A stretch of 64,000 bases of DNA from an uncultured Verrucomicrobiae bacterium (lineage in GTDB: Bacteria; Verrucomicrobiota; Verrucomicrobiia; Chthoniobacterales; Chthoniobacteraceae). Below, piece after piece: positions 1 through 64,000 of this stretch. The number at the start of each line of letters is the position of its first letter. Positions within the stretch are counted from its first letter, which is position 1. The position numbers and the translations under genes are program-made. The stretch covers positions 1,728,001-1,792,000 of the forward strand of contig CAWIKF010000002.1 of assembly GCA_963836755.1 (NCBI GenBank), in the 5' to 3' direction. The notes under the pieces were generated by a model. The model had not been told where the DNA came from. It worked only from the letters and a program-made list of their open reading frames with translations, and searched no databases.

Positions 1-61
1 CGGGGGCCTGCCGCGTTTTGGCGGGGGTTTGGGCCGGAGTGGGTGCGGGTGTATCGGTCAT
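1..61 (-). CDS. 5' end of a hypothetical protein running off the left edge (MTDTPAPTPAQTPAKTRQAP...)
   Basis: ATG at 61-59 with an open Pro/Thr/Ala-rich frame to the window edge; only 20 codons visible. Confidence 0.35.
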   Translation of the reverse strand, partial: MTDTPAPTPAQTPAKTRQAP

Positions 62-139
62 GGTAGGTTTGGCTGGGGTTGGCTGATTTCTTTGATTTTT
101 GCTAATTTGCTGTCTGTTTTCTGCGGGCGTCAGGATCCT

Positions 140-307
140 CGCTTCGGGTCGCGCGGTCTGGGCTTCCGGCTGCGATGTCTGCGCTTCCGGTCGCGAGGTT
201 CGGGCTTTGCGTCGCGAGGTTCGCTCTTCGGGCTCCGAGGTTCGCGCTTCCGGCGGCGATGTTTGAAATGCGAGCGACGCCGTTCGCGCTTGCGGTGTTT
301 GGCTTCG
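140..307. repeat. Degenerate 21-bp tandem repeat, about 8 units
   Basis: Units such as cgcttccggtcgcgaggttcg, ggcttccggctgcgatgtctg and cgcttccggcggcgatgtttg at exact 21-nt period. Confidence 0.75.
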
Positions 308-554
308 CGTCTTGGCCAGCGGGTGCCCGTCCGGCAATCTCTCCGCTCATGAACACCATCGATTTTTCACCGCCCATGAACATCACATGCATCTCCGCCG
401 GCGATGTGATGAGCCCGCGCGCTTTCTGTCAAACATTTTTTAGCAAAGAGTTAGCGCGAAAACTTTGACTACGATCTCTGCGAGGCGCTCCCTTGCTAGC
501 CCGGCGGCACCGATTTTATGCGGAAACAGATTGAGGTGGAATGGATGGAAGCCA

Positions 555-1346
555 ATGCCTAACTTTGACGCCATGCCGCTCCTCGTGATCTTCCTGTTCA
601 TCGGTTTCATCATCCTGCTCACGGGACTGCGCGTGGCGCAGGAATATCAGCGCGGAGTGGTGTTTCGGCTCGGGCGTTTCGTTGGGACGCGTGGGCCGGG
701 GTTGTATTGGATCGTGCCTCTGGGTATTGAGCGGGCGGTGACGATCGATATCCGCACGACGACGGTCTCCGCGGAGCAGCAGGAGACGATCACGCGCGAT
801 AGCGTGACGATCAAAGTCAACGCCGTGCTTTGGTATAAAATCCACGACGCCGCGAAGTCGGTGATCGCGGTGAATAATGCGAGCGCGGCCGTCTATCAAT
901 TGGCGCTGACGAGTTTGCGCAACATCATCGGCCAGCACGATCTCGACGAAGTGCTGCAGGCGCGGGACAAGATCAATATGCTGCTGCGCGACGGCATCGC
1001 GCCTTCGACCGAAGCGTGGGGACTCGAGGTGGAGCGCTTCGAGATGAAGGACGTCGAGCTGCCGGAGGCGATGCAGCAGGTGATGGCGATGCAGGCCGAG
1101 GCGATACGCGAAAAGCGCGCGCGCATCATCAAGGCCGAGGCGGAGCTGGAGGCGTCGCAAAAACTGGCGCAGGCGAGTGAGCAGATGGCGGGAAATCCCG
1201 CGGCGCTGGAGTTGCGCCGGATGCAGATGCTCTCGGAGATCGGCGCGGAGAATAATTCGACGACCGTGCTCATGATCCCGTCAGATTTCGTGACGCTGGC
1301 GAAATCACTCAGCGAATATCTGCTGGAGCATCGGCCGAAACTTTGA
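555..1346 (+). CDS. SPFH/band-7 (slipin/stomatin-like) membrane protein
   Basis: N-terminal TM, then EYQRGVVFRLGR, ITRDSVTIKVNAV and AEAIREKRARIIKAEAE stomatin-type motifs; start set at ATG 555 (alternative 573). Confidence 0.92.
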   Translation: MPNFDAMPLLVIFLFIGFIILLTGLRVAQEYQRGVVFRLGRFVGTRGPGLYWIVPLGIERAVTIDIRTTTVSAEQQETITRDSVTIKVNAVLWYKIHDAAKSVIAVNNASAAVYQLALTSLRNIIGQHDLDEVLQARDKINMLLRDGIAPSTEAWGLEVERFEMKDVELPEAMQQVMAMQAEAIREKRARIIKAEAELEASQKLAQASEQMAGNPAALELRRMQMLSEIGAENNSTTVLMIPSDFVTLAKSLSEYLLEHRPKL

Positions 1347-1447
1347 AGCGCGACCGATGGCGCGCCGATGCGCGAAGGGAAGATGGAGCAAAAGTTTCCC
1401 CTAACATTCCGCGCCAATCTGCGTAATCTGCCGACTCTTTTTCCACG

Positions 1448-4030
1448 ATGCCTGCCGTCCTCGAATCCACTGCCAGCACCGCCCGCGAGCTCGAGCCGAT
1501 CCGCGTGCGTGCAAAGTTTTTCTTTGAGGGCGACCGGAAGTTTTTTCTAAAAGGCGTCACCTACGGGCCGTTCACGCCGAACGCCGACGGCGACTTTTTC
1601 CCGCCGCTCGAGCGCGTCCGCACCGACCTCGCGCTGATGAATGAGCTCGGCGTGAACCTCGTGCGAATTTATTACGCACCGCCCGCGTGGTTCCTCGATG
1701 AATGCCGCGCCGCCGGCATCCGCGTGCTGATCTCAATCCCGTGGGCGGAGCACGTCGAGTTTTTAAACAACAGTCGCATGCGCCGCCAGATCGTGCGGAC
1801 GATCCGCGACGCCGTGCGGAAGAATCGCGGGCACGAGGCGATCTTCGCCTACCTCGTCGGCAACGAAATCCCGACGACGATGGTGCGTTGGCTCGGCGCG
1901 AAACGCGTGACCTACTTTGTTGAACATCTGATCACGATCGCGCGCGACATCGATCCGCGCCCGCTCTACAGCTACGCGAGCTATCCGCCCACGGAATATC
2001 TGCTGCCGCAGAACGTCGATTTCTACAGCTTCAACGTTTACCTCGAGCGCCGCATCGACTTTGAGCGCTACCTCGCGCGCCTGCAAAATCTCGCGGACGA
2101 CAAGCCGCTCATCATGGGCGAATTCGGCCTCGACACGATTCGCAAAGGCGAGGAGCAGCAAGCGGAGGTGCTCGACTGGCATCTCGATGTCGTCGTGAAA
2201 GGCGGCGCGGCCGGGACGATTTTTTTCTCGTGGACGGACGAGTGGTTCACCGGCGGCGCGGAGATCACGGACTGGGCATTCGGGCTGGTCACACGCGATC
2301 GCACGCCGAAAAAGGCTTTCGCCGTTTTGCAGAAAAAGTTGCGCGGGCTCGACTCGATCACGCAGCGCGTCGCGCTGGAAAAATATCCACGCGTCTCGAT
2401 CATCGTCTGCAGCTACAACGGCGCGAAGACGCTGGGCGACTGCTTCGAGTCACTCGATGCGCTGAATTATCCCGACTACGAAATTGTGTTCGTCGATGAC
2501 GGGTCAAAGGACGACACACAGCAAATCGTCGCCGCTTTTTTAAACAAGCGAGATCCGGGGAAAAAGCTCGCCGAATTTCAAAATATCCGGCAGCCGAACA
2601 TGGGCCTGAGCTACGCGCGCAATGCGGGAGCGCACGCGGCGACCGGCGACATTTTTGCCTACACCGATTCCGACTGCATGCCTGATCCGGATTGGCTTTA
2701 TTACCTCATTGGCACGCTCACGAGCGGCGATTACGCAGGCGTCGGCGGGCCGAATATTCCGCCGCCGGCGGTGAATTGGATTCAAGCCGCGGTCGCCGCG
2801 GCGCCCGGCGGTCCGTCGCACGTGTTGCTCTCGGATGTAGTCGCAGAGCACATTCCCGGCTGCAACATGGCCTTTCACCGCTGGGCTTTCGAGCAGGTCG
2901 GCGGCTTCGACACGGAATATCGTAAGGCGGGCGACGACGTCGATTTTTGCTGGCGCTTGCAGACGAGCGGGCAGGTGATCGCATTCAGCCCGGCGGCGAT
3001 CGTCTGGCATTACCGGCGTTTCACACTGAAAGCATTTCGTAAACAACAAGAAGGATATGGCGAGGCCGAATCGATGCTTCGTTTCAAGCATCTCATCTTT
3101 TTCGGCCCGACCGGCACGATCAAATGGAAGGGCAATATCTACGGCGCGCCACGCTTCACATGGCTCATCAACAAGCCGGTGATTTACCACGGCGTCTTCG
3201 GCCAGGGCTTGTTCCAATCAATTTACCCGACGCCGCAATCGGACATCGCCGCGTATCTTTCCAGCATCGAATGGCTCGGTTTGACAGCGTTTATCTTTGT
3301 GTTGGCGATACCGTTTCCGAGCCTGCGCATCGTGCCGTATCTGATGTTCGGCGGAACGTTCGCCGTGGCGCTCAGTTACATGATGCACGCGCGGATCGAG
3401 CGAAAGTTTGACACAATCGCCGCGCGCTTGCTCGTCACTTTTCTCGCGCTGATGCAGCCGTGGGGCCGCGGTTGGGCGCGCTACTTTACATGGCTTAAAT
3501 ACAAGCACACGCCGACGACCGTCATCGCCGCGCGCGAGGCCGGCGTCGACATGCGCGGCAGTATTTCGCACATCAATCTGTGGAATGAAGCAGGCGTCGG
3601 TCGCGAAAAATTGCTTGAGGAAATTTTTGCGCTGCTCGAGACCGAGGGATGGAATTATTCCGCCGACACCGGTTGGAAAAATTGGGACGCGCAGATTTAC
3701 GGGAACTTCTGGTGGATCATCAAGCTTGCTACCGTTACCGAATATCACGGTGGCCCGAAATGCCTCACGCGCGTCCGGCTTTCGTATAAACCGGTCGTGA
3801 CCTTCGTGCTGGTGAATGCGATCGCGCTCGCCGTGGTGCTCTACCGGTCGATCGCCACGACGAATGCGGACATCATCCTCCGCGGCGCATACGTGCTCTT
3901 TCTGCTCGTCGTCCTGTATCGCGCGTGGCGCTTGAAATATCGCGTGGCGGAGCTGGTGCTCGCCGCCGCCGGGCGCGCCGGACTGCAGCGCGTTTTCGGG
4001 AAACAAAGCAAACCCGCGCCGAAATCGTGA
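1448..4030 (+). CDS. Fusion protein: clan GH-A TIM-barrel glycoside hydrolase-like domain + GT2 glycosyltransferase + C-terminal TM region
   Basis: KGVTYGP, VGNE and MGEFG motifs in the N-terminal half; VSIIVCSYNG, DDGS, TDSD and GDDVD GT2 motifs; hydrophobic C-terminus. Confidence 0.85.
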   Translation: MPAVLESTASTARELEPIRVRAKFFFEGDRKFFLKGVTYGPFTPNADGDFFPPLERVRTDLALMNELGVNLVRIYYAPPAWFLDECRAAGIRVLISIPWAEHVEFLNNSRMRRQIVRTIRDAVRKNRGHEAIFAYLVGNEIPTTMVRWLGAKRVTYFVEHLITIARDIDPRPLYSYASYPPTEYLLPQNVDFYSFNVYLERRIDFERYLARLQNLADDKPLIMGEFGLDTIRKGEEQQAEVLDWHLDVVVKGGAAGTIFFSWTDEWFTGGAEITDWAFGLVTRDRTPKKAFAVLQKKLRGLDSITQRVALEKYPRVSIIVCSYNGAKTLGDCFESLDALNYPDYEIVFVDDGSKDDTQQIVAAFLNKRDPGKKLAEFQNIRQPNMGLSYARNAGAHAATGDIFAYTDSDCMPDPDWLYYLIGTLTSGDYAGVGGPNIPPPAVNWIQAAVAAAPGGPSHVLLSDVVAEHIPGCNMAFHRWAFEQVGGFDTEYRKAGDDVDFCWRLQTSGQVIAFSPAAIVWHYRRFTLKAFRKQQEGYGEAESMLRFKHLIFFGPTGTIKWKGNIYGAPRFTWLINKPVIYHGVFGQGLFQSIYPTPQSDIAAYLSSIEWLGLTAFIFVLAIPFPSLRIVPYLMFGGTFAVALSYMMHARIERKFDTIAARLLVTFLALMQPWGRGWARYFTWLKYKHTPTTVIAAREAGVDMRGSISHINLWNEAGVGREKLLEEIFALLETEGWNYSADTGWKNWDAQIYGNFWWIIKLATVTEYHGGPKCLTRVRLSYKPVVTFVLVNAIALAVVLYRSIATTNADIILRGAYVLFLLVVLYRAWRLKYRVAELVLAAAGRAGLQRVFGKQSKPAPKS

Positions 4031-4040
4031 CGCGGTCGCA

Positions 4041-5021
4041 ATGAGTTTTTTCGCGCGCGATTACGATTACGCGCTACCGCCGGAATTGATCGCGCAGCGT
4101 CCGCTGCCGGAGCGCGCAGCCTCGCGCATGATGCTGCTGCATCGCGCGGAACAGCGGATCGAGCACGCCGCGTTTGCGGACTTTCCGAGCTTCATCCGCG
4201 CCGGAGATTTGGTGGTTTTAAACGACACCAAAGTTGTGCCCGCGCGTGCCTTCACAGACGACGGCAAAAACGAATTGCTCTTCCTCGAAGCCGCCGGCGT
4301 GAACGCGTGGCGCTGCATGGTGAAACCGGGACGTCGGATGCGCGTGGGCAACATTTTCACGCTCGGCCAGATCGAGGGGCGCGTGCTCGAAACTACGCCG
4401 GCCGGCGAGCGTATCATTGAGTTTGCGCAGCCGCTCGACCTCGAGAAAATCGGCCGGATGCCGATCCCGCCTTACCTCGCGCGGGAGAGCGACGCCGGCG
4501 ATGCAGAGCGTTATCAAACTGTTTACGCGCGCGCCGCGGGTGCGGTGGCCGCTCCGACTGCGGGCTTGCATTTCACGCCGGAAATTCTGGCGCGCGTGCC
4601 GCATGAATTCATCACGCTGCACGTTGGCACGGGAACTTTTCGCTCAGTGAAAACAGACGACATCCGCGAACACGAGATGCACTCCGAACGCTTCGCCATC
4701 ACCGCCGCCGCCGCCGCGCGTATCAATGCGGCAACGCGTGCCGTCGCGATCGGCACGACCACCACGCGCGTGCTCGAAAGCTGCGTGCGGAGCGATGGCG
4801 AAGTGCGCGAGCAGGAAGGAGCGACCGACATTTTCATCCATCCGCCGTTCGAGTTTCGCCGCGTCGGCGCGCTGCTGACAAATTTCCATCTGCCGAAATC
4901 GACGCTGCTGATGCTGGTCTGCGCGATGGCCGGACGAGACTTCATCATGGAGGCTTATGCGGCGGCCATCCGCGAGCGCTATCGCTTTTTTAGCTACGGC
5001 GATTGCATGCTCATCTTGTAG
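4041..5021 (+). CDS. queA: S-adenosylmethionine:tRNA ribosyltransferase-isomerase
   Basis: LIAQRP, NDTKV, AVAAPTAGLHFT, TNFHLPKSTLLML, RYRFFSYGD. Confidence 0.97.
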   Translation: MSFFARDYDYALPPELIAQRPLPERAASRMMLLHRAEQRIEHAAFADFPSFIRAGDLVVLNDTKVVPARAFTDDGKNELLFLEAAGVNAWRCMVKPGRRMRVGNIFTLGQIEGRVLETTPAGERIIEFAQPLDLEKIGRMPIPPYLARESDAGDAERYQTVYARAAGAVAAPTAGLHFTPEILARVPHEFITLHVGTGTFRSVKTDDIREHEMHSERFAITAAAAARINAATRAVAIGTTTTRVLESCVRSDGEVREQEGATDIFIHPPFEFRRVGALLTNFHLPKSTLLMLVCAMAGRDFIMEAYAAAIRERYRFFSYGDCMLIL

Positions 5022-5072
5022 CGCTCGCTCGACTTTTCCGCTTTTCCCGCTATCTTCCCGCTCGCTTTTTCC

Positions 5073-6198
5073 ATGAGCACTTTTACCAAACCGCGCGTCG
5101 TCCTCGGCATGAGCGGCGGCGTCGATTCGTCCGTCGCCGCATGGCTTCTCAAGGAGCAAGGCTACGACGTCATCGGCGTGACGATGAAAGTTTGGCCGCA
5201 GGATTGCATCTCTCGCGCCGAGGACAAATGCTGCGGCCCGAGCGCGATCGCCGATGCGCGCGGCGTCGCCCACACCCTCGGCATTCCGCATTACGTCATC
5301 GACGAAGCCGACTCATTCGAGCGCACCGTCATCGGCTACTTTGCCAGCGAATATCAGGCCGGCCGCACGCCGAATCCGTGCGTGATGTGCAATGAAAAAC
5401 TAAAGTTCGGCAGCCTTTGGGACAAAGCTCGCGGGCTCGGCGCCGAATACATTGCGACCGGCCATTACGCCATCATCGAGCACTCCGTGAACTTTGACGG
5501 CACGCCGCGAGCCGTGTTGCGCAAAGGCCGCGACCCTCGCAAAGACCAGTCGTATTTTCTCTTCAGCCTGCGGCAAAAACAACTGCAGCGCGCGCTTTGC
5601 CCGCTCGGCGAAATGTCGAAGCCAGAGATTCGCGACATCGCGCGGAAGCTTGGTTTGAAGAGTCGCTGACAAAGCCGACAGCCAGGAAATTTGTTTCGTG
5701 CCCGGCAACGATTACAAAGCTTTTTTAAAAGCGCATCTCGGCGAAAACGAATTTCATCCCGGCGGCATTTACGACAAACATGGCGCTTTTCTCGCGCCTC
5801 ACGACGGCATCGAAATGTTCACGATCGGCCAGCGCAAAGGATTGCCGGGCGGTTCGCCGCGGCCGATTTATGTCATCGATCTCGATCCCGCGACCAGCCG
5901 CGTCATCGTCGGCGAGGCCGAAGATTTGGTGTGCGACGAGTTTGAAGTCGATCACGTGAACTGGCTCGGCGACGAGATATTTTCCGAGCCGCGCGAGATC
6001 GGCGTCAAAATTCGCTACGCTCATGCCGGCGCGTCCGCAACTCTTTTTCCGGGCGAGAATGGAGTCGCGCGCATTCGGCTGCACGAGCCTCAACGCGCTG
6101 TCACGCCGGGACAAGCCGCCGTTTTCTACGACGGCGACCGCGTGCTCGGCGGCGGCTGGATATGCCGGCAACAGGCCGCAGTCGCAGCGGCGAGCTGA
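5073..6198 (+). CDS. mnmA: tRNA 2-thiouridylase, split by a +1 frameshift near 5661
   Basis: MSGGVDSS, GRTPNPCVMCN, ATGHYA and KDQSYFL; removing one base joins to VADKADSQEICF, TIGQRKG and AVTPGQAAVFY; span is 1126 nt = 3n+1. Confidence 0.93.
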
Positions 6199-6255
6199 AT
6201 TGCAAGCGCGGAGAATTTTCGCGCATCGGCCGTCGCGCGCCGCTAAATTATTGGC

Positions 6256-7167
6256 GTGAAACTTTTGCTCGTTGACGGTCACTACTATGTTTACCGATCA
6301 TTTTTCGCGATCCGGAATCTAAGCAATTCGCACGGCGAACCGACGAACGCGATTTACGGCTTCATCAAAACTTTGCGTCGCATGGTCAAGGATCTGAGGC
6401 CGGAACTGGGCGCGATCATTTGGGACGAAGGGCTGCCGACGCGCCGCACGGAACTGCAGCCGGCCTACAAGGAAACGCGCGCAGAGATGCCGGAGGAGAT
6501 GCGCCCGCAGCTTGCGTTCATTCAAAAACTCGCGCCGCTGCTCGGGTTCGCGTCGCTCAGTTTGCCCGACACGGAGGCTGACGATCTGATGGCGTCGTAT
6601 GCGTGCGCGGCTTTGCAGAAAAAATTCGAAGTGGTGCTCGCGACGAACGACAAGGACCTGTTTCAGCTCGTCGCGGATGGCGTGAAAGTTTACACGACAA
6701 ACAAGGTCGATCTCGCGACACCGAAAGACACTTTCGCGCTGCTCGACATCGCATGTGTCGAAAAAAAATGGGGCGTGCGGCCAGAGCAAATCGGTGAGGT
6801 GCTGTGCCTCATCGGCGACTCGGTCGATAACATTCCTGGCGTCGCTGGGCTCGGGCCCAAGAATGCGGTGGGACTTTTACGCGAGCATGGAGGTCTCGAC
6901 GCATTGCTCGCGAATCTCGACGCGGTAAAAAATGAGCGGATTCGTGAAAAGCTGAAAGCCGCGCGCGCGCAAATTTTGCAGAACCGTGAGATGGTGAAAC
7001 TCGATTCCGATTTGCCGCTGCCGATGCCGGTGGAGGATTTGCGCATTCGCCCGCGCTACGACGAGCTGATCGCGCGACTCGAGCGTTGTGAATTTAAATC
7101 GCTGATGCAGGAACTCCGTGACGATGCGACGGGCTCTGAGGCAACGCCGCAGGCTGAGCTGTTCTAA
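6256..7167 (+). CDS. Stand-alone 5'-3' exonuclease/flap endonuclease (PolA N-terminal-like)
   Basis: LLVDG, PTNAIYGF, EADD, NDKDL, GDSVDNIPGVAGLGPK H3TH motif; no polymerase domain. Confidence 0.92.
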   Translation: MKLLLVDGHYYVYRSFFAIRNLSNSHGEPTNAIYGFIKTLRRMVKDLRPELGAIIWDEGLPTRRTELQPAYKETRAEMPEEMRPQLAFIQKLAPLLGFASLSLPDTEADDLMASYACAALQKKFEVVLATNDKDLFQLVADGVKVYTTNKVDLATPKDTFALLDIACVEKKWGVRPEQIGEVLCLIGDSVDNIPGVAGLGPKNAVGLLREHGGLDALLANLDAVKNERIREKLKAARAQILQNREMVKLDSDLPLPMPVEDLRIRPRYDELIARLERCEFKSLMQELRDDATGSEATPQAELF

Positions 7168-7184
7168 GGCACGTCAAAAGGCCT

Positions 7185-7200
7185 TGGCACGCGGGCTGCT
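7185..7200 (+). promoter_or_regulatory. Putative sigma54 (-24/-12) promoter
   Basis: TGGCAC-GCGGG-CTGCT matches TGGCAC-N5-TTGC(A/T) with one mismatch; intergenic. Confidence 0.55.
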
Positions 7201-7212
7201 AATTCAGTTTGC

Positions 7213-7338
7213 ATGAAAGCCCAAACTTCTATCCGCGCTCGCCGCACCACACGACTTCCTTCCCCGAAATGCAGCCTCCCGAGGCTGGCGTTGTTCATGG
7301 AATTGTTCGTCGCGCCGGCGAACCGCTTCGCGAAATAA
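7213..7338 (+). CDS. Putative 41-aa basic small protein (MKAQTSIRARRTTRLPSPKCSLPRLALFMELFVAPANRFAK)
   Basis: ATG..TAA ORF filling the intergenic gap directly behind the sigma54-like motif. Confidence 0.4.
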   Translation: MKAQTSIRARRTTRLPSPKCSLPRLALFMELFVAPANRFAK

Positions 7339-7346
7339 CGGCCGCG

Positions 7347-8000
7347 CTATTTCAAACCCGGCGACGCTGACGCCGCCGGATGCGCTGGAAAAAAATTGCT
7401 CCAGTCATTCTTTTGCGGAGCGGCAGCATTCACTGACCAGGCGCCGAGGTGATCGCTCTTTGCCTTTGCCTCGAGCGTCTTCAAGTGCGCGTCAAATGCC
7501 TTCGCGCTCATGCCATTCGGCATCACCGCAGGCATTCCAAAGACTCGCCCGAGCCCGTTCGCAACCAGCAGTTCGCCGAGCGTTTTGTCGTCCACCATCA
7601 CGTGCGCGTAGTAGCGCGGGAGACGGCTTTCGCCGCGCGCGTCCTGCCAGCGCGTGTAGACGGTGAAAGGCTTCGCGAGCTTTGAGCGTGTAAAATCTTC
7701 GGCGACTTTGCCGATCCTCACGGCTTCCTTCGCACTGATGCCGAAATATTTTGCCTGTTCATCCACGCGCTCGGGAAACTCGAGGCTCGTCTCGGGCGCA
7801 TCGACGAAATAGATGCGAAAAATGAATTCCTTGCCGTCTGCCTTGACATGGAAACTGTCACCATCGTTCGACGCGTTTGGCATCAAACGACAATCCTCGA
7901 GCTTGTCATAGCCGTGCTCCGCCGCTTCCACGGAGGCGGGAAAAAATAATGCGAGAAGGCAGGCGGCGAACAGCGACGGGGAGAAACGCAGGCGGATCAT
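7347..8000 (-). CDS. Secreted thermonuclease (SNase-like) family protein
   Basis: Signal peptide, DGDSF, RIYFVDAPE, LVANGLG and AKSDHLGAW; ATG 8000 overlaps the upstream stop. Confidence 0.85.
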   Translation of the reverse strand: MIRLRFSPSLFAACLLALFFPASVEAAEHGYDKLEDCRLMPNASNDGDSFHVKADGKEFIFRIYFVDAPETSLEFPERVDEQAKYFGISAKEAVRIGKVAEDFTRSKLAKPFTVYTRWQDARGESRLPRYYAHVMVDDKTLGELLVANGLGRVFGMPAVMPNGMSAKAFDAHLKTLEAKAKSDHLGAWSVNAAAPQKNDWSNFFPAHPAASASPGLK

Positions 8001-8698
8001 TTGTTCAAAGTTTCGTTTTCGCGCACGCGATATTTGAGCTGACGCGAAAGCAGCCATCGCACGCCGAACATGTCCACCGTCGCCTTGATCGCGCGATTGC
8101 CAAGTCCGTATTTGCTCACGCCGAATGTGCGCGGACGGTGATTCACCGGCACTTCCTTCAGCTTGAAGCCGGCGCCTTTGACGAGCGCGGGGATGAAGCG
8201 GTGCATGCCATAAAATGGGACGAGCGCGTTGCGGCATTCGCGGCGCATTGCTTTCAACGTGCAGCCGGTGTCGCGGACGCCATCGCGCGTGAAACGACTG
8301 CGGACAAAGTTCGCGACGCGGCTCGTAATTTTTTTCGTGAGCGTGTCCTTGCGCTTCGCGCGATAGCCGCAAACGAGGTCCGCGCCGTTTTCAATTTGCG
8401 CGAGAAGTTCTAAAATATCCGCGGGATCGTTTTGCAAATCGCCGTCGAGCAGCACGATGATTTCTCCGCGCGCGGCGTGGACACCGGCATACATCGCCGC
8501 GCTTTGTCCCGCATTTTTTTCAAATTCCAGCACCCGCACTTCCGGCGTGCGGCGGATGCGCGCGAGCGTCGCGTCCTTTGACCCATCGTCGACGAAAACA
8601 ATTTCGTGATCGATTTGCCCAAGCGCCGCATCGAGCTCGCGCTGCAAATTTTCGACGTTGTCCTGTTCGTTATAAAGCGGAATGACGACGGAAATCAT
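7997..8698 (-). CDS. GT2 polyprenyl-phosphate glycosyltransferase (DPM1/ArnC-like)
   Basis: ISVVIPLYNE, VDDGSKD, LDGDLQNDP, DTGC, MHRFIP. Confidence 0.92.
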   Translation of the reverse strand: MISVVIPLYNEQDNVENLQRELDAALGQIDHEIVFVDDGSKDATLARIRRTPEVRVLEFEKNAGQSAAMYAGVHAARGEIIVLLDGDLQNDPADILELLAQIENGADLVCGYRAKRKDTLTKKITSRVANFVRSRFTRDGVRDTGCTLKAMRRECRNALVPFYGMHRFIPALVKGAGFKLKEVPVNHRPRTFGVSKYGLGNRAIKATVDMFGVRWLLSRQLKYRVRENETLNK

Positions 8699-10269
8699 AA
8701 GGGGAGGCTGCGATATTTGTAGCACGCGAAGATGCGCAATTCGCGGAGCGGCAGCGAGCGGCGCGTGATCTGCAGCAGCGCGATCATCTCAACACGCTCA
8801 AAGCCGTTTTTGATCGCGGTCGGCGGTCGACCCTCGGCGCGATCCGTGATGTAGAGCGCGTCGCGGCCGATGAAGGGATTCACGCCCTGCTCCTCGGTGT
8901 AGTAGGAATCGACCGGCTGCGCGTTCGGCGTCGAGACAAATTCGTCGTAGCGCGGCCAGAACGAAAACTCGCTCTCGATGTTTTGCGACTCCGGCGTGTA
9001 AACCGGCGGGTGGCCCGTCCCTTCGGCGCGTTTGTCCGTGAGGTAAAACGAAACGCTTGCGGCTGTTTGATATTTGTTACCGATGAGAAAAGCGGGCTGC
9101 GCGGTCTCTTTTTCAAACTTTTGCCGCATTTCCTGCACCGATTCCGCGCCCGTGCGCCATCCGCGCAGGCGCGCCCCGGGATCGATATTGTAAGAAAGCG
9201 GAATGCCGCATGCGCGCAGTAGATCGAGGTTGATGATGAGCACGCTCATGACGAGGCCAAGCGCGAGCGCAGCGAAAACGAAGCGCGCTTTGGCGCGACT
9301 GCTCATGGCCGATTCATGCCAAAGCGCGACCGAAAAAATCCCCAGGCTGATAAAGGCTGGTGCCGTCCAATTTGGCTCTCCGACTTTTTTCAGCGCGAGA
9401 ATCAAATACATGACGAGCAAAGGGAGCGCGAAAAGAATCAGAAAGCGCGGCTTGAATTTCATCTGCGCAATTATGCACCCGTGCCAGAGCGCAATCATCA
9501 TCGCGATGAATATCAGCGGCGAATAAACACCAAAATGCGCGCCAAAAAATGCGAGGGTTTCGCTGGGATGGATCGCAAACGGCTCATTCAAGCCGCCGCG
9601 AGCGCGCAAGTGATCGAGTGTGATCCATGCGTGTTGTTGGTTCCAGAGAATGGGCGGCAGCGTGCAAATCGCGAACGCCGCCAGCATCAGGTAAAAACCA
9701 GGCCGCGCGAATTCGCGGCGAAACTTTTTCGTAGTCGCTAGCACGAGCACGACCGAGAGCAATTGCATCGCGTTCGTATATTTTGCGAGGAAGCCAAGCC
9801 CGATGAGCAAACCCGTGAAAGGCCACCACCACGAGATCGCCGGACTTTTGTCCAGCGCCAGCCAGAAGGTGTAAAGTGCCGCGGTCCAAAAGAAAACCGA
9901 GAGAGGATCGATCGTCATCACAAGGCTGCCGACGTTTAAAATCGGAATGCAATTGATCGCGAGCACGGTCCAGATCGCGACGCTTTCGCCATAAAGACGA
10001 AGCGCGAAAAAAAACAAAACCAGGCTCGTGCCGAGCGCGAGGAGCGGCGAAAAAAAGCGGACGCCAAATTCATTCGCGCCGAAAATTGCGGTGCTCGCGT
10101 TGATGGTCATGGCAACGCCCGGACCTTTGCTGAAATAGCTGAGCGCAGGATGCTGCGCCCACAAATAGTAATACGATTCGTCGGGCGAGAGCTCGAAATG
10201 CCCGATCATGAGCAGACGCAGCAGCGTGAGTGCGCCGAGAAAAACGAAGAGCCAGCGGCGCGGTGTCAT
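8695..10269 (-). CDS. GT39/ArnT-like (PMT family) membrane glycosyltransferase
   Basis: LSPDESYY, KGPG, NEFGVR and LAKYT in a polytopic membrane protein. Confidence 0.88.
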   Translation of the reverse strand: MTPRRWLFVFLGALTLLRLLMIGHFELSPDESYYYLWAQHPALSYFSKGPGVAMTINASTAIFGANEFGVRFFSPLLALGTSLVLFFFALRLYGESVAIWTVLAINCIPILNVGSLVMTIDPLSVFFWTAALYTFWLALDKSPAISWWWPFTGLLIGLGFLAKYTNAMQLLSVVLVLATTKKFRREFARPGFYLMLAAFAICTLPPILWNQQHAWITLDHLRARGGLNEPFAIHPSETLAFFGAHFGVYSPLIFIAMMIALWHGCIIAQMKFKPRFLILFALPLLVMYLILALKKVGEPNWTAPAFISLGIFSVALWHESAMSSRAKARFVFAALALGLVMSVLIINLDLLRACGIPLSYNIDPGARLRGWRTGAESVQEMRQKFEKETAQPAFLIGNKYQTAASVSFYLTDKRAEGTGHPPVYTPESQNIESEFSFWPRYDEFVSTPNAQPVDSYYTEEQGVNPFIGRDALYITDRAEGRPPTAIKNGFERVEMIALLQITRRSLPLRELRIFACYKYRSLPL

Positions 10270-10916
10270 GCGGTTTTCCTCAAGCTGGGATGCAGCGCGA
10301 AGAGCGGCGGCAGCAGGCGCGGCGCGAGCATTCGCCAGATCCATTCCGCGAACACGATGAGCAGCAATGCGCTGCCGCATGCGAGGATGATTGAAATGGC
10401 GACGTCGCTAGGCCAATGCGCGCCGACGTAAATCCGCGAATACGCCACGAGCGCCGCGACGAAAAAGTAGAGCGCTCCCTTTCGTCCATAAAAATAAGTC
10501 AGCACGATCGCTGCGCAGAAATTATTCATTGTGTGCGAAGAGGGAAAGGAGCGGCCGGCAGTCACACCGGGATTCGGCCGGGAAAAGATGACCCTCGCTT
10601 GTTTAAACAACACTTTCCAGCGGGGCTTCTCCTTTTGCAGATCGACACGGCGGACATTGCCGAGCACTTCGTGCGGACGCGGGCGGGCAACGATTTTTTT
10701 CAACGAATCCGAAATCCCGCCGTCTGAGACACCGATGACAAAGCCGAGCACGAGCACCATCGCGCGCGCGCGAAAGCCGCCAAAAATCAGCACGAGCAGA
10801 ATGGTGACCACGAGCGGCGCGAGCCACAAATCGAATGACGAAATCGCCGCCATGAAACGATCAAGCGATGGGCTGGTCCACTCGCGATTGATGAGAAAAA
10901 GAAGCTTTTGCTCCAT
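10266..10916 (-). CDS. PAP2 family phosphatase
   Basis: KKIVARPRP, SFPSSH, SRIYVGAHWPSD. Confidence 0.93.
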   Translation of the reverse strand: MEQKLLFLINREWTSPSLDRFMAAISSFDLWLAPLVVTILLVLIFGGFRARAMVLVLGFVIGVSDGGISDSLKKIVARPRPHEVLGNVRRVDLQKEKPRWKVLFKQARVIFSRPNPGVTAGRSFPSSHTMNNFCAAIVLTYFYGRKGALYFFVAALVAYSRIYVGAHWPSDVAISIILACGSALLLIVFAEWIWRMLAPRLLPPLFALHPSLRKTA

Positions 10917-10934
10917 GACGGAACCCACGAAATT

Positions 10935-11636
10935 ATGGCGATGCAAAGACAAGTAAAGGCGGGATTTGTCGCGCTGGCCGCGCTCGTGCTCGCGATGCGG
11001 GCGTTCGCGCAAAGCGAGCCGGCGGCGCAGGAAATTTTGCGATCCGCGCGGCTGAACCAGAGCACTCAGCATCGCGTGCTCGAAGGGCAATTGCGCACGG
11101 AGGATGTCGTGACGCCGTTTCGCCTCACTTTGAATGGCGGAGAGATTCGCTACGATTTTTCAAATCCGCCGCAGTCGATCGTGCTGAAGCTGAGCGAAAA
11201 TGGTTCGCAGCTTTTCGAGCAAACACAGAGCTCGATGCAAAAAGTGACCCCCGCAAAGTTCGACCAAAAAGTGCGCGGCACGGACATCACCTACGAGGAC
11301 CTGGCGCTGAAGTTCTTGTATTGGCCGAAAGCGAAAATTGACGGCGAAGAAATGAAACTCACGCGCCGCTGCTGGAAGTTGCACCTCGAGCCGGGCGCGC
11401 GCGGCGAGTCGCAATACGCCGTCGTGCTGCTCTGGGTCGAGAAGCAGAGCGGTGCGTTTTTGGAGGCGGAAGGCTACGGTGCCGATGGAAAAATCTCAAA
11501 ACGTTTCAAAGTGATCTCCGGCCAGCGCACCGACACGGGCTGGATTTTGAAGCAGATGCGCATCGAGCAGTTAAGCGGGATGAACTCGCGCGACAAGTCG
11601 CCGACGTATTTCGAAATCAACGGCCTCGAAAAGTGA
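10935..11636 (+). CDS. LolA-like outer-membrane lipoprotein-sorting protein
   Basis: Signal peptide; VRGTDITYEDL motif typical of the LolA-like family. Confidence 0.7.
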   Translation: MAMQRQVKAGFVALAALVLAMRAFAQSEPAAQEILRSARLNQSTQHRVLEGQLRTEDVVTPFRLTLNGGEIRYDFSNPPQSIVLKLSENGSQLFEQTQSSMQKVTPAKFDQKVRGTDITYEDLALKFLYWPKAKIDGEEMKLTRRCWKLHLEPGARGESQYAVVLLWVEKQSGAFLEAEGYGADGKISKRFKVISGQRTDTGWILKQMRIEQLSGMNSRDKSPTYFEINGLEK

Positions 11637-12752
11637 TCAGGCGAGCGCGGCGGCAGGGCCGCTCGTCTTTTCCAGCCACTCACGATAAATCACCGGCGAT
11701 ATTTCCGACGGCTTGATCTCGCTGCGACCGCCCCAGAAAACATTTGTATAAATTACAGGAATGCCGCATGCCGCAAGATGCGCGTCGATCGCGTTTTTGT
11801 GAGCGAGCAGCCGTTCTTTTTCAGTGCCGTGCGCGACGGCCATGATGTTGACGTTGCGAAATTCCGGACCGGCCTCGCGCCAGTAACAGTGGGTCAAAAT
11901 GTCGTGGCGGCCGACCTCCGAGCCGGCTTCAAATTCACGTCCGGGCTGCACCGCCCAGTGAAACAAGGCGTTAAACCGCGTCACACGAACGCCAGCGGTC
12001 GATGGTTTGACGTGCTCAAGGAATGTGGAGAATCGGCCAATAATTTTTCGCCGCGAAAGAGCTTCAGCGATTTCGAAAAAAGTTTCCAGCGCGACGCCTG
12101 CTTCATCCGCGCGCGCGCGCCAAGGATTGCGGCCAATCTCATCCGCCGCGAACTCTCGCTTGAGCGCGAGCAACACCTGCCACTCGAGATCGCTCACTTC
12201 GACAACGCCTGTTTTAAGCATCTGCGCGGGCTCATCGGATTTGCTGCCGGGCTCGATCGTTTTGCGCCGCACGTGTCCGACGCCCAGCGTAAAGATTCCA
12301 TGCGCGGGCATGAGGCGGAAATGTTCCGCGCCGACGACTTGTGCGAGGCTTTCGGCGTGCTGCTGCAGCGAAAATCCAGCGGGAACTTTGATCGTGGTCC
12401 AAAGGCGATATTCACTACCGGCCGTGACGCCGTCAGTCGAGCGAACCACGACGTGACCCGAGAACGGATCGCGTTGAAACATGAAATCGAACGCGGCGTT
12501 GAGTTTTTCCTCCGGCACTTTCCATGCGGCGAGCGCGCCTTGCGCGAGATTCGTGGCGACAAGTGTCTGGCGCACACGGCGGATCGTGCCGGCGGCGAGC
12601 ATGGCGCGAATGCGCTCGCACACGATCTCGAACGCGACGCCGGAGCGCTCGGCGATCTCAAGAAATGGCTCGCGCACAAAGCCGGAAATCTTGTCCTCGG
12701 AAATCGCGAGGATCTGCGCGTTGATCGGATCGGTGTGTTCGACGGGCGTCAT
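11637..12752 (-). CDS. Lrp/AsnC-like siroheme decarboxylase-like protein (AhbA/AhbB or NirDL-type fusion)
   Basis: Two tandem HTH + RAM-like units (REPFLEIAERSG; RNPWRARADEAG); THCYWR motif. Confidence 0.7.
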   Translation of the reverse strand: MTPVEHTDPINAQILAISEDKISGFVREPFLEIAERSGVAFEIVCERIRAMLAAGTIRRVRQTLVATNLAQGALAAWKVPEEKLNAAFDFMFQRDPFSGHVVVRSTDGVTAGSEYRLWTTIKVPAGFSLQQHAESLAQVVGAEHFRLMPAHGIFTLGVGHVRRKTIEPGSKSDEPAQMLKTGVVEVSDLEWQVLLALKREFAADEIGRNPWRARADEAGVALETFFEIAEALSRRKIIGRFSTFLEHVKPSTAGVRVTRFNALFHWAVQPGREFEAGSEVGRHDILTHCYWREAGPEFRNVNIMAVAHGTEKERLLAHKNAIDAHLAACGIPVIYTNVFWGGRSEIKPSEISPVIYREWLEKTSGPAAALA

Positions 12753-12786
12753 CGGAAAAGCCGGGCACGGTAGCACGGGGTGGTCA

Positions 12787-14106
12787 TCATTGGAACTCTG
12801 CTTTGATCCAGGTGAGCGCTTCGTCGCGCGATGTGAGCGCGCCCTCGAGTTGCCGCGTTTGCACAGCCTCGAGGATCTCGCCCATTTTCGGGCCCGGTTT
12901 CCAGCCGAGCGCGATGAGGTCGTGGCCGGTGACGAGCGGCGGCGGGATCAATTGCTCGTTTGCAAACTCTTCGCGCTTGTTTAAAAGAAAATCGTAGTTG
13001 CTGATGTCGCCGTGGCTGCTCGCGCAATCGACGCGATGGAGTTCCATTTCTTCGCCGAAGTGCGGACGCGACATGAACCGTTTTAATTTCGCGACGCGCA
13101 TTTTTTGCACGTCTTTGAAAACCATGTGCTGATCGACCGCCTCCACCACCGCATCGATTTCGTCGCGTGAAAAACGGAGGCGCTCCATCAGCTCGCGCGT
13201 CATCTGCGCACCGACTTTGTCGTGACCGCTGAAGCGAATTCGCTGGTCGCGCTCGTCCCAGGAAAAAGTTTTCGGCTTGCCGATATCGTGAAACAAAACG
13301 GCAAAGACGAGGTGCAGGGGAACATGCTCTGGCAGCATCTCGAGCATACGGCGGGTGTGCGTGAAGACATCGCCTTCGGGGTGAAATTGCGGCGGCTGCT
13401 CGCATCCTTTGAGCGCGGCGATCTCCGGCAAAATTTCCTGCATGAGCCCGCTCTCGTGAAGCAAATCAAAACCACGCACACGCGCGGGCGAAAGAAAAAT
13501 TCGCACGAGTTCCTCGCGAATTCGCTCGGCGCTAACGACGGAAATTTGACGCGCATTTTCGCGCAAAGCATTCCACGTTTCCGTTTCCATTTCGTAGCCG
13601 AGCGTCGCCGCGAAACGGACGGCGCGCAGCATCCGGAGCCGATCTTCGCAAAATCGATCAGCAGGATTCCCGATCGCGCGCAAAATTTTCGCGTCCAGAT
13701 CCGCACGGCCGTTGACGAAATCGATGACCTCGTTTTTCAGCGGATCAAAGAACATTCCGTTGACGGTAAAGTCGCGGCGTTTGGCATCCTGCTGCGGCGA
13801 GGAATATGTGACGGCGGTTGGATGACGCCCGTCAATGTATGCGCCGTCGGAGCGAAACGTGGCGACCTGAAATTCCGCGCCGCGCTCGATCACGCAGATG
13901 ACGCCGAACTGCGCGCCGACCGCAACGGTGCGGGAAAAATGCGCGCGCACTTCGTCGGGCTGCGCGCTGGTGGCGATGTCAAAATCTGCCGGCGCGACGC
14001 CTCGCAATGCGTCACGCACGCAACCGCCGGCGTAAAGCGCGATGAACCCAGCGCCTTGCAGCTTCGCGACGATGTCGCGTGCGATGGGCTCGAGCGGGAC
14101 TGACAT
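12787..14106 (-). CDS. cca: CCA tRNA nucleotidyltransferase with HD domain
   Basis: GGCVRD, DFDIAT, RRDFTVN, EDRLRMLRAVRF, HPEGDV, HDIGK. Confidence 0.9.
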   Translation of the reverse strand: MSVPLEPIARDIVAKLQGAGFIALYAGGCVRDALRGVAPADFDIATSAQPDEVRAHFSRTVAVGAQFGVICVIERGAEFQVATFRSDGAYIDGRHPTAVTYSSPQQDAKRRDFTVNGMFFDPLKNEVIDFVNGRADLDAKILRAIGNPADRFCEDRLRMLRAVRFAATLGYEMETETWNALRENARQISVVSAERIREELVRIFLSPARVRGFDLLHESGLMQEILPEIAALKGCEQPPQFHPEGDVFTHTRRMLEMLPEHVPLHLVFAVLFHDIGKPKTFSWDERDQRIRFSGHDKVGAQMTRELMERLRFSRDEIDAVVEAVDQHMVFKDVQKMRVAKLKRFMSRPHFGEEMELHRVDCASSHGDISNYDFLLNKREEFANEQLIPPPLVTGHDLIALGWKPGPKMGEILEAVQTRQLEGALTSRDEALTWIKAEFQ

Positions 14107-14140
14107 TCAGGACTTTTGCGCCATCACGAAACGCATTCCA

Positions 14141-14190
14141 CAACAAAAGAAACTGCCGCTGACCTTCGCGAATAGGAAGATCAGCGGCAG
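14141..14190 (-). terminator. Intrinsic terminator after the 14.2-14.9 kb gene pair
   Basis: Minus strand: ctgccgctgatcttc-loop-gaaggtcagcggcag followed by tttcttttgttg. Confidence 0.7.
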
Positions 14191-14210
14191 CGACGGTTGG
14201 TTGTTAAACT

Positions 14211-14597
14211 TTACGGAGAAACTGCCGGAGAAGCCGCGGCTGCAGCGCCGGGCGCGGGAGCTTGCTGCTGGATTTTATATTTGTCCACGATGGCTTTTGC
14301 ATCGGCATCGCCGGAATGAGCGAGCGCGAGAAGATCGGTGACGAGCGCTTGAAGTTTGCCTTGCACCGCGCGGGATTGCGCGAGGAGTTGCTCGTTTTGC
14401 GGTGCACTTTGCGTGAAGGCGTTTTCCATTCGCTCGCGGTTTTGTTTCACGTTGGAGCGCTGCTCGATGATGTTTGTGAGCTGCCAGATCAGCACGATGG
14501 CAAAGCTGATGGAAAGGATCGCAAGCGGCCAGAAGGCGCTGTTGACGGCGACGGCGACGTATTCGGCGCTGGGGGTGGAATCGTATTCTTCGTTCAT
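14211..14597 (-). CDS. Hypothetical single-TM coiled-coil protein
   Basis: Hydrophobic segment, Q/E-rich helix and Ala/Pro tail; ATGA overlap with the upstream gene. Confidence 0.75.
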   Translation of the reverse strand: MNEEYDSTPSAEYVAVAVNSAFWPLAILSISFAIVLIWQLTNIIEQRSNVKQNRERMENAFTQSAPQNEQLLAQSRAVQGKLQALVTDLLALAHSGDADAKAIVDKYKIQQQAPAPGAAAAASPAVSP

Positions 14598-14926
14598 GGG
14601 TTGGCTGGGGAAGCTGAAGACGAGGTGGATGGGCTCGGCGCGGCCTGGACGTTGTAACCGTTTTTGGTGAGCACGTCTTTGATCTTTGAATTTTTGGTGG
14701 AAGCTGCGGCCATGTCTTGCAAAATGGCGCCGCCGACGCGGTCGCTGAGAGAGCCTTTTTGCACTTCGGCCTGTTGCTTCTGGAGATCGATTTGGATTTC
14801 ACTCTGCCGTTTTTGAAAATCGAGCAGGGTCTGTTGGCTGGATTGTCCCAGCACCACGGCGCAGATGCTTAGGATCAAGCAAAGCGCGGTGAGTGCGGTG
14901 ACAATGTAGTATTGGGTGGACTTCAT
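14594..14926 (-). CDS. Hypothetical single-TM coiled-coil protein
   Basis: N-terminal TM, Q-rich helix and Ser/Pro tail. Confidence 0.75.
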   Translation of the reverse strand: MKSTQYYIVTALTALCLILSICAVVLGQSSQQTLLDFQKRQSEIQIDLQKQQAEVQKGSLSDRVGGAILQDMAAASTKNSKIKDVLTKNGYNVQAAPSPSTSSSASPANP

Positions 14927-14960
14927 TCAGCGGACATTTGCGGAGAGGCGCGAACGTCCG

Positions 14961-16133
14961 TCAAGCTTGAATCAGCGTCGCCGCTTCCGCGCGCGATTGC
15001 GGCGCGGCGCATGACTGCCGCTCGACGAGTCGGACGGGCAGCACGATTTTTTTTGCGTGCAGCAAGCCTTCTTCCTTCGCCAGAACGCGTCGCTCGATTT
15101 CGGCCACTGCCGCGGCGCCGATTTCCTCCGCAGGCACGTGGATCGTCGTCAGCGGCGGAAAAACGTAGTTTGCAAATGCATCATCGGAGCAGCCGAGGAC
15201 GCTGATTTCCTCCGGCACTTTGAGCCCTCTGCTTTGCAAAAGCGCGAGCGCGCCGGTGGCCGCGTTGTCATTGAGGCAAAGGATTGCGGTCGGAACCGGC
15301 GTCCGTTTCAGCAGAACTTCCGCGGCGCGAAATCCATTCTGAAAAGTGAGATCTCCGTAGATGATGTTTTGCGCCTCGATCGGGATCTGCGCCGCATCAT
15401 ATGCGGTGCGGACACCGCGGTTGAGCTCGATGATTTCCTGATCGATCGAGCCAAATGGCCCGGACAAAATCGCGATGTGCTCGTGCCCGAGTTTGAACAA
15501 ATATTCCACCGCGAGCCGCGAGGCCTCAGCGCTGTCCGGCAAGATGCTGCTCACGCCGTCGAGCACGACATCGTGCCCGACCGAAATCACCGGAAAACCG
15601 CGCCGGAGAATGGTGTGGAAAAGTGAAAGATTCGGTTTGCCGAGGCAGATAAACTTTGACGCCGTGCCAGCGCGCACCGGCAAAGGCGCTTTGTCGGGAA
15701 GCTCCATGTAATCAGCCTTCGCATCGAATCGCGCGACGACGACCGCGTGCGAAGGATCCTCCGTCGCCGCCATCACGCCATTGAGCAGACGCGCAAAAAC
15801 AGGGTCGTTCAGACCGTCGCCGATTTCGTTCGAAGCGAGCACGACCGTCTCGCCCCGCTCGGGATACATGCGCACGACCGCGCGCAAATCATTCGGGATG
15901 TATCCGAGTTCGCGGCAGGCTTTGAAGACGCGGTCGCGTGTCTTTTCACTCACACGAATGCCGTAATCGCGATCATTCAACAGCGACGAAATCGCTCCTT
16001 GCGAAACGCCCGCCAGCTTCGCGATGTCCGCCATCGTGATCGTCTTGTGATAATCGTGCCGCGCCGGATTTTTTTCTAGTTCCGCATCGCCCTGCGGCAT
16101 CCCTGAAAAGCCGCCACCGTTATTCGGATTCAT
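14961..16133 (-). CDS. LacI family transcriptional regulator
   Basis: TMADIAKLAGVSQGAIS HTH, ELGYIPN, PTAILCLND, PPLTTI, LVERQS. Confidence 0.95.
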   Translation of the reverse strand: MNPNNGGGFSGMPQGDAELEKNPARHDYHKTITMADIAKLAGVSQGAISSLLNDRDYGIRVSEKTRDRVFKACRELGYIPNDLRAVVRMYPERGETVVLASNEIGDGLNDPVFARLLNGVMAATEDPSHAVVVARFDAKADYMELPDKAPLPVRAGTASKFICLGKPNLSLFHTILRRGFPVISVGHDVVLDGVSSILPDSAEASRLAVEYLFKLGHEHIAILSGPFGSIDQEIIELNRGVRTAYDAAQIPIEAQNIIYGDLTFQNGFRAAEVLLKRTPVPTAILCLNDNAATGALALLQSRGLKVPEEISVLGCSDDAFANYVFPPLTTIHVPAEEIGAAAVAEIERRVLAKEEGLLHAKKIVLPVRLVERQSCAAPQSRAEAATLIQA

Positions 16134-16272
16134 TCGAGGGATTAACTACTGGATGAAAAAGATTGCGCAAGCGAAAAGCCCGCGTCTCGCAGGGGATTGC
16201 CAGCAGCGTGCGGCTCGTCCATTTTGGGGGCATGACGCGCTGCCGCCATTCCACGTTTCTTGCGGTGCAAAG

Positions 16273-17154
16273 ATGAAAGGCGAGCTGCTCGGCGCACACA
16301 TGTCCACGGCCGGCGGCTTTGACAAAGCCATTGACCGCGCCCTCTCCATCGGCTGCACCGCTACGCAATTTTTCGTCAAAAATAACATGCAGTGGTTTGC
16401 CGCCCCGCTCGCCGAAAAAGATTCCGGCGCATTCCGCGATCATCCGCGTCGCGCCGAGCTTGCGGCCGTTTTCGGCCACGCCGGCTACATGATCAATCTC
16501 GCGGCGACCAATCCCGACTTTCACGCAAAATCTCTTCGCGCGCTCCGCGAGGAACTCGTCCGCGCCGATCAGCTCGGGCTGCCATTCCTCGTGATGCATC
16601 CCGGCGCGCACATGGGCGCGGGCGTCGATGCCGGCCTCGAAAAAGTCGTCGCGAGCATCGACGAAGTTTATCGCGCGCTGCCGAAAAACCGCACCCGCAT
16701 CGCGCTTGAAATCACGGCGGGGCAGGGGACCTCGCTCGGTCACACGTTTGAGCATCTCGCATTCATCATCGCCCACGCGAGCGAGCCGGAGCGCCTCTGC
16801 GTCTGCCTCGACACCGCGCATCTTTTTGCCGCCGGCTACGATATTTCCACCGCCATAGGCATGGAGAAAACTTTCGCGCAATTCGACAAAATCATCGGCC
16901 GCGAACGCCTCGCCGCCTTTCACCTCAATGATTCAAAGACCGCGCTCAACTCGCGCGTCGACCGGCACGATCAAATCGGCGCCGGCAAAATTGGGCTCGA
17001 GCCATTTCGCTTCATCATGAATCAGCCGCGGTTTCGCAAAATCCCGAAAGTGCTCGAGACGCCGAAGGGGAAAGAAATGCGGGAGGACGTGGAAAATCTC
17101 GCGACGCTGCGCGGCCTCGTCACAGCGGCTCGATCGAGTCCAGCCCGGTCGTAA
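16273..17154 (+). CDS. nfo: Endonuclease IV
   Basis: LGAHMS, HAGYMINLA, MHPG, CLDTAH, HLNDS, DRH, LETP. Confidence 0.95.
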   Translation: MKGELLGAHMSTAGGFDKAIDRALSIGCTATQFFVKNNMQWFAAPLAEKDSGAFRDHPRRAELAAVFGHAGYMINLAATNPDFHAKSLRALREELVRADQLGLPFLVMHPGAHMGAGVDAGLEKVVASIDEVYRALPKNRTRIALEITAGQGTSLGHTFEHLAFIIAHASEPERLCVCLDTAHLFAAGYDISTAIGMEKTFAQFDKIIGRERLAAFHLNDSKTALNSRVDRHDQIGAGKIGLEPFRFIMNQPRFRKIPKVLETPKGKEMREDVENLATLRGLVTAARSSPARS

Positions 17155-18424
17155 TCGTCCACGCATCCGCGAGCGGCAACCGCTTTTGCTCGTGGCCATA
17201 ACCCCACGAATCGGAGTAAATAATTTCGTCCGTCTTCGCATTGTAGCCGATGATCAGGCGCATGTGCCCGCCCTTCGCCTGCGGCGCTTTTTCCTCCGGC
17301 ACGATGCCAAGCTGGACCGACCAGAGCAGCGGCAATCCTTCATCGATGTGCGCCTGCACTTCGCGTAAAAAGCGGTCCGATTCTGATTTATTCCGGGTGC
17401 GCACCTCGCGCAAAATATCCGGCTCCATTTGCGCGTAGATCGCCGGCACATCGAGCATGTGGCTCGACGTGTCGATTTCCGTCGCGCGTTTCCCGCGCTT
17501 CGCCGCGCGGTTGTATTCCGCGATGAGCGCGAGGAAATGCCTCACGTCAAAAGTCTCGATCGTGCGGATTTTTACCCGCAGCCGATTGCTCAATTTTTTC
17601 AGCGCATCGAACATCGCCTCATTGCTGGTGCCGCCGTGCGCGCTGGAGTTCGCGATCTCCGCCAGCTCATGTTCGTCCACCTGCGCGCCGTAATAACGCA
17701 TCACGCGCTCCGCGCTCGCGACCACGCAATATCCTTTTTGTCCTTGGTCCACCATCGGCACGCCGGTGAGCACGACATCGCCCGAAGCATCGCGCTTGAT
17801 GTGCTCCATCCCGTTGAACTTTTGCGGCTTGCTCGTCGCTAGGGCTGATGCCAGCAGGCTTTGCGCCCTTTCTGCCGGCGAAATCTCGAGCCGCATAAAC
17901 TCCGCGCGATACGGAATATTCCGCGTCTTCACTTCGCGCGTGAAGGAATATTCGAGCAAAAATTTCGACGCGCTGCTTTGCCAGATTACGCCGTCGGCCC
18001 TCACCGCGTTGGTCGCGTCTTTGCCCCGCACCGTCGGCTGCGCACCGCTGGCAGCCGTCAACTTTTCCACACAACTTTTCAGCAGCGCCTCAAATTTTTC
18101 GCGCGGCATTTCGCCCGCGTCGCCGCGATTGAAAAGCGAAACGGTAATTTCCTGTAGCTTCCCTTTTTCAAAATGCGCGAGCGTTTGATACACCGGATTT
18201 CCGAAAAGCGTCAGCCCAGCCCGCGTCGTCTGCGCCGTGTCATTGGCCACCGAAACCCATTGAAAACCGAGGTCGCGTGTCTGCTCCGCAAAATCCGACG
18301 GCGTCATTTGCCAAAGGTCCGCGCGACTGATCAACGGGTCGAGCGGATCCGCCTGCGCGACGCGCGCGAGCAAGAAAACGGCGAGCGCCGCTACGCAACG
18401 GACGGCTGCTGTTGTGTTAAACAA
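17120..18424 (-). CDS. Secreted protein with C-terminal C39-like peptidase domain (start uncertain)
   Basis: Signal-like segment; VPMVDQGQKGYCVVAS, GHMRLIIGY and YSDSWG (Cys/His/Asp). Confidence 0.75.
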   Translation of the reverse strand: MFNTTAAVRCVAALAVFLLARVAQADPLDPLISRADLWQMTPSDFAEQTRDLGFQWVSVANDTAQTTRAGLTLFGNPVYQTLAHFEKGKLQEITVSLFNRGDAGEMPREKFEALLKSCVEKLTAASGAQPTVRGKDATNAVRADGVIWQSSASKFLLEYSFTREVKTRNIPYRAEFMRLEISPAERAQSLLASALATSKPQKFNGMEHIKRDASGDVVLTGVPMVDQGQKGYCVVASAERVMRYYGAQVDEHELAEIANSSAHGGTSNEAMFDALKKLSNRLRVKIRTIETFDVRHFLALIAEYNRAAKRGKRATEIDTSSHMLDVPAIYAQMEPDILREVRTRNKSESDRFLREVQAHIDEGLPLLWSVQLGIVPEEKAPQAKGGHMRLIIGYNAKTDEIIYSDSWGYGHEQKRLPLADAWTITTGLDSIEPL

Positions 18425-19455
18425 TGGAAAGCGCCAAGTCCCCAGATCAATTCGCGGCAGTCGATGGAAATGACGCGCCGTTTCGGGAAAGCGGTTTGCA
18501 GAACGGAAGCGGCGCATGCGTCGGACGTATCGCCGAAAACGGGCAGCAGAACAACTTTGTTTCCGATGTAAAAATTCGCGTAGCTCGCCGGCAGCCGCTG
18601 TCCGTCGCGCACGATCTTTTCAGGCATTGGCAGCGTGAGCACTTCCAGCGGCGCGCCATCGGCCGTGGTCATTTCGCGCAGCCGCGCGAGGTTTTCGCGC
18701 AATGGCTCGTAGTTCGCATCGTCCGAGTTTTCTTCGACTGCCGTCACAACTTTGTTCGGCGCGACGAAGCGCGTGAGATCGTCGATGTGACCATCGGTGT
18801 CATCACCCTCGATGCCGTCGCCGAGCCAAAGGATCTTTTGCACGCCGAGAAAATCGCAGAGCATCTTTTTGATCTCTTCCTGCGTCAAAGTTGGGTTGCG
18901 ATTGGGATTCAACAGACATGAACGCGTCGTTAACAAAGTGCCGCAGCCGTTGACCTCGATCGAACCACCTTCCAAAATCATCTCCGACCGGAAAAGCGGC
19001 AGCCCAAGCCGCTTCGCGATCTCCGTCGGCACTTTGTCGTCGTCATTGAATGGCGGATATTTGCCGCCCCACGCATTGTAACCCCAGTCGATGATGGCCA
19101 CTCGCGGCCCGGCTTCGCGCGTCAAAAAAATCGGCCCGTGATCGCGGCACCATGGCTCATTCGTCGCGATGTGAAAAAATTCCACGTGCGCGATGCGTGC
19201 GGAGTTTTTTTCCAACTGCGCGCGCACCAATGCTTCTTCATCTGCGTCGCGAACATTGATGCAAACGCGCTCCGAATCGGCGAGCGCATCGACCATCTTC
19301 GCGAGCACCGGCGTCACGGCATCATAGGAATCCGGAAAAGAAATTCCGGAGCGGCGCGGCCAGGAAAGCCATGTCGCAGCGTGCGGCTCCCATTCGGCAG
19401 GCATGCGATAGCCAAGCTCCGCGGGCGTTGGCATCGTTCTTTCCGCGTCCGGCAT
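18391..19455 (-). CDS. aguA: Agmatine deiminase
   Basis: RMPAEWEPH, WCRDHGP, EGGSI, DDTDGHID, ASYANF, GAFHCLTQQQP. Confidence 0.95.
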   Translation of the reverse strand: MPDAERTMPTPAELGYRMPAEWEPHAATWLSWPRRSGISFPDSYDAVTPVLAKMVDALADSERVCINVRDADEEALVRAQLEKNSARIAHVEFFHIATNEPWCRDHGPIFLTREAGPRVAIIDWGYNAWGGKYPPFNDDDKVPTEIAKRLGLPLFRSEMILEGGSIEVNGCGTLLTTRSCLLNPNRNPTLTQEEIKKMLCDFLGVQKILWLGDGIEGDDTDGHIDDLTRFVAPNKVVTAVEENSDDANYEPLRENLARLREMTTADGAPLEVLTLPMPEKIVRDGQRLPASYANFYIGNKVVLLPVFGDTSDACAASVLQTAFPKRRVISIDCRELIWGLGAFHCLTQQQPSVA

Positions 19456-19461
19456 TTGCTC

Positions 19462-20349
19462 TTAATCGATGAAACGCTTGCCGAGATCTGCGTAGGCATC
19501 GATGCGCCTGTCGCGGAAAAATGGCCAATGCGTGCGCTGCATGTCGAGCTGCGCGAGATCGATTTCGGCGAGCACGATTTCCTCGGTCGCGACGCCCGCT
19601 TTTGCCAGCACCTCTCCGCTCGGCGCAACAATGAAACTTTGACCCCAGAACTCGATGCCCGGGCCGCCATTCGGAGCTTCGTGGCCAATGCGATTCGGCA
19701 CGGCGACGTAACAGCCGTTCGCGATCGCGTGACTGCGCTGGATCGTTTCCCACGCGTCGTGCTGCTGACGGCCGAATTGCTCCTTCTCGCCCGGATGCCA
19801 GCCGATCGCCGTCGGGTAAAATAAAATCTCCGCGCCGTTCAGCGCCGTGAGCCGCGCGGCCTCGGGATACCATTGATCCCAGCAAACACAGACGCCGATG
19901 CGCGCGTGCTTCGTCTCCCACGCGCGAAAGCCGAGATCGCCGGGCGTAAAGTAAAACTTTTCGTAGTAAAGCGGGTCGTCAGGAATGTGCATCTTGCGAT
20001 ATTTCCCTAGGAATTCGCCGCCGGCGTCGATGATCGCCGCGGTGTTGTGATAAAGGCCGGCACCGCGTTTTTCAAAAAGCGACGCGACGATGACGATGTT
20101 TAACTCGCGTGCAACTTCCGTCAGCACCTGCGTGGACGGGCCGGGGATTTCCTCCGCGAGCTGGAAATAATCGTGATCCTCGACCTGACAGAAATATTGC
20201 GAGCGAAAAAGTTCCGGCAGACAGACAATCTGCGCGCCGCGCGCGGCGGCGTCGCGAACATGCGCGATCGCGCGCGCGAGATTTTCCGCGGGCTCGGCGG
20301 TGCAATGCATTTGCACGAGACCCAGCGTAATTTTTTGGCTGCTGCGCAT
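19462..20349 (-). CDS. aguB: N-carbamoylputrescine amidase (carbon-nitrogen hydrolase)
   Basis: LPELF, YRKMHIPDDP, EKFYFTPGD, CWDQWYPE; adjacent to aguA. Confidence 0.9.
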   Translation of the reverse strand: MRSSQKITLGLVQMHCTAEPAENLARAIAHVRDAAARGAQIVCLPELFRSQYFCQVEDHDYFQLAEEIPGPSTQVLTEVARELNIVIVASLFEKRGAGLYHNTAAIIDAGGEFLGKYRKMHIPDDPLYYEKFYFTPGDLGFRAWETKHARIGVCVCWDQWYPEAARLTALNGAEILFYPTAIGWHPGEKEQFGRQQHDAWETIQRSHAIANGCYVAVPNRIGHEAPNGGPGIEFWGQSFIVAPSGEVLAKAGVATEEIVLAEIDLAQLDMQRTHWPFFRDRRIDAYADLGKRFID

Positions 20350-20436
20350 GACGTGAAAATTCTACGCGCCGCGCGTGACGAACAGCAAAAAACTTTTTGT
20401 AAAAGCTGCGCCGAAAATTTTGGAATTTCGTCCGCT

Positions 20437-21030
20437 TTATTTCAGCGAATCGGCAGGAACGATCTTGATGCTTTCGACTCCGATGCGCTTGGTCGGCTTA
20501 CTTTTTTCGCCGCCGCTGCCATCCGTCGTCGGCGTGTCGCCGATTTTTCCGAGCACGTCGTCGCCTTTGATCACTTTGCCGAACGCGGTGTATTTGCGAT
20601 CGAGAAAACTCGCGTCGCCGAGGCAGATGAAAAACTGGCTGCCGGCTGAGTCGGGATCGTTGCTGCGCGCCATCGATAGAACGCCGCGCTGGTGCGATTT
20701 GTCGTTGAATTCCGCCTTGATTTTGTAGCCCGGATCGCCGGTGCCCCAGCGCGATTCCTTGCTCGGATCCTTCGTCAGCGGGTCGCCGCCCTGGATCATG
20801 AAACCTTTCACGATGCGATGAAACGCCGTGGCGTCGTAGAAGCCTTCGCGCGCGAGTTTCTTAAAATTTTCCACAGTCTTCGGCGCGACGTCCGGCCAGA
20901 ATTCGACGACCATTTCGCCCTCGGTGGTTTTGATGACAGCTACTTCGTTTGACATAGGTTTTTGATCCTGACTTTGCACCGTCATCAACAGCACGGACAA
21001 CAGCGTCACGCAGGACAACAGTAATTTCAT
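20437..21030 (-). CDS. Cyclophilin-type peptidyl-prolyl isomerase, secreted
   Basis: APKTVENF, FHRIVKGFMIQGGDP, SMAR, SAGSQFFI. Confidence 0.95.
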   Translation of the reverse strand: MKLLLSCVTLLSVLLMTVQSQDQKPMSNEVAVIKTTEGEMVVEFWPDVAPKTVENFKKLAREGFYDATAFHRIVKGFMIQGGDPLTKDPSKESRWGTGDPGYKIKAEFNDKSHQRGVLSMARSNDPDSAGSQFFICLGDASFLDRKYTAFGKVIKGDDVLGKIGDTPTTDGSGGEKSKPTKRIGVESIKIVPADSLK

Positions 21031-21122
21031 AGGCGCGCAAACTTCCATGAAACCGCGCGGCTGTCACGCGCAGTTTTGCTGCTCGCGCAAAAGTCCGCGG
21101 CGGCGCATGCTTGCGGCTCCGC

Positions 21123-21647
21123 ATGAAAAACAAACACCGATTTTTTTTGATGACCGCCATGAGCCTGCTCGCATTTTTTGGATTCACTTCCGGCCACGCA
21201 GTTGAGATCGGCGATCCCGCGCCGGCGATCACCGCGATCGACCAGGATGGGAAGCCGCTCGACTTTTCCGCCATATATAAAAGCGGCATCACACTGGTTT
21301 ATTTTTACCCAAAGGCGGACACGCCCGGATGCACGGCCGAGGCGTGCAGCCTGCGCGACAATTATGACGATCTCCGCGCGAAAGGCCTGCAGATCATCGG
21401 CGTGAGCGAGGACAAAACTGGCGCGCAAAAAAAGTTCCAGGAAAAATACAAACTCCCGTTTCCGCTCGTCGCCGATAGCGATGGCGCGGTCGCCAAAGCC
21501 TTTGGCGTGCCGACGCTGAAAGGCTTCGCGCGCCGCCAGTCGTTTCTGATCAAAGACGGAAAAATTGCATGGCGCGATCTCAGCGCCTCCACGGCGAAGC
21601 AGGCGGACGACGTTCGCGCGGCGATGGAAAAACTTTCCGCGCAATAG
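21123..21647 (+). CDS. bcp: Peroxiredoxin, BCP/PrxQ family
   Basis: YFYPKADTPGCTAEAC. Confidence 0.9.
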   Translation: MKNKHRFFLMTAMSLLAFFGFTSGHAVEIGDPAPAITAIDQDGKPLDFSAIYKSGITLVYFYPKADTPGCTAEACSLRDNYDDLRAKGLQIIGVSEDKTGAQKKFQEKYKLPFPLVADSDGAVAKAFGVPTLKGFARRQSFLIKDGKIAWRDLSASTAKQADDVRAAMEKLSAQ

Positions 21648-21761
21648 AAGGGCGCGCCATTTTTCGCAGCTTTGCGAAACAAGGCTGACTAATAACGCTC
21701 GTCGTAAATCCGCGCACGGGGCGCAATTTTCGGCGCGATGCGATTTTGATTGAGACGCGTC

Positions 21762-22946
21762 ATGATCGAGCTGCTTGTTTTTGCCGTCGCGCTTTTCGTT
21801 GCCGTGCTCATTTCCGAGCTGGCCGACCGCAGCGTGCTCTCGACCGCTGTGCTTTTTCTCGTCGCCGGATTTGTCGCGGGGCATGGCCTGCTGAATCTGA
21901 TTCCGCTGAATCCGGAGGACGCGATTGTGCAACAAATCTCGCAGCTCGCGCTCTTCAGCGTGTTATTTACCGATGGCATGCGCGTGAGTTTGCACGACTT
22001 GATCTCGGCGTGGAAATTGCCGGGACGCGCGCTGATTTTCGGACTGCCGCTCACCGCGCTCGGCACTGCGTTGCTCATGCATTATCTCGCGGGGCTCGCG
22101 TGGCTGGAGGCGTTGCTCATCGGCGCGATTCTCAGCCCGACGGATCCGGTTTTTGCGGCGGCAATCATCGGGCGCAAAGAAATTCCGTATCGGCTGCGGC
22201 ATCTGCTCAATGTCGAGAGCGGCGTGAATGACGGCCTCGCGCTGCCGCTCGTGATCGTGCTCATCGCGCTGCTGACGGGCCGCGCGCCGGAGCTGCCGCT
22301 GATGGCCGGCGAACTCGCCGCCGGCGTGGCGCTCGGCATTGCATTGCCGTTGGTAGCGTGCCAGATCGAGCAGAGCCGGTATTTTAGAATCGCGAAAACG
22401 CACGAGCCGCTTTTTGCAGTCGCGGTCGGGTTGCTCGTGCTCACGATTGCCTCGCTCACGCATGTGAATCTTTTTCTCGCCGCGTTCTCTGCCGGCATCA
22501 CGCTGGCGACCCTCCGGCCCGCGCTACGGGATGAATTCCGGCACTTCGGCGAGCTCGTCACCGAGTTGCTGAAGCTCGCGGCGCTGCTGCTTTTCGGCGC
22601 GCTGATGTCGCCGAAATTTCTCAGCGAAGTGCCCTTGAGCGGCTACGTCGCGGCGGTGCTTATTTTGTTGCTCGTGCGGCCGGCGGCGATTGAAATTTCA
22701 CTCATCGGCAGTGGCCTCACATGGCAGGAGCGGCTCACCGCCGGCTGGTTCGGGCCGAAAGGTTTTGCGTCGGCGATTTATGGGCTGCTGCTCTTCACTT
22801 TTCACGTGCCAAATGGCGAGCCGCTTTTTCATCTCGTCGCAATTGTCATCGCGGCTTCGATCCTCGCGCATTCGTCTAGCGACGTGCCGCTCGCGCGCTG
22901 GTTTCACCGATGCGAGGAAAAGGACGCCGCAAAAAATCGCGCTTAA
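21762..22946 (+). CDS. CPA1 (NhaP-like) cation:proton antiporter
   Basis: LFTDG, LSPTDPV, ESGVNDG, WFGPKG. Confidence 0.92.
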   Translation: MIELLVFAVALFVAVLISELADRSVLSTAVLFLVAGFVAGHGLLNLIPLNPEDAIVQQISQLALFSVLFTDGMRVSLHDLISAWKLPGRALIFGLPLTALGTALLMHYLAGLAWLEALLIGAILSPTDPVFAAAIIGRKEIPYRLRHLLNVESGVNDGLALPLVIVLIALLTGRAPELPLMAGELAAGVALGIALPLVACQIEQSRYFRIAKTHEPLFAVAVGLLVLTIASLTHVNLFLAAFSAGITLATLRPALRDEFRHFGELVTELLKLAALLLFGALMSPKFLSEVPLSGYVAAVLILLLVRPAAIEISLIGSGLTWQERLTAGWFGPKGFASAIYGLLLFTFHVPNGEPLFHLVAIVIAASILAHSSSDVPLARWFHRCEEKDAAKNRA

Positions 22947-24281
22947 TTTTTCGCGCCGCGGCTCATGGAAAGCGCGGCAACTTTTTCGCCCGCGCCAAGC
23001 GCAGTGCGCAGCGCGTCGAGTTCGCGATTGAACCGCGCGCGATCGTAAGGCGCGGGGATGGAAACATCCGCCAGCTCCGTAATGACGCGCGCGTGCTCGA
23101 GCAGCACCAGCTTGCGCCGCGCGTCATCGGTGGCCTGCGCGACTCGCGTGAGCAGGCCGATCATGCGCAGAAAAATCGTCACGTTGTTCGCAGCGCAGAG
23201 CCGGATTTCATCGAGCGCTCTCGCGACAAACTCCGCAAACGACGGCGCCGGCGCGATGATGCGCAGATGGCCGTTGTCTTTGCGATATGGCGATGCGATG
23301 CGCCGCTGCGCGAGCCGCACAAGAATCGCGCTGAGATAATCGAGGCACGAAACCGCAGTCGTCGTGTCATTCACGCCCGGCGAAAGCGCTTTTAACGCAA
23401 TGTCAACAATCTGCCGGATCCCAAAACCCGCGTCCTGATCGACTGTGCGAAAATTTCCGATGGCAAAAAGTGCGCCGAGATCTTTCGCAGCCTCGTCATC
23501 AACTTCGCGCGTGCTGGAAAAAATCGGCCGGCCTTCCATGACGAAATCGCCGACTTCGCAATCGAGCCGCAACACAGTTTTCTCCCGCTCGGCAAAACTC
23601 CAGAGCGCCTCGGAATCGATAGATTGAAGATACCCAGTTTCCGCCGCCGCGATTGGATGCCACGTTTGTTTTTCCACCGTTTCCGCCGCCGCGGATTCGT
23701 CTCCCACGGGCGCGCCGAGATCCTGCGGAAAAAGATTTTCAATCGCCGTGAAAGTCTCCGCAGTAATCGCGTCGAGAATGGACGAAGCCTGGATGGAAGC
23801 CGCGGTGTGATGGATGAAAAAAATCAAAAATCCGATGCCAATCAACGCGAGCAGGACGGCAAAAAATACCGCAGATCAACGGCACGAACCCGGCGCCGCC
23901 ACCGCCAATCGTCCGCAGCACGATCAGGCAATACGTGTAGATACCGACGAAGACGCCGAGCACTGATTGATTCGCGCGATCGCGCATGAAATTGCGCAGA
24001 ATGCGCGGCGTGTATTGCGTCGAGGCGAGCGAGAGCGTGACGATGGTGACGGAGAATGCGACACCAGCGACTGTGATCATCGAGCTCGCGATGGCCGTGA
24101 GCATGCCGCGCGCGCCGTCCGCGCCGGCATTGAGAAACGGCATCCAGCCGAGCGGTTTGATTTGGCCGACAAAAATGACGTCCAGTTTCACGAAACCGAG
24201 CGCGCAGCAGATCGCCGTGAGCACAAGAGCGGACGGCAAAAACCAAAGACTGGAGCGGATTTCGATCCAAAATTTTCGCAT
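22943..24281 (-). CDS. DUF2254 membrane protein, +1 frameshift near 23873
   Basis: SLWFLP, LASTQYTPRILRNF, RQIVDIALKALSPGVND; deleting one T restores PLIAVFFAVLLALIGIG; 1339 nt = 3n+1. Confidence 0.85.
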
Positions 24282-24639
24282 GGAGATTTTCCAAAGTGCC
24301 CGACGAATTTTGAAAATGCCAGCCCTCAGCCTGTCGCCGCGGTAGTAAACGATTATTAAAAATCGAAGATGTCCGCGCTTTTCTTCGGCGGCGTTACATC
24401 GGCCGGTTGTTGAGCAACCGGCACGTGGGGCACACGCTGTAGATCGGCTTCCCATGGGACCCGCGCCGCGAAGGCACGAAGCGAAATGTCCGCAGACAAA
24501 ACGCGCAGACGATGGGTGAACCGTTGGGGATTATTGGCCCGTATTTTTCTATCCGTCGCATCGGTTAATCAGACGGAGAAAGCGCGGGCTTTGTTCAAAA
24601 GTAGCTCGTGCCGCATGAAAAAATCGCGTCATGAATTCG

Positions 24640-25521
24640 TCAGGCAGCGGGACTTTTTTCAATGAGTTCCGCGGCAAGATTGATCGCGGCAATCATGCTT
24701 TCGGGCTGCGCCAGACCGCGTCCGGCAATTTCAAAAGCGGTGCCGTGGTCTGGACTCGTGCGGATGAAAGGAAGGCCGAGCGTGACGTTCACGCCGGTTT
24801 CAAAAGCGTGCAATTTCAGAGGGATCAAACCTTGATCGTGATACATGCAAAGCACGCCGTCCCATTCGCCTAGCACCGCGCGGCGGAAAAGCGTGTCGGG
24901 AGAAATCGGGCCGTCGAAATGCGCATCGCTTCGCTGTTTCAGCAGTGCGACTGCGGGCGCGATGATGTCGATTTCTTCGCTGCCGAGCGCTCCGGATTCG
25001 CCCGCATGCGGATTCAATCCGGCAACGGCGATGCGCGGCTTTTCGGGATTTCGCGTGCGCAAAAAATCAGCGAGTAAAAGTCCCACGCGAACAATTTCCG
25101 CTGCGGAAAGCATCTCCGGAACCAGCCGCAGCGGCACGTGCGCAGTGACGAGCGCGACCGTCATTGCGCCGCCCGTGAGCAGCATGGCAAAATTTTTGAC
25201 GCCACATCGCGTGGCGAAAAATTCGGTTTGGCCGGGAAACGCGAAGCCGGCCTGCTGCATGCGCGCCTTGTGGATCGGGCCGGTCACAACGCCGTCAATC
25301 TCTCCGGCGAGAGCGAGTCGCGCGGCCTCTTCCAATGCACGGTGCGCGGCTTGCGCCGTAGCGATCGTCGGCTCGCCTGGCTGGCAGGAAACCGTCTCGC
25401 CGATGAATCGATATTGAAAATCGGGCGAGATTTTTCCGGAGTCCATCGCAGCCCGTGCGATCTCCGGACCGATGCCGGCGGCATCGCCGAGCGTGATGCC
25501 GATGATGCCGGAGCGTTTCAT
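24640..25521 (-). CDS. pdxA: 4-hydroxythreonine-4-phosphate dehydrogenase
   Basis: GDAAGIGPEI, GLNPHAGE, MYHDQGLIPLK, RTSPDHGTA. Confidence 0.96.
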   Translation of the reverse strand: MKRSGIIGITLGDAAGIGPEIARAAMDSGKISPDFQYRFIGETVSCQPGEPTIATAQAAHRALEEAARLALAGEIDGVVTGPIHKARMQQAGFAFPGQTEFFATRCGVKNFAMLLTGGAMTVALVTAHVPLRLVPEMLSAAEIVRVGLLLADFLRTRNPEKPRIAVAGLNPHAGESGALGSEEIDIIAPAVALLKQRSDAHFDGPISPDTLFRRAVLGEWDGVLCMYHDQGLIPLKLHAFETGVNVTLGLPFIRTSPDHGTAFEIAGRGLAQPESMIAAINLAAELIEKSPAA

Positions 25522-25555
25522 ATCAAAGCCGAAGCGCCGCCGTCGCCGCGGCCGC

Positions 25556-26515
25556 TTAGAACATTTTGATATAAGCTTTCTGCCGCAGGCTCGCGATCCA
25601 CTTTTCCATTCGATTTTGCCGCTCGATTTGAAGGAGTTTATTTTCGATGTCGTCGTGCACCTCGGCTAATGATTTTGTGACCCCGTTTTTTTTCGATTCC
25701 ACGTAAAGGATGTAATAATTCCCGCCGAGCTCGACGACTTGGCTGACTTGACCGGGCTTCAGGCTGAAAGCAATCTTGCTCAGCGTCTCGTTCAAAGTTT
25801 TCCGATCGATCCAGCCCCAGTCGCCGCCGGCGTCCTTCGTCCCGTCCTCGGAATACATCTGCGCGAGATTTTCAAATGAGCCACCGGCCACGGCTTTCTG
25901 ACGGATTTCCTTCGCCATCTGCAAACCGTTTTCGCCATTTTTTTTCACGACGATCATGCGCAGTTTCACCTGATCGGGCGTCGAATATTCGACGACGTTT
26001 TTTCGGTAAAAATCCTCGATTTGCTGCGGCGGAATCATGATGTCGCTTTTGATCTGCTTCGAGCGCATGGCCTGCACGATGATCTTGTCCGTCTCGATCT
26101 GCTTGAACCGCTCCAGCGTGTATCCCTGCGCCTCGAGCGTGCGGACAAACGCGTTGCGGTCGCCGCCGAACTGCTCGCGAATGAGCGATTGGATGTGATC
26201 GTCGATCACGTAATCGGGAATCGAAAATTTGTTCTTTTTGAATTCCTGGATGATGAGCTGTTGGTCGACAAGTTCTTTCACCGCCGCGAGCCGCAGCTGC
26301 TTGATTTTTTCCACCAGCTCCTGGCCTTTGAATTGATCGTGCAATGCTTTTTCACGCGAGCCGACCATGTCGCGGATCTGGGAAAAAGTGATGACGTCAC
26401 CGTTGACGACCGCGGCGATTCCGTCGAGCACTTCCTCCTCAGCGCCCGCGCCCCGCGGAATGGCGCAGAGGGTGGAAATTGAAAGCAAACAGCAAATAAG
26501 AACGGAGCGAACCAT
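25556..26515 (-). CDS. surA: SurA-like chaperone/parvulin PPIase
   Basis: IAAVVNGDVIT, FENLAQMYSED, GGDWGW; upstream of pdxA. Confidence 0.85.
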   Translation of the reverse strand: MVRSVLICCLLSISTLCAIPRGAGAEEEVLDGIAAVVNGDVITFSQIRDMVGSREKALHDQFKGQELVEKIKQLRLAAVKELVDQQLIIQEFKKNKFSIPDYVIDDHIQSLIREQFGGDRNAFVRTLEAQGYTLERFKQIETDKIIVQAMRSKQIKSDIMIPPQQIEDFYRKNVVEYSTPDQVKLRMIVVKKNGENGLQMAKEIRQKAVAGGSFENLAQMYSEDGTKDAGGDWGWIDRKTLNETLSKIAFSLKPGQVSQVVELGGNYYILYVESKKNGVTKSLAEVHDDIENKLLQIERQNRMEKWIASLRQKAYIKMF

Positions 26516-26610
26516 GGGTGGTCGGAGCAAAGAGGCGCAAATGTATGGAAGTCGATTTTGAAGTCAAGCGGCGATGCCGCGAGGAATTGGTGGTGCGGGC
26601 GTCGAAAAGT

Positions 26611-29600
26611 TTAGATCGAACGCACGAGCGCCAGCGTCTCCTGCAAACGTCCCACGGCATCGGGCGCGGTGAGCCGCGGAAACTTTCCCCCGATCAAAAT
26701 AAAGTCGCCGCCGCGCGTCAGCATCAACTTTGTCTCGCGCACTTCGACGCGCGAAATCCTCCGCGAAGCCGCCGCGAGCTTGATGGCGCTCAACGTGACC
26801 AAATTTTCTGCAGCCGCCGGCAGCAAACCGAAACGGTCGCGCCACGTCTTGCGCAGAGCGTCGAGTTGTTCCTGAGACGCGACCTCGGCGAGCTGGCGAT
26901 AAGCCTGGATGCGGATCTGCGGCTCCTGGATGAAATTTGTTGGCAAAAACGCCGGCGCTTCCAGCGATTCTTCATGACGACTTTTTGCCGCGAAAAAGTC
27001 CGCTTCATTCGTTGCCGCGCAATCGATCCGAAGGACGACTTCGACGCGTGGACGAACTTTTTCGCCTTTCAACTTGGCGACCGCTTGTTTCAACAACTGA
27101 CAATAGAGGTCGAACCCAATGGCGACGATATGTCCGCTCTGCGCGGTGCCGAGAATGTTTCCCGCGCCGCGAATTTCCAGGTCTCGCATCGCAATTTTAA
27201 AACCCGCGCCGAGCGAGGAATATTGCTTGATCGCGTTGATCCGCTTCCGCGCGGCGCCCACCGTCATCAGCTCGCGCGGCAGCATGAGATAAGCGTAGGC
27301 CTTGTGCATCGCGCGGCCGACGCGCCCGCGGAGTTGATATAAATCGGCGAGCCCAAAGCGATCCGCGCGATCAATGATGATCGTGTTCGCGTTTGGAATA
27401 TCGAGGCCGCTTTCGATAATCGTCGTCGAGACGAGCACGTCGCTTTCGGCATTTACAAACCGCTGCATCACCTGCTCGAGCTCGTCTTCCTCCATTTGCC
27501 CGTGGCCGATCTCAATCCGTGCCGATGGGCATAGATCCTTGATTCGCGCGGCGATCCGCTCGATCGATTGAACGCGGTTGTGTAAAAAATAAATTTGCCC
27601 CTGCCGTGAAAGTTCACGATTGATTGCGTCGCGAATGACGCGCTCGTCGTAACCGCAAATGATCGTTTCTGTCGGGATGCGGTTGGCCGGCGGTGTCTCG
27701 ATGATCGACATGTCTTTGGCGCCCATGAGCGAGAGATAAAGTGTGCGCGGAATCGGTGTGGCGCTGAGCGTGAGCACATCCACGAGCTGAAACATTTGTT
27801 TGAAACCTTCCTTGTGCGCGACACCGAAGCGCTGCTCCTCATCGACCACGACCAAGCCGAGATGTTTAAATTCCACATCCCTCGAGATGAGGCGGTGCGT
27901 TCCGATCACGATGTCGACGCCGCCCTCGCGCAATCTCGCCAGGACTTTGCGCTGCTCCGCGGCCGTGCGGAACCTGCTCAGCATCTCGATTTGAATCGGA
28001 TAATCGGACATCCGCTCTCGAAAATTTTGGCAATGCTGTTGCGCGAGCACTGTTGTCGGAACCAAGATGGCCACTTGTTTCCCGGCCATCACCGCCTTGA
28101 ATGCCGCGCGAATCGCCACTTCCGTTTTTCCAAAGCCGACGTCGCCGCAAATCAATCGATCCATCGGACGGTCGGATTCCATGTCGGCCTTCGTCGCGGC
28201 GATGGCCGAGAGCTGGTCTGGCGTTTCCTTGAAAACAAACGATTGTTCGAATTCGTGCTGCCACTTGTTGTCAGGCGGAAAAGCGAAGCCGACGCTGGTT
28301 TCGCGTTCCGCATGCACTGCCAGCAGCCGCGCCGCGTAATCGTAAATCGCCGTCTGCGCGGAGCTTTTCGCGCGCTCCCAGCGGCTGTCGGCAAGCGAGG
28401 AGAGCTGCGGCGTTTTTTTCCCAACGCCCACGTAGCGCGAGATGAGAAATGATTGCTCAAGCGGCACGTAAAGTTTCGCCTCGTCCGCAAATTCGAGCAC
28501 AAGCACCTCCTCGCTTTTGTCGCCCGTGGTAAAAGTTTGGAGCCCAAGATATCTGCCAATCCCGTGCTCGAAATGGACCACGTAATCGTCCTCATTCAGC
28601 TCGCTGAAATCGATCTGTGTGCGGTTCGCCTGCTCGCGCGCGCGGCGCAGCGAAAGCCGTCGCGCGCGGGTCGAGCGATAACGGCCAAACAGCTCGGCGT
28701 CAGTCAGGACAGCGGCTTTCGCTGCGGGGAACGTGAAGCCGCGGGCCAGGACGCCGATTGCCAGCGTGACGTGATTCTGCTCTTCCTCGGGAATCAATTC
28801 CTGCAGCCGTTCAACCTCGCCCTCATTGTTGCAGAAAATGAAAGTGCACCAATCCTCTGAACGCCATTCGCGCAGTTGTTTAAAAAAAAGCTGCCGCTTC
28901 GTTTGATCGACGACAAAGTCGCCCGCTTCGAACTCGCCGAGACCGTGATCAAAAAATGCAGCTGAGAAATCTTCTGAAGAGTCGCTCTCCAGCGCGGTCT
29001 CGATGATTCTTACGTCCGCGGCGTCATCGTTTTCTCCGAGGGCGACCAGCAAATCCTGCGCGAGCCGATAATCGCGCAGCGAACCTTCTGAACCGGTTGT
29101 CTGCGCGAGCAAAAAAGTGCACCCATCGAGCTGCGAGATCGACGTCTGCGCATCGAGGTCGAATTGGCGTAGCGATTCGATTTCATCATCGAAAAACTCG
29201 ACGCGCACGGGGCTCGAGTGTTGCCAGGAAAAAATGTCAAGAATGCCGCCACGCACGGCGAACTGACCACGTGAAGAAACCTGCGCAACCGGCTCGTAGC
29301 CTGCATCCGCGAGCTGCGCAATGAGTTTTTCTCGATCGATGCGCATCGAACGCTTCAGCTTCACCGCGAGATCTTTCAAGCCGGCAGGCGAGGGAACTTT
29401 GTCGTCAAGACTCGCACGCGTGAGCACGAGAATTTTTGACGCGCTTGAGCCATTCAACGTTTGCAAAACGTGCAGGCGCTCCGCAGAAATTTCTGGATCG
29501 GCAATCGCATTTTCACCGAGTGCGATTTCCATTTCCGGCAGGAAAAGCGCGTCAGGAAACCAGTTGAGCAACTCGTTATGCACCAGCTCCTGCTCGCGCA

Positions 29601-29817
29601 CATTTTCGCAGATCACCCACACGCGTCGCTTTGTCTTGTGTGCGATGACCGCCGCGAGAAAAGCGCGTGCCGGCGCGGTGACGTGTTCGAAAACTACTGG
29701 CCCGTTACTGCCAATTTTTACGAGTTGACGCGTAATGGGATCAGTCGTCGCGGCGCGGTCCAGCAGCTCGAACAAAGGCTTTGAACGACTCATGCAAAAT
29801 GGCGTGCGCGGAAGCAT
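26611..29817 (-). CDS. mfd: Transcription-repair coupling factor
   Basis: [54 protein letters not shown]. Confidence 0.98.
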
Positions 29818-29833
29818 TCATCGGCATGCGCGC

Positions 29834-30619
29834 TCATTTGAAGAAAGTTTCTTCGTAATCCGATCGCAACGCGAAAGCGACGCCGCCCAAATTCAGTTTC
29901 CGCTCTTCGAGAGTCGACGCGGGCATGATTCCAATCCAGCTGCTCGTCAAAAAAATCTCATGCGCTGCCTCAAGATCGTCACGAGAAATTTCGCATTCCG
30001 TGACATCGCGCTGCTGCAAGACCCATTCGCGCACGACGCCCGCGCGCGCCGCAGTTTTCAAAGATGGCGTCAAAATTCTTCCGTCACGAATGACAAATAC
30101 ATTTGCCATGCACGCTGAAATCAATTCGCCGGCCGCATTAAAAAGCAGCGTCTCATTTTTCTTCCGCTCGAGTCCCTCGCTCAATGCCGCGATGTTCGCC
30201 CAGTAATTTGCCGTTTTCAGCCCGTTAAACAAAGGCAGGTGCGGCGTTTCGAGAATTCCGAGAGCGTAACCATTTTGATAGTTTTCGGCGACGAGCGGAG
30301 GGCGCGGTTCGTGCAGAAGAAAGATCCGGCAATCGCTCGCGAAATCAACTGTGGAGCCATTTCCAGCGGTCACGTAGATGCGCGCAAACCCGTCATTTCG
30401 CAGCAGTGGCGCGCAGTTTTCCAGCGCCTCCTCATCCAGCCCGAAGCGCCGTTGCGCGCACGCAGAACGCAGTCGCGATAGGTGCTCTCGCAAAAAATGA
30501 GGCCTTCCGTTACGCACGAGAATGCTTTCAAAAATGGACATTCCGTAGCGAAATCCGCGGTCGCTGAGCGGCAGGGCATCGCACGAGGCGAACCCGTCTT
30601 TGGTCCAAGCCCAGTTCAC
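29834..30619 (-). CDS. Class IV aminotransferase (PabC/IlvE-like)
   Basis: DRGFRYGMSIFE, HLSRL, LKTANY, ANVF, GVVRE. Confidence 0.88.
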   Translation of the reverse strand: MNWAWTKDGFASCDALPLSDRGFRYGMSIFESILVRNGRPHFLREHLSRLRSACAQRRFGLDEEALENCAPLLRNDGFARIYVTAGNGSTVDFASDCRIFLLHEPRPPLVAENYQNGYALGILETPHLPLFNGLKTANYWANIAALSEGLERKKNETLLFNAAGELISACMANVFVIRDGRILTPSLKTAARAGVVREWVLQQRDVTECEISRDDLEAAHEIFLTSSWIGIMPASTLEERKLNLGGVAFALRSDYEETFFK

Positions 30620-32071
30620 TTACTGGATGCTGAGCTCTTTGGTGATGCCGTAACGCTCCACGCGCTTCCGCAGTGTCGCCCGAGTGATGCCGAGCAACTT
30701 CGCGGCGCGGACCTGATTGCCGCGCGTCGTCTTCATCGCGTGCAGAGTGAATTCGCGCTCGAGCCACGGTAACAGTTCCACATTTGGATTAGCCTGCGCA
30801 GCACGCAACAGCACGGCGATCGCCGCATCGCTGCTTGACTCACCGCTCAGCGCACCGTCCGAATCCGTGGTTCCGCCCGCAGGTTCCGCAGACACATCGG
30901 AGTGGCCGAGCGGGATGTCTTTTGGGAGCAAAAGATCCGTGGTCGCGAGCACCGAGGCGCGCTGGATCGTGTTTTCGAGTTCACGCACATTTCCGGGCCA
31001 AAGGTAATTTTCGAGCACGCGGATGCCCTCCTCCGAAATTTTTACGCGCGGCAGATGTTTGCGCGTCGCGGTTTTCTGCAAAAAATATTCCGCGAGCAAG
31101 CGGATGTCCTCCACGCGCTGGCGGAGCGGTGGGAGCTGGATGCGGACGACATTCAGCCGGTAAAACAAATCTTCGCGGAACCGTTTCGCTGCGACTTCGG
31201 TTTCGAGATTTTTGTTTGTGGCAGCGATAATTCGCACATCCGACCGAAGCGATGCGTTGGCACCGATGCGCGAAAATTCACCCTCCTGCAAAACGCGCAA
31301 AATCTTGCCCTGAACAACCAACGGCATGTCGCCAATTTCGTCGAGGAAAAGCGTGCCGCCGTCGCTTTGCTCGAAGCGTCCGACGCGTTGCGCGATCGCG
31401 CCGGTGAAGGCACCTTTTTCATGACCAAAGAGCTCACTTTCGAGTAATTGATCAGGGATCGCAGCGCAATTAATAGCAACAAAGTTTTTACTGCTTCGCT
31501 GTGAATAATGATGGATGGCGCTGGCGACAAGCTCCTTGCCGGTTCCGCTTTCCCCCGTAATCATGACGGGGGCATCGGAATGTGAGACGCGTCCGATCAT
31601 TTTGAAAACCTGCTGCATCGCAAGCGATTTTCCGACGATGCTGTCCTTGTGTTCCTCGACAGTGAGCTGCGGTTTGAAGGTCGTCGCCGCCCGCATTTCC
31701 TCCTGCGCCTTGAGCGCGGCATCGACGACCAATTTCAGATTAAATGGCAGCGATTCCTTCCGCAAAAAATCGAACGCGCCGAGTTTCATCGACTCGATGA
31801 CGTGCTGCGTCGTCCCCCACGCGCTGATGAGAATGACCATCGCATTTGGATCGCGCTGGCGAGCCTTTACAAGAAGCTCCATCCCGCTGAAGGGCTGGAG
31901 ATGCGTCTCGGTAATGAGCAGGTCGGGATTTTCGCCCGTAAAAATCCGCAGGCCGGCTTCGGCATTGGTGGCCGTGAGGACGCGCGTGGAGGGCGTCTCG
32001 AGCTGATGCTGCGCCCATTCCAGAAAATCAGATTCGGGATCTACGATGAGGATGGTTTGGGTTTTATCCAC
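30620..32071 (-). CDS. Sigma54-dependent response regulator (NtrC/AtoC family)
   Basis: Receiver-like domain, GESGTGKE, GAFTGA, FREDLFYRL, WPGNVREL, Fis HTH. Confidence 0.95.
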   Translation of the reverse strand: MDKTQTILIVDPESDFLEWAQHQLETPSTRVLTATNAEAGLRIFTGENPDLLITETHLQPFSGMELLVKARQRDPNAMVILISAWGTTQHVIESMKLGAFDFLRKESLPFNLKLVVDAALKAQEEMRAATTFKPQLTVEEHKDSIVGKSLAMQQVFKMIGRVSHSDAPVMITGESGTGKELVASAIHHYSQRSSKNFVAINCAAIPDQLLESELFGHEKGAFTGAIAQRVGRFEQSDGGTLFLDEIGDMPLVVQGKILRVLQEGEFSRIGANASLRSDVRIIAATNKNLETEVAAKRFREDLFYRLNVVRIQLPPLRQRVEDIRLLAEYFLQKTATRKHLPRVKISEEGIRVLENYLWPGNVRELENTIQRASVLATTDLLLPKDIPLGHSDVSAEPAGGTTDSDGALSGESSSDAAIAVLLRAAQANPNVELLPWLEREFTLHAMKTTRGNQVRAAKLLGITRATLRKRVERYGITKELSIQ

Positions 32072-32158
32072 TTTTGGTCTGCAAAAAACGGAGGAGAGTA
32101 AACGTGAAGGCCGCGCGCGGAAACTTATTTTTCAAACGCACTTAGCGGTTTTGCAAAG

Positions 32159-32866
32159 CTACAAGCCGCCGTAACGACGCTGGCGATTTGTGTATTCTTT
32201 GATCGCCTCGACGAGTTCAGAGCCGCGGAATTCCGGCCAAAGTTTTTTGGTGACGTGGATCTCCGTGTAGCTGAGCTGCCAGAGCAGGAAATTTGAAAGC
32301 CGCATCTCGCCCGACGTGCGGATGAGCAGATCCGGGTCCGGATAATAACGGGTGTATAAATGCTTGCTAAACACGGTTGCGTCGATCATTGCCGGATCAA
32401 GATGACCGGCGCGGACATCGTGCAGCAAGCTTTTGATCCCATCGACGATCTCGCTGCGCCCGCTGTAGCTGAGCGCTAGGATTAGCGTCACACCGGTGTT
32501 GCCAGCCGTCGCTTCGATCGTGCGGTGCAATTCGCGCTGGCACGAATCCGGCAGATCGGTGATGCGGCCGATCGCCTGGAGGCGGACATTTTTTCGCATC
32601 AGCTCCGGCACTTCTTTTTTCAAAAAACGTTCCAGCAGCTTCATCAGCGCGGCGACCTCCGCCTTCGGGCGTTTCCAATTCTCCGTGGAAAAAGCGTAAA
32701 CGGTCAGGAACTCCACGCCCTGCTCGCCGCACGCCGTCAGCACCGCGCGCAAAGATTCCGCACCCTCCTCGTGCCCGCGGATCCGCGCCAATCCTCGCTC
32801 GCGGGCCCACCGACCGTTCCCATCCATGATGATCGCGATATGCCGCGGGGTTTTTCCGACGCTCAT
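32159..32866 (-). CDS. uppS: Undecaprenyl diphosphate synthase
   Basis: HIAIIMDGNGRWA, FSTENW, IRTSGEMRLSNFLLWQ. Confidence 0.97.
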   Translation of the reverse strand: MSVGKTPRHIAIIMDGNGRWARERGLARIRGHEEGAESLRAVLTACGEQGVEFLTVYAFSTENWKRPKAEVAALMKLLERFLKKEVPELMRKNVRLQAIGRITDLPDSCQRELHRTIEATAGNTGVTLILALSYSGRSEIVDGIKSLLHDVRAGHLDPAMIDATVFSKHLYTRYYPDPDLLIRTSGEMRLSNFLLWQLSYTEIHVTKKLWPEFRGSELVEAIKEYTNRQRRYGGL

Positions 32867-32947
32867 TTTCCTGCGGCTCGAAGCGAAAATAGATGAATGC
32901 CGCGCTTATTTTTTGCCATCTTCCTGTCGAAAAGTTTCATCGGCTTT

Positions 32948-34330
<1,383 letters not shown>

Positions 34331-34339
34331 TTATTCTTG

Positions 34340-36868
34340 TTAAAAAAGCGAAAGCTGTGGCCTTCCGGTTGCGGCGCCAGTGGCTTGCTTGCGGCGCTTG
34401 CGTTTCATGCCGGGCGGCGGCGTTTCCGCGAGCGCCGGGCGGCCATCGGCGTTCAATTCCGACTGCTCGAGATTGCCGAGAATTTCCTTTGCGCGCGCAA
34501 TCACCTCCGGCGGCAAACCAGCGAGGCGCGCGACCTGGATGCCGTAACTTTTATCCGCGCCGCCGCGCACGATTTTGCGCAGAAAGATGATCTGGTCATT
34601 CCATTCGCGCACCGCGACGTTGAAATTTTTCACGCCGGTGCGCGTCATTTCCAGCTCGGTCAGCTCATGATAATGCGTCGCGAAAAGCGTGCGCGCCCGC
34701 ACTTTGTCGTGTAAAAATTCTGCGACGCTCCACGCGATCGAAAGCCCGTCAAAGGTCGAGGTGCCGCGTCCGATTTCATCGAGAATGATCAGGCTGCGCT
34801 CCGTCGCGTTGTTGGTGATATTCGCGGTTTCATTCATCTCGACCATGAATGTGGACTGGCCGCGCGACAGGTCGTCGTTGGCGCCGACCCTTGTAAATAT
34901 GCGGTCTGCGAGCCCGATCTCCGCGCGCGCGGCGGGGATGAAACTGCCGACTTGCGCCATTAAAACGAGCAGCGCGACCTGACGGATGAAGGTGCTTTTT
35001 CCTGCCATGTTCGGGCCGGTGATGATGAGCTGGCGATTGGCGGAGCCGTCGAGTTCGACATCGTTTGGGACAAACTTTTCCTCGACCAAACTTTGATCGA
35101 GCACGGGATGACGTCCGTCGCGAATGCTGATGTGAAGCTCATCCGAGAGCAGCGGGCGGCAGTAATTGAAAAGGCGCGCGACCTCCGCGAGCGAGCAAAT
35201 CACGTCGAGCGTCGCGATGGCTGCAGCGGTGGCCTGCAGCTCCGCGAGCGGGCGCAGCACCTCTTCGCGCAACTGCCCGAAGAGTTCGTATTCGAGTCTG
35301 CGCGAGCGCTCGTCGGCGCCAAGGATTTTGCCCTCCATTTCCTTCAGCTCCGGCGTGATGAAGCGCTCGCCGTTGACCGTGGTCTGCTTGCGCACGTAAT
35401 GCGCGGGCACTCCGCCGAGATTCGACTTTGTGATCTCGATGAAATAGCCAAAAACGCTGGTGTAACGGACTTTTAACGACTTGATTCCGGTCGTTTCGCT
35501 TTCGCGCTGCTGCAGTTTTGCGATCCAATCCTTTCCCTCGCGTGTGGCGGCGCGCAGTTCATCGAGCGGCGCGTGCCAGCCGTCGCGAAAGATGCCGCCA
35601 TCCTTGATCGCGATCGGTGGCTCGTCGCAAAGCGCGGAATCGAGCATCGAGATCAGATCGGGAAATTCGCTTAGCTCGCGATCAATTTCCGTTTTCAAAT
35701 GCGACGCCGCCGCGCTGGAAGTTGTCGTAAAATCTCCCGCGGCCAGCGCGCGGAGATGCGCTTTCAGCTCCGGGATTTGTGCTAGCGAATCGCGCAGCGC
35801 CATCAAGTCGCGCGCGTTGCCGCCTGCCTGGCTGAGACGCCCGACCGCGCGCTCGATATCGCGGATGGACTTCAGCGTCTCGCGCAATTTCCCCAAAGTA
35901 AATGGCTCTGCGAGCAGCTCCGCGATCAACTGCTGGCGGCGTTCCAGCGGCTCGCGCTCGCGCAGTGGGTGCAAAATCCAGTCGCGCAATTTCCGCCCAC
36001 CCATCGGCGTGATCGTCCGATCGAGCGCGGCGAGCAGGCTCGTGTTTTTCGCCGGCGAGCGCGACTCGACCAGCTCGAGATTTGCCTGCGTCGCCGCATC
36101 CACGATCATGAACCCGGCGCGGTGATAGCAGGCGAGCCGCGCGACGTGCGCAATCTGCCGGTGTAATACGTTTTTTAAATAATGAATGATCGCGCCCGCG
36201 GCGCCGATCGCCGCATGCATCTCGCCGCAGCCGAAGCCATCGAGCGACTGCACCTTGAAATGATCGCGCAGCGTGAAAAACGCCTGGTCGAGCGCGAACG
36301 TGTAGCCATCGCATTCCGTCGTGTTTGGAAAATCGAACGACGCTTTTTGCTCGTCGCTCACCAGCAGCTCGGCGGGACAAACGGCCGCGAGCTCGTCGCG
36401 CAACGAGGCTTCGCCCACGACCTCTGTCAGCCGAAATTCGCCGGTGCTCAGATCAACGAATGCAAAGCCGAAGACGCCGTTCTTTTCAAAGATCGCGCCG
36501 AGAAAATTGTTGCGCCGCGCGTCGAGCAGATTCGTGTCGCCGGTCGTGCCGGGGCTGATGACCTGCGTGACCTGGCGCTGCACGATTTTTCCCGGCTCCG
36601 CCTCGCCTACTTGGTCGCAGATCGCCACACGACGGCCGGCTTTGATAAGCTTCGCGATGTAATTTCCCGCCGCGTGATACGGCACACCGCACATCGGTGT
36701 GCCGTTACGCTTCGTTAACGCAACGTTCAGCAAACTCGACGCTTGTTTCGCGTCTTCGAAAAACATTTCGTAAAAATCTCCGAGCCGAAAAAGGAGCAGC
36801 GTCTCCGCCGGCAGCGTCCGACGGATGCCTTGATACTGCCGCATCATCGGGGTGAGGGAATCGGCCAT
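34340..36868 (-). CDS. mutS: DNA mismatch repair protein MutS
   Basis: TPMMRQY, GDFYEMF, TGPNMAGKST, STFMVEM, DEIGRGT, FATHYHEL. Confidence 0.98.
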   Translation of the reverse strand: MADSLTPMMRQYQGIRRTLPAETLLLFRLGDFYEMFFEDAKQASSLLNVALTKRNGTPMCGVPYHAAGNYIAKLIKAGRRVAICDQVGEAEPGKIVQRQVTQVISPGTTGDTNLLDARRNNFLGAIFEKNGVFGFAFVDLSTGEFRLTEVVGEASLRDELAAVCPAELLVSDEQKASFDFPNTTECDGYTFALDQAFFTLRDHFKVQSLDGFGCGEMHAAIGAAGAIIHYLKNVLHRQIAHVARLACYHRAGFMIVDAATQANLELVESRSPAKNTSLLAALDRTITPMGGRKLRDWILHPLREREPLERRQQLIAELLAEPFTLGKLRETLKSIRDIERAVGRLSQAGGNARDLMALRDSLAQIPELKAHLRALAAGDFTTTSSAAASHLKTEIDRELSEFPDLISMLDSALCDEPPIAIKDGGIFRDGWHAPLDELRAATREGKDWIAKLQQRESETTGIKSLKVRYTSVFGYFIEITKSNLGGVPAHYVRKQTTVNGERFITPELKEMEGKILGADERSRRLEYELFGQLREEVLRPLAELQATAAAIATLDVICSLAEVARLFNYCRPLLSDELHISIRDGRHPVLDQSLVEEKFVPNDVELDGSANRQLIITGPNMAGKSTFIRQVALLVLMAQVGSFIPAARAEIGLADRIFTRVGANDDLSRGQSTFMVEMNETANITNNATERSLIILDEIGRGTSTFDGLSIAWSVAEFLHDKVRARTLFATHYHELTELEMTRTGVKNFNVAVREWNDQIIFLRKIVRGGADKSYGIQVARLAGLPPEVIARAKEILGNLEQSELNADGRPALAETPPPGMKRKRRKQATGAATGRPQLSLF

Positions 36869-36923
36869 CGCGGGCGACTTTAGGCCGCGCCCCGCGCGCG
36901 GGCAAGAGCGGCGCGGAGGGCAT

Positions 36924-38156
36924 TCATTCCACGATCCGCGCCGTGTCGCGCTCGAGATCGCGCGCGCCCCAGAGCCAGAGCAGACCCGCGAGCAGCATCA
37001 CCAGCGACACGGCGAAAAAGCTCCAGTTCCACGTGCCGTGATCCTTGATCCAGCCGATGAGCCACGGCGAAAGCGCGTCGCCGAAAAGATGAATCACCAA
37101 TATGTTCAGCGCGAAAGCCGTCGCGCGCATCGCCGGTGGCGTCACATTTGCCAGCGCGGTATTCGACGGTCCGATGTTCAGGAAAAGAAAAAACATCGCG
37201 AAGAAAATCGCGACCCACGCGAGCGGGAAGGGGATGAAAAGCATCGCGATCGTGCACGGAAACCCGAGCAGCATCCCGCAGCCCGACACGAGAAAATACG
37301 AGCCCGGAAACCGCCCTCGCAGCCGGTCTCCCAGCCAGCCGCCGAGCAGAGTCGAGATCAACCCCGCGACCACCAGGATACCGCCGAAGACGATGTCCGC
37401 CCTCGCCAGCGGCACCCCGCGTTCCTCATGGATGTAAGTCGGAGCCCAGACCGACAGGCCGCCAATCGCGAAAGTCATCGCCGTCTGCGCGAGGATGTTC
37501 ATCACCAGCGACGGAATTTTAAACAACTGCTGATAATCTGCGAGCCGCGGCTTCGTCCGCACCGCCCCCGCATGACGGCGCGGCTCCGGCATCAGCCCGC
37601 AAAGTCCCGCCAGCACGAGTCCAGGCGGCACCACCGCGAAAAAGGCCCAGCGCCAGCCGAAGTGCGCATTCATCAAGCCGCCAAACGCATAGCCGAGCGC
37701 GCTCCCGACCGGGATCGCCATGAAAAACCAAGCCAGCACGCGCCCCCGTTCTTCCACAGGGAAAAAATCGCTGATAATCGTCGGCGCCGCCGGCCCGTAA
37801 CCCGCCTCGCCGATGCCGAGGAAAACCCGCGTCCCGAGCAGCATCGCAAACGACGCCGCCAGCCCCGACGCCCCGCACCCGAGACTCCAAAGCGCCACGC
37901 TGAGCCCGATGATCAGCCAGCGCGAATACCGATCCGCCAGCCAGCCGAAAAGCGGCGCCGTCAGCATGTAACTCACCAAAAACGCCGTCGTCAGCAGCCC
38001 CGCCTTGCTATTCGCATTCGGATCGCCCGCGAGGAACTCCGCCTTCAACGCCGGCACCACGGACGCGAGAATGTAGCGATCGAGATAACAAAAAAGATTG
38101 ATGACGAGCAGCAGCGCCACCGCGCGCCGCGCATCGCGTCGGTGAGCCATCGGCAT
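36924..38156 (-). CDS. MFS transporter, spinster-like
   Basis: NLFCYLDR, GWLADRYSR, GIGEA, HLFGDA. Confidence 0.9.
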   Translation of the reverse strand: MPMAHRRDARRAVALLLVINLFCYLDRYILASVVPALKAEFLAGDPNANSKAGLLTTAFLVSYMLTAPLFGWLADRYSRWLIIGLSVALWSLGCGASGLAASFAMLLGTRVFLGIGEAGYGPAAPTIISDFFPVEERGRVLAWFFMAIPVGSALGYAFGGLMNAHFGWRWAFFAVVPPGLVLAGLCGLMPEPRRHAGAVRTKPRLADYQQLFKIPSLVMNILAQTAMTFAIGGLSVWAPTYIHEERGVPLARADIVFGGILVVAGLISTLLGGWLGDRLRGRFPGSYFLVSGCGMLLGFPCTIAMLFIPFPLAWVAIFFAMFFLFLNIGPSNTALANVTPPAMRATAFALNILVIHLFGDALSPWLIGWIKDHGTWNWSFFAVSLVMLLAGLLWLWGARDLERDTARIVE

Positions 38157-38248
38157 GTCTGTTTAAAGCCGCGCCCTGAGCCGCGGACAAACCAATTCGC
38201 GCACTCCTAGTAAATGAGAAGCCGGCACGCACAAAACTTTCGCACCCC

Positions 38249-38303
38249 GCTCAACGGCACTACCGCGGATCAGTATAAGCGCCTGCGTTGGTTCTCATTA
38301 AAG
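38249..38303 (-). repeat. Possible eroded attC at the distal end of the array
   Basis: Minus strand CTTTAAT...CTGATC...GTTGAGC; inner arms poorly paired. Confidence 0.3.
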
Positions 38304-38520
38304 CAACGCACTCCGTCCTCGCTCGTAGCCGCCATGGTTCTCCACAAACTCGTGAAAATCGTTTTCCGCGCGGCGCTTGGATTCCGAGAGAGATGAAATG
38401 CCACGGTCTGACTCGCCGAGCGGCGCGTAGAAGAAGAACCGAAAGGAAAGTCGATGCTTCGAGAATAGGTAAAGTCCGCCAAACTCGCGGTCGGAATAGA
38501 CGCGCTACGAAATCCAAACG

Positions 38521-38582
38521 AAACGATGAGAACAAGATCAACTAAAGGACCAAGCCTTCTTAGCTCCAGCGCATGGCTAAGC
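38521..38582 (-). repeat. attC-like site (R' box lost)
   Basis: gagaacaagatcaact...ttagctccagcgcatggctaagc; the arsC stop lies in the R'' box. Confidence 0.75.
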
Positions 38583-39017
38583 CCTTTGCCCGCTGGGACA
38601 CTGCGTGTCGCACCAATGCTGAACCTGCTGCTGAATCGTGTCGCGAATCTCGCGGACACGCTGCAGGCGCGCCTCGCGCGTGCCTGTGAGAGCCGATGGG
38701 TCGGGGAAGCCCCAGTGAAGCCGCTGCCCGCCGCCGGGAAAAATCGGACACCGCTCCGCACTCGCGCCATCACAAACCGTGATTACGTGCGAAAAGGCGC
38801 GCCCGCTTTGCAGCATCTCGTCCACGCTCTTCGTGCGATGGCCCGAGATGTCGATGCCCACCTCCTGCATCGCCTCGACCACCAGCGGATTGAGCGTGCC
38901 CGGCTCCAATCCCGCGCTGTGCGCCTCAAAAAACTCCGGGCAAAGCCGATTGAGAAACGCCTCGGCCATCTGGCTGCGCGCGCTGTTGTGGATGCAAACG
39001 AACAAGACTTTCTTCAT
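38577..39017 (-). CDS. arsC: Arsenate reductase, LMW-PTP family
   Basis: [35 protein letters not shown]. Confidence 0.92.
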
Positions 39018-39052
39018 GGTGTTGTCGCGGGTAAACGCGCCAGAGATGTGTA

Positions 39053-39451
39053 TCAAAGTTGGCCGCGCTTGTCACGGGACACGGCATCGAAAAGCAGCTT
39101 ACCCTCTCCTTCGATCACCGCGCGATGCGCTGGATAAAGCGCGATGTCCTTGATCTTCGTCCTGCTGAGCGTTCTCACCTTGATGTGACTCCCATCCGTC
39201 AGCGCGAAGATACGGAGTGGAGATGCGCTGCCTATGTCAAAATCGGGCTCGCCCAGGATTCGTAGCACACCTTCATACGCGTCGGCAGAGGTGAAAGCCT
39301 GTAGCAGCGGGACGACAACACAAGCGTCGCGACTCGGGGGCTTCGACGGCGGCTGAGCTGCAGACGCACCTACAGCAAAGGCGAAAAGAAGAACCAGATA
39401 AGTGCGCTTCCAACCATGAGCGCCAAGAGGCTTTCGGACATCGCCAGTCAT
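39053..39451 (-). CDS. Hypothetical secreted protein
   Basis: Signal-like [28 protein letters not shown]; start uncertain. Confidence 0.6.
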
Positions 39452-39867
39452 AGCAGTTTCTTAAAATAGGTCGCTGACTCGACATACCCAATGCTCTGGT
39501 AAAAAGGTGCGGCGCGGCGTGTCGCCAAAGCGATCATCTTCGACTGACGGCTTCTCGCCCACTGCTCGAAACTCTCCATCAACTGCCGGCCAACCCCGCG
39601 TCGGCGGACGTCCTCGCAAACCATGATCTCAGCAACCCACGCAACCCGGCCGTTCGCATAAAACGTGTGCTGGTCAAACCCCAAAAGATAACCAACGACT
39701 CGGCTGGTATCCGAAGCAACCGCGATGCGAGCCTCTGGTGACTGAAGCAACGCATCAAAAAATGACTCGAACGCAGGCCGCGCGACCGAGAACGACGTGG
39801 CGAACAAGCTCGCCAAAGAGAATAACGCGTCGCTATCGGTCGACCGTGCTGGACGAATGCTGAACAT
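39448..39867 (-). CDS. GNAT family acetyltransferase
   Basis: IRPA start, VCEDVRRRGVGRQL acetyl-CoA motif, AAPFYQSIGY. Confidence 0.9.
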   Translation of the reverse strand: MFSIRPARSTDSDALFSLASLFATSFSVARPAFESFFDALLQSPEARIAVASDTSRVVGYLLGFDQHTFYANGRVAWVAEIMVCEDVRRRGVGRQLMESFEQWARSRQSKMIALATRRAAPFYQSIGYVESATYFKKLL

Positions 39868-39901
39868 CGTCAGTGGCTGCAGCCGTCCGTGTGCATTCGT
39901 T

Positions 39902-40729
39902 TCATTTCTCTTGAGGCTTTTTGATCCCGGCCTTGTCGAAGTCCTGTTCGAGAAATTCGAGCACTTCCGAGCTGAAACCAGATTGCTTCACCGCAGCCGA
40001 CGGCAAAATCGCAATCAAGCCATTGGCAGTTTCTTCGTTATACTCATCCCTCTTCGTTTCCCATTGATCTGCGAGCGTCGGGTCGCTCGGTTTGTTGCCG
40101 TCGTTCAGACCGAGTTGATTCATCGCCGTCGCGCGTTGAGTCATGAGCGACTCCACTTGTGTCGCCTGCGCATCCGTCAGACCGCCCGCCTCCTGAAGCA
40201 TACTGCGAAAGAAGCGTCCATATTCAGCCGGGCTATCTTGGAATCCCGTGATCTCAGGGAGCATTCCCTCCACGGTCGCATGGTTTCTCTGGAGTTCCAT
40301 CAGACGGTGCCTTTCATCCGCCGTGAGCGTCCCTGCTTCACGGCTGGAGAGCTCCTGAAGCTCGCCGAGCTCTCGAAGGATCGCACCTGTCCGCTTGCCG
40401 ATGTCCTCCACCTTCCCAAATGAAACAATGACTTCACCCGCATGTTGACCGAGTTGCGCGCGGAGGGCTGCATTGTCTTCCTCCACCTTTTGCCGCATGC
40501 GTTGTTCCGCCGCGATGCGTCGTTTGAGAACTTCATCGGCGGAAGAATCTGACTGCGTGGGTTGGGGAGCAGGAGCTGGTTCCGACTTTGACGCCACCTG
40601 TGGCACTGGTCCGGCCGGTTCCGAAGCCGCGCGTGGGCTTCGCTCTTTAATAGACCACCAGAATGCAGAGATGCCGATGATGCAAACCAGAATCCCGGTG
40701 ATGGCTAGCGTAATCGTTCTTCCGTTCAT
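39902..40729 (-). CDS. Hypothetical membrane-anchored helical protein
   Basis: N-terminal TM, Pro-rich linker and coiled-coil; 275 aa. Confidence 0.75.
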   Translation of the reverse strand: MNGRTITLAITGILVCIIGISAFWWSIKERSPRAASEPAGPVPQVASKSEPAPAPQPTQSDSSADEVLKRRIAAEQRMRQKVEEDNAALRAQLGQHAGEVIVSFGKVEDIGKRTGAILRELGELQELSSREAGTLTADERHRLMELQRNHATVEGMLPEITGFQDSPAEYGRFFRSMLQEAGGLTDAQATQVESLMTQRATAMNQLGLNDGNKPSDPTLADQWETKRDEYNEETANGLIAILPSAAVKQSGFSSEVLEFLEQDFDKAGIKKPQEK

Positions 40730-40778
40730 AAAACTTGTGGAGAAATCATTCTGATTTGTGGCACAGGCGTGTAGCAAC

Positions 40779-40838
40779 GCTTAACGAAAACAAGCCAAGC
40801 TACAGGCGGAGCCTTTCAACTGCGCCGCATCATTAAGC
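40779..40838 (-). repeat. attC-like site
   Basis: gcttaac gaaaacaagccaagctacaggcggagcc...gcatc attaagc; 60 bp; stop TAA in R''. Confidence 0.8.
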
Positions 40839-41300
40839 GCCATTGGTGCGAATCAAAATCGTCTGAGCTTCGGTATAGGCAAGTATTCGCTGAAAGAAGC
40901 GTCCATCGCGGAAGTGAAAGTGGACTGTATAACCCTTCTCTCCATCGCAGCCGGTCATGGAAAAAACAATGTCCTTGCCGTTGATTGACACTCTCGCGGG
41001 GCGATCGACGTAGAGCCATAGAAGATCCTCGACGAAAGCTTCTGGGACTCGATAGGTAACGCCTCCGCACGAGAAGCTCAGGTTGCGGGTGTGAAGATTA
41101 GTGGGGCCGCTGTAACCATACCAATGGAGGACCAGTCTCTCGGTCTGCAAAGTCGCTTGCTCAGCGCGCACCGTCACCGGCTGCGGGAAATAGTAATCCT
41201 GTCGTTTGGTGGTGTGTGATACCGAGTGCCAGGGAGAGGCAGCATCCAAAGGCTGCGCGAACAAGACTAGTGCGACCAGTGTGCCGATCAAGATGCGCAT
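40833..41300 (-). CDS. Hypothetical secreted cassette protein
   Basis: ATG 41300 just after an attC; signal peptide MRILIGTLVALVLFAQPLDA. Confidence 0.75.
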   Translation of the reverse strand: MRILIGTLVALVLFAQPLDAASPWHSVSHTTKRQDYYFPQPVTVRAEQATLQTERLVLHWYGYSGPTNLHTRNLSFSCGGVTYRVPEAFVEDLLWLYVDRPARVSINGKDIVFSMTGCDGEKGYTVHFHFRDGRFFQRILAYTEAQTILIRTNGA

Positions 41301-41314
41301 AGCAATGGAATGAC

Positions 41315-41373
41315 GCCTCACAAGAACAGGATCAGCTACAGGCGAGTCTCTTAGTTGCATGGGATCGCTAAGC
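41315..41373 (-). repeat. attC-like site
   Basis: gcctcac aagaacaggatcagctacaggcg...ttagttgcat...gctaagc. Confidence 0.8.
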
Positions 41374-41374
41374 C

Positions 41375-41482
41375 TCATGGCTCGATGTTGGTGACCTCGA
41401 CTTCCATTCCACCGAGCGGCTTGGCCAAAAGATTGTAGACCGCAGCAAAGATCACGAAGAAGATGAAACCGAAGATCCCCAT
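41375..41482 (-). CDS. 35-aa hydrophobic mini-cassette ORF (MGIFGFIFFVIFAAVYNLLAKPLGGMEVEVTNIEP), possibly a truncated gene
   Basis: Only ORF between two attC sites 135 bp apart; stop adjacent to R''. Confidence 0.5.
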   Translation of the reverse strand: MGIFGFIFFVIFAAVYNLLAKPLGGMEVEVTNIEP

Positions 41483-41508
41483 GACTACATCGAGAATGCG
41501 CCAAAGTC

Positions 41509-41567
41509 TCCTAACAAAAACAAGCCGAGCTACAGCCGGAGTCTCTTAGCTGCATCGCTTGCTAGGC
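41509..41567 (-). repeat. attC-like site
   Basis: tcctaac aaaaacaagccgagctacagccgg...ttagctgcatcgctt gctaggc; stop TAG in R''. Confidence 0.85.
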
Positions 41568-42020
41568 CGCATCGCGGATGTTCGCTGCAGCGCCCTCGTC
41601 CGGCACCGTGTTCAACTGGACGATAGCAATCGCAGCCAGCAACAAATTGGCGGCAGGACAAATCGCAATCCACGACAGATGATGCTCCCATATCCAGTGA
41701 CTGCCTTCGATCAGAAAGGAAATCATCCCGAGCACACACAAGGTCATGGTTGCAACGCTCACCGCGGTGGCAATCCGCTTACCCGCGATCAAGCAGCCCG
41801 CGACACCCGCCGCGAACGCCGCAAGATAAGCCAGCACCGTCAGAAAGGAGAAGTCACTTTCAAACTGATAGCCCCAACCGTTCTGAAACGAACACTCGAA
41901 GTAATCCCAACTCCACGCCCACTTCCCCCAAATCCAGCTCACGACACCAAATCTCGTCGAGGCTAGCAAGAGGAGACCTAGGTAAAGCCAAAGCATCAAG
42001 ACAGCGTGCTTTGTTCTCAT
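41562..42020 (-). CDS. Hypothetical multi-TM cassette protein
   Basis: ATG 11 bp after an attC; about 4 hydrophobic segments. Confidence 0.75.
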   Translation of the reverse strand: MRTKHAVLMLWLYLGLLLLASTRFGVVSWIWGKWAWSWDYFECSFQNGWGYQFESDFSFLTVLAYLAAFAAGVAGCLIAGKRIATAVSVATMTLCVLGMISFLIEGSHWIWEHHLSWIAICPAANLLLAAIAIVQLNTVPDEGAAANIRDAA

Positions 42021-42031
42021 AAAAGCTAAAC

Positions 42032-42091
42032 GCCTAGCGAGAACAAGATCAGCTACGAGCCAAGCCTGTTGGCTCCAGCGCATGGTTAGGC
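42032..42091 (-). repeat. attC-like site
   Basis: gcctagc gagaacaagatcagctac...ttggctccagcgcatg gttaggc; 60 bp. Confidence 0.9.
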
Positions 42092-42107
42092 GTTGCGATC
42101 GAGTTCG

Positions 42108-42446
42108 TCATGCGCGTCCGTGGGTAAAGCGATCTCTTTGCTGTCGGTCAAATCGATGGTTCGAGTTCTTGACGAGGAGAACGATCACCGTGATGGCACT
42201 AAAAAACAGACCGAGAAAGAACCATAGCCAAGCACTGCGATGAGTGTTCTGCGCCCACAACGCGCAAAAAGTTCCGAATAGCATCAGAACCAAGCCGGTA
42301 TCTCCGGCGTCCTTCACTTCATGGTCGAGTTGGAATACACGCTGCTCTAGCTGTGACATGCGGGCATCTTCGTTTTGTTGCGCCGATGCGTTTATCGTAA
42401 CGCAGGAGAACAGGAAAATAACAGCGAGAAAGAATCGGATGTTCAT
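42108..42446 (-). CDS. Hypothetical membrane cassette protein
   Basis: Signal peptide; CALWAQNTHRSAWLWFFLGLFF. Confidence 0.8.
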   Translation of the reverse strand: MNIRFFLAVIFLFSCVTINASAQQNEDARMSQLEQRVFQLDHEVKDAGDTGLVLMLFGTFCALWAQNTHRSAWLWFFLGLFFSAITVIVLLVKNSNHRFDRQQRDRFTHGRA

Positions 42447-42464
42447 AAAAGATGTGAGAGTGAC

Positions 42465-42524
42465 GACTAACAAGAACAAGATCAGCTACCGGCGGAGCCC
42501 ATTCGCTGCATCGCAAGGTTAGGC
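42465..42524 (-). repeat. attC-like site (best conserved)
   Basis: Minus strand GCCTAAC cttgc GATGCAGC ... GCTGATC ttgttctt GTTAGTC; stop TAA in R''. Confidence 0.92.
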
Positions 42525-42800
42525 GTTGCGGTTCTTTGGTGTAAGTAAGCGAATGACATAGGAAATAAACTCAACGGCCCCGAGATAGAATCCGCCGATG
42601 ACTAGCCAGGTGATGACGTGAAAAACGTAACCGTGCTGGTGAAGATGTCGCTGGTGCTCAATGTAATCCGCTGCCGACATCGAGTTGAGTCGGCTCAAGA
42701 CCGATGCGTCATAGCCGTGCGCAAGCCACGCGATGCCGAGAGTCAAAACAATGAGTGCTGCAACTTTGGGCAATGGACTTGGTCTTGTTGCGTTTTCCAT
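42519..42800 (-). CDS. Hypothetical 2-TM cassette protein
   Basis: Two hydrophobic segments flanking a His-rich loop; bounded by attC sites. Confidence 0.75.
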   Translation of the reverse strand: MENATRPSPLPKVAALIVLTLGIAWLAHGYDASVLSRLNSMSAADYIEHQRHLHQHGYVFHVITWLVIGGFYLGAVEFISYVIRLLTPKNRNA

Positions 42801-42825
42801 CAATTGTCTTGGGTGCGCGAGTAAC

Positions 42826-42870
42826 GGCTAACTAGAACAAGCTCAGCTACAGGAGGAGCCTTAGCTGCAT
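42826..42870 (-). repeat. Truncated attC-like site (R'' missing)
   Basis: ggctaac tagaacaagctcagctacaggaggagccttagctgcat, then unrelated sequence. Confidence 0.8.
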
Positions 42871-42900
42871 TTTAACTCTCCCCGCCGCCGCTCGCGCGGT

Positions 42901-44178
42901 TCACTTGCCGGACATCTGCATCGCATATTGCATCGGTGCGGGACGAATCCTGAAGAATACCCACAGGCCAATGGGGTTATCGCCATAAAGCGCGTCGAGG
43001 CTCGAAGGCTTGAAGTTGTAGGTCACGGATGCGCCAAAGGCGACTGAATACGGCTTGTTCGGCGTGAGTTCGTGGGTGGCTCCCAAGGTCAGTTCGGTAA
43101 CTCCAAACTTCTTGCGCTCGGGCTCGATGGCGAGTTCTTCACCCGTCTTCTGGACGTATTCGATACGGCCGAAAATGGAGTTGCGGTTGGCGATGTCCAG
43201 GTTGGTTTCCAGCAGCACGGCATCGGAGTTAATGCCCGCCTCGTTGTTCATGCCCCAGGCGAGAGTCGTGGCCCAGTTGCCACCGTCGCGCAAAGGCAAG
43301 TTGTAAATTGCACTCGCCGTGGCGCGCCGCACACTGTCCTGCGGATGAAGTTCCTCCGGACTTTTTAGATAGCCATAGGAACCTTGGAAGCTCCAATGGT
43401 CGGTGGGATTGTAAGTCAGGCGGCCTGCGTAGGAATCAAGATGGATCGTGTCGATGTTCCAGCGATCTTCATCCGGTTCGCGTCCGTTGAAGATGGAACC
43501 TTCGAGGCGGAACTTCTCGTAGCTCACACCGAGTGTCGCGACGCCGAAGGAGATGTGGGTCGAGTCCAGCCAATGATGTGTGATCGGCGCCGCGGGATTG
43601 TCCGCCGCGGATGCACGGTGCATGAACGCAGGCGGCCCAAGCGCCGGCTCGCCCGATGGAGCCAGATACAAGGAAACGGCCGCCTGATCACTGAGCGGAT
43701 AGCTATAGCTAGCGCCCAGCTCCATGAAAAGATCGTGCGGGTGCTGCCGGTCCACCAAAGTCCCGCCATGGAAAGCCTCGCCGCTTTGGAAAAGCAACGG
43801 GTAACCGTGCGCCGTCGTCGTGGCAGGCTCCAGGCTAAACATCGATCGCAGCATCAGTTCGCCTTTGCCGAGGGGATGAGTCCCCATCAGCATGAACCAG
43901 TTGATCGAGTTAAATTGATCGTCTCCGCGCCTGCTCCATTGCTTGTCATAGGAGAGAAAGGCGTTGAAGTGACTCATCACCATCCACCCGTCCAGCATCG
44001 AATGGTAAGCACGCATCGGAGTGGAATCCGGCTGCCACGAAGTCCCCGATGCCTCGCGAGACATGGGAATGCCGCCGGGCGATTGCATGTCCATGCCCGC
44101 CATATCATGGTGCTCCTCCGCGGTCGCCAAGCTGGCCGCGAGCAGGAAGACTGAGACTATGTTTGAAATTCTGCGCAT
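42901..44178 (-). CDS. Secreted/outer-membrane protein with His/Met-rich N-terminus
   Basis: Signal peptide, EEHHDMAGMDM, SGTSWQP, DRQHPHDLFMEL, HHWLDSTHI; alternating beta-strand pattern. Confidence 0.8.
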   Translation of the reverse strand: MRRISNIVSVFLLAASLATAEEHHDMAGMDMQSPGGIPMSREASGTSWQPDSTPMRAYHSMLDGWMVMSHFNAFLSYDKQWSRRGDDQFNSINWFMLMGTHPLGKGELMLRSMFSLEPATTTAHGYPLLFQSGEAFHGGTLVDRQHPHDLFMELGASYSYPLSDQAAVSLYLAPSGEPALGPPAFMHRASAADNPAAPITHHWLDSTHISFGVATLGVSYEKFRLEGSIFNGREPDEDRWNIDTIHLDSYAGRLTYNPTDHWSFQGSYGYLKSPEELHPQDSVRRATASAIYNLPLRDGGNWATTLAWGMNNEAGINSDAVLLETNLDIANRNSIFGRIEYVQKTGEELAIEPERKKFGVTELTLGATHELTPNKPYSVAFGASVTYNFKPSSLDALYGDNPIGLWVFFRIRPAPMQYAMQMSGK

Positions 44179-44365
44179 GGCGTTGTGCCGTGACCGCAGA
44201 AGCGACGCTATTGGCTCATGCCGCGACGAGCAAGAGCATATTAATAATAGGTGCGCGCGAGCCGTTTCGGGGACTAATGTTACTGCAGGGCGGCGACTTC
44301 TAGGACGAGCGCGGCGTCTGAGATGTCGCCGTTCAATGGAAACGGCCATGCGAATGGTCGGATGA

Positions 44366-44695
44366 TTAGATGTGTCTCTCGGACACGGATGCCTGCACAT
44401 GTTGCATGAGCTGGGTGCGAAAATAGAGAAATCGGCCCGCGAAGAACCAGCTGGTCGGGATGAAACATGCAAGGAGCAATAAGAGCAGGCCTCCAGCGAG
44501 GATGCTTGCTCTTAAACCGAGAGGGCCAAGCTGGAGGGCTGACAGGAAAACGAGGATGCCAAAACAGGCGAAGGAGACGACAGCCATGACTCCAAAGGCA
44601 AGGCTAAGCGCAAATGCTTGGGATGAGCGTGCCTTTAAAACTTTCCCTTGATCACTGAAGTAACTGGAAGCAAGTCGGTCAGAGGGAGTGTCCAT
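44366..44695 (-). CDS. Hypothetical 2-TM cassette protein
   Basis: ATG just after an attC; stop in an ATCTAAT R''-like box. Confidence 0.65.
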   Translation of the reverse strand: MDTPSDRLASSYFSDQGKVLKARSSQAFALSLAFGVMAVVSFACFGILVFLSALQLGPLGLRASILAGGLLLLLLACFIPTSWFFAGRFLYFRTQLMQHVQASVSERHI

Positions 44696-44699
44696 GGCG

Positions 44700-44756
44700 G
44701 CGTAATGGAGAAGATCAGCTACAGGTCAGCCCTTGAGCTGCGTCGCATGGTTGGGA
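44700..44756 (-). repeat. attC-like site (R' degenerate)
   Basis: gcgtaat ggagaagatcagctacagg...agctgcgtcgcatg gttggga. Confidence 0.8.
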
Positions 44757-45245
44757 TCATGGCGATAGGATCGCATACACGGTAAAGAAAGCGCCCAATA
44801 AGAGGGGAAGAATGATCGCGATCATCGGACCGTTGCGCAAGAAGGAGAAGCTGGGTTTGGAAGGATCGTAACGGACGATCAATGAAGGCGCGGTTGCAAG
44901 ACGCTCGATGGATCTCTTCGCCGACTCGGGAGAGCTATGACCGAGTGAGCAAATACTGTAGACGCGACTGGAAGAAAAGTCCGAGCCATGCACGGAGTAG
45001 GAATAGGAAAGCTCTTCGGAATAGGAATGCTGACTTGTTTCAAGCGAAATGCCAGTGCTGGTGATGCGTCCATCGGTCTGCGGGAATCGCGTGAATCTTA
45101 GGAATCTATAGAGCGAGGTGAGTCCCCACACCAAGCACATCGGGGCGATGATAAGAAAGCCCACGCGCGTGAGTCGGCTCATTGGAGTAAACTCCATGCC
45201 AGCTCCCAGAAGAAGCGAGACTGTCGTCGCGAGGGATAGCATCAA
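44757..45245 (-). CDS. DUF3592-like membrane protein (start uncertain)
   Basis: TM, FPQTDGRI, YSYSVHG, VRYDPSKP, C-terminal TM. Confidence 0.65.
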   Translation of the reverse strand: MMLSLATTVSLLLGAGMEFTPMSRLTRVGFLIIAPMCLVWGLTSLYRFLRFTRFPQTDGRITSTGISLETSQHSYSEELSYSYSVHGSDFSSSRVYSICSLGHSSPESAKRSIERLATAPSLIVRYDPSKPSFSFLRNGPMIAIILPLLLGAFFTVYAILSP

Positions 45246-45329
45246 AGTAAGGGGTAGTCGCGCCGAGTAGTAGATCAGAGGCTGGCTAAGTCAAGCGTGA
45301 AGCCCGAACCAGCCGCGTCGCGTGGTGTG

Positions 45330-45577
45330 CGATTGGTTCAGAATGGATTTGGAACGTCTTCAAGGTCTTTAATGCGCCGTTTCGTAGCCGCGAACGGTGA
45401 ATAGCGCCACCCCGAACATCATCCCGAGCGGGAGAAGTCGCACCAGAAGCGCAGAGTGCGAAAGCGCATGGCGGCAAGCCCCTGCCAATGCAAGAGACTA
45501 ATCTCCAGGCAAAAAATAGTCGCCAATAGTGAGGTAACAATGAGCGACATGCTCCAAGGTGCTTTGTAGCGCTTCAT
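45330..45577 (-). pseudogene. Degraded cassette ORF (MKRYKAPWSMSLIVTSLLATIFCL...)
   Basis: Plausible N-terminus after an attC, then early stop; eroded attC-like sequence at about 45262-45330. Confidence 0.4.
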
Positions 45578-45601
45578 TTCGCGGAGCGAACTTATAGAGC
45601 A

Positions 45602-45682
45602 GCCTAGCAAGAACAAGACGAGCTACCCGCGGAGCCTGTCAGCGTCGCACTACAAGCCGGAAGCTCGGCGTCGCGGTTGCTA
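45602..45682 (-). repeat. attC-like site (right part rearranged)
   Basis: gcctagc aagaacaagacgagctacccgcggagcctgtcagcgtcgcac. Confidence 0.7.
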
Positions 45683-46342
45683 CTCTTTGTCCCACGCGAC
45701 CTTGCCGGTATCGAGGTCATACACGCCGGAAACGACCCGGACTTCTTTGCCGGCCGCGCCATAGCTGGCCTCCTTGCGGATCTTCGCAGCGACCAGCCGG
45801 GCGTTCTCGTCAATCGTCAGATCCAGTATATTGCCCTGCTTGCCCTTCGTGGCTCTGACGGCAGGCTGGATGTCGCGAACCAAATAGCGCACATGGCCGG
45901 GAGCCGAACTACTGTCCAAGGCGGCCGTCACGGCACCGCACCGCTCGTGTCCGAGGACTACGATGAGGCGCGAGCCCAGATGATCGACCGCATATTCGAT
46001 GCTCCCCAGGCCGTAGTCATCCACCAGGTTGCCAGCCGTGCGGACCACGAAAAGATCGCCGATGTTCTGGTCAAAGACGATCTCAGGTGCCGTGCGGGAG
46101 TCGGAGCAGGCGACGACGACGGCGAAAGGATGTTGACCTTGCGCGGTTTCCGCCCGTTTGGCGGCATTCGGTTTGCCTTCGGAGATCTTGCTGCTGGCAA
46201 AGCGGGCATTGCCCTTCTTGAGTTTCGCGAGTGCGGCTTCGGCACTGACGGAGGGAGTGGAATGGTCGGAAGCGAAGCCAGCCCCAGCGAGGCTGAGGAA
46301 GCTAATGAACGTGATGAGCGTGAGTTTCGAGGCGGTTTTCAT
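45680..46342 (-). CDS. Secreted beta-class carbonic anhydrase
   Basis: Signal peptide, LKKGNARF, CSDSR, GDLFVVRTAGN, GSIEYA, HERCGAV. Confidence 0.95.
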   Translation of the reverse strand: MKTASKLTLITFISFLSLAGAGFASDHSTPSVSAEAALAKLKKGNARFASSKISEGKPNAAKRAETAQGQHPFAVVVACSDSRTAPEIVFDQNIGDLFVVRTAGNLVDDYGLGSIEYAVDHLGSRLIVVLGHERCGAVTAALDSSSAPGHVRYLVRDIQPAVRATKGKQGNILDLTIDENARLVAAKIRKEASYGAAGKEVRVVSGVYDLDTGKVAWDKE

Positions 46343-46400
46343 AATGCAGTCATTGGTTTTGGTTGCGGTCGTTGGAAAACTGGAGTGACGTGAGGAGCAG

Positions 46401-46423
46401 TTCGCTGCAGCGCATGGTTATGA
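46401..46423 (-). repeat. attC half site (R''/L'')
   Basis: ttcgctgcagcgcatggttatga. Confidence 0.65.
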
Positions 46424-46492
46424 AAAGACAACCAACGCTACCAACAAGATGAGTGCGGCTGTCGTTGCAATCCACTGGAGCGTCCGTTTCAC
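46418..46492 (-). CDS. 24-aa hydrophobic mini-cassette ORF (MKRTLQWIATTAALILLVALVVFS)
   Basis: GTG start 17 bp after GTTAGGC (46516-46510); stop TAA within the TCATAAC R'' box. Confidence 0.45.
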   Translation of the reverse strand: MKRTLQWIATTAALILLVALVVFS

Positions 46493-46620
46493 TGCGACTC
46501 GGCGAATGCGCCTAACATCCTATTGCGCCGACTGGTATCAGCCTATCGCACAAAGTCTCTGTCGGCATGAGCTGGAGAGTGTCAGCGGGGATTATTTTGT
46601 CAATGAGAATAGGTTGATGG

Positions 46621-46672
46621 TGAAAAGTGAAGGCTACACGCGCAGCCTCTTCACTGCATCGCACGGTTAGGG
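46621..46672 (-). repeat. attC-like site (R' lost)
   Basis: gctacacgcgcagcctcttcactgcatcgcacggttaggg. Confidence 0.7.
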
Positions 46673-46688
46673 CGACATAGGCTGTTAA

Positions 46689-47309
46689 TTATTGAGGCGG
46701 ATTATAATCCGAGTCCCCCGGCATCAAATCTTCATTAACGCACACGCTCTCACTCAACTTCCCTCCGTGATCATAATGCAGTTCGATTACCCAGCAGAAG
46801 ACATTCTCGGGCCAGGTGCCTTGGGGTAAAAGTTTAGCGGGGTCCGCCCCGAGCGCATTGAGGAGCTCGGGGATCTTCCCGTGATGCCAGCTGATGAGGA
46901 TTTGTTTTCCATCGCGCCCGGCCTTGATCTCGCGAGCGAGACTCTCGAAGTCATTGTTTTTAAATCTGAGATCGATGGGGAGGCCGATGGCTTTGCTCAA
47001 TGGTTCAATCGTCTGGCGCGCGCGCGTGTTGTTATCGTGGTCGGCGCTGGCGAAGAGGTGATTGATCTGCACCGGCTGCGCAAAGGCGGTGCAGTGTCGG
47101 AAATAATGCGCATAGGCCTTTGCCCGCGCCTCACCGGCGGGCGTGAGGCCGCCACCGGGCGGCTCTTGCTTTTCCGCGTGCCGCACGATCAAAACCGTAG
47201 CGTCACGTAACCCTTTCGTCGTCGTCGGTGGCTTTGCCAGCGGCTTCTTCGAGAGACCTACGGAAGACGCCAGCATTAAGAGCGTGCAGGAGAGAAGGAT
47301 TCTTTTCAT
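46689..47309 (-). CDS. Secreted histidine-phosphatase-like protein
   Basis: Signal peptide, LIVRHAEK, LTPAGEARA, RARQT, ILISWHH. Confidence 0.8.
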   Translation of the reverse strand: MKRILLSCTLLMLASSVGLSKKPLAKPPTTTKGLRDATVLIVRHAEKQEPPGGGLTPAGEARAKAYAHYFRHCTAFAQPVQINHLFASADHDNNTRARQTIEPLSKAIGLPIDLRFKNNDFESLAREIKAGRDGKQILISWHHGKIPELLNALGADPAKLLPQGTWPENVFCWVIELHYDHGGKLSESVCVNEDLMPGDSDYNPPQ

Positions 47310-47341
47310 ACGTGGTGGCTTCTGTGAAACGGAATATCGCC

Positions 47342-47956
47342 TTACATCCTCACGGCGCGTTCATGGCTCCAAAACATTGAATCTTTGCGTTGGACAACAT
47401 CTAATATGTAAAGGCGTTCTTCATTCTTTGGCCCATTCGAGAGACTGTCGATTACGACGATCTCCGCGCCGAAGTCAAACTCGATGATTGTTCTCTTCTT
47501 GTAGGTTCGCGTCGCGTATTGAACGAAGCGCACTCCTCGACACGCACCTCTTCGCGAAAGATCGCTGAGAACTCTGAGCAGCGTTGAATACAAGACAATT
47601 GTTGGCTGACGTGTGAACCGAGCACCGCTGACAAGAACCATTTTGTTCTCTGCTCGTCGAATGACGACAGCTTTCTTTGGGTGTCTCTGTGATCGGAATG
47701 TCAACGCGTTCGGGGCAACTTCGCAATTCACGGAGCGACCAAACTGATCTAGAGCTTCCTTATCTGGAGCGACCTTGAGTAAGCTGCGAAAGAGCGACTC
47801 GATAAAGCAGATCGTCGCATAATCATTCTTCTGAATGATCTGCGGATAACCGTCTTGCGGGTAAGGGCTATATTTAGTCCGGGTTACTGGGTCAGCTTCG
47901 GCTGCAGCGCGCGAAATAAATAGGCACGCGCATGTGGCAGCGATGAGGAGATTCAT
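47342..47956 (-). CDS. Hypothetical secreted cassette protein
   Basis: Signal peptide; ATG 21 bp after an attC. Confidence 0.65.
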   Translation of the reverse strand: MNLLIAATCACLFISRAAAEADPVTRTKYSPYPQDGYPQIIQKNDYATICFIESLFRSLLKVAPDKEALDQFGRSVNCEVAPNALTFRSQRHPKKAVVIRRAENKMVLVSGARFTRQPTIVLYSTLLRVLSDLSRRGACRGVRFVQYATRTYKKRTIIEFDFGAEIVVIDSLSNGPKNEERLYILDVVQRKDSMFWSHERAVRM

Positions 47957-47977
47957 GGGGGAAGGTGCGTCTTTAGC

Positions 47978-48038
47978 GCCTGACGAAAATTAGAGGAGCT
48001 ACAGGCCGAGCCCCGCTAGCCGCAACGCATGGTTAGGC
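47978..48038 (-). repeat. attC-like site
   Basis: gcctgac gaaaattagaggagctacagg...tagccgcaacgcatg gttaggc; stop TAA in R''. Confidence 0.85.
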
Positions 48039-48228
48039 GGCGACCTCATAGGAAAATTTAGGAGTGTCGCCGCGCTTGGTTGCGTGCTCGACAGTGATTC
48101 CGGCGATCTTCCCTTCGCGGTGCAAGTCCAGCAGCATGTTCTCATCCACGGTCGCGCGTTTCGGCGACTTCAACGGCCTTGAATTCGATGTAAAGGGTAT
48201 CGGTATCTTGAAAGTCTTGAATCTTCAT
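48033..48228 (-). pseudogene. DUF2283-like (putative antitoxin) gene with a +1 frameshift
   Basis: MKIQDFQDTDTLYIEFKAVEVAETRD / VDENMLLDLHREGKIAGITVEHATKRGDTPKFSYEVAA*; 196 nt = 3n+1. Confidence 0.75.
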
Positions 48229-48435
48229 GGCGTGAATGAACGATCAAAGAATGGGTTATGCACAGTCTCCCCGTCTGCAAGAAGTATAACGCGCAAGTAT
48301 CTGCCGTCTATCTCGGAAATAGCTGCCCAACGGCGAATGCGGCCATCCTGCCGAATCGTCTCGCGAACGGGATGGTCCCACCGCGCGCTGAATCGACTCC
48401 ATGTCGATCATAGCTCGACCCGGGCGTAGGCGCAT
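48225..48435 (-). pseudogene. Small putative toxin-like gene (DUF4258/RelE-like) with a +1 frameshift, probably 5'-truncated
   Basis: MRLRPGRAMIDMESIQRAV / DHPVRETIRQDGRIRRWAAISEIDGRYLRVILLADGETVHNPFFDRSFTP*; ATGA overlap with the DUF2283-like gene. Confidence 0.6.
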
Positions 48436-48447
48436 TTAAGATGATGT

Positions 48448-49089
48448 TCACGGTATCGGGATAGTCTGTCTGCACTTCGGATAGTTCGGACAACCATAGA
48501 ACTTGCCACGGCTGCTGCTGCGAATGACCAGCGTGATACCACACTTGGGACAAAGTGGTGCAGAAGTAGCATCCTGCGGAACTGGTGTTGATGGCGGCAG
48601 AGCACCTTCGGAAAAGAAAGTTGGCAGCCGGGATGTGATCTCCGAAACATTGTAAACCCGCTGCGTCGGAAAGCGTAAAAGTGTCAGCCCGGAAGCTTCA
48701 AAGACCTTTTGGACAAGGGCATCGCGTGTCTGGCGATCCTCGCGAGCATGGCTGGAATCATCGAGTTCGATACCTACACGGGGACGCATTGAGCGACTGT
48801 CGCACAACAAGAAATCAACGTGCTTGCGGGAAATGCGGTTCTTTGCGGCTTGATTTTGGTCGGGGCGAGAAACATAGAAGATGTCACTGAGGTTGACCTT
48901 GGGACAGACGGTGAACCTATCGCCTGCGGCCGAAAGGAGAATGTGGTAAAACGAAATCTCGGCGGCGGAAAGAAAATCGTCGCGGAGACGAAACGGGAAG
49001 GAGTGAGGAGCAGAAGCGGAAGGACCAATGCCAAACAGGCGAAGAACCAGACCGACACAGCCTGACTTATCACTAGATGCTTTGCTCAT
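48448..49089 (-). CDS. DUF2726 domain protein with C-terminal topoisomerase C4 zinc ribbon
   Basis: FLSAAEISFY, KHVDFLLCD, IELDDSSH; CPKCG...FYGCPNYPKC. Confidence 0.9.
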   Translation of the reverse strand: MSKASSDKSGCVGLVLRLFGIGPSASAPHSFPFRLRDDFLSAAEISFYHILLSAAGDRFTVCPKVNLSDIFYVSRPDQNQAAKNRISRKHVDFLLCDSRSMRPRVGIELDDSSHAREDRQTRDALVQKVFEASGLTLLRFPTQRVYNVSEITSRLPTFFSEGALPPSTPVPQDATSAPLCPKCGITLVIRSSSRGKFYGCPNYPKCRQTIPIP

Positions 49090-49123
49090 GGCGAAAGTGC
49101 CCCATAGGTTGTCGTTTGGTTAG

Positions 49124-49195
49124 TCCTCACAGATAAGCCGAGGTGCTGGTATCGCTGTCGGCCATGTTGCCGGCAATTAGCTCCGGATGTGCCCG
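49124..49195 (-). repeat. Eroded attC-like (or attI-position) site at the proximal end of the array
   Basis: tcctcac agataagccgag ... ttagctcc resembles both arms of the family. Confidence 0.4.
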
Positions 49196-49258
49196 CAACG
49201 TGCCGATTTTCACTGAAAACGGGCGGCAGGGCAAGCCTGTATCGATAAGAAATGTGCG

Positions 49259-49425
49259 AGGTGATCCTCGTCCCAAGGGCGAAACGAACCGAGGTCAAAG
49301 CGGTGACCGCTTTAAATAAAGCGACGATCGGCTGGGTTTAGGCGGTGAGCCCTCATATTAACCAGCGAGTGGCTGGATTCATCGCGTCGCCGCCTGTATT
49401 CGAGTCGTCACCGCTCAAGAAAAAA
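49259..49425. repeat. Degenerate 21-bp tandem repeat, same family as 54308-54685
   Basis: cggtgaccgctttaaataaag, cgacgatcggctgggtttagg, gcgtcgccgcctgtattcgag. Confidence 0.7.
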
Positions 49426-49532
49426 AGTTGCTGCCGTAATGCTCCCATAATATTGCGGCTCCTAAGTTTGCTTCCATCAAGTGCTGTAAGCACAAACAAT
49501 AAAACAAACAAAACAATCCATAGACTGACAAA

Positions 49533-50039
49533 ATGAAAAAACATACTACCGTCAAATGCGCCATTGCCCTCCTGAGCGTTTCCGTTTTCAGCACATCGCT
49601 GATCGCCAAAGCTGAGGATAAGGAAGAATCAACAACGATGGAATCCATTCCAGCGGCTGCAGCCAGTGCGATCAAGAAACAGGCGGCGGGCGCGAAGATC
49701 ACCGGTGTCTCGAAGGAAGACGAGGATGGCAAAACCGTTTATGAAGCGAAGATCAAGGCGAACGGCAGCGTGCGCGAAGTCAGTGTGGACAGCAACGGGA
49801 AAGTCGCCAGCGTTGAAGAGGTGATCCAGCTCTCCGGCGCGCCGGAAGCGGTCCGCACAGCGATCGAAGCGGATAGCAAGGGCGGCAAAGTCGAGAAAAT
49901 CGAGAAGGTTAACGAGGGTGGCAAAACCACCTTCGAGGCGCTTATCTCCGCCAAAGGCAAGCGCGAGGAAGTTGTTTTCTCGCCCGAGGGCAAAGTAGTC
50001 ACGCGTGAAGACAAGAAACACGATAAGGACAAGGACTAA
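49533..50039 (+). CDS. Secreted PepSY-like repeat protein
   Basis: Signal peptide; two repeats of P-A-x..G-K-I..E.GKT.YEA..EV..G. Confidence 0.85.
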   Translation: MKKHTTVKCAIALLSVSVFSTSLIAKAEDKEESTTMESIPAAAASAIKKQAAGAKITGVSKEDEDGKTVYEAKIKANGSVREVSVDSNGKVASVEEVIQLSGAPEAVRTAIEADSKGGKVEKIEKVNEGGKTTFEALISAKGKREEVVFSPEGKVVTREDKKHDKDKD

Positions 50040-50089
50040 AACAACTGCACGCGGACGCAAAAGGCAGGCATTTGCGAAATGTCTAACGG

Positions 50090-50118
50090 GGCCGCCGGCA
50101 AACTCCTTGCCGGCGGCC
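50090..50118. other. Perfect 12-bp GC-rich hairpin (intergenic; possible mRNA stabiliser or terminator)
   Basis: ggccgccggcaa-actcc-ttgccggcggcc, no U-tract. Confidence 0.6.
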
Positions 50119-50145
50119 TCGGTTGCGCAATAGACGTTCTAATCT

Positions 50146-50895
50146 ATGAATACCGAAAAACTCAGCAAAGTCCCGGAAGTCACACTCATCTTCTGGATCA
50201 TCAAAATCCTGGCGACGACTCTCGGCGAGACGGGCGGTGATACTGTCTCGATGTCGATGAATCTCGGCTATCTGGTCGGCACTGCCATCTTTGCCGTCAT
50301 CTTTCTGATCGCGGTGGCCATCCAGATTCTCGCGAAAAAGTTTCATCCGCTGATTTACTGGACGACGATTGTCGCGACGACGACGGTGGGGACGACTTTG
50401 GCCGACTTTGCGGATCGTTCGCTCGGCATTGGCTACGCGGGCGGCTCGGCGATCTTGCTTTGCCTGCTCGGGGCGTCGCTTTTCATTTGGAAGCGAACGA
50501 TGGGTTCGGTCGCGGTCGATACGGTCAGCTCGCCGAAGGCGGAGATGTTTTACTGGGTGACGATCATGTTTTCGCAGACCTTGGGAACGGCGCTCGGCGA
50601 TTGGACGGCAGACACGGCGGGAGTCGGCTACGGGGGAGGGATCGTAGTCTTCGGGAGTTTGCTCGCGGTGATCGCCGCGGCCTATCTTTGGACGAAGATT
50701 TCGCACACTGTCTTGTTCTGGGCGGCGTTCATTCTTACGCGTCCGCTCGGCGCGGTGGTCGGCGATTTTCTGGATAAGCCAGTCGCACACGGTGGGCTGG
50801 CACTGAGCCGCTACTCTGCGTCGGCCGCGCTTGTTGTGCTGATGCTTGTCTTCATCTTTTGCTTTCCGCATCGGCCGGCGAGGCGGACGCATTGA
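50146..50895 (+). CDS. COG4705/DUF347-repeat membrane protein
   Basis: SKVPEVTLIFWIIKILATTLGETGGD, TLGTALGD, FWAAFILTRPLGA. Confidence 0.9.
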   Translation: MNTEKLSKVPEVTLIFWIIKILATTLGETGGDTVSMSMNLGYLVGTAIFAVIFLIAVAIQILAKKFHPLIYWTTIVATTTVGTTLADFADRSLGIGYAGGSAILLCLLGASLFIWKRTMGSVAVDTVSSPKAEMFYWVTIMFSQTLGTALGDWTADTAGVGYGGGIVVFGSLLAVIAAAYLWTKISHTVLFWAAFILTRPLGAVVGDFLDKPVAHGGLALSRYSASAALVVLMLVFIFCFPHRPARRTH

Positions 50896-50934
50896 AGCCC
50901 GCGATGAAAATCGGGCTCTAAGTCTACATCGACG

Positions 50935-51606
50935 GTGCGTTTACTTTTCGTCGAAGATTCGGAGCGGCTCCAGCGCTACGTGGGTGCGGCTTTGAAAAAG
51001 GCCGGCTACGCGGTCGATGCGTGCACTGATGGCGAAGAAGGGCTTTGGCTCGCGCAGACGCACGATTACGACGCGATCATTCTCGATCTCATGCTGCCGA
51101 AGCTCGATGGCTTGACGCTGTTGGAGCGGCTGCGTGAGAGCGGAAAGCAAACACACGTCCTCCTGCTTACTGCGCGTGACAGCGTCGAAGATCGCGTGCG
51201 CGGCTTGTTGAGCGGCGCGGATGATTATCTCGTGAAGCCGTTCGATCTTTCCGAGCTGCTCGCCCGTGTTTACGCGCTGTGCCGCCGCGGCTACGGGGCA
51301 AAGCAGGCGCGGCTTGTTTTTGGAGATTTGGTGATCGACGCCGCAGCCAAGAGCATCCGACTCGCTGGCGAACCTGTCGAGCTGCCGCCGCGCGAATACG
51401 CGCTCCTGGAGTATCTTGCGCTGCGTCGCGGTCAGGTCGTCTCGCGCAGCGAGATCGAAGCGCACATCTACGATGATGTCGCCGGTGCGATGAGCAATGT
51501 CGTTGATTCCGCAGTCTGCTCTTTGCGGAAAAGAATCACGCCGCCCGGAGCAAAGCCGCTCATTCAGACCCGGCGCGGCCTGGGATATGTGCTCGACGCC
51601 AAATGA
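50935..51606 (+). CDS. OmpR-family response regulator
   Basis: LFVED, LDLMLP, LTARD, GADDYLVKPF, IQTRRGLGY. Confidence 0.96.
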   Translation: MRLLFVEDSERLQRYVGAALKKAGYAVDACTDGEEGLWLAQTHDYDAIILDLMLPKLDGLTLLERLRESGKQTHVLLLTARDSVEDRVRGLLSGADDYLVKPFDLSELLARVYALCRRGYGAKQARLVFGDLVIDAAAKSIRLAGEPVELPPREYALLEYLALRRGQVVSRSEIEAHIYDDVAGAMSNVVDSAVCSLRKRITPPGAKPLIQTRRGLGYVLDAK

Positions 51607-52796
51607 AAATGCCCATGCACTCCGCTTCATCGGGCAAACTCTCAAAGCCCTGGCTCACGGCGATCATTCTTTGGAGCATCACAGTGTTGGTCATATCCAT
51701 TCGCATATGCCTCGCTCCTCAGCGAAACACCGTTTTCACCACGTTCGAAACGGGAGGCGTGCACTGGCTCCATGGCACTGATCTCTACGATAACTTTCGC
51801 GGCTTTGTTTACAGTCCTCTCGCTGCTGCATTCTTTGCTCCCTTTACCCTGCTTCCAGACGCGGCAGCAAACATCCTATGGAGATTGCTCAACGTGGGGA
51901 TCTATCTCGGGGCGGTCGCGTGGTGGCTAAAGGTGGGACTACAAGAGACGATTTCTCGCAAGAGCTACCCGTGGATTTTTCTACTCCTATTACCTCTGTC
52001 CATTGGCAATCTTAACAATGGACAAGTCAATCCGCTGATCGCGGGATTGCTGATGATCGCGATTCTAGCCGCGCGCGAAGAACGCTGGAACCTTGCCGCA
52101 CTCTGCATCGCCGTAACTACTTATTTCAAGATTTACCCACTGGCCCTCGGACTGGTGCTTGTGGTTCTTTTTCCTAGACGATTCACCTGGCGACTCCTGG
52201 TTGCGCTTTTGCTCATGGGCGCGCTTACCTTTGTCCTCCAGCGACCCCATTACGTGCTGGAGCAATATCGGCTTTGGTTTGCTACGCGCTCTGGTGATGA
52301 CCGGAAGCTGTATAAGATGAGCATCGCCCCGCGTGATCTATGGATGCTTCTGCGGCTGTGTCACATCACAATCAGTGAACGACTCTATATGATGGTCCAA
52401 GTCCTCAGTGGAGCCGCGATTGCACTCGCCTGTCTTATCAGCCGAAAGAAAGGCTGGTCGCTGGATCGTAATCTTGCGCTGCTCCTCGCTCTGGTCACGG
52501 CATGGATGCTTCTGTGCGGCCCCGCAACGGAATCAGCGACCTATATTCTTCTCGCCCCCGCGATCGTATTCGCCGTTGCGGAGGCTTTTTCGCAACCGAG
52601 TTCTCTGTTGATGCGCGGTTGGATTGTTGCCAGCTATGCGATCCTGGTTTTCGGTTTGCAGCTCAATAGCTTTTTCCATCTTAGGAAAAGCGTTTACACA
52701 ATGTCTATTCAGCCGCTGGGAGCTCTGCTCTTCGCGGCCTATATCGCTGCAGGAATGATTTCCTCCTGGACGCGACCATCAGCAGCGGCACGTTAA
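51603..52796 (+). CDS. GT87 (DUF2029) membrane glycosyltransferase
   Basis: FVYSP, NNGQVN, FKIYP; polytopic. Confidence 0.85.
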   Translation: MKMPMHSASSGKLSKPWLTAIILWSITVLVISIRICLAPQRNTVFTTFETGGVHWLHGTDLYDNFRGFVYSPLAAAFFAPFTLLPDAAANILWRLLNVGIYLGAVAWWLKVGLQETISRKSYPWIFLLLLPLSIGNLNNGQVNPLIAGLLMIAILAAREERWNLAALCIAVTTYFKIYPLALGLVLVVLFPRRFTWRLLVALLLMGALTFVLQRPHYVLEQYRLWFATRSGDDRKLYKMSIAPRDLWMLLRLCHITISERLYMMVQVLSGAAIALACLISRKKGWSLDRNLALLLALVTAWMLLCGPATESATYILLAPAIVFAVAEAFSQPSSLLMRGWIVASYAILVFGLQLNSFFHLRKSVYTMSIQPLGALLFAAYIAAGMISSWTRPSAAAR

Positions 52797-52863
52797 TCTT
52801 CGCGGAGCAAGGCCAGTAACCTATTTTAGAATGCACAACTGGCTTCCAAGGTGAACGCACGCG

Positions 52864-54321
52864 ATGAAGTCGATCCGCAAGCAACTCACTCTCTCGCTGC
52901 TCATCGGCTTCGGATTGCTGTTGGCATCAGGCACCGCTGCCCTTTATCTCAGCACCCGGCAGATTCTCCTTCGCGATTTTGACGCGCTGCTTTTGACGAA
53001 AGCGCGCGGGCTGGCATCGCTCACGGAAATTCATGATGGGAAAGTGACCTTTGATTTCGAGGAAGAGTTGCTGCCGGAATTTGCCGGCAAGCAACGCGAG
53101 GCGTTCTTCGAAATGTGGCTTCCCGATGGTCGAGTTTTGGCTCGGTCACGATCACTGAATGGAAGGGATTTGTCGCCACCGCCTGCTAACACTGGCATTA
53201 CTACGCCCCTTTTCTGGAATCTGGATCTGCAACAAGGGGAGCCGGGACGTGCTGTAACCTTGACTTTCTTTCCGCCAGAAGATGACGAACATGCGGCTGG
53301 AAAGGATTTGTCACGGCTGGTGACGGTTACTGTTGCGCTGGACCGCGGCTATCTCGATGCCCACCTTCACGTCTTCGCCATTGGCGCCGCCATTGCCAGT
53401 ATCTTGATGATGTCGGGAGGTGCGTTCCTGGCGGCTTTTTCCGTCCGCCGTGCGCTCTCGTCACTCTCGGAACTTGGGCAGCGAGTCGCGGCAGTGGATG
53501 CCATGACGCTCGCCTCGCGCTTTGACTGCGAGCATCTCCCCTACGAGCTAAGTCCGATCTGCAAACGGCTGAATGATCTCCTGGCACGACTCGATGCAGC
53601 GTTTGCGCGTGAGCGGCGTTTTAGTGAGGATGTTGCGCATGAATTGCGCACGCCGGTGGCAGAACTGCGGGCGCTGGCCCAGTTGTCCTTGACCTCCAAA
53701 AATGAGGACGAACCAGACATTGCCGTGTTTCGCGATGCCTTGGCGATTGCCGAGCACATGGAGGAGATTACCAACGGCTTGCTCGCGATCGCCCGCTGCG
53801 AGAGCGGCCGACAGATCATCGATCGTGAGCCCGTCTTCCTGCTGCCGCTGCTGCACGATCTCTGGCGTCCGCATGCCACGCGCGCCGATGAGCGCTCATT
53901 AAAAGTCACGGTGAGCATTCTTCCAGGACTTTGCGCGCTCAGTGATCGCGCTCTGCTCCGCACCGTCATCTCGAATCTATTCGCCAACGCAGCCGCTTAC
54001 GCGCCGATAGGTTCGACCGTCGGCATCACAGCCACCCGTGAAGGTGCGTTTGCGCGACTCACCGTCAGCAATCCACCCGGCGAGCTCACGCAGTCTGATC
54101 TTCCACGGCTTTTCGAGCGTTTCTGGCGCAAAGATCCTGCGCGCACCGGCTCCGGTCATGCCGGTCTTGGACTGTCGATCGCACAAGCTGCGGCGCGCCT
54201 ATTGGGCGAGGAACTTCATGCGGAGATTAGCGATACGGAGCTTTTCACCATTCGCCTGACACTCCCTCTTGCCGAGGCCGCCGAAGGCGAGGGGACTTCC
54301 GGCCATTCGGTGACCGGCTGA
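52864..54321 (+). CDS. Sensor histidine kinase
   Basis: Two TMs, HAMP, VAHELRTP, NLFANA, FERFWR, GLGLSI. Confidence 0.95.
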   Translation: MKSIRKQLTLSLLIGFGLLLASGTAALYLSTRQILLRDFDALLLTKARGLASLTEIHDGKVTFDFEEELLPEFAGKQREAFFEMWLPDGRVLARSRSLNGRDLSPPPANTGITTPLFWNLDLQQGEPGRAVTLTFFPPEDDEHAAGKDLSRLVTVTVALDRGYLDAHLHVFAIGAAIASILMMSGGAFLAAFSVRRALSSLSELGQRVAAVDAMTLASRFDCEHLPYELSPICKRLNDLLARLDAAFARERRFSEDVAHELRTPVAELRALAQLSLTSKNEDEPDIAVFRDALAIAEHMEEITNGLLAIARCESGRQIIDREPVFLLPLLHDLWRPHATRADERSLKVTVSILPGLCALSDRALLRTVISNLFANAAAYAPIGSTVGITATREGAFARLTVSNPPGELTQSDLPRLFERFWRKDPARTGSGHAGLGLSIAQAAARLLGEELHAEISDTELFTIRLTLPLAEAAEGEGTSGHSVTG

Positions 54322-54685
54322 TATCAAGTGGTGACCGGCTTTGTTCAAGCGACGACCGCCTCGGTTAAAGGAGTGACCGCCTTTGTTCACGCGGTGACCG
54401 GCTTGGTTAAAGGAGCGACCGCTTGGTATAAAGCGATGACCGCCTTGGTTAAAGGCGCGACCGCTTGATATAAAGCGGTGACCGGCTTGGTCAAAGGAGC
54501 GACCGCTTGATATAAAGCGGTGACCGCTTTGGTTAAGGGAGCGACCGCTTGATATAAAGCGACGACCGCCTTGGTCAAAGGAGCGACCGCTTGATATAAA
54601 GCGATGACCGCTTTGGTCAAAGGAGCGACCGCTTGATATAAAGCGACGACCGGCTTGGATTAAGCGGTCGCCGCCTTGGTTCAAG
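54308..54685. repeat. 18 x 21-bp tandem repeat with 42-bp higher-order alternation
   Basis: gagcgaccgcttgatataaag-type units alternate with cg(g/a)(t/c)gaccg..ttggt(t/c)aaag-type units; 378 bp = 18 x 21. Confidence 0.95.
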
Positions 54686-54751
54686 CCGCCACGCCCCCGG
54701 CAGACCGGCTCGCGGTCGCCCCGACGCCGATCCTTCCGTTCTTGCCGACCC

Positions 54752-55123
54752 TCAGCTGCGCTGAGCAAGGCTTTGCAGCGCGTCAGTCAAGCTCTCATAG
54801 GTCCGAGTGTGGACATCCGGGTGGTGATGAAACCGCGCAATGAGGGCGAACCCAATATCTTTGCTGGGATCGGGAATGACTCGCACCACCGTTTTCACCT
54901 CCTTTTCCTGGCATAGGCTCATGATTTCCCCGAGGTCGCCGGCGCAGGACGGGTCCATCGATTCCAAGGCACTCAGGTCCGTAATGAGCACAAAGCCCGG
55001 CTGAAGTGTGTCCATGACGCCTCGGACATTCTCCAGACACTCGCGCATGTCCGCCGCCAGCACACACTGGCTGTAGCTCATGGTCAGCATTTGCCCCGAT
55101 TTGTCCGCTTCGACGAGAATCAT
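54752..55123 (-). CDS. Hypothetical protein, possibly SpoIIAA/STAS-like fold
   Basis: 123-aa ORF; GFVLITDLSALESM, VVRVIPDP. Confidence 0.7.
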   Translation of the reverse strand: MILVEADKSGQMLTMSYSQCVLAADMRECLENVRGVMDTLQPGFVLITDLSALESMDPSCAGDLGEIMSLCQEKEVKTVVRVIPDPSKDIGFALIARFHHHPDVHTRTYESLTDALQSLAQRS

Positions 55124-55207
55124 TGCGGCGAGTATCGCATCGATCCCACATTCCGGCACGAAAATCGTTTTTAATCTTTGGCGGGCAAAAGAGGTGTATC
55201 CTTTTCC

Positions 55208-55762
55208 ATGAGCAATCACCTGCGAGACTTTGCGAAGAAGCGTTTCGAGGCTCGGACTTTGAGGCGCTGCCGGAGCGGGAACGTCGGGTCATTCAATACT
55301 TCAGCGACCGGCTGCACATCAGCCGCAATACCAATCGCGAGTTCGAGCAGAATCTTACCTTCGGACAAAGACTGGCCGACAAGGTGGCAGCGTTTGGCGG
55401 CTCGTGGACCTTCATCATTCTCTTCGGCGTGATCCTGGTTTCATGGATTCTGCTCAATAGCTTTCTCCTCGCCCATCGTGGCGCTTCTTTTGATCCGTAT
55501 CCTTTTATTTTGCTGAATCTCTTCCTTTCCATGCTCGCGGCTATTCAAGCGCCGATCATCCTGATGTCGCAGAATCGGCAGGCGGTGAAGGATCGCTTTG
55601 ACGCTGCTCACGATTACGAGGTGAACTTGAAGGCCGAACTCGAGATCCTGAGCCTGCATGAAAAGATCGACGAGCTGCGCGAGAAGAACTGGAGGGGAGT
55701 TGATCGAGATGCAGCAGCAGCAAATAGAACTTTTGACGCAGCTTGCGAAGGGGCGTGCCTGA
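55208..55762 (+). CDS. DUF1003 membrane protein with two frameshifts (about 55247 and 55697)
   Basis: LADKVAAFGGSW, FDPYPFILLNL, QAPIILMSQNRQ, DYEVNLKAE; N-terminus and ELIEMQQQQIELL tail lie in another frame. Confidence 0.85.
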
Positions 55763-55818
55763 GGGACGCAGCGAAAGAATCCCTCGCCGTTCGGTGGCGC
55801 GGTCGATTACCCTGAGCC

Positions 55819-55965
55819 ATGCCTAAAAGCCCAAATAAACCTGAGACTCAAACCCCGGCAAAAAATGCGAATCCCAAAGGGAACAAGCTGACGACGAAGA
55901 ATGCGAAAGCATCGGCGCATAAAGCACCGGAGAGGCGGAATGAGAATAAAGTGAGGGGGCGATAG
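55819..55965 (+). CDS. Putative 48-aa Lys/Asn-rich small protein
   Basis: MPKSPNKPETQTPAKNANPKGNKLTTKNAKASAHKAPERRNENKVRGR fills an intergenic gap. Confidence 0.4.
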   Translation: MPKSPNKPETQTPAKNANPKGNKLTTKNAKASAHKAPERRNENKVRGR

Positions 55966-56111
55966 ATAGGACAGGCGCTCGCGCCACGTTTGACGGATTG
56001 ACACCGGGCAAGGTCTATCTCATTTCAGTCAATGCGGTCGGCTCTGCCGGCACGAGTGACTGGAGTGATTACGGTAGCTTGATGGTGATCTAAGCGATCG
56101 CCTCCATGAAC

Positions 56112-56151
56112 AAGGCGGCGCGCCCGATGAGGGTGCGCCGCTTTTGTTTTT
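56112..56151 (+). terminator. Intrinsic terminator
   Basis: aaggcggcgcgccc-gatga-gggtgcgccgcttt followed by tgttttt. Confidence 0.85.
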
Positions 56152-56243
56152 GGCGGCATTTTAATTCCAGCTATCGCAAGTCTTTGCTAGCGGGATGAAC
56201 CATCCGGTGGCTTAATGGAAGGAACGTGAAAGAAAACACAAAC

Positions 56244-57239
56244 ATGACCGCTCCTAACTCATTGAAGATCCTCGCGGCTGGATGGACGCTGCTGGCCTGC
56301 TTTGCCACAGCATCTGCCATCGCGGCTGCACCATTGATCCCTGGAAAGCCGATCCCTGTGGCGAACTCGCACGGCGGGTTCGATTTCATCGAAGTGGATC
56401 AAGGCTCCTCTCGCTTGCTCGGGCCGCATACGAGGAATGGGACGTTTGACCTTTTTCAACTACCGATCGGCAAGCTGCTAAAGCAGGTGCAGGTGGGCAA
56501 GACGCAGTCAGTGGCAGTGGATGCGAAGGCGGGCAAATACTACCTCGCCGGCAGCGAGAAGCCGCGGCTCGTTACGCTTGACATGAAGAGTCTCGATGTC
56601 AACGGCGAAACTACTCTTCCCGGCCCTGCTGACATCATGGCTTTCGATCCGAGGAATCATGCAGCCTATGTGTGTCATGATGATGGGACTGAAGTCTGGG
56701 TGGTGGATGTAGTGTCGCAGAAGATCATTGCGACCATCACGATTCCTGAAGGTCCGGAAGGGATTGTTTATGATCCGACGAGTGATCGCCTGTTTGTAAA
56801 TGTCAAAGCAACTAGCGAAGTGGTGGTGATCGATCCTACTGCAAACAAGGTCGTGGCAAACTGGTCCACCGCGCCCGCGGATAAGCCGCATGGATTGGCC
56901 ATTGACCCACAGATGCACCGGCTCTTCGCTGCGGGAGCTAATGGTCAACTCGTTGAAATCGACTGCGTAACCGGAAAGGTGGTTGGCTCTGCAAAGATTG
57001 CTCTTAAGGTCGATCAAGTCGCCTATGATCCTGAACTCAAGCAGATCTATGCTGCGAGCGGGACCGGTGTGGTATCAGTAGTGCTCGCAAAGGAGTCAGG
57101 GCTCGAAGCTCTCGGCGATGTTCCTACGCACGCTGGCGCGCATTCCGTCGCCGTGGATTTCAAGACGCACACAGTCTGGACTGCTTATGGCGACGACAGC
57201 GCGAGCTACATTCTTTCTTTGAAGACTCCCAAGGAGTAG
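56244..57239 (+). CDS. YncE/YVTN-like beta-propeller secreted protein
   Basis: Signal peptide; repeats such as GPEGIVYDP, KPHGLAIDP and GAHSVAVD. Confidence 0.88.
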   Translation: MTAPNSLKILAAGWTLLACFATASAIAAAPLIPGKPIPVANSHGGFDFIEVDQGSSRLLGPHTRNGTFDLFQLPIGKLLKQVQVGKTQSVAVDAKAGKYYLAGSEKPRLVTLDMKSLDVNGETTLPGPADIMAFDPRNHAAYVCHDDGTEVWVVDVVSQKIIATITIPEGPEGIVYDPTSDRLFVNVKATSEVVVIDPTANKVVANWSTAPADKPHGLAIDPQMHRLFAAGANGQLVEIDCVTGKVVGSAKIALKVDQVAYDPELKQIYAASGTGVVSVVLAKESGLEALGDVPTHAGAHSVAVDFKTHTVWTAYGDDSASYILSLKTPKE

Positions 57240-57248
57240 AGCTCGCCG

Positions 57249-59906
57249 ATGCGTCGGGTGCTCTTTCTCCTCATCATTGGGAGCTTCGGCATGCTCGGAA
57301 GCTCTGCCGCCGAAAGTGGACTCACTTTTGGTGCGTATTATACGAAGATGAGCAAAGGGGAGAGCTGGGAGACTTTCTCGCGCACTGGAAAATATGCTGA
57401 TGTCGTGGTGCAGCTTCCATCGGGGAAGTTGATTTTTTGGCGGGGGACGAGCTACCTGCCTTATTGGAAGACGGAGCAAGGCGAGTGGAGTCTGCCGGAG
57501 ATCATCCCTCGCAGCGGCGATGGTGTGGAGCCGATGCCGGATCGGGAGAATGTCTACTCCCACGTTGCGATCATTCAAAATACCAGCTCGGCGGTGGTAG
57601 TGCACTGGAGGTATCTCGCGAGCTTCGCACCCGGCAATCCGAACCAGAACGTGGCGCTCGATCATTTCGTCGATGAGCTGTTCACCATCACACCCGATGG
57701 GAAGGTCGATCGCGTGATCAAGCAATGCACCGACAAGATCGACGATTGGAAGGATCCGCTGAACCAGACTACGGAAACTTTGCAGCTAAAGAAAGAAGGC
57801 GTCGCAGAGGTTTCCCGGATTGCGCCAAAGCATTCACCGATCGTGGAAAAGGTGGAAGCTGGTCTGCAAAGCAAGAAGCCGATAGTCCAGCCCATCGTTT
57901 GGCTAAAGTTCGACGAAGGTGCTGGTTCGAATGCGACGGAAAGTGTGACTGGAACTTTGTTGCCAATCACTGGCCCTAAAGTGCTCTGGAAGCAAGGAGT
58001 CTCCGGCACCGCCTTGGAGTTTGATGGCTATCGCAGCTCAGTCGTCATGCCATTGGCAAGGGCGCCTGCTGTTAGCGGCGGAAGTATCACGCTGGAAGGA
58101 TGGGTCGCGCTGGGCGCCTACCCGTGGAATTGGGCGCCGATCATACAGCAGGGAGATAACCAAGGCTACTTCCTGGGCGTGGACAGCGATGGTTATCCCG
58201 GCTTTATGGTGAAAGTAGATGGCGTATGGCAGCAACTTTTCGTGCCGAACGCGCAACCTTACAAGGATACGAATCACATGGAGTGCTTCCATTGGTATCA
58301 CGTAGCCGGTAGCTATAACAAATCCGATGGGATGATGCGGCTCTTTCTCGATGGCCGGGAAGTGGCGGCGAAGCGCGTGGGAACAGGAGGCGTCGAGACA
58401 AGCAAAGACGACATCCGAATCGGAAAGGCGGGCATCCTTACCAAACCGACCGGTGGGACTCACGACACCAAGCCGAGCGACTTCGGATTGGATGCGCTGC
58501 TCGATGAAGTCAAAGTTTACAACGTAGCTTTCGATGGCAAGCAGGCATCGCAGTCTTACCAGGAGTTCAACCCCGGGCAGAAGGTCATCACGTCGCCGGA
58601 CATGCAGAAGCGCCACTTCCCGATCGTCGAAGCGAAAGACTTCGGCGGCCTTTATACTCAACTTCCTTACTATGAGACTTGGGACAACCTATGGAGCGTA
58701 GGTCCTTATTCGGACATCGTAGTTGGGTTCGATGAGTCGCCGATCAAAGTCGTGTTCTGGCGCGGCATGAGCTATATCCCGATGCTCGTCAATGAGAGCC
58801 AGCAATGGTTTACGAACGAGTTCAATGAGGTCGGTTTCAACAAGGATGCTCCCGGAGATTGCGAACCAATGTCGGATAAGGCCTGCTTCGACTCCCATGT
58901 CAGGCTCGTCGAAAACACCCCGACGCGGGTCGTAGTTCACTGGCGCTACCGTCTCGCGAATCCGGACCATTATTGGGGCTACTATGACAGCAACACGGGC
59001 TGGGGCGACATTGCGGATTGGTATCTAACCATCTATCCCGACGGAGTCGTCTGCAAGTCCATGCACTGCTATTCCTCCCGGCTTGAGCGATGGCATGAAT
59101 GGGATGAACAGATCGTAGTCTTCAGTGAAGGACAACACCCGGAAAGCGTGATCAAGAAAACTCCGGTAATGACTCTGGTCGATACCAACGGGAACTCCGT
59201 GGACTATGATTGGAACCCGAATCCTCCGCAGCCAAAGTATCCCGGCTCCATCATCCAGATGATCCATCTGACTGGACGATACTCTCCTTTTAGCGTGCAG
59301 AAGTTTGACAAAGGCGACATCTACCGCGGCGAACGGACATGGTATTCCGTATTTCCTTCCTGGAACCATTGGCCGACTTCGCAGATCGATTCTTCCGGTC
59401 GCAACGCTTCCTTCCCCGATCGCGCGTCCCACTCTTCCATTTCCCATCTCTACTGGCCTTACCGCTCGCAAGAAAAAGGAAGCGCCCCCTTTCAAGAAAA
59501 AGTTTTACTCGAAGGTATGTCAGACCAACCCGCTGCTTCACTGGTGCCGCTGGCAAAATCATGGCTGAACCCGCCGGACGTTACCAAGCTAGTCGGTGCT
59601 ACTACCGAGCCCTACGACCAATCGCAAAGGGCCTATCCGTTTCAATATGCTGGAGCGCCTTTCGCCTTTACCATCAAAGCAACTCCAGATCGTCCCATTC
59701 AGAATCTTTGCTTCGAGATCAAACATTGGGCGAGCCGGACAACGCACGTTTCGCTGCAGGTCAATGGCGCTTCACAAAGCGAAGGTCCAAACTTCCGGCA
59801 AGGAGTCAACATCGACCCCGACGGAACCTTGACGTTGTTGGTATGGGTTGGCCTCTCCGTTCAATCGCCACAAACTTTCCGACTAGCCGCCGCGCCCACG
59901 CAGTAA
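57249..59906 (+). CDS. Large secreted LamG (concanavalin-like) domain protein with internal duplication
   Basis: FDEGAG, GTALEFDG, WYHVAGSY, LDEVKVYN; two copies of ADVVV..FWRG.SY.P...VVHWRY...I.PDG. Confidence 0.85.
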   Translation: MRRVLFLLIIGSFGMLGSSAAESGLTFGAYYTKMSKGESWETFSRTGKYADVVVQLPSGKLIFWRGTSYLPYWKTEQGEWSLPEIIPRSGDGVEPMPDRENVYSHVAIIQNTSSAVVVHWRYLASFAPGNPNQNVALDHFVDELFTITPDGKVDRVIKQCTDKIDDWKDPLNQTTETLQLKKEGVAEVSRIAPKHSPIVEKVEAGLQSKKPIVQPIVWLKFDEGAGSNATESVTGTLLPITGPKVLWKQGVSGTALEFDGYRSSVVMPLARAPAVSGGSITLEGWVALGAYPWNWAPIIQQGDNQGYFLGVDSDGYPGFMVKVDGVWQQLFVPNAQPYKDTNHMECFHWYHVAGSYNKSDGMMRLFLDGREVAAKRVGTGGVETSKDDIRIGKAGILTKPTGGTHDTKPSDFGLDALLDEVKVYNVAFDGKQASQSYQEFNPGQKVITSPDMQKRHFPIVEAKDFGGLYTQLPYYETWDNLWSVGPYSDIVVGFDESPIKVVFWRGMSYIPMLVNESQQWFTNEFNEVGFNKDAPGDCEPMSDKACFDSHVRLVENTPTRVVVHWRYRLANPDHYWGYYDSNTGWGDIADWYLTIYPDGVVCKSMHCYSSRLERWHEWDEQIVVFSEGQHPESVIKKTPVMTLVDTNGNSVDYDWNPNPPQPKYPGSIIQMIHLTGRYSPFSVQKFDKGDIYRGERTWYSVFPSWNHWPTSQIDSSGRNASFPDRASHSSISHLYWPYRSQEKGSAPFQEKVLLEGMSDQPAASLVPLAKSWLNPPDVTKLVGATTEPYDQSQRAYPFQYAGAPFAFTIKATPDRPIQNLCFEIKHWASRTTHVSLQVNGASQSEGPNFRQGVNIDPDGTLTLLVWVGLSVQSPQTFRLAAAPTQ

Positions 59907-59907
59907 T

Positions 59908-62121
59908 TTACAAGAGCTGGAAGGGATCGATGTCCACGGTGACGATGACTTCCTCGGGGAAGGTGAGTTTGTCCAGCACGTCGCGGACGGCGCGGGAAAG
60001 TTTCAGGATTGCCCGGGTGCGCAGCATGATTTGGAAGCGAAAGTTGCCGTGCGATTTCGCTAGCGGCGCTGGCACTGGCGCGCTCATTTCTGTGCCGGCC
60101 GGCACGGCATCTTGCAGGCGTCGCGCGAGTGTTTCGGCGGAAAATTGAGCGCGCGTTTCATGGGGCGACCGGATGTGGATGAGAGCCATGTGCGTGAACG
60201 GCGGGAATTTTCCCTGATCGCGAAACTCAATCTCCTGCTGCCAGAATCCCTCGAAATCGTGATGCCGCGCAAACTGGATCGCCGGATGAAATGGCGTAAA
60301 ACTTTGGACGAAGACTTCGCCCTCAGTTTCGCCGCGGCCGGCGCGCCCGGCGACCTGCGTGAGTAACTGAAACGTCCGCTCGCCCGCGCGAAAATCGGGC
60401 AGGTGCAGCGAGAGATCGGCGTTGATGATGCCGACCAGCGTGACGTTCGGAAAATGGAGGCCTTTCGCGATCATCTGCGTGCCGATGAGGATGTCGATTT
60501 TGCCGGCGCGAAAGGCGTTCAGCGTCTCGCGAAACGCATCCTTGCGCGACATCGTATCGGCATCCATGCGGCGAATCTGCGCGCCGGGGAAAAACTTTGC
60601 GACGGCCTCCTCGACCCGTTCGGTGCCCGTGCCGGAATATTTGATGCGCGGGTCGCCGCACTCCGGGCATTTCGCCGGCGCGACTGCCGTGTGACCGCAG
60701 ATGTGACAGATCATCCGATTGGCCGCGCGATGAAAAGTCAGCGCGAGCGAGCAGTTTGGGCATTCGCACACGTAGCCGCACTCGACGCAGATGAGCGACG
60801 TGGAAAAACCACGCCGATTCAAAAACAGAATTGACTGCTCGCGCTTTTCCAATCGCTCGCGAATGGCCGCGCACAGCCGATCGGAAAGGATCGTCGCCGA
60901 CTTTTGCTTCGTCGATTCGAGCCGCAAATCGATGATGCGAATGAGCGGCATTTTCTGGACATCGACGCGCTGGCGGAGATGGAGCAGCGTGTATTTTCCG
61001 CTCTGCGCGTTGTGATAACTCTCAATTGATGGCGTCGCGCTGCCGAGCAAAATGGCGCAATTTTCCAGGTTCGCGCGGAGCACCGCGACATCGCGCGCCT
61101 GATAACGCGGCGTTTCCTCTTGTTTATAGGATGTTTCATGCTCCTCATCGACCACGATCAGTCCGAGATTTTCCACCGGCGCGAAAATTGCGCTGCGCGC
61201 GCCGATGACGATCCGCGCGCGGCCGTCGTTGATTTTATGCCATTCATCGTGGCGCTCGCCGTGCGAAAGATGGCTGTGCAATACGGCGATTTCTTTTTGT
61301 GTGGAGGCGAAGCGCGACTTGAAACGCTCCACGGTTTGCGGCGTGAGCGAAATTTCCGGCACGAGAACGATCGCGGTTTTGCCGAGGTCGAGCACGAGCT
61401 GGATTGCCTGCAAATAAATTTCCGTTTTCCCGCTGCCCGTGACGCCGTGGAGCAGAATCGGCCGATGCCTTTCCGGCGCGAGAATTGCCTCGCGAACCTG
61501 CCCGAAAGCGGCGGCTTGTTCGGCGTTGAATTCCAATTGCGGCGCGTGGAGAAAAGTTTCGTCCTGGTGCGGATCGCGCTCGATTTTTTCGTCCTCGATC
61601 ACGACGAATCCGCGTTTTGAAAGTTGCTCGATTGCCTGTCGCGCGGCGGGCAGTTTCGCAAGAGCGACGGGTTGGCCAGCGGCTTTCAATTCGAGCAAAA
61701 CTTCGGCCTGTTTCGGCGCGCGCTTTTCGAGCTGAGCAATTTCTTCGTCGCTGATTTTACGCGCGAGCCGCGCAAATTTTCGTCGCAAATGCTCGACCTC
61801 ACCCTTGCGCACGACCTGCGGCAAAATGCTCCGCAGCGCGCCCTCGATCGAGCAGCAGTAATAATCGGCGATCCAGTGCCCGAGCTTGATGAGCAAAGGA
61901 TTGACGAGCGGTTTGCTGCCGATGATTTCCGAAATTTCGCGCACACCGGCGGCGTCTGTTTCGTCGCGCAGATCGACCACGGTCGCGAGCACGAGGCGCG
62001 TCCGCACGGGCACGCGCACGCGCGAACCGACGGCGATTTTTTCCACCATCGGCGCTGGAATTTCGTAGTCGAATGCGTGGCTGCCGCTTTGATCGACAAT
62101 GACACGCGCATACTTCGGCAT
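59908..62121 (-). CDS. priA: Primosomal protein N'
   Basis: GVTGSGKTE, PEISLT, DEEHE, LNRRGF, four CxxC pairs, QVAGRAGR. Confidence 0.98.
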   Translation of the reverse strand: MPKYARVIVDQSGSHAFDYEIPAPMVEKIAVGSRVRVPVRTRLVLATVVDLRDETDAAGVREISEIIGSKPLVNPLLIKLGHWIADYYCCSIEGALRSILPQVVRKGEVEHLRRKFARLARKISDEEIAQLEKRAPKQAEVLLELKAAGQPVALAKLPAARQAIEQLSKRGFVVIEDEKIERDPHQDETFLHAPQLEFNAEQAAAFGQVREAILAPERHRPILLHGVTGSGKTEIYLQAIQLVLDLGKTAIVLVPEISLTPQTVERFKSRFASTQKEIAVLHSHLSHGERHDEWHKINDGRARIVIGARSAIFAPVENLGLIVVDEEHETSYKQEETPRYQARDVAVLRANLENCAILLGSATPSIESYHNAQSGKYTLLHLRQRVDVQKMPLIRIIDLRLESTKQKSATILSDRLCAAIRERLEKREQSILFLNRRGFSTSLICVECGYVCECPNCSLALTFHRAANRMICHICGHTAVAPAKCPECGDPRIKYSGTGTERVEEAVAKFFPGAQIRRMDADTMSRKDAFRETLNAFRAGKIDILIGTQMIAKGLHFPNVTLVGIINADLSLHLPDFRAGERTFQLLTQVAGRAGRGETEGEVFVQSFTPFHPAIQFARHHDFEGFWQQEIEFRDQGKFPPFTHMALIHIRSPHETRAQFSAETLARRLQDAVPAGTEMSAPVPAPLAKSHGNFRFQIMLRTRAILKLSRAVRDVLDKLTFPEEVIVTVDIDPFQLL

Positions 62122-62194
62122 GCGCGAAACAATCCGTCCCGCGCTAGGATTTTGATAGCAGTTTTTCGCGAGCGCGCTTTTAGTGACGGCCACA

Positions 62195-62800
62195 ATGTTC
62201 GGGTGCCTGCGCAATTTTGTTTTGCTCGCGATCCTCGCCGCTGCGATCGCCGCTGGATGGGTGCTTTCGCGCTCGGCCGATCCGCTTTATGTGGCGGAGG
62301 AATGGGCGAATTATCCGCGCTTCAGCCGCTACGACAAATTGATCACCGAGATCAGCCGCAGACGCGGGCTCGACCCGATGCTCGTGAAGGCGATCATCTG
62401 GCGGGAGAGCAAATTTCAGCCCGACAAAGTTGGCAAAAACGGCGAGCGCGGCCTAATGCAAATCACCGAGCCTGCGGCGAGCGATTGGGCGAAGCAGAAC
62501 AAAATCGAGACCTTCGTGCCGACCGATCTTTTTTCGCCGAGGACGAACATCGAAGCCGGCACGTGGTATTTCAAAAAAGCGCTTCAGCGCTACGCACAAA
62601 AGGACGAGCCGATGACATTCGCGCTCGCCGAATACAACGCCGGCCGCCGCACGGTCGACAAATGGGTTGGGGACAGCAACATGGGCGCGCAGGCCACGGC
62701 CGAAGATCTCCGCGACAGCATTTCGTTTCCGGGAACGAAGAGTTACGTCGAAGCGATCTTAAAACGCTACCGCTTCTATAAACAGCGCGGACGGCTTTAG
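62195..62800 (+). CDS. Lytic transglycosylase, SLT domain
   Basis: AIIWRESKF, GLMQI, NIEAGTWY, AEYNAG. Confidence 0.92.
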   Translation: MFGCLRNFVLLAILAAAIAAGWVLSRSADPLYVAEEWANYPRFSRYDKLITEISRRRGLDPMLVKAIIWRESKFQPDKVGKNGERGLMQITEPAASDWAKQNKIETFVPTDLFSPRTNIEAGTWYFKKALQRYAQKDEPMTFALAEYNAGRRTVDKWVGDSNMGAQATAEDLRDSISFPGTKSYVEAILKRYRFYKQRGRL

Positions 62801-62811
62801 CGCTGCCGAGA

Positions 62812-62985
62812 CTACAAAACTTTTTTGCCCGCGAAAATCGCCAGTGCGAAAAGCACGAGGCAGATCACGAGAAAAATGCCGAACAGCACTTTCGCGATGG
62901 CTGCAGCTGCGCCGGCGACTCCGGTGAAGCCGAGCAATGCCGCGATCACCGCGATCACGAGGAATGTAAAGGCCCAAGATAACAT
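62812..62985 (-). CDS. DUF1328 (UPF0391) small membrane protein
   Basis: [43 protein letters not shown] ribosome-binding site upstream. Confidence 0.93.
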
Positions 62986-63064
62986 CTGTTTTCTCACCTC
63001 CTTTCGCCTGAAATATCGAAGCGCGGAGATGAAATGGGCGCAGCGTTTTTCGCCGCGAAATGTT

Positions 63065-63706
63065 TTAGAACTTTTTCTGCGAAGGCGCTGAGCCGCTCGC
63101 GGAGACGACGTTTGAAGCCGTGAGCGCTGTGCTTGGAACATTCGGCGCGAAGCCGCCGGCAAAATCGATCACGCACATGGAACCGAAGCGCGCGTGCCCC
63201 CCGCAGGCGATGCCGGCGAGCGTAAAGTCGGGGCTGAAAATATTTTTGCGATGGCCGCGCAAAGGCACGCCTTCATCGACGATGAGCGCAGCGACGATTT
63301 TCTTCGCATCGCTAAATCCGTAAGAAATGTTTTCGCCAGCTTTGCCGCTCCATTTGCCGAATTTCGCCATGCGATCCCAAGGCAGGCTGCGATCGCTGCC
63401 GGTGTGGCCGAGCGCGCCGCGCGAACCTTGATCCGATACGTGCGATTGCGCGCCGAGCATCAAGCCGTCAGAAAAATCGAGCGGCGGCAGCGGCTTTGCA
63501 TGAGTGAGAAAATCGACCGCTTCCTTCACGCAGCGAAGCGTCTCCGGACTGCGCGAGCCGTCCATGCGCTCGGTGAGCAGCAGCGCATATTGGTGCGGGC
63601 AGGTGCGCGCGAGATTGATTTCCTCGAGCACTTCAATCGAGGTTTCGTTTGCGCGGCTGATCTGGACAAAAGCGAACGCGCAGAGCAGGGGAAGAAGGAT
63701 TTTCAT
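63065..63706 (-). CDS. CAP/SCP domain secreted protein
   Basis: EINLAR, GHTGSD, GENISYG, GHRKNIF. Confidence 0.88.
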
Positions 63707-63742
63707 CCCTTCCATGGAGCAGGGAAAATGCCAGCGACCGCC

Positions 63743-64000
63743 CTACAATTTAAACTTCGGGCATTGCGACAAAAATCGGCGTGGATTTTCAAACAGCAGC
63801 GCGTCGATCGTTTCCGGCGAATGGCCGCGGCGGCGCATTTCGACGGCGGTTTTCGGCACGGCGAGAGGATCGCTGTGGCCCCAGTCGCACGCGGAGTTGA
63901 GCCAGATATTTTCGCGGCCAAACGTTTCCACGATGTCGATCGCGCGCGCCGGCGTGCACTTTGATTCCGGATAAAGTGTCACGCCGGCCCAAAAGCCGGC
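63743..64000 (-). CDS. 3' part of a TatD-like metal-dependent hydrolase
   Basis: WAGVTLYP, NSACDWGHSDPLAVPK, ENPRRF; runs off the right edge. Confidence 0.75.
   Translation of the reverse strand, partial: AGFWAGVTLYPESKCTPARAIDIVETFGRENIWLNSACDWGHSDPLAVPKTAVEMRRRGHSPETIDALLFENPRRFLSQCPKFKL

Follow-up and report, generated by a model that had tools for sequence, protein, structure and literature searches.

An integrase-less cassette array in a Chthoniobacterales genome

The window analysed here is a stretch of 64,000 nt from an uncultured Verrucomicrobiae bacterium described as a soil bacterium (assembly GCA_963836755.1, contig CAWIKF010000002.1, positions 1,728,001 to 1,792,000 of the forward strand; GTDB lineage Bacteria; Verrucomicrobiota; Verrucomicrobiia; Chthoniobacterales; Chthoniobacteraceae). 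At positions 38,249 to 49,195 it carries an array of about 20 minus-strand ORFs, as confirmed by ORF listing, interspersed with copies of a single repeat family. A sequence-only reading had taken this locus for an integrase-less integron cassette array, and our analysis bears this out: the repeats belong to the same attC family as those beside the only IntI of the genome (G000; relatives are numbered G001 and so on), and one ORF resembles a cassette that stands first in a complete integron of the relative G015.

Features of the array and its surroundings (window coordinates; z, against shuffled controls)
38521..38582, minus: attC, last site of the array, eroded with R' match lost (z 11.3, no R-box pairing)
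38577..39017, minus: ArsC/LMW phosphatase ORF, stop inside R'' (PF01451, 3.6e-16; host-like GC3 0.78)
39053..39451, minus: ORF of 132 aa without own attC; no Pfam family
39448..39867, minus: GNAT acetyltransferase ORF without own attC (PF00583, 3.4e-14)
39902..40729, minus: ORF of 275 aa without own attC; no family above cut-off
40779..40838, minus: attC (z 15.0)
40833..41300, minus: cassette ORF of 155 aa, stop inside R''; no Pfam family
41315..41373, minus: attC, eroded (z 13.8)
41509..41567, minus: attC (z 15.1); its variant R'' and the core where the site's own cassette begins on the 5' side carry the same variant (compensated pair)
41562..42020, minus: cassette ORF of 152 aa, stop inside R''; no Pfam family
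42032..42091, minus: attC, best-folding of the array (alignment z 17.4, fold z -2.2)
42108..42446, minus: cassette ORF of 112 aa; its homologue in G015 (64% identity) holds the first position in a complete integron
42465..42524, minus: attC (z 16.9; pairing 6/7 and 7/7)
42519..42803, minus: cassette ORF of 94 aa, stop inside R''; no Pfam family
42826..42871, minus: attC without R'' (alignment covers reference positions 14-60 only)
42901..44178, minus: ORF of 425 aa, GC3 0.72; weak porin/beta-barrel matches under cut-off
44366..44695, minus: ORF of 109 aa without own attC; no Pfam family
44700..44757, minus: attC, eroded (z 10.2)
44757..45245, minus: DUF3592 cassette ORF (PF12158, 9.9e-8)
45602..45649, minus: attC without R'' (z 8.8)
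45680..46342, minus: beta-carbonic anhydrase ORF between two half sites (PF00484, 7.3e-36; GC3 0.74)
46390..46423, minus: left half (R''-L'') of an attC (z 5.9)
46621..46673, minus: attC with eroded right arm (z 10.1)
46689..47309, minus: ORF of 206 aa; weak histidine-phosphatase match under cut-off
47342..47956, minus: ORF of 204 aa without own attC; no Pfam family
47978..48038, minus: attC with eroded L' (z 13.4)
48033..48435, minus: broken two-gene unit, a short ORF then an interrupted DUF2283 ORF (PF10049, 0.0018)
48448..49089, minus: first ORF of the array, DUF2726 and topoisomerase zinc ribbon (PF10881, 1.8e-30)
49090..49530, no strand: array head with neither attI nor an intI remnant detected; near 49120 there is no more than a weak R''-like remnant (z 2.7)
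49293..49346, no strand: remnant of a 21-bp tandem repeat (83% to 54.6 kb)
54324..54663, no strand: 21/42-bp tandem repeat array of the type found beside several attI copies of this genome
55950..56093, plus: fibronectin-III gene remnant, divergent from the array (PF00041, 1.1e-4, below cut-off)

The attC sites were detected with an HMM and a PWM built in this analysis. The reference for aligning the window sites was the intact 60-nt attC from the array beside IntI, and shuffled sequences served as controls. All 11 repeats that had been called between 38521 and 47978 are real attC sites (alignment scores 63 to 96, shuffle maximum 37 to 45, z 8.8 to 17.4), so that the array is a CALIN. A left-half remnant at about 46390-46423 is real as well. 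The array forms one cluster of 12 sites, which satisfies the CALIN definition of two or more attC sites no further than 4 kb from each other; neither intI nor a pseudogene of it lies nearby, and the intI plus attI that head a complete integron were both not detected here. Six to eight of eight other inter-ORF positions tested were at background (z -0.6 to 2.7). The family consensus has the box layout R''-L''-L'-R' with an extrahelical base and spacers of a fixed 5 nt (32/32) and mostly 8 nt (26/28). We had considered the 8-nt L'-R' spacer as a novelty and dropped it, as it lies inside the published range of unpaired spacers of up to 10 nt (PMC7370490). Stop codons (TAG or TAA) fall inside R'' at all six places where they had been reported (38577, 40833, 41562, 42519, 46418, and 48033), and start codons, noted earlier at about 5 to 50 bp past R', were found at 10 of the 11 sites (first ATG after 4 to 52 nt) but not within 120 nt at 38521. 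Across the genome, 20 of 29 cassettes have an R'' that is closer to the R' upstream than to its own R', versus 4 with the opposite (p 0.0015); when cassette 5' ends in the window were compared with their own R'', one clear compensated case was seen among 5 pairs, and the rest were mixed.

The repeats described as palindromes of about 60 bp are mostly degenerate, and the array is heavily eroded. In MFE folds a closed R box is seen at 3 of the 11 sites, only the one at 42032 folds better than its own shuffles (1/11), and near-complete box pairing is seen at 1 of 12. Both boxes pair with P > 0.5 at none of 6 automatically paired window sites, compared to 8 of 30 sites in the solo-attI arrays described below, and bottom-strand folding of intact family members is found for 2 of 3 in the IntI array. 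The sites at 42826 and 45602 lack R'', the median attC score is low (41 vs 62, p 0.026), and no decay gradient runs along the window array (rho +0.34, p 0.28).

Cargo, head, and flanks of the array

Contrary to what had been implied, not every ORF is a cassette: the ArsC, beta-barrel, and carbonic anhydrase ORFs have host-like GC3 (0.72 to 0.78), and the 425-aa ORF at 42901..44178 is likely not an original cassette. There is one ORF per attC in the core at 40.8-42.9 kb, about half of the array ORFs lack an attC of their own, and a single attC is common to four ORFs (39902-38577). The broken two-gene unit at 48033..48435 is presumably similar to bacterial toxin-antitoxin systems. A Pfam family was matched above a cut-off by 5 of 18 array ORFs and a PADLOC system by none of the 18; Rfam gave no match in the window. 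Scans of the array found promoters no more often than expected by chance (3 vs 5.8) and terminators not clearly above shuffles. No recent cassette duplication between arrays was detected, the best shared ORFs being 82-85% identical.

At the 5' end of the array, the PepSY gene (49533-50039, E 8.8e-6) and the repeat remnant that had been noted there are both present, the latter matching the repeats at 54.3-54.7 kb. A tandem repeat with a divergent FnIII remnant also stands beside 5 of 9 attI heads in G000 (background 4.9%); relatives did not show this association between attI and tandem repeats (2 TRF matches upstream of their 74 solo sites). We discarded the sole attI candidate in the window (48289-48316, E 0.08-0.13), as it falls within a coding frame. 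Synteny is broken at this locus, with an MFS gene that abuts aas in G001, G002, and G014 but lies 615 kb from it in G000. Bottom strands of the window attC sites are on the likely lagging-strand template, which is the excision-prone orientation, given an uncertain origin position: the KOPS switch is clear at about 2.0 Mb with none at dnaA, and neither whole-sequence nor third-position GC skew placed the origin. Contigs of three DNA runs were compared with the window array and the array at C2:1463-1482 kb, and in X1, the only run found to contain this DNA, no joint cleanly removes a cassette; at a depth of about 2-5, the X1 contigs are uninformative on cassette activity. No RNA run is listed as containing this DNA.

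A single IntI and many integrase-free attI copies

As had been noted, the window contains no tyrosine recombinase (0 of 9 PF00589 matches in the genome), and the nearest match, about 25 kb from the array, is not an IntI. The whole-genome IntI profile search that had been proposed as a check returned one match above the cut-off (474.5 vs 265 bits for TIGR02249), which lies outside the window. This single intact IntI (C2:765053-766066, 1.0 Mb from the window array) has an open frame, the IntI-specific insertion, and the catalytic motifs, whose residues we take to have their usual roles. Its own array is short (4 attC sites), and the genome holds 86 sites in 22 clusters, among them 11 integrase-free clusters of at least 2 sites and ten single sites; within any cluster, all sites are on one strand at gene ends. 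The expectation that IntI is normally divergent from its array does not always hold in Chthoniobacterales, where the co-oriented order of intI then attI (G270, G242, and G075) occurs as well as the divergent one.

Besides the attI next to intI (C2:766120), G000 has eight further copies of this site without an integrase, six of them near-exact and two eroded; solo copies lie, for instance, at C2:1267105, C2:1340977, C2:1426371, C2:1471642, C2:1698748, and C1:703689. The near-exact copies match the 19-nt core with 0-2 mismatches (score 30-31; 0 shuffled matches of at least 19), and with an attI model trained only on relatives, every one of the nine heads in G000 is detected (E 1e-11 to 0.03; best reversed-genome match 0.16). 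In sequence these copies equal the site next to the cognate intI, and the junction with their cassettes is at the G/TT core. Five of them head attC arrays, and the first-cassette R'' equals the attI core in 7/7 positions at 6 of 6 testable heads, that of IntI included. Neither tblastn nor an intI-tail HMM detected an intI remnant near the solo copies of G000; an intI-start leader is present at the copy at C2:1426371, where the first attC also shares 116 of 119 positions with its counterpart in the IntI array. Between copies the leaders have diverged (83-95%), and behind such heads stand attC arms that match the consensus perfectly. In the four solo arrays long enough for such a test (39 sites), the attC score drops with distance from attI (rho -0.68, 0/5000 permutations), though this score favors the commonest attC type and the gradient could predate intI loss. 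The end of the attI spacer equals that of the attC spacer in G000, G002, and family f14 and differs from it in f6.

We examined 88 attI motif sites in relatives (one duplicate, L107 = L163, is kept in the counts of 88, 74, and 67); a reversed control pattern also matches 0-6 times per genome (4 in G000), so that raw motif counts include chance matches. IntI or a piece of it lies within 300 bp of 8 of the 88 sites, whereas around 74 of them 1.4 kb or more is free of it. Same-strand attC arms follow 47 of the 67 integrase-free sites with at least 1 kb downstream, the other 20 having none, and arms are far denser downstream of sites (188 in 252 kb) than upstream (2 in 172 kb). The 7-nt core of first cassette and attI matches exactly in 33 of 37 cases and in 21 of 24 among less common core variants (0/10000 permutations). 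Different species retain a solo attI at four orthologous loci, where the flanking gene is 70-91% identical, but the DNA downstream of it is unrelated and the first cassette differs. Some solo sites lie only 6-30 nt past the end of a housekeeping gene's coding frame. Scars of intI accompany about 11 of the 74 solo sites, as IntI C-terminal tails directly upstream of 6-7 (G270 and G285; no control below E 0.9) and intI-start leaders at about 4 more. Five intI copies are present in G015, and no IntI-level match was found in G037, G285, G202, and G280, which have 4-8 motif matches each. A stricter attI pattern is absent from 292 genomes outside Chthoniobacterales; similar sites occur beside some proteobacterial IntI.

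The window array as a probable part of a distributed integron

By itself, the window array is an ordinary decaying CALIN. Viewed together with the rest of the genome, it is probably (at about two chances in three) an old outpost, by now mostly frozen, of a distributed integron whose single IntI, at a distance of 1.0 Mb, would act in trans on eight solo attI copies. The suggestion that the array is orphaned or serviced in trans thus stands in part: an IntI that could act in trans exists, but the array looks largely frozen, with eroded attC sites and no attI detected. The lack of attI also makes its link to the solo-attI system indirect; this link rests on the attC family, the tandem repeat, and the FnIII remnant at the head. 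Under the distributed model, attI platforms would increase in number, in part at least, as complete intI-attI units from which intI is lost later, and a surviving attI would keep gaining or losing first cassettes via IntI in trans. The window array would have been built in this manner, or split from an array so built, and then have lost its attI; from then on, its changes would have been limited to deletions, point decay, and the arrival of ordinary genes by insertion; its lagging-strand, excision-prone orientation would favor the survival of attC sites that do not fold. Poor folding also in some solo-attI arrays (the 8 of 30 sites above) counts against this model, as do the 20 of 67 solo motif matches without an attC arm, and the intI scars and the four genomes with motif matches but no IntI fit plain relics.

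One alternative is that each solo-attI array, and the window array with them, is what remains of a complete integron acquired or duplicated as a whole and then deprived of intI, with no service in trans and with first-cassette differences that predate the loss. The intI tails and leaders, including the leader at C2:1426371, the five intI copies of G015, and the four genomes in which no IntI was found would all fit it, and intI loss is among the routes to CALINs listed in the available part of PMC4889954. Solo sites so close behind housekeeping stop codons leave no room for a scar, however, unrelated first cassettes at orthologous sites would need independent intI loss in each lineage, and consensus-perfect attC arms stand behind heads with diverged leaders; we consider this account unlikely. 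Somewhat less doubtful, though still the weaker option, is that the window array never had an attI and either grew at its own attC sites from an off-target attG insertion or was cut from a larger array by chromosomal rearrangement. It would explain the head without attI, the array without decay gradient, and the synteny break, and the ten single attC sites elsewhere fit attG insertion (10.1101/2022.09.11.507474). But attG insertion was proposed for single or small clusters and not for 12 sites, and the head has the tandem repeat and divergent FnIII remnant seen beside 5 of 9 attI heads of this genome. The solo-attI result elsewhere in the genome would be unaffected.

We give practically no weight to the idea that the repeat has nothing to do with integrons and is a dispersed palindrome of the REP kind or a terminator. 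Spread over 22 clusters and poor folding of most window copies are what it would predict, but the family has ordered boxes with regular spacers and no Rfam match, its sites share one strand within each cluster and lie at gene ends, and it flanks cassettes beside IntI, whereas REP or BIME elements are short palindromes in either orientation without recombination core. The complementarity of cassette ends together with the linkage to IntI refutes this idea.

Whether the distributed integron extends to Chthoniobacterales at large seems to us an even bet. In this wider form, attI would be a self-contained module of 30-55 bp, of which one chromosome may have as many as about ten integrase-free copies, frequently placed directly after housekeeping genes, vertically inherited, and still loaded by one IntI in trans or a passing one, and the window array would be one that lost its platform. 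The left end of the module resembles an IntI core, so IntI itself may insert it. If true, many CALINs would be live capture platforms and not debris.

Comparison with known systems

Our literature search found no earlier paper on such a distributed integron. Like CALINs as surveyed (PMC4889954), the window array has at least 2 attC sites, no intI nearby, mostly unknown cargo, and an IntI elsewhere in the genome, as is the case for half of all CALINs according to the available text of that survey; unlike most it is large, since by the same text 6.6% exceed 10 attC sites. Three or four routes to CALINs are listed in PMC4889954 and PMC8618304, and the accessible survey passages state that a search for attI was not feasible for the majority of integrons. 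The survey of PMC4889954 did not search for attI, so that attI-headed CALINs were invisible to it. Here, the cognate attI is readable beside intI and heads many integrase-free arrays, accompanied by an attI x attC junction signature and cassette turnover at orthologous loci, which makes service in trans directly testable with natural sites. This suggests that intI gene counts undercount gene-capture platforms in a soil lineage.

Sedentary chromosomal integrons share with this system a bona fide IntI, a homogeneous attC family, accessory repeats upstream of the attI core, and bottom strands of most arrays on the likely leading-strand template (PMC5371416), but here the array linked to intI has just 4 sites, the majority of cassettes are found in arrays far from it, several of which have an attI of their own, and both divergent and co-oriented intI-attI layouts exist in the order. 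SALINs and attG insertion (Loot et al., 10.1101/2022.09.11.507474) similarly disperse cassettes by an integrase acting away from its own locus, yet attG sites are described as different from attI in sequence and structure, whereas the heads seen here are recognizable copies of the cognate attI. Xanthomonas CALINs are likewise integrase-free arrays at positions conserved across species with intI elsewhere, though the available part of that report (10.1101/2025.06.18.660453) mentions no attI at them. Finally, attI and cassettes outlast intI also in deleted or inactivated integrons (class 2, the Xanthomonas ilvD locus, and IMU-flanked defective class 1), but these are single loci or mobile elements, while up to 8-10 platforms are found here at unrelated loci of one chromosome.

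The eroded array beside mutS-MFS

The source genome (G000; 3.18 Mb in 4 contigs, 96% complete) encodes a single integron integrase, IntI, 1.0 Mb from the array studied here, which occurs in a sequencing run of a soil metagenome. The features of the window that concern us are:

38249..49195, minus strand: cassette array
42108-42446: ORF with 64% identity to the cassette that comes first in a complete integron of G015, a relative
about 46.4 kb: half attC site
48033-48435: interrupted two-gene unit with a DUF2283 remnant
49293-49346 and 54324-54663: tandem repeats
49346-54324: PepSY – DUF347 – response regulator – GT87 – histidine kinase block

All 11 repeats listed by the sequence-only reading are real: their alignment scores against the intact 60-nt site next to IntI greatly exceed those of shuffles (z 8.8–17.4), and the six stop codons that it had placed inside R'' indeed lie there. 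A two-arm profile trained on this genome revealed one layout of R'', a 5-nt spacer (32/32 sites), L'' with one extra base, a variable loop, L', an 8-nt spacer (26/28) and R'. At scores of at least 18, the arms matched 70 and 61 times in the genome and never in its shuffled version, and 86 strong sites form 22 clusters, 12 of them with at least 2 sites. The 8-nt spacer was found in 17 of 41 genomes searched and falls inside the attC range given in the accessible part of PMC7370490. The same sites flank the cassettes adjoining IntI (C2:765056-766015; 474.5 bits, cut-off 265), and the window repeat is an attC; that it is instead REP-like has next to no chance. Among 29 consecutive cassettes genome-wide, R'' is closer to the upstream R', i.e., the cassette's own 5' end, in 20 and to its own R' in 4, with 5 ties (p 0.0015), a pattern that is the footprint left by IntI insertion. 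The earlier view of an integron cassette array is thus supported by the attC family shared with the IntI array and by the cassette homologue in the complete integron of G015, and a genome-wide search bore out that the window holds no tyrosine recombinase. About 10 kb past the window end lies a tyrosine-recombinase-like ORF (C2:1802317-1802550, L008; 458-aa frame, partial PF00589 match), which integrase profile searches rejected as IntI.

This is an old array, and an eroded one. R'' is missing from two sites, and several are degenerate; minimum free energy folds close the R box in 3 of 11 sites, only one site beats shuffles, both boxes reach P > 0.5 in none of six auto-paired sites, and near-complete box pairing is retained in 1 of 12. 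Of some 20 ORFs, about half lack an attC of their own. GC content is 0.55 versus 0.62 in mutS-MFS; three genes, namely ArsC, one resembling beta-barrel proteins, and carbonic anhydrase, are close to the host in GC3 (0.72–0.78; most small ORFs, 0.51–0.63) and are likely later additions. The Pfam cut-off was passed by 5 of 18 scanned ORFs, and PADLOC matched none of these 18. The interrupted two-gene unit resembles a bacterial toxin-antitoxin cassette. The attC bottom strands of the array probably lie on the lagging-strand template, an orientation prone to excision that would favour the persistence of sites unable to fold.

In three relatives (G001, G002 and G014) the MFS gene adjoins aas and the array is absent, and in G003 it has a different context; aas lies 615 kb away from the locus in G000, so that the locus is lineage-specific and coincides with a synteny break. 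At the array head, neither attI nor an intI remnant was detected, but a 21-bp tandem repeat and a divergent FnIII (fibronectin-III) remnant are present. This arrangement recurs within 1.5 kb of 5 of the 9 attI heads of the genome (background 4.9%) and was not found beside attI in most relatives; it links the window array indirectly to the attI copies described below. Around 51 loci of the genome carry 20–42-bp tandem repeats of unrelated unit sequence (including both in the window and L010:1140-1450), several of which precede FnIII-like or family-less genes of 200–350 aa and adjoin attI copies; they appear to form a dispersed unit of repeat plus gene that may be mobile. The PepSY-to-histidine-kinase block has the 21-bp repeat of the array head on both sides and looks like an insertion in that repeat array.

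Solo attI copies in the same genome

Copies of the site that separates intI from its first cassette also occur elsewhere without intI (solo attI):

C1:703689; C2:1267105, 1340977, 1426371, 1471642 and 1698748: intact copies, 0–2 mismatches over 19 nt
C1:274749 and C2:1277575: eroded copies

A shuffled genome gave no match at the score of the six near-exact copies, and an HMM built from relatives only recovers 9/9 attI heads. Searches by tblastn and a tail HMM found no intI remnant in the vicinity of the solo copies; the one at C2:1426371 shares the leader as far as the intI start codon. An attC array begins at five of the six intact copies; the sixth, C2:1698748, is followed by one ORF and no detectable attC. 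At all six testable heads, including that of IntI, R'' of the first cassette agrees with the attI core in 7/7 positions. The first attC at C2:1426801 and its counterpart in the IntI array are identical at 116/119 positions. Along the four long solo arrays, attC quality, scored in a way that favours the commonest attC type, declines away from attI (39 sites, rho −0.68, 0/5000 permutations).

Elsewhere, L052:3750-6430 (C2:1466754-1469429) has three attC sites behind a gene, upstream of an FnIII-like gene and a solo attI; one is 118/118 identical to the attC at C2:1426801, and the gene ahead of them looks like one for a phage portal protein. Near the likely terminus, a three-site array (L062; C2:2000500-2001100) starts behind a putative tRNA gene and a fragment resembling FnIII. 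In G000, G002 and family f14, the attI spacer and the attC L'-R' spacer share their final five bases (loci compared include L065), which provides short homology beside the crossover; family f6 does not show this.

Solo attI across the order

Of 301 genomes of the order, 57 contain matches to a degenerate attI pattern, at most 10 each and mostly in families f6 and f14; raw counts prove little alone because a reversed control also matched 0–6 times per genome. The 21 genomes with at least 3 matches (leaving out G189) hold 103 matches versus 20 IntI-type N-terminal domains. We examined 88 sites, a subset of the listed matches from which our own site and two duplicates were dropped and one duplicate (L107 = L163) was kept. 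At 8 sites, IntI or a piece of it lies up to 300 bp upstream, divergent or co-oriented, and the motif is thereby recognised as attI. Another 74 sites lack IntI over at least 1.4 kb, and 6 are too close to a contig end for this check. The motif also adjoins IntI in contigs titled Chthoniobacterales and Verrucomicrobiae. A stricter pattern had no match in 292 genomes outside the order.

Among the 67 solo sites that have 1 kb or more of sequence downstream, 47 are followed by same-strand attC arms; the arms number 188 over 252 kb downstream and 2 over 172 kb upstream, and 4 lie on the opposite strand. An exact match between first cassette and core is seen in 33/37 cases, including 21/24 with rarer core variants (0/10000 permutations). 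The element spans 53–55 or about 32 nt, with one or two palindromes of core-like arms, and beyond its left end conservation stops after about 7 nt. Four orthologous loci, in G037, G120, G175 and G202, retain the solo attI beside a flanking gene of 70–91% identity and have unrelated DNA downstream of it. Immediately ahead of 6–7 solo sites there are IntI tails, and about 4 are preceded by intI-start leaders. In four genomes with 4–8 matches (92–100% complete), no IntI was found.

Within the order, the same attI lies upstream of divergent intI or downstream of co-oriented intI (L120, L148 and L161 in G270, G075 and G242 versus L095, L103 and L146). G015 has five intI copies with near-identical attI (L020, L036, L039, L040 and L041), four of which share a 50-kb stretch of a single contig. 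Solo attI arrays may descend from such a state. Palindromic attI-like sites also adjoin IntI in Methylococcaceae and Gallionellaceae contigs (L177, L182, L188 and L243).

Origin of the arrays

We favour, with a probability of about 0.65, a model in which attI platforms multiplied, partly through intI loss from redundant integrons, and would still serve as substrates of a single IntI. Arrays would grow at the attI end and decay distally, and the window array would have lost its attI or been cut from an attI-headed array and now be decaying. IntI tails and intI-start leaders at solo sites imply that intI deletion produced at least some solo attI. Changes of the first cassette require attI × attC recombination and thus point to IntI acting in trans; the alternative is an independent loss of intI in every lineage.

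Solo-attI arrays might otherwise be inert relics, which we consider improbable; the gradient of attC quality could predate intI loss, and the exchanged first cassettes would then demand those independent losses. For the window array itself, insertion at an attG or rearrangement, with no attI ever involved, is a lesser possibility that agrees with its bare head and is compatible with the solo-attI result elsewhere; the repeat and FnIII remnant at this head point indirectly to the favoured origin from an attI-headed array.

Relation to known integron elements

The window array itself belongs to a known kind, the CALINs (attC clusters without integrase), whose listed origins and possible lasting link to a distant IntI are treated in the accessible part of PMC4889954, and CALINs and their origins also in that of PMC8618304. 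The parts available of further sources cover attG and SALINs (10.1101/2022.09.11.507474), CALINs at conserved positions (10.1101/2025.06.18.660453) and related matters (PMC2727003, PMC9229058, PMC7439510, PMC8352920, PMC8876359, PMC3575428). Across full-text literature, comprising main texts and few subscription journals, we found no description of multi-copy, integrase-free attI heading arrays. What is new is the system of solo attI copies to which the window array belongs, with its service by IntI in trans as the probable mode of activity. The spacing of the attI palindromes is probably similar to that of DR1/DR2 in attI1. The core-like arms of these palindromes also recall DR1/DR2, accessory repeats whose existence in attI1 is documented in the accessible parts of PMC3146285 and 10.1101/2022.02.06.479319.
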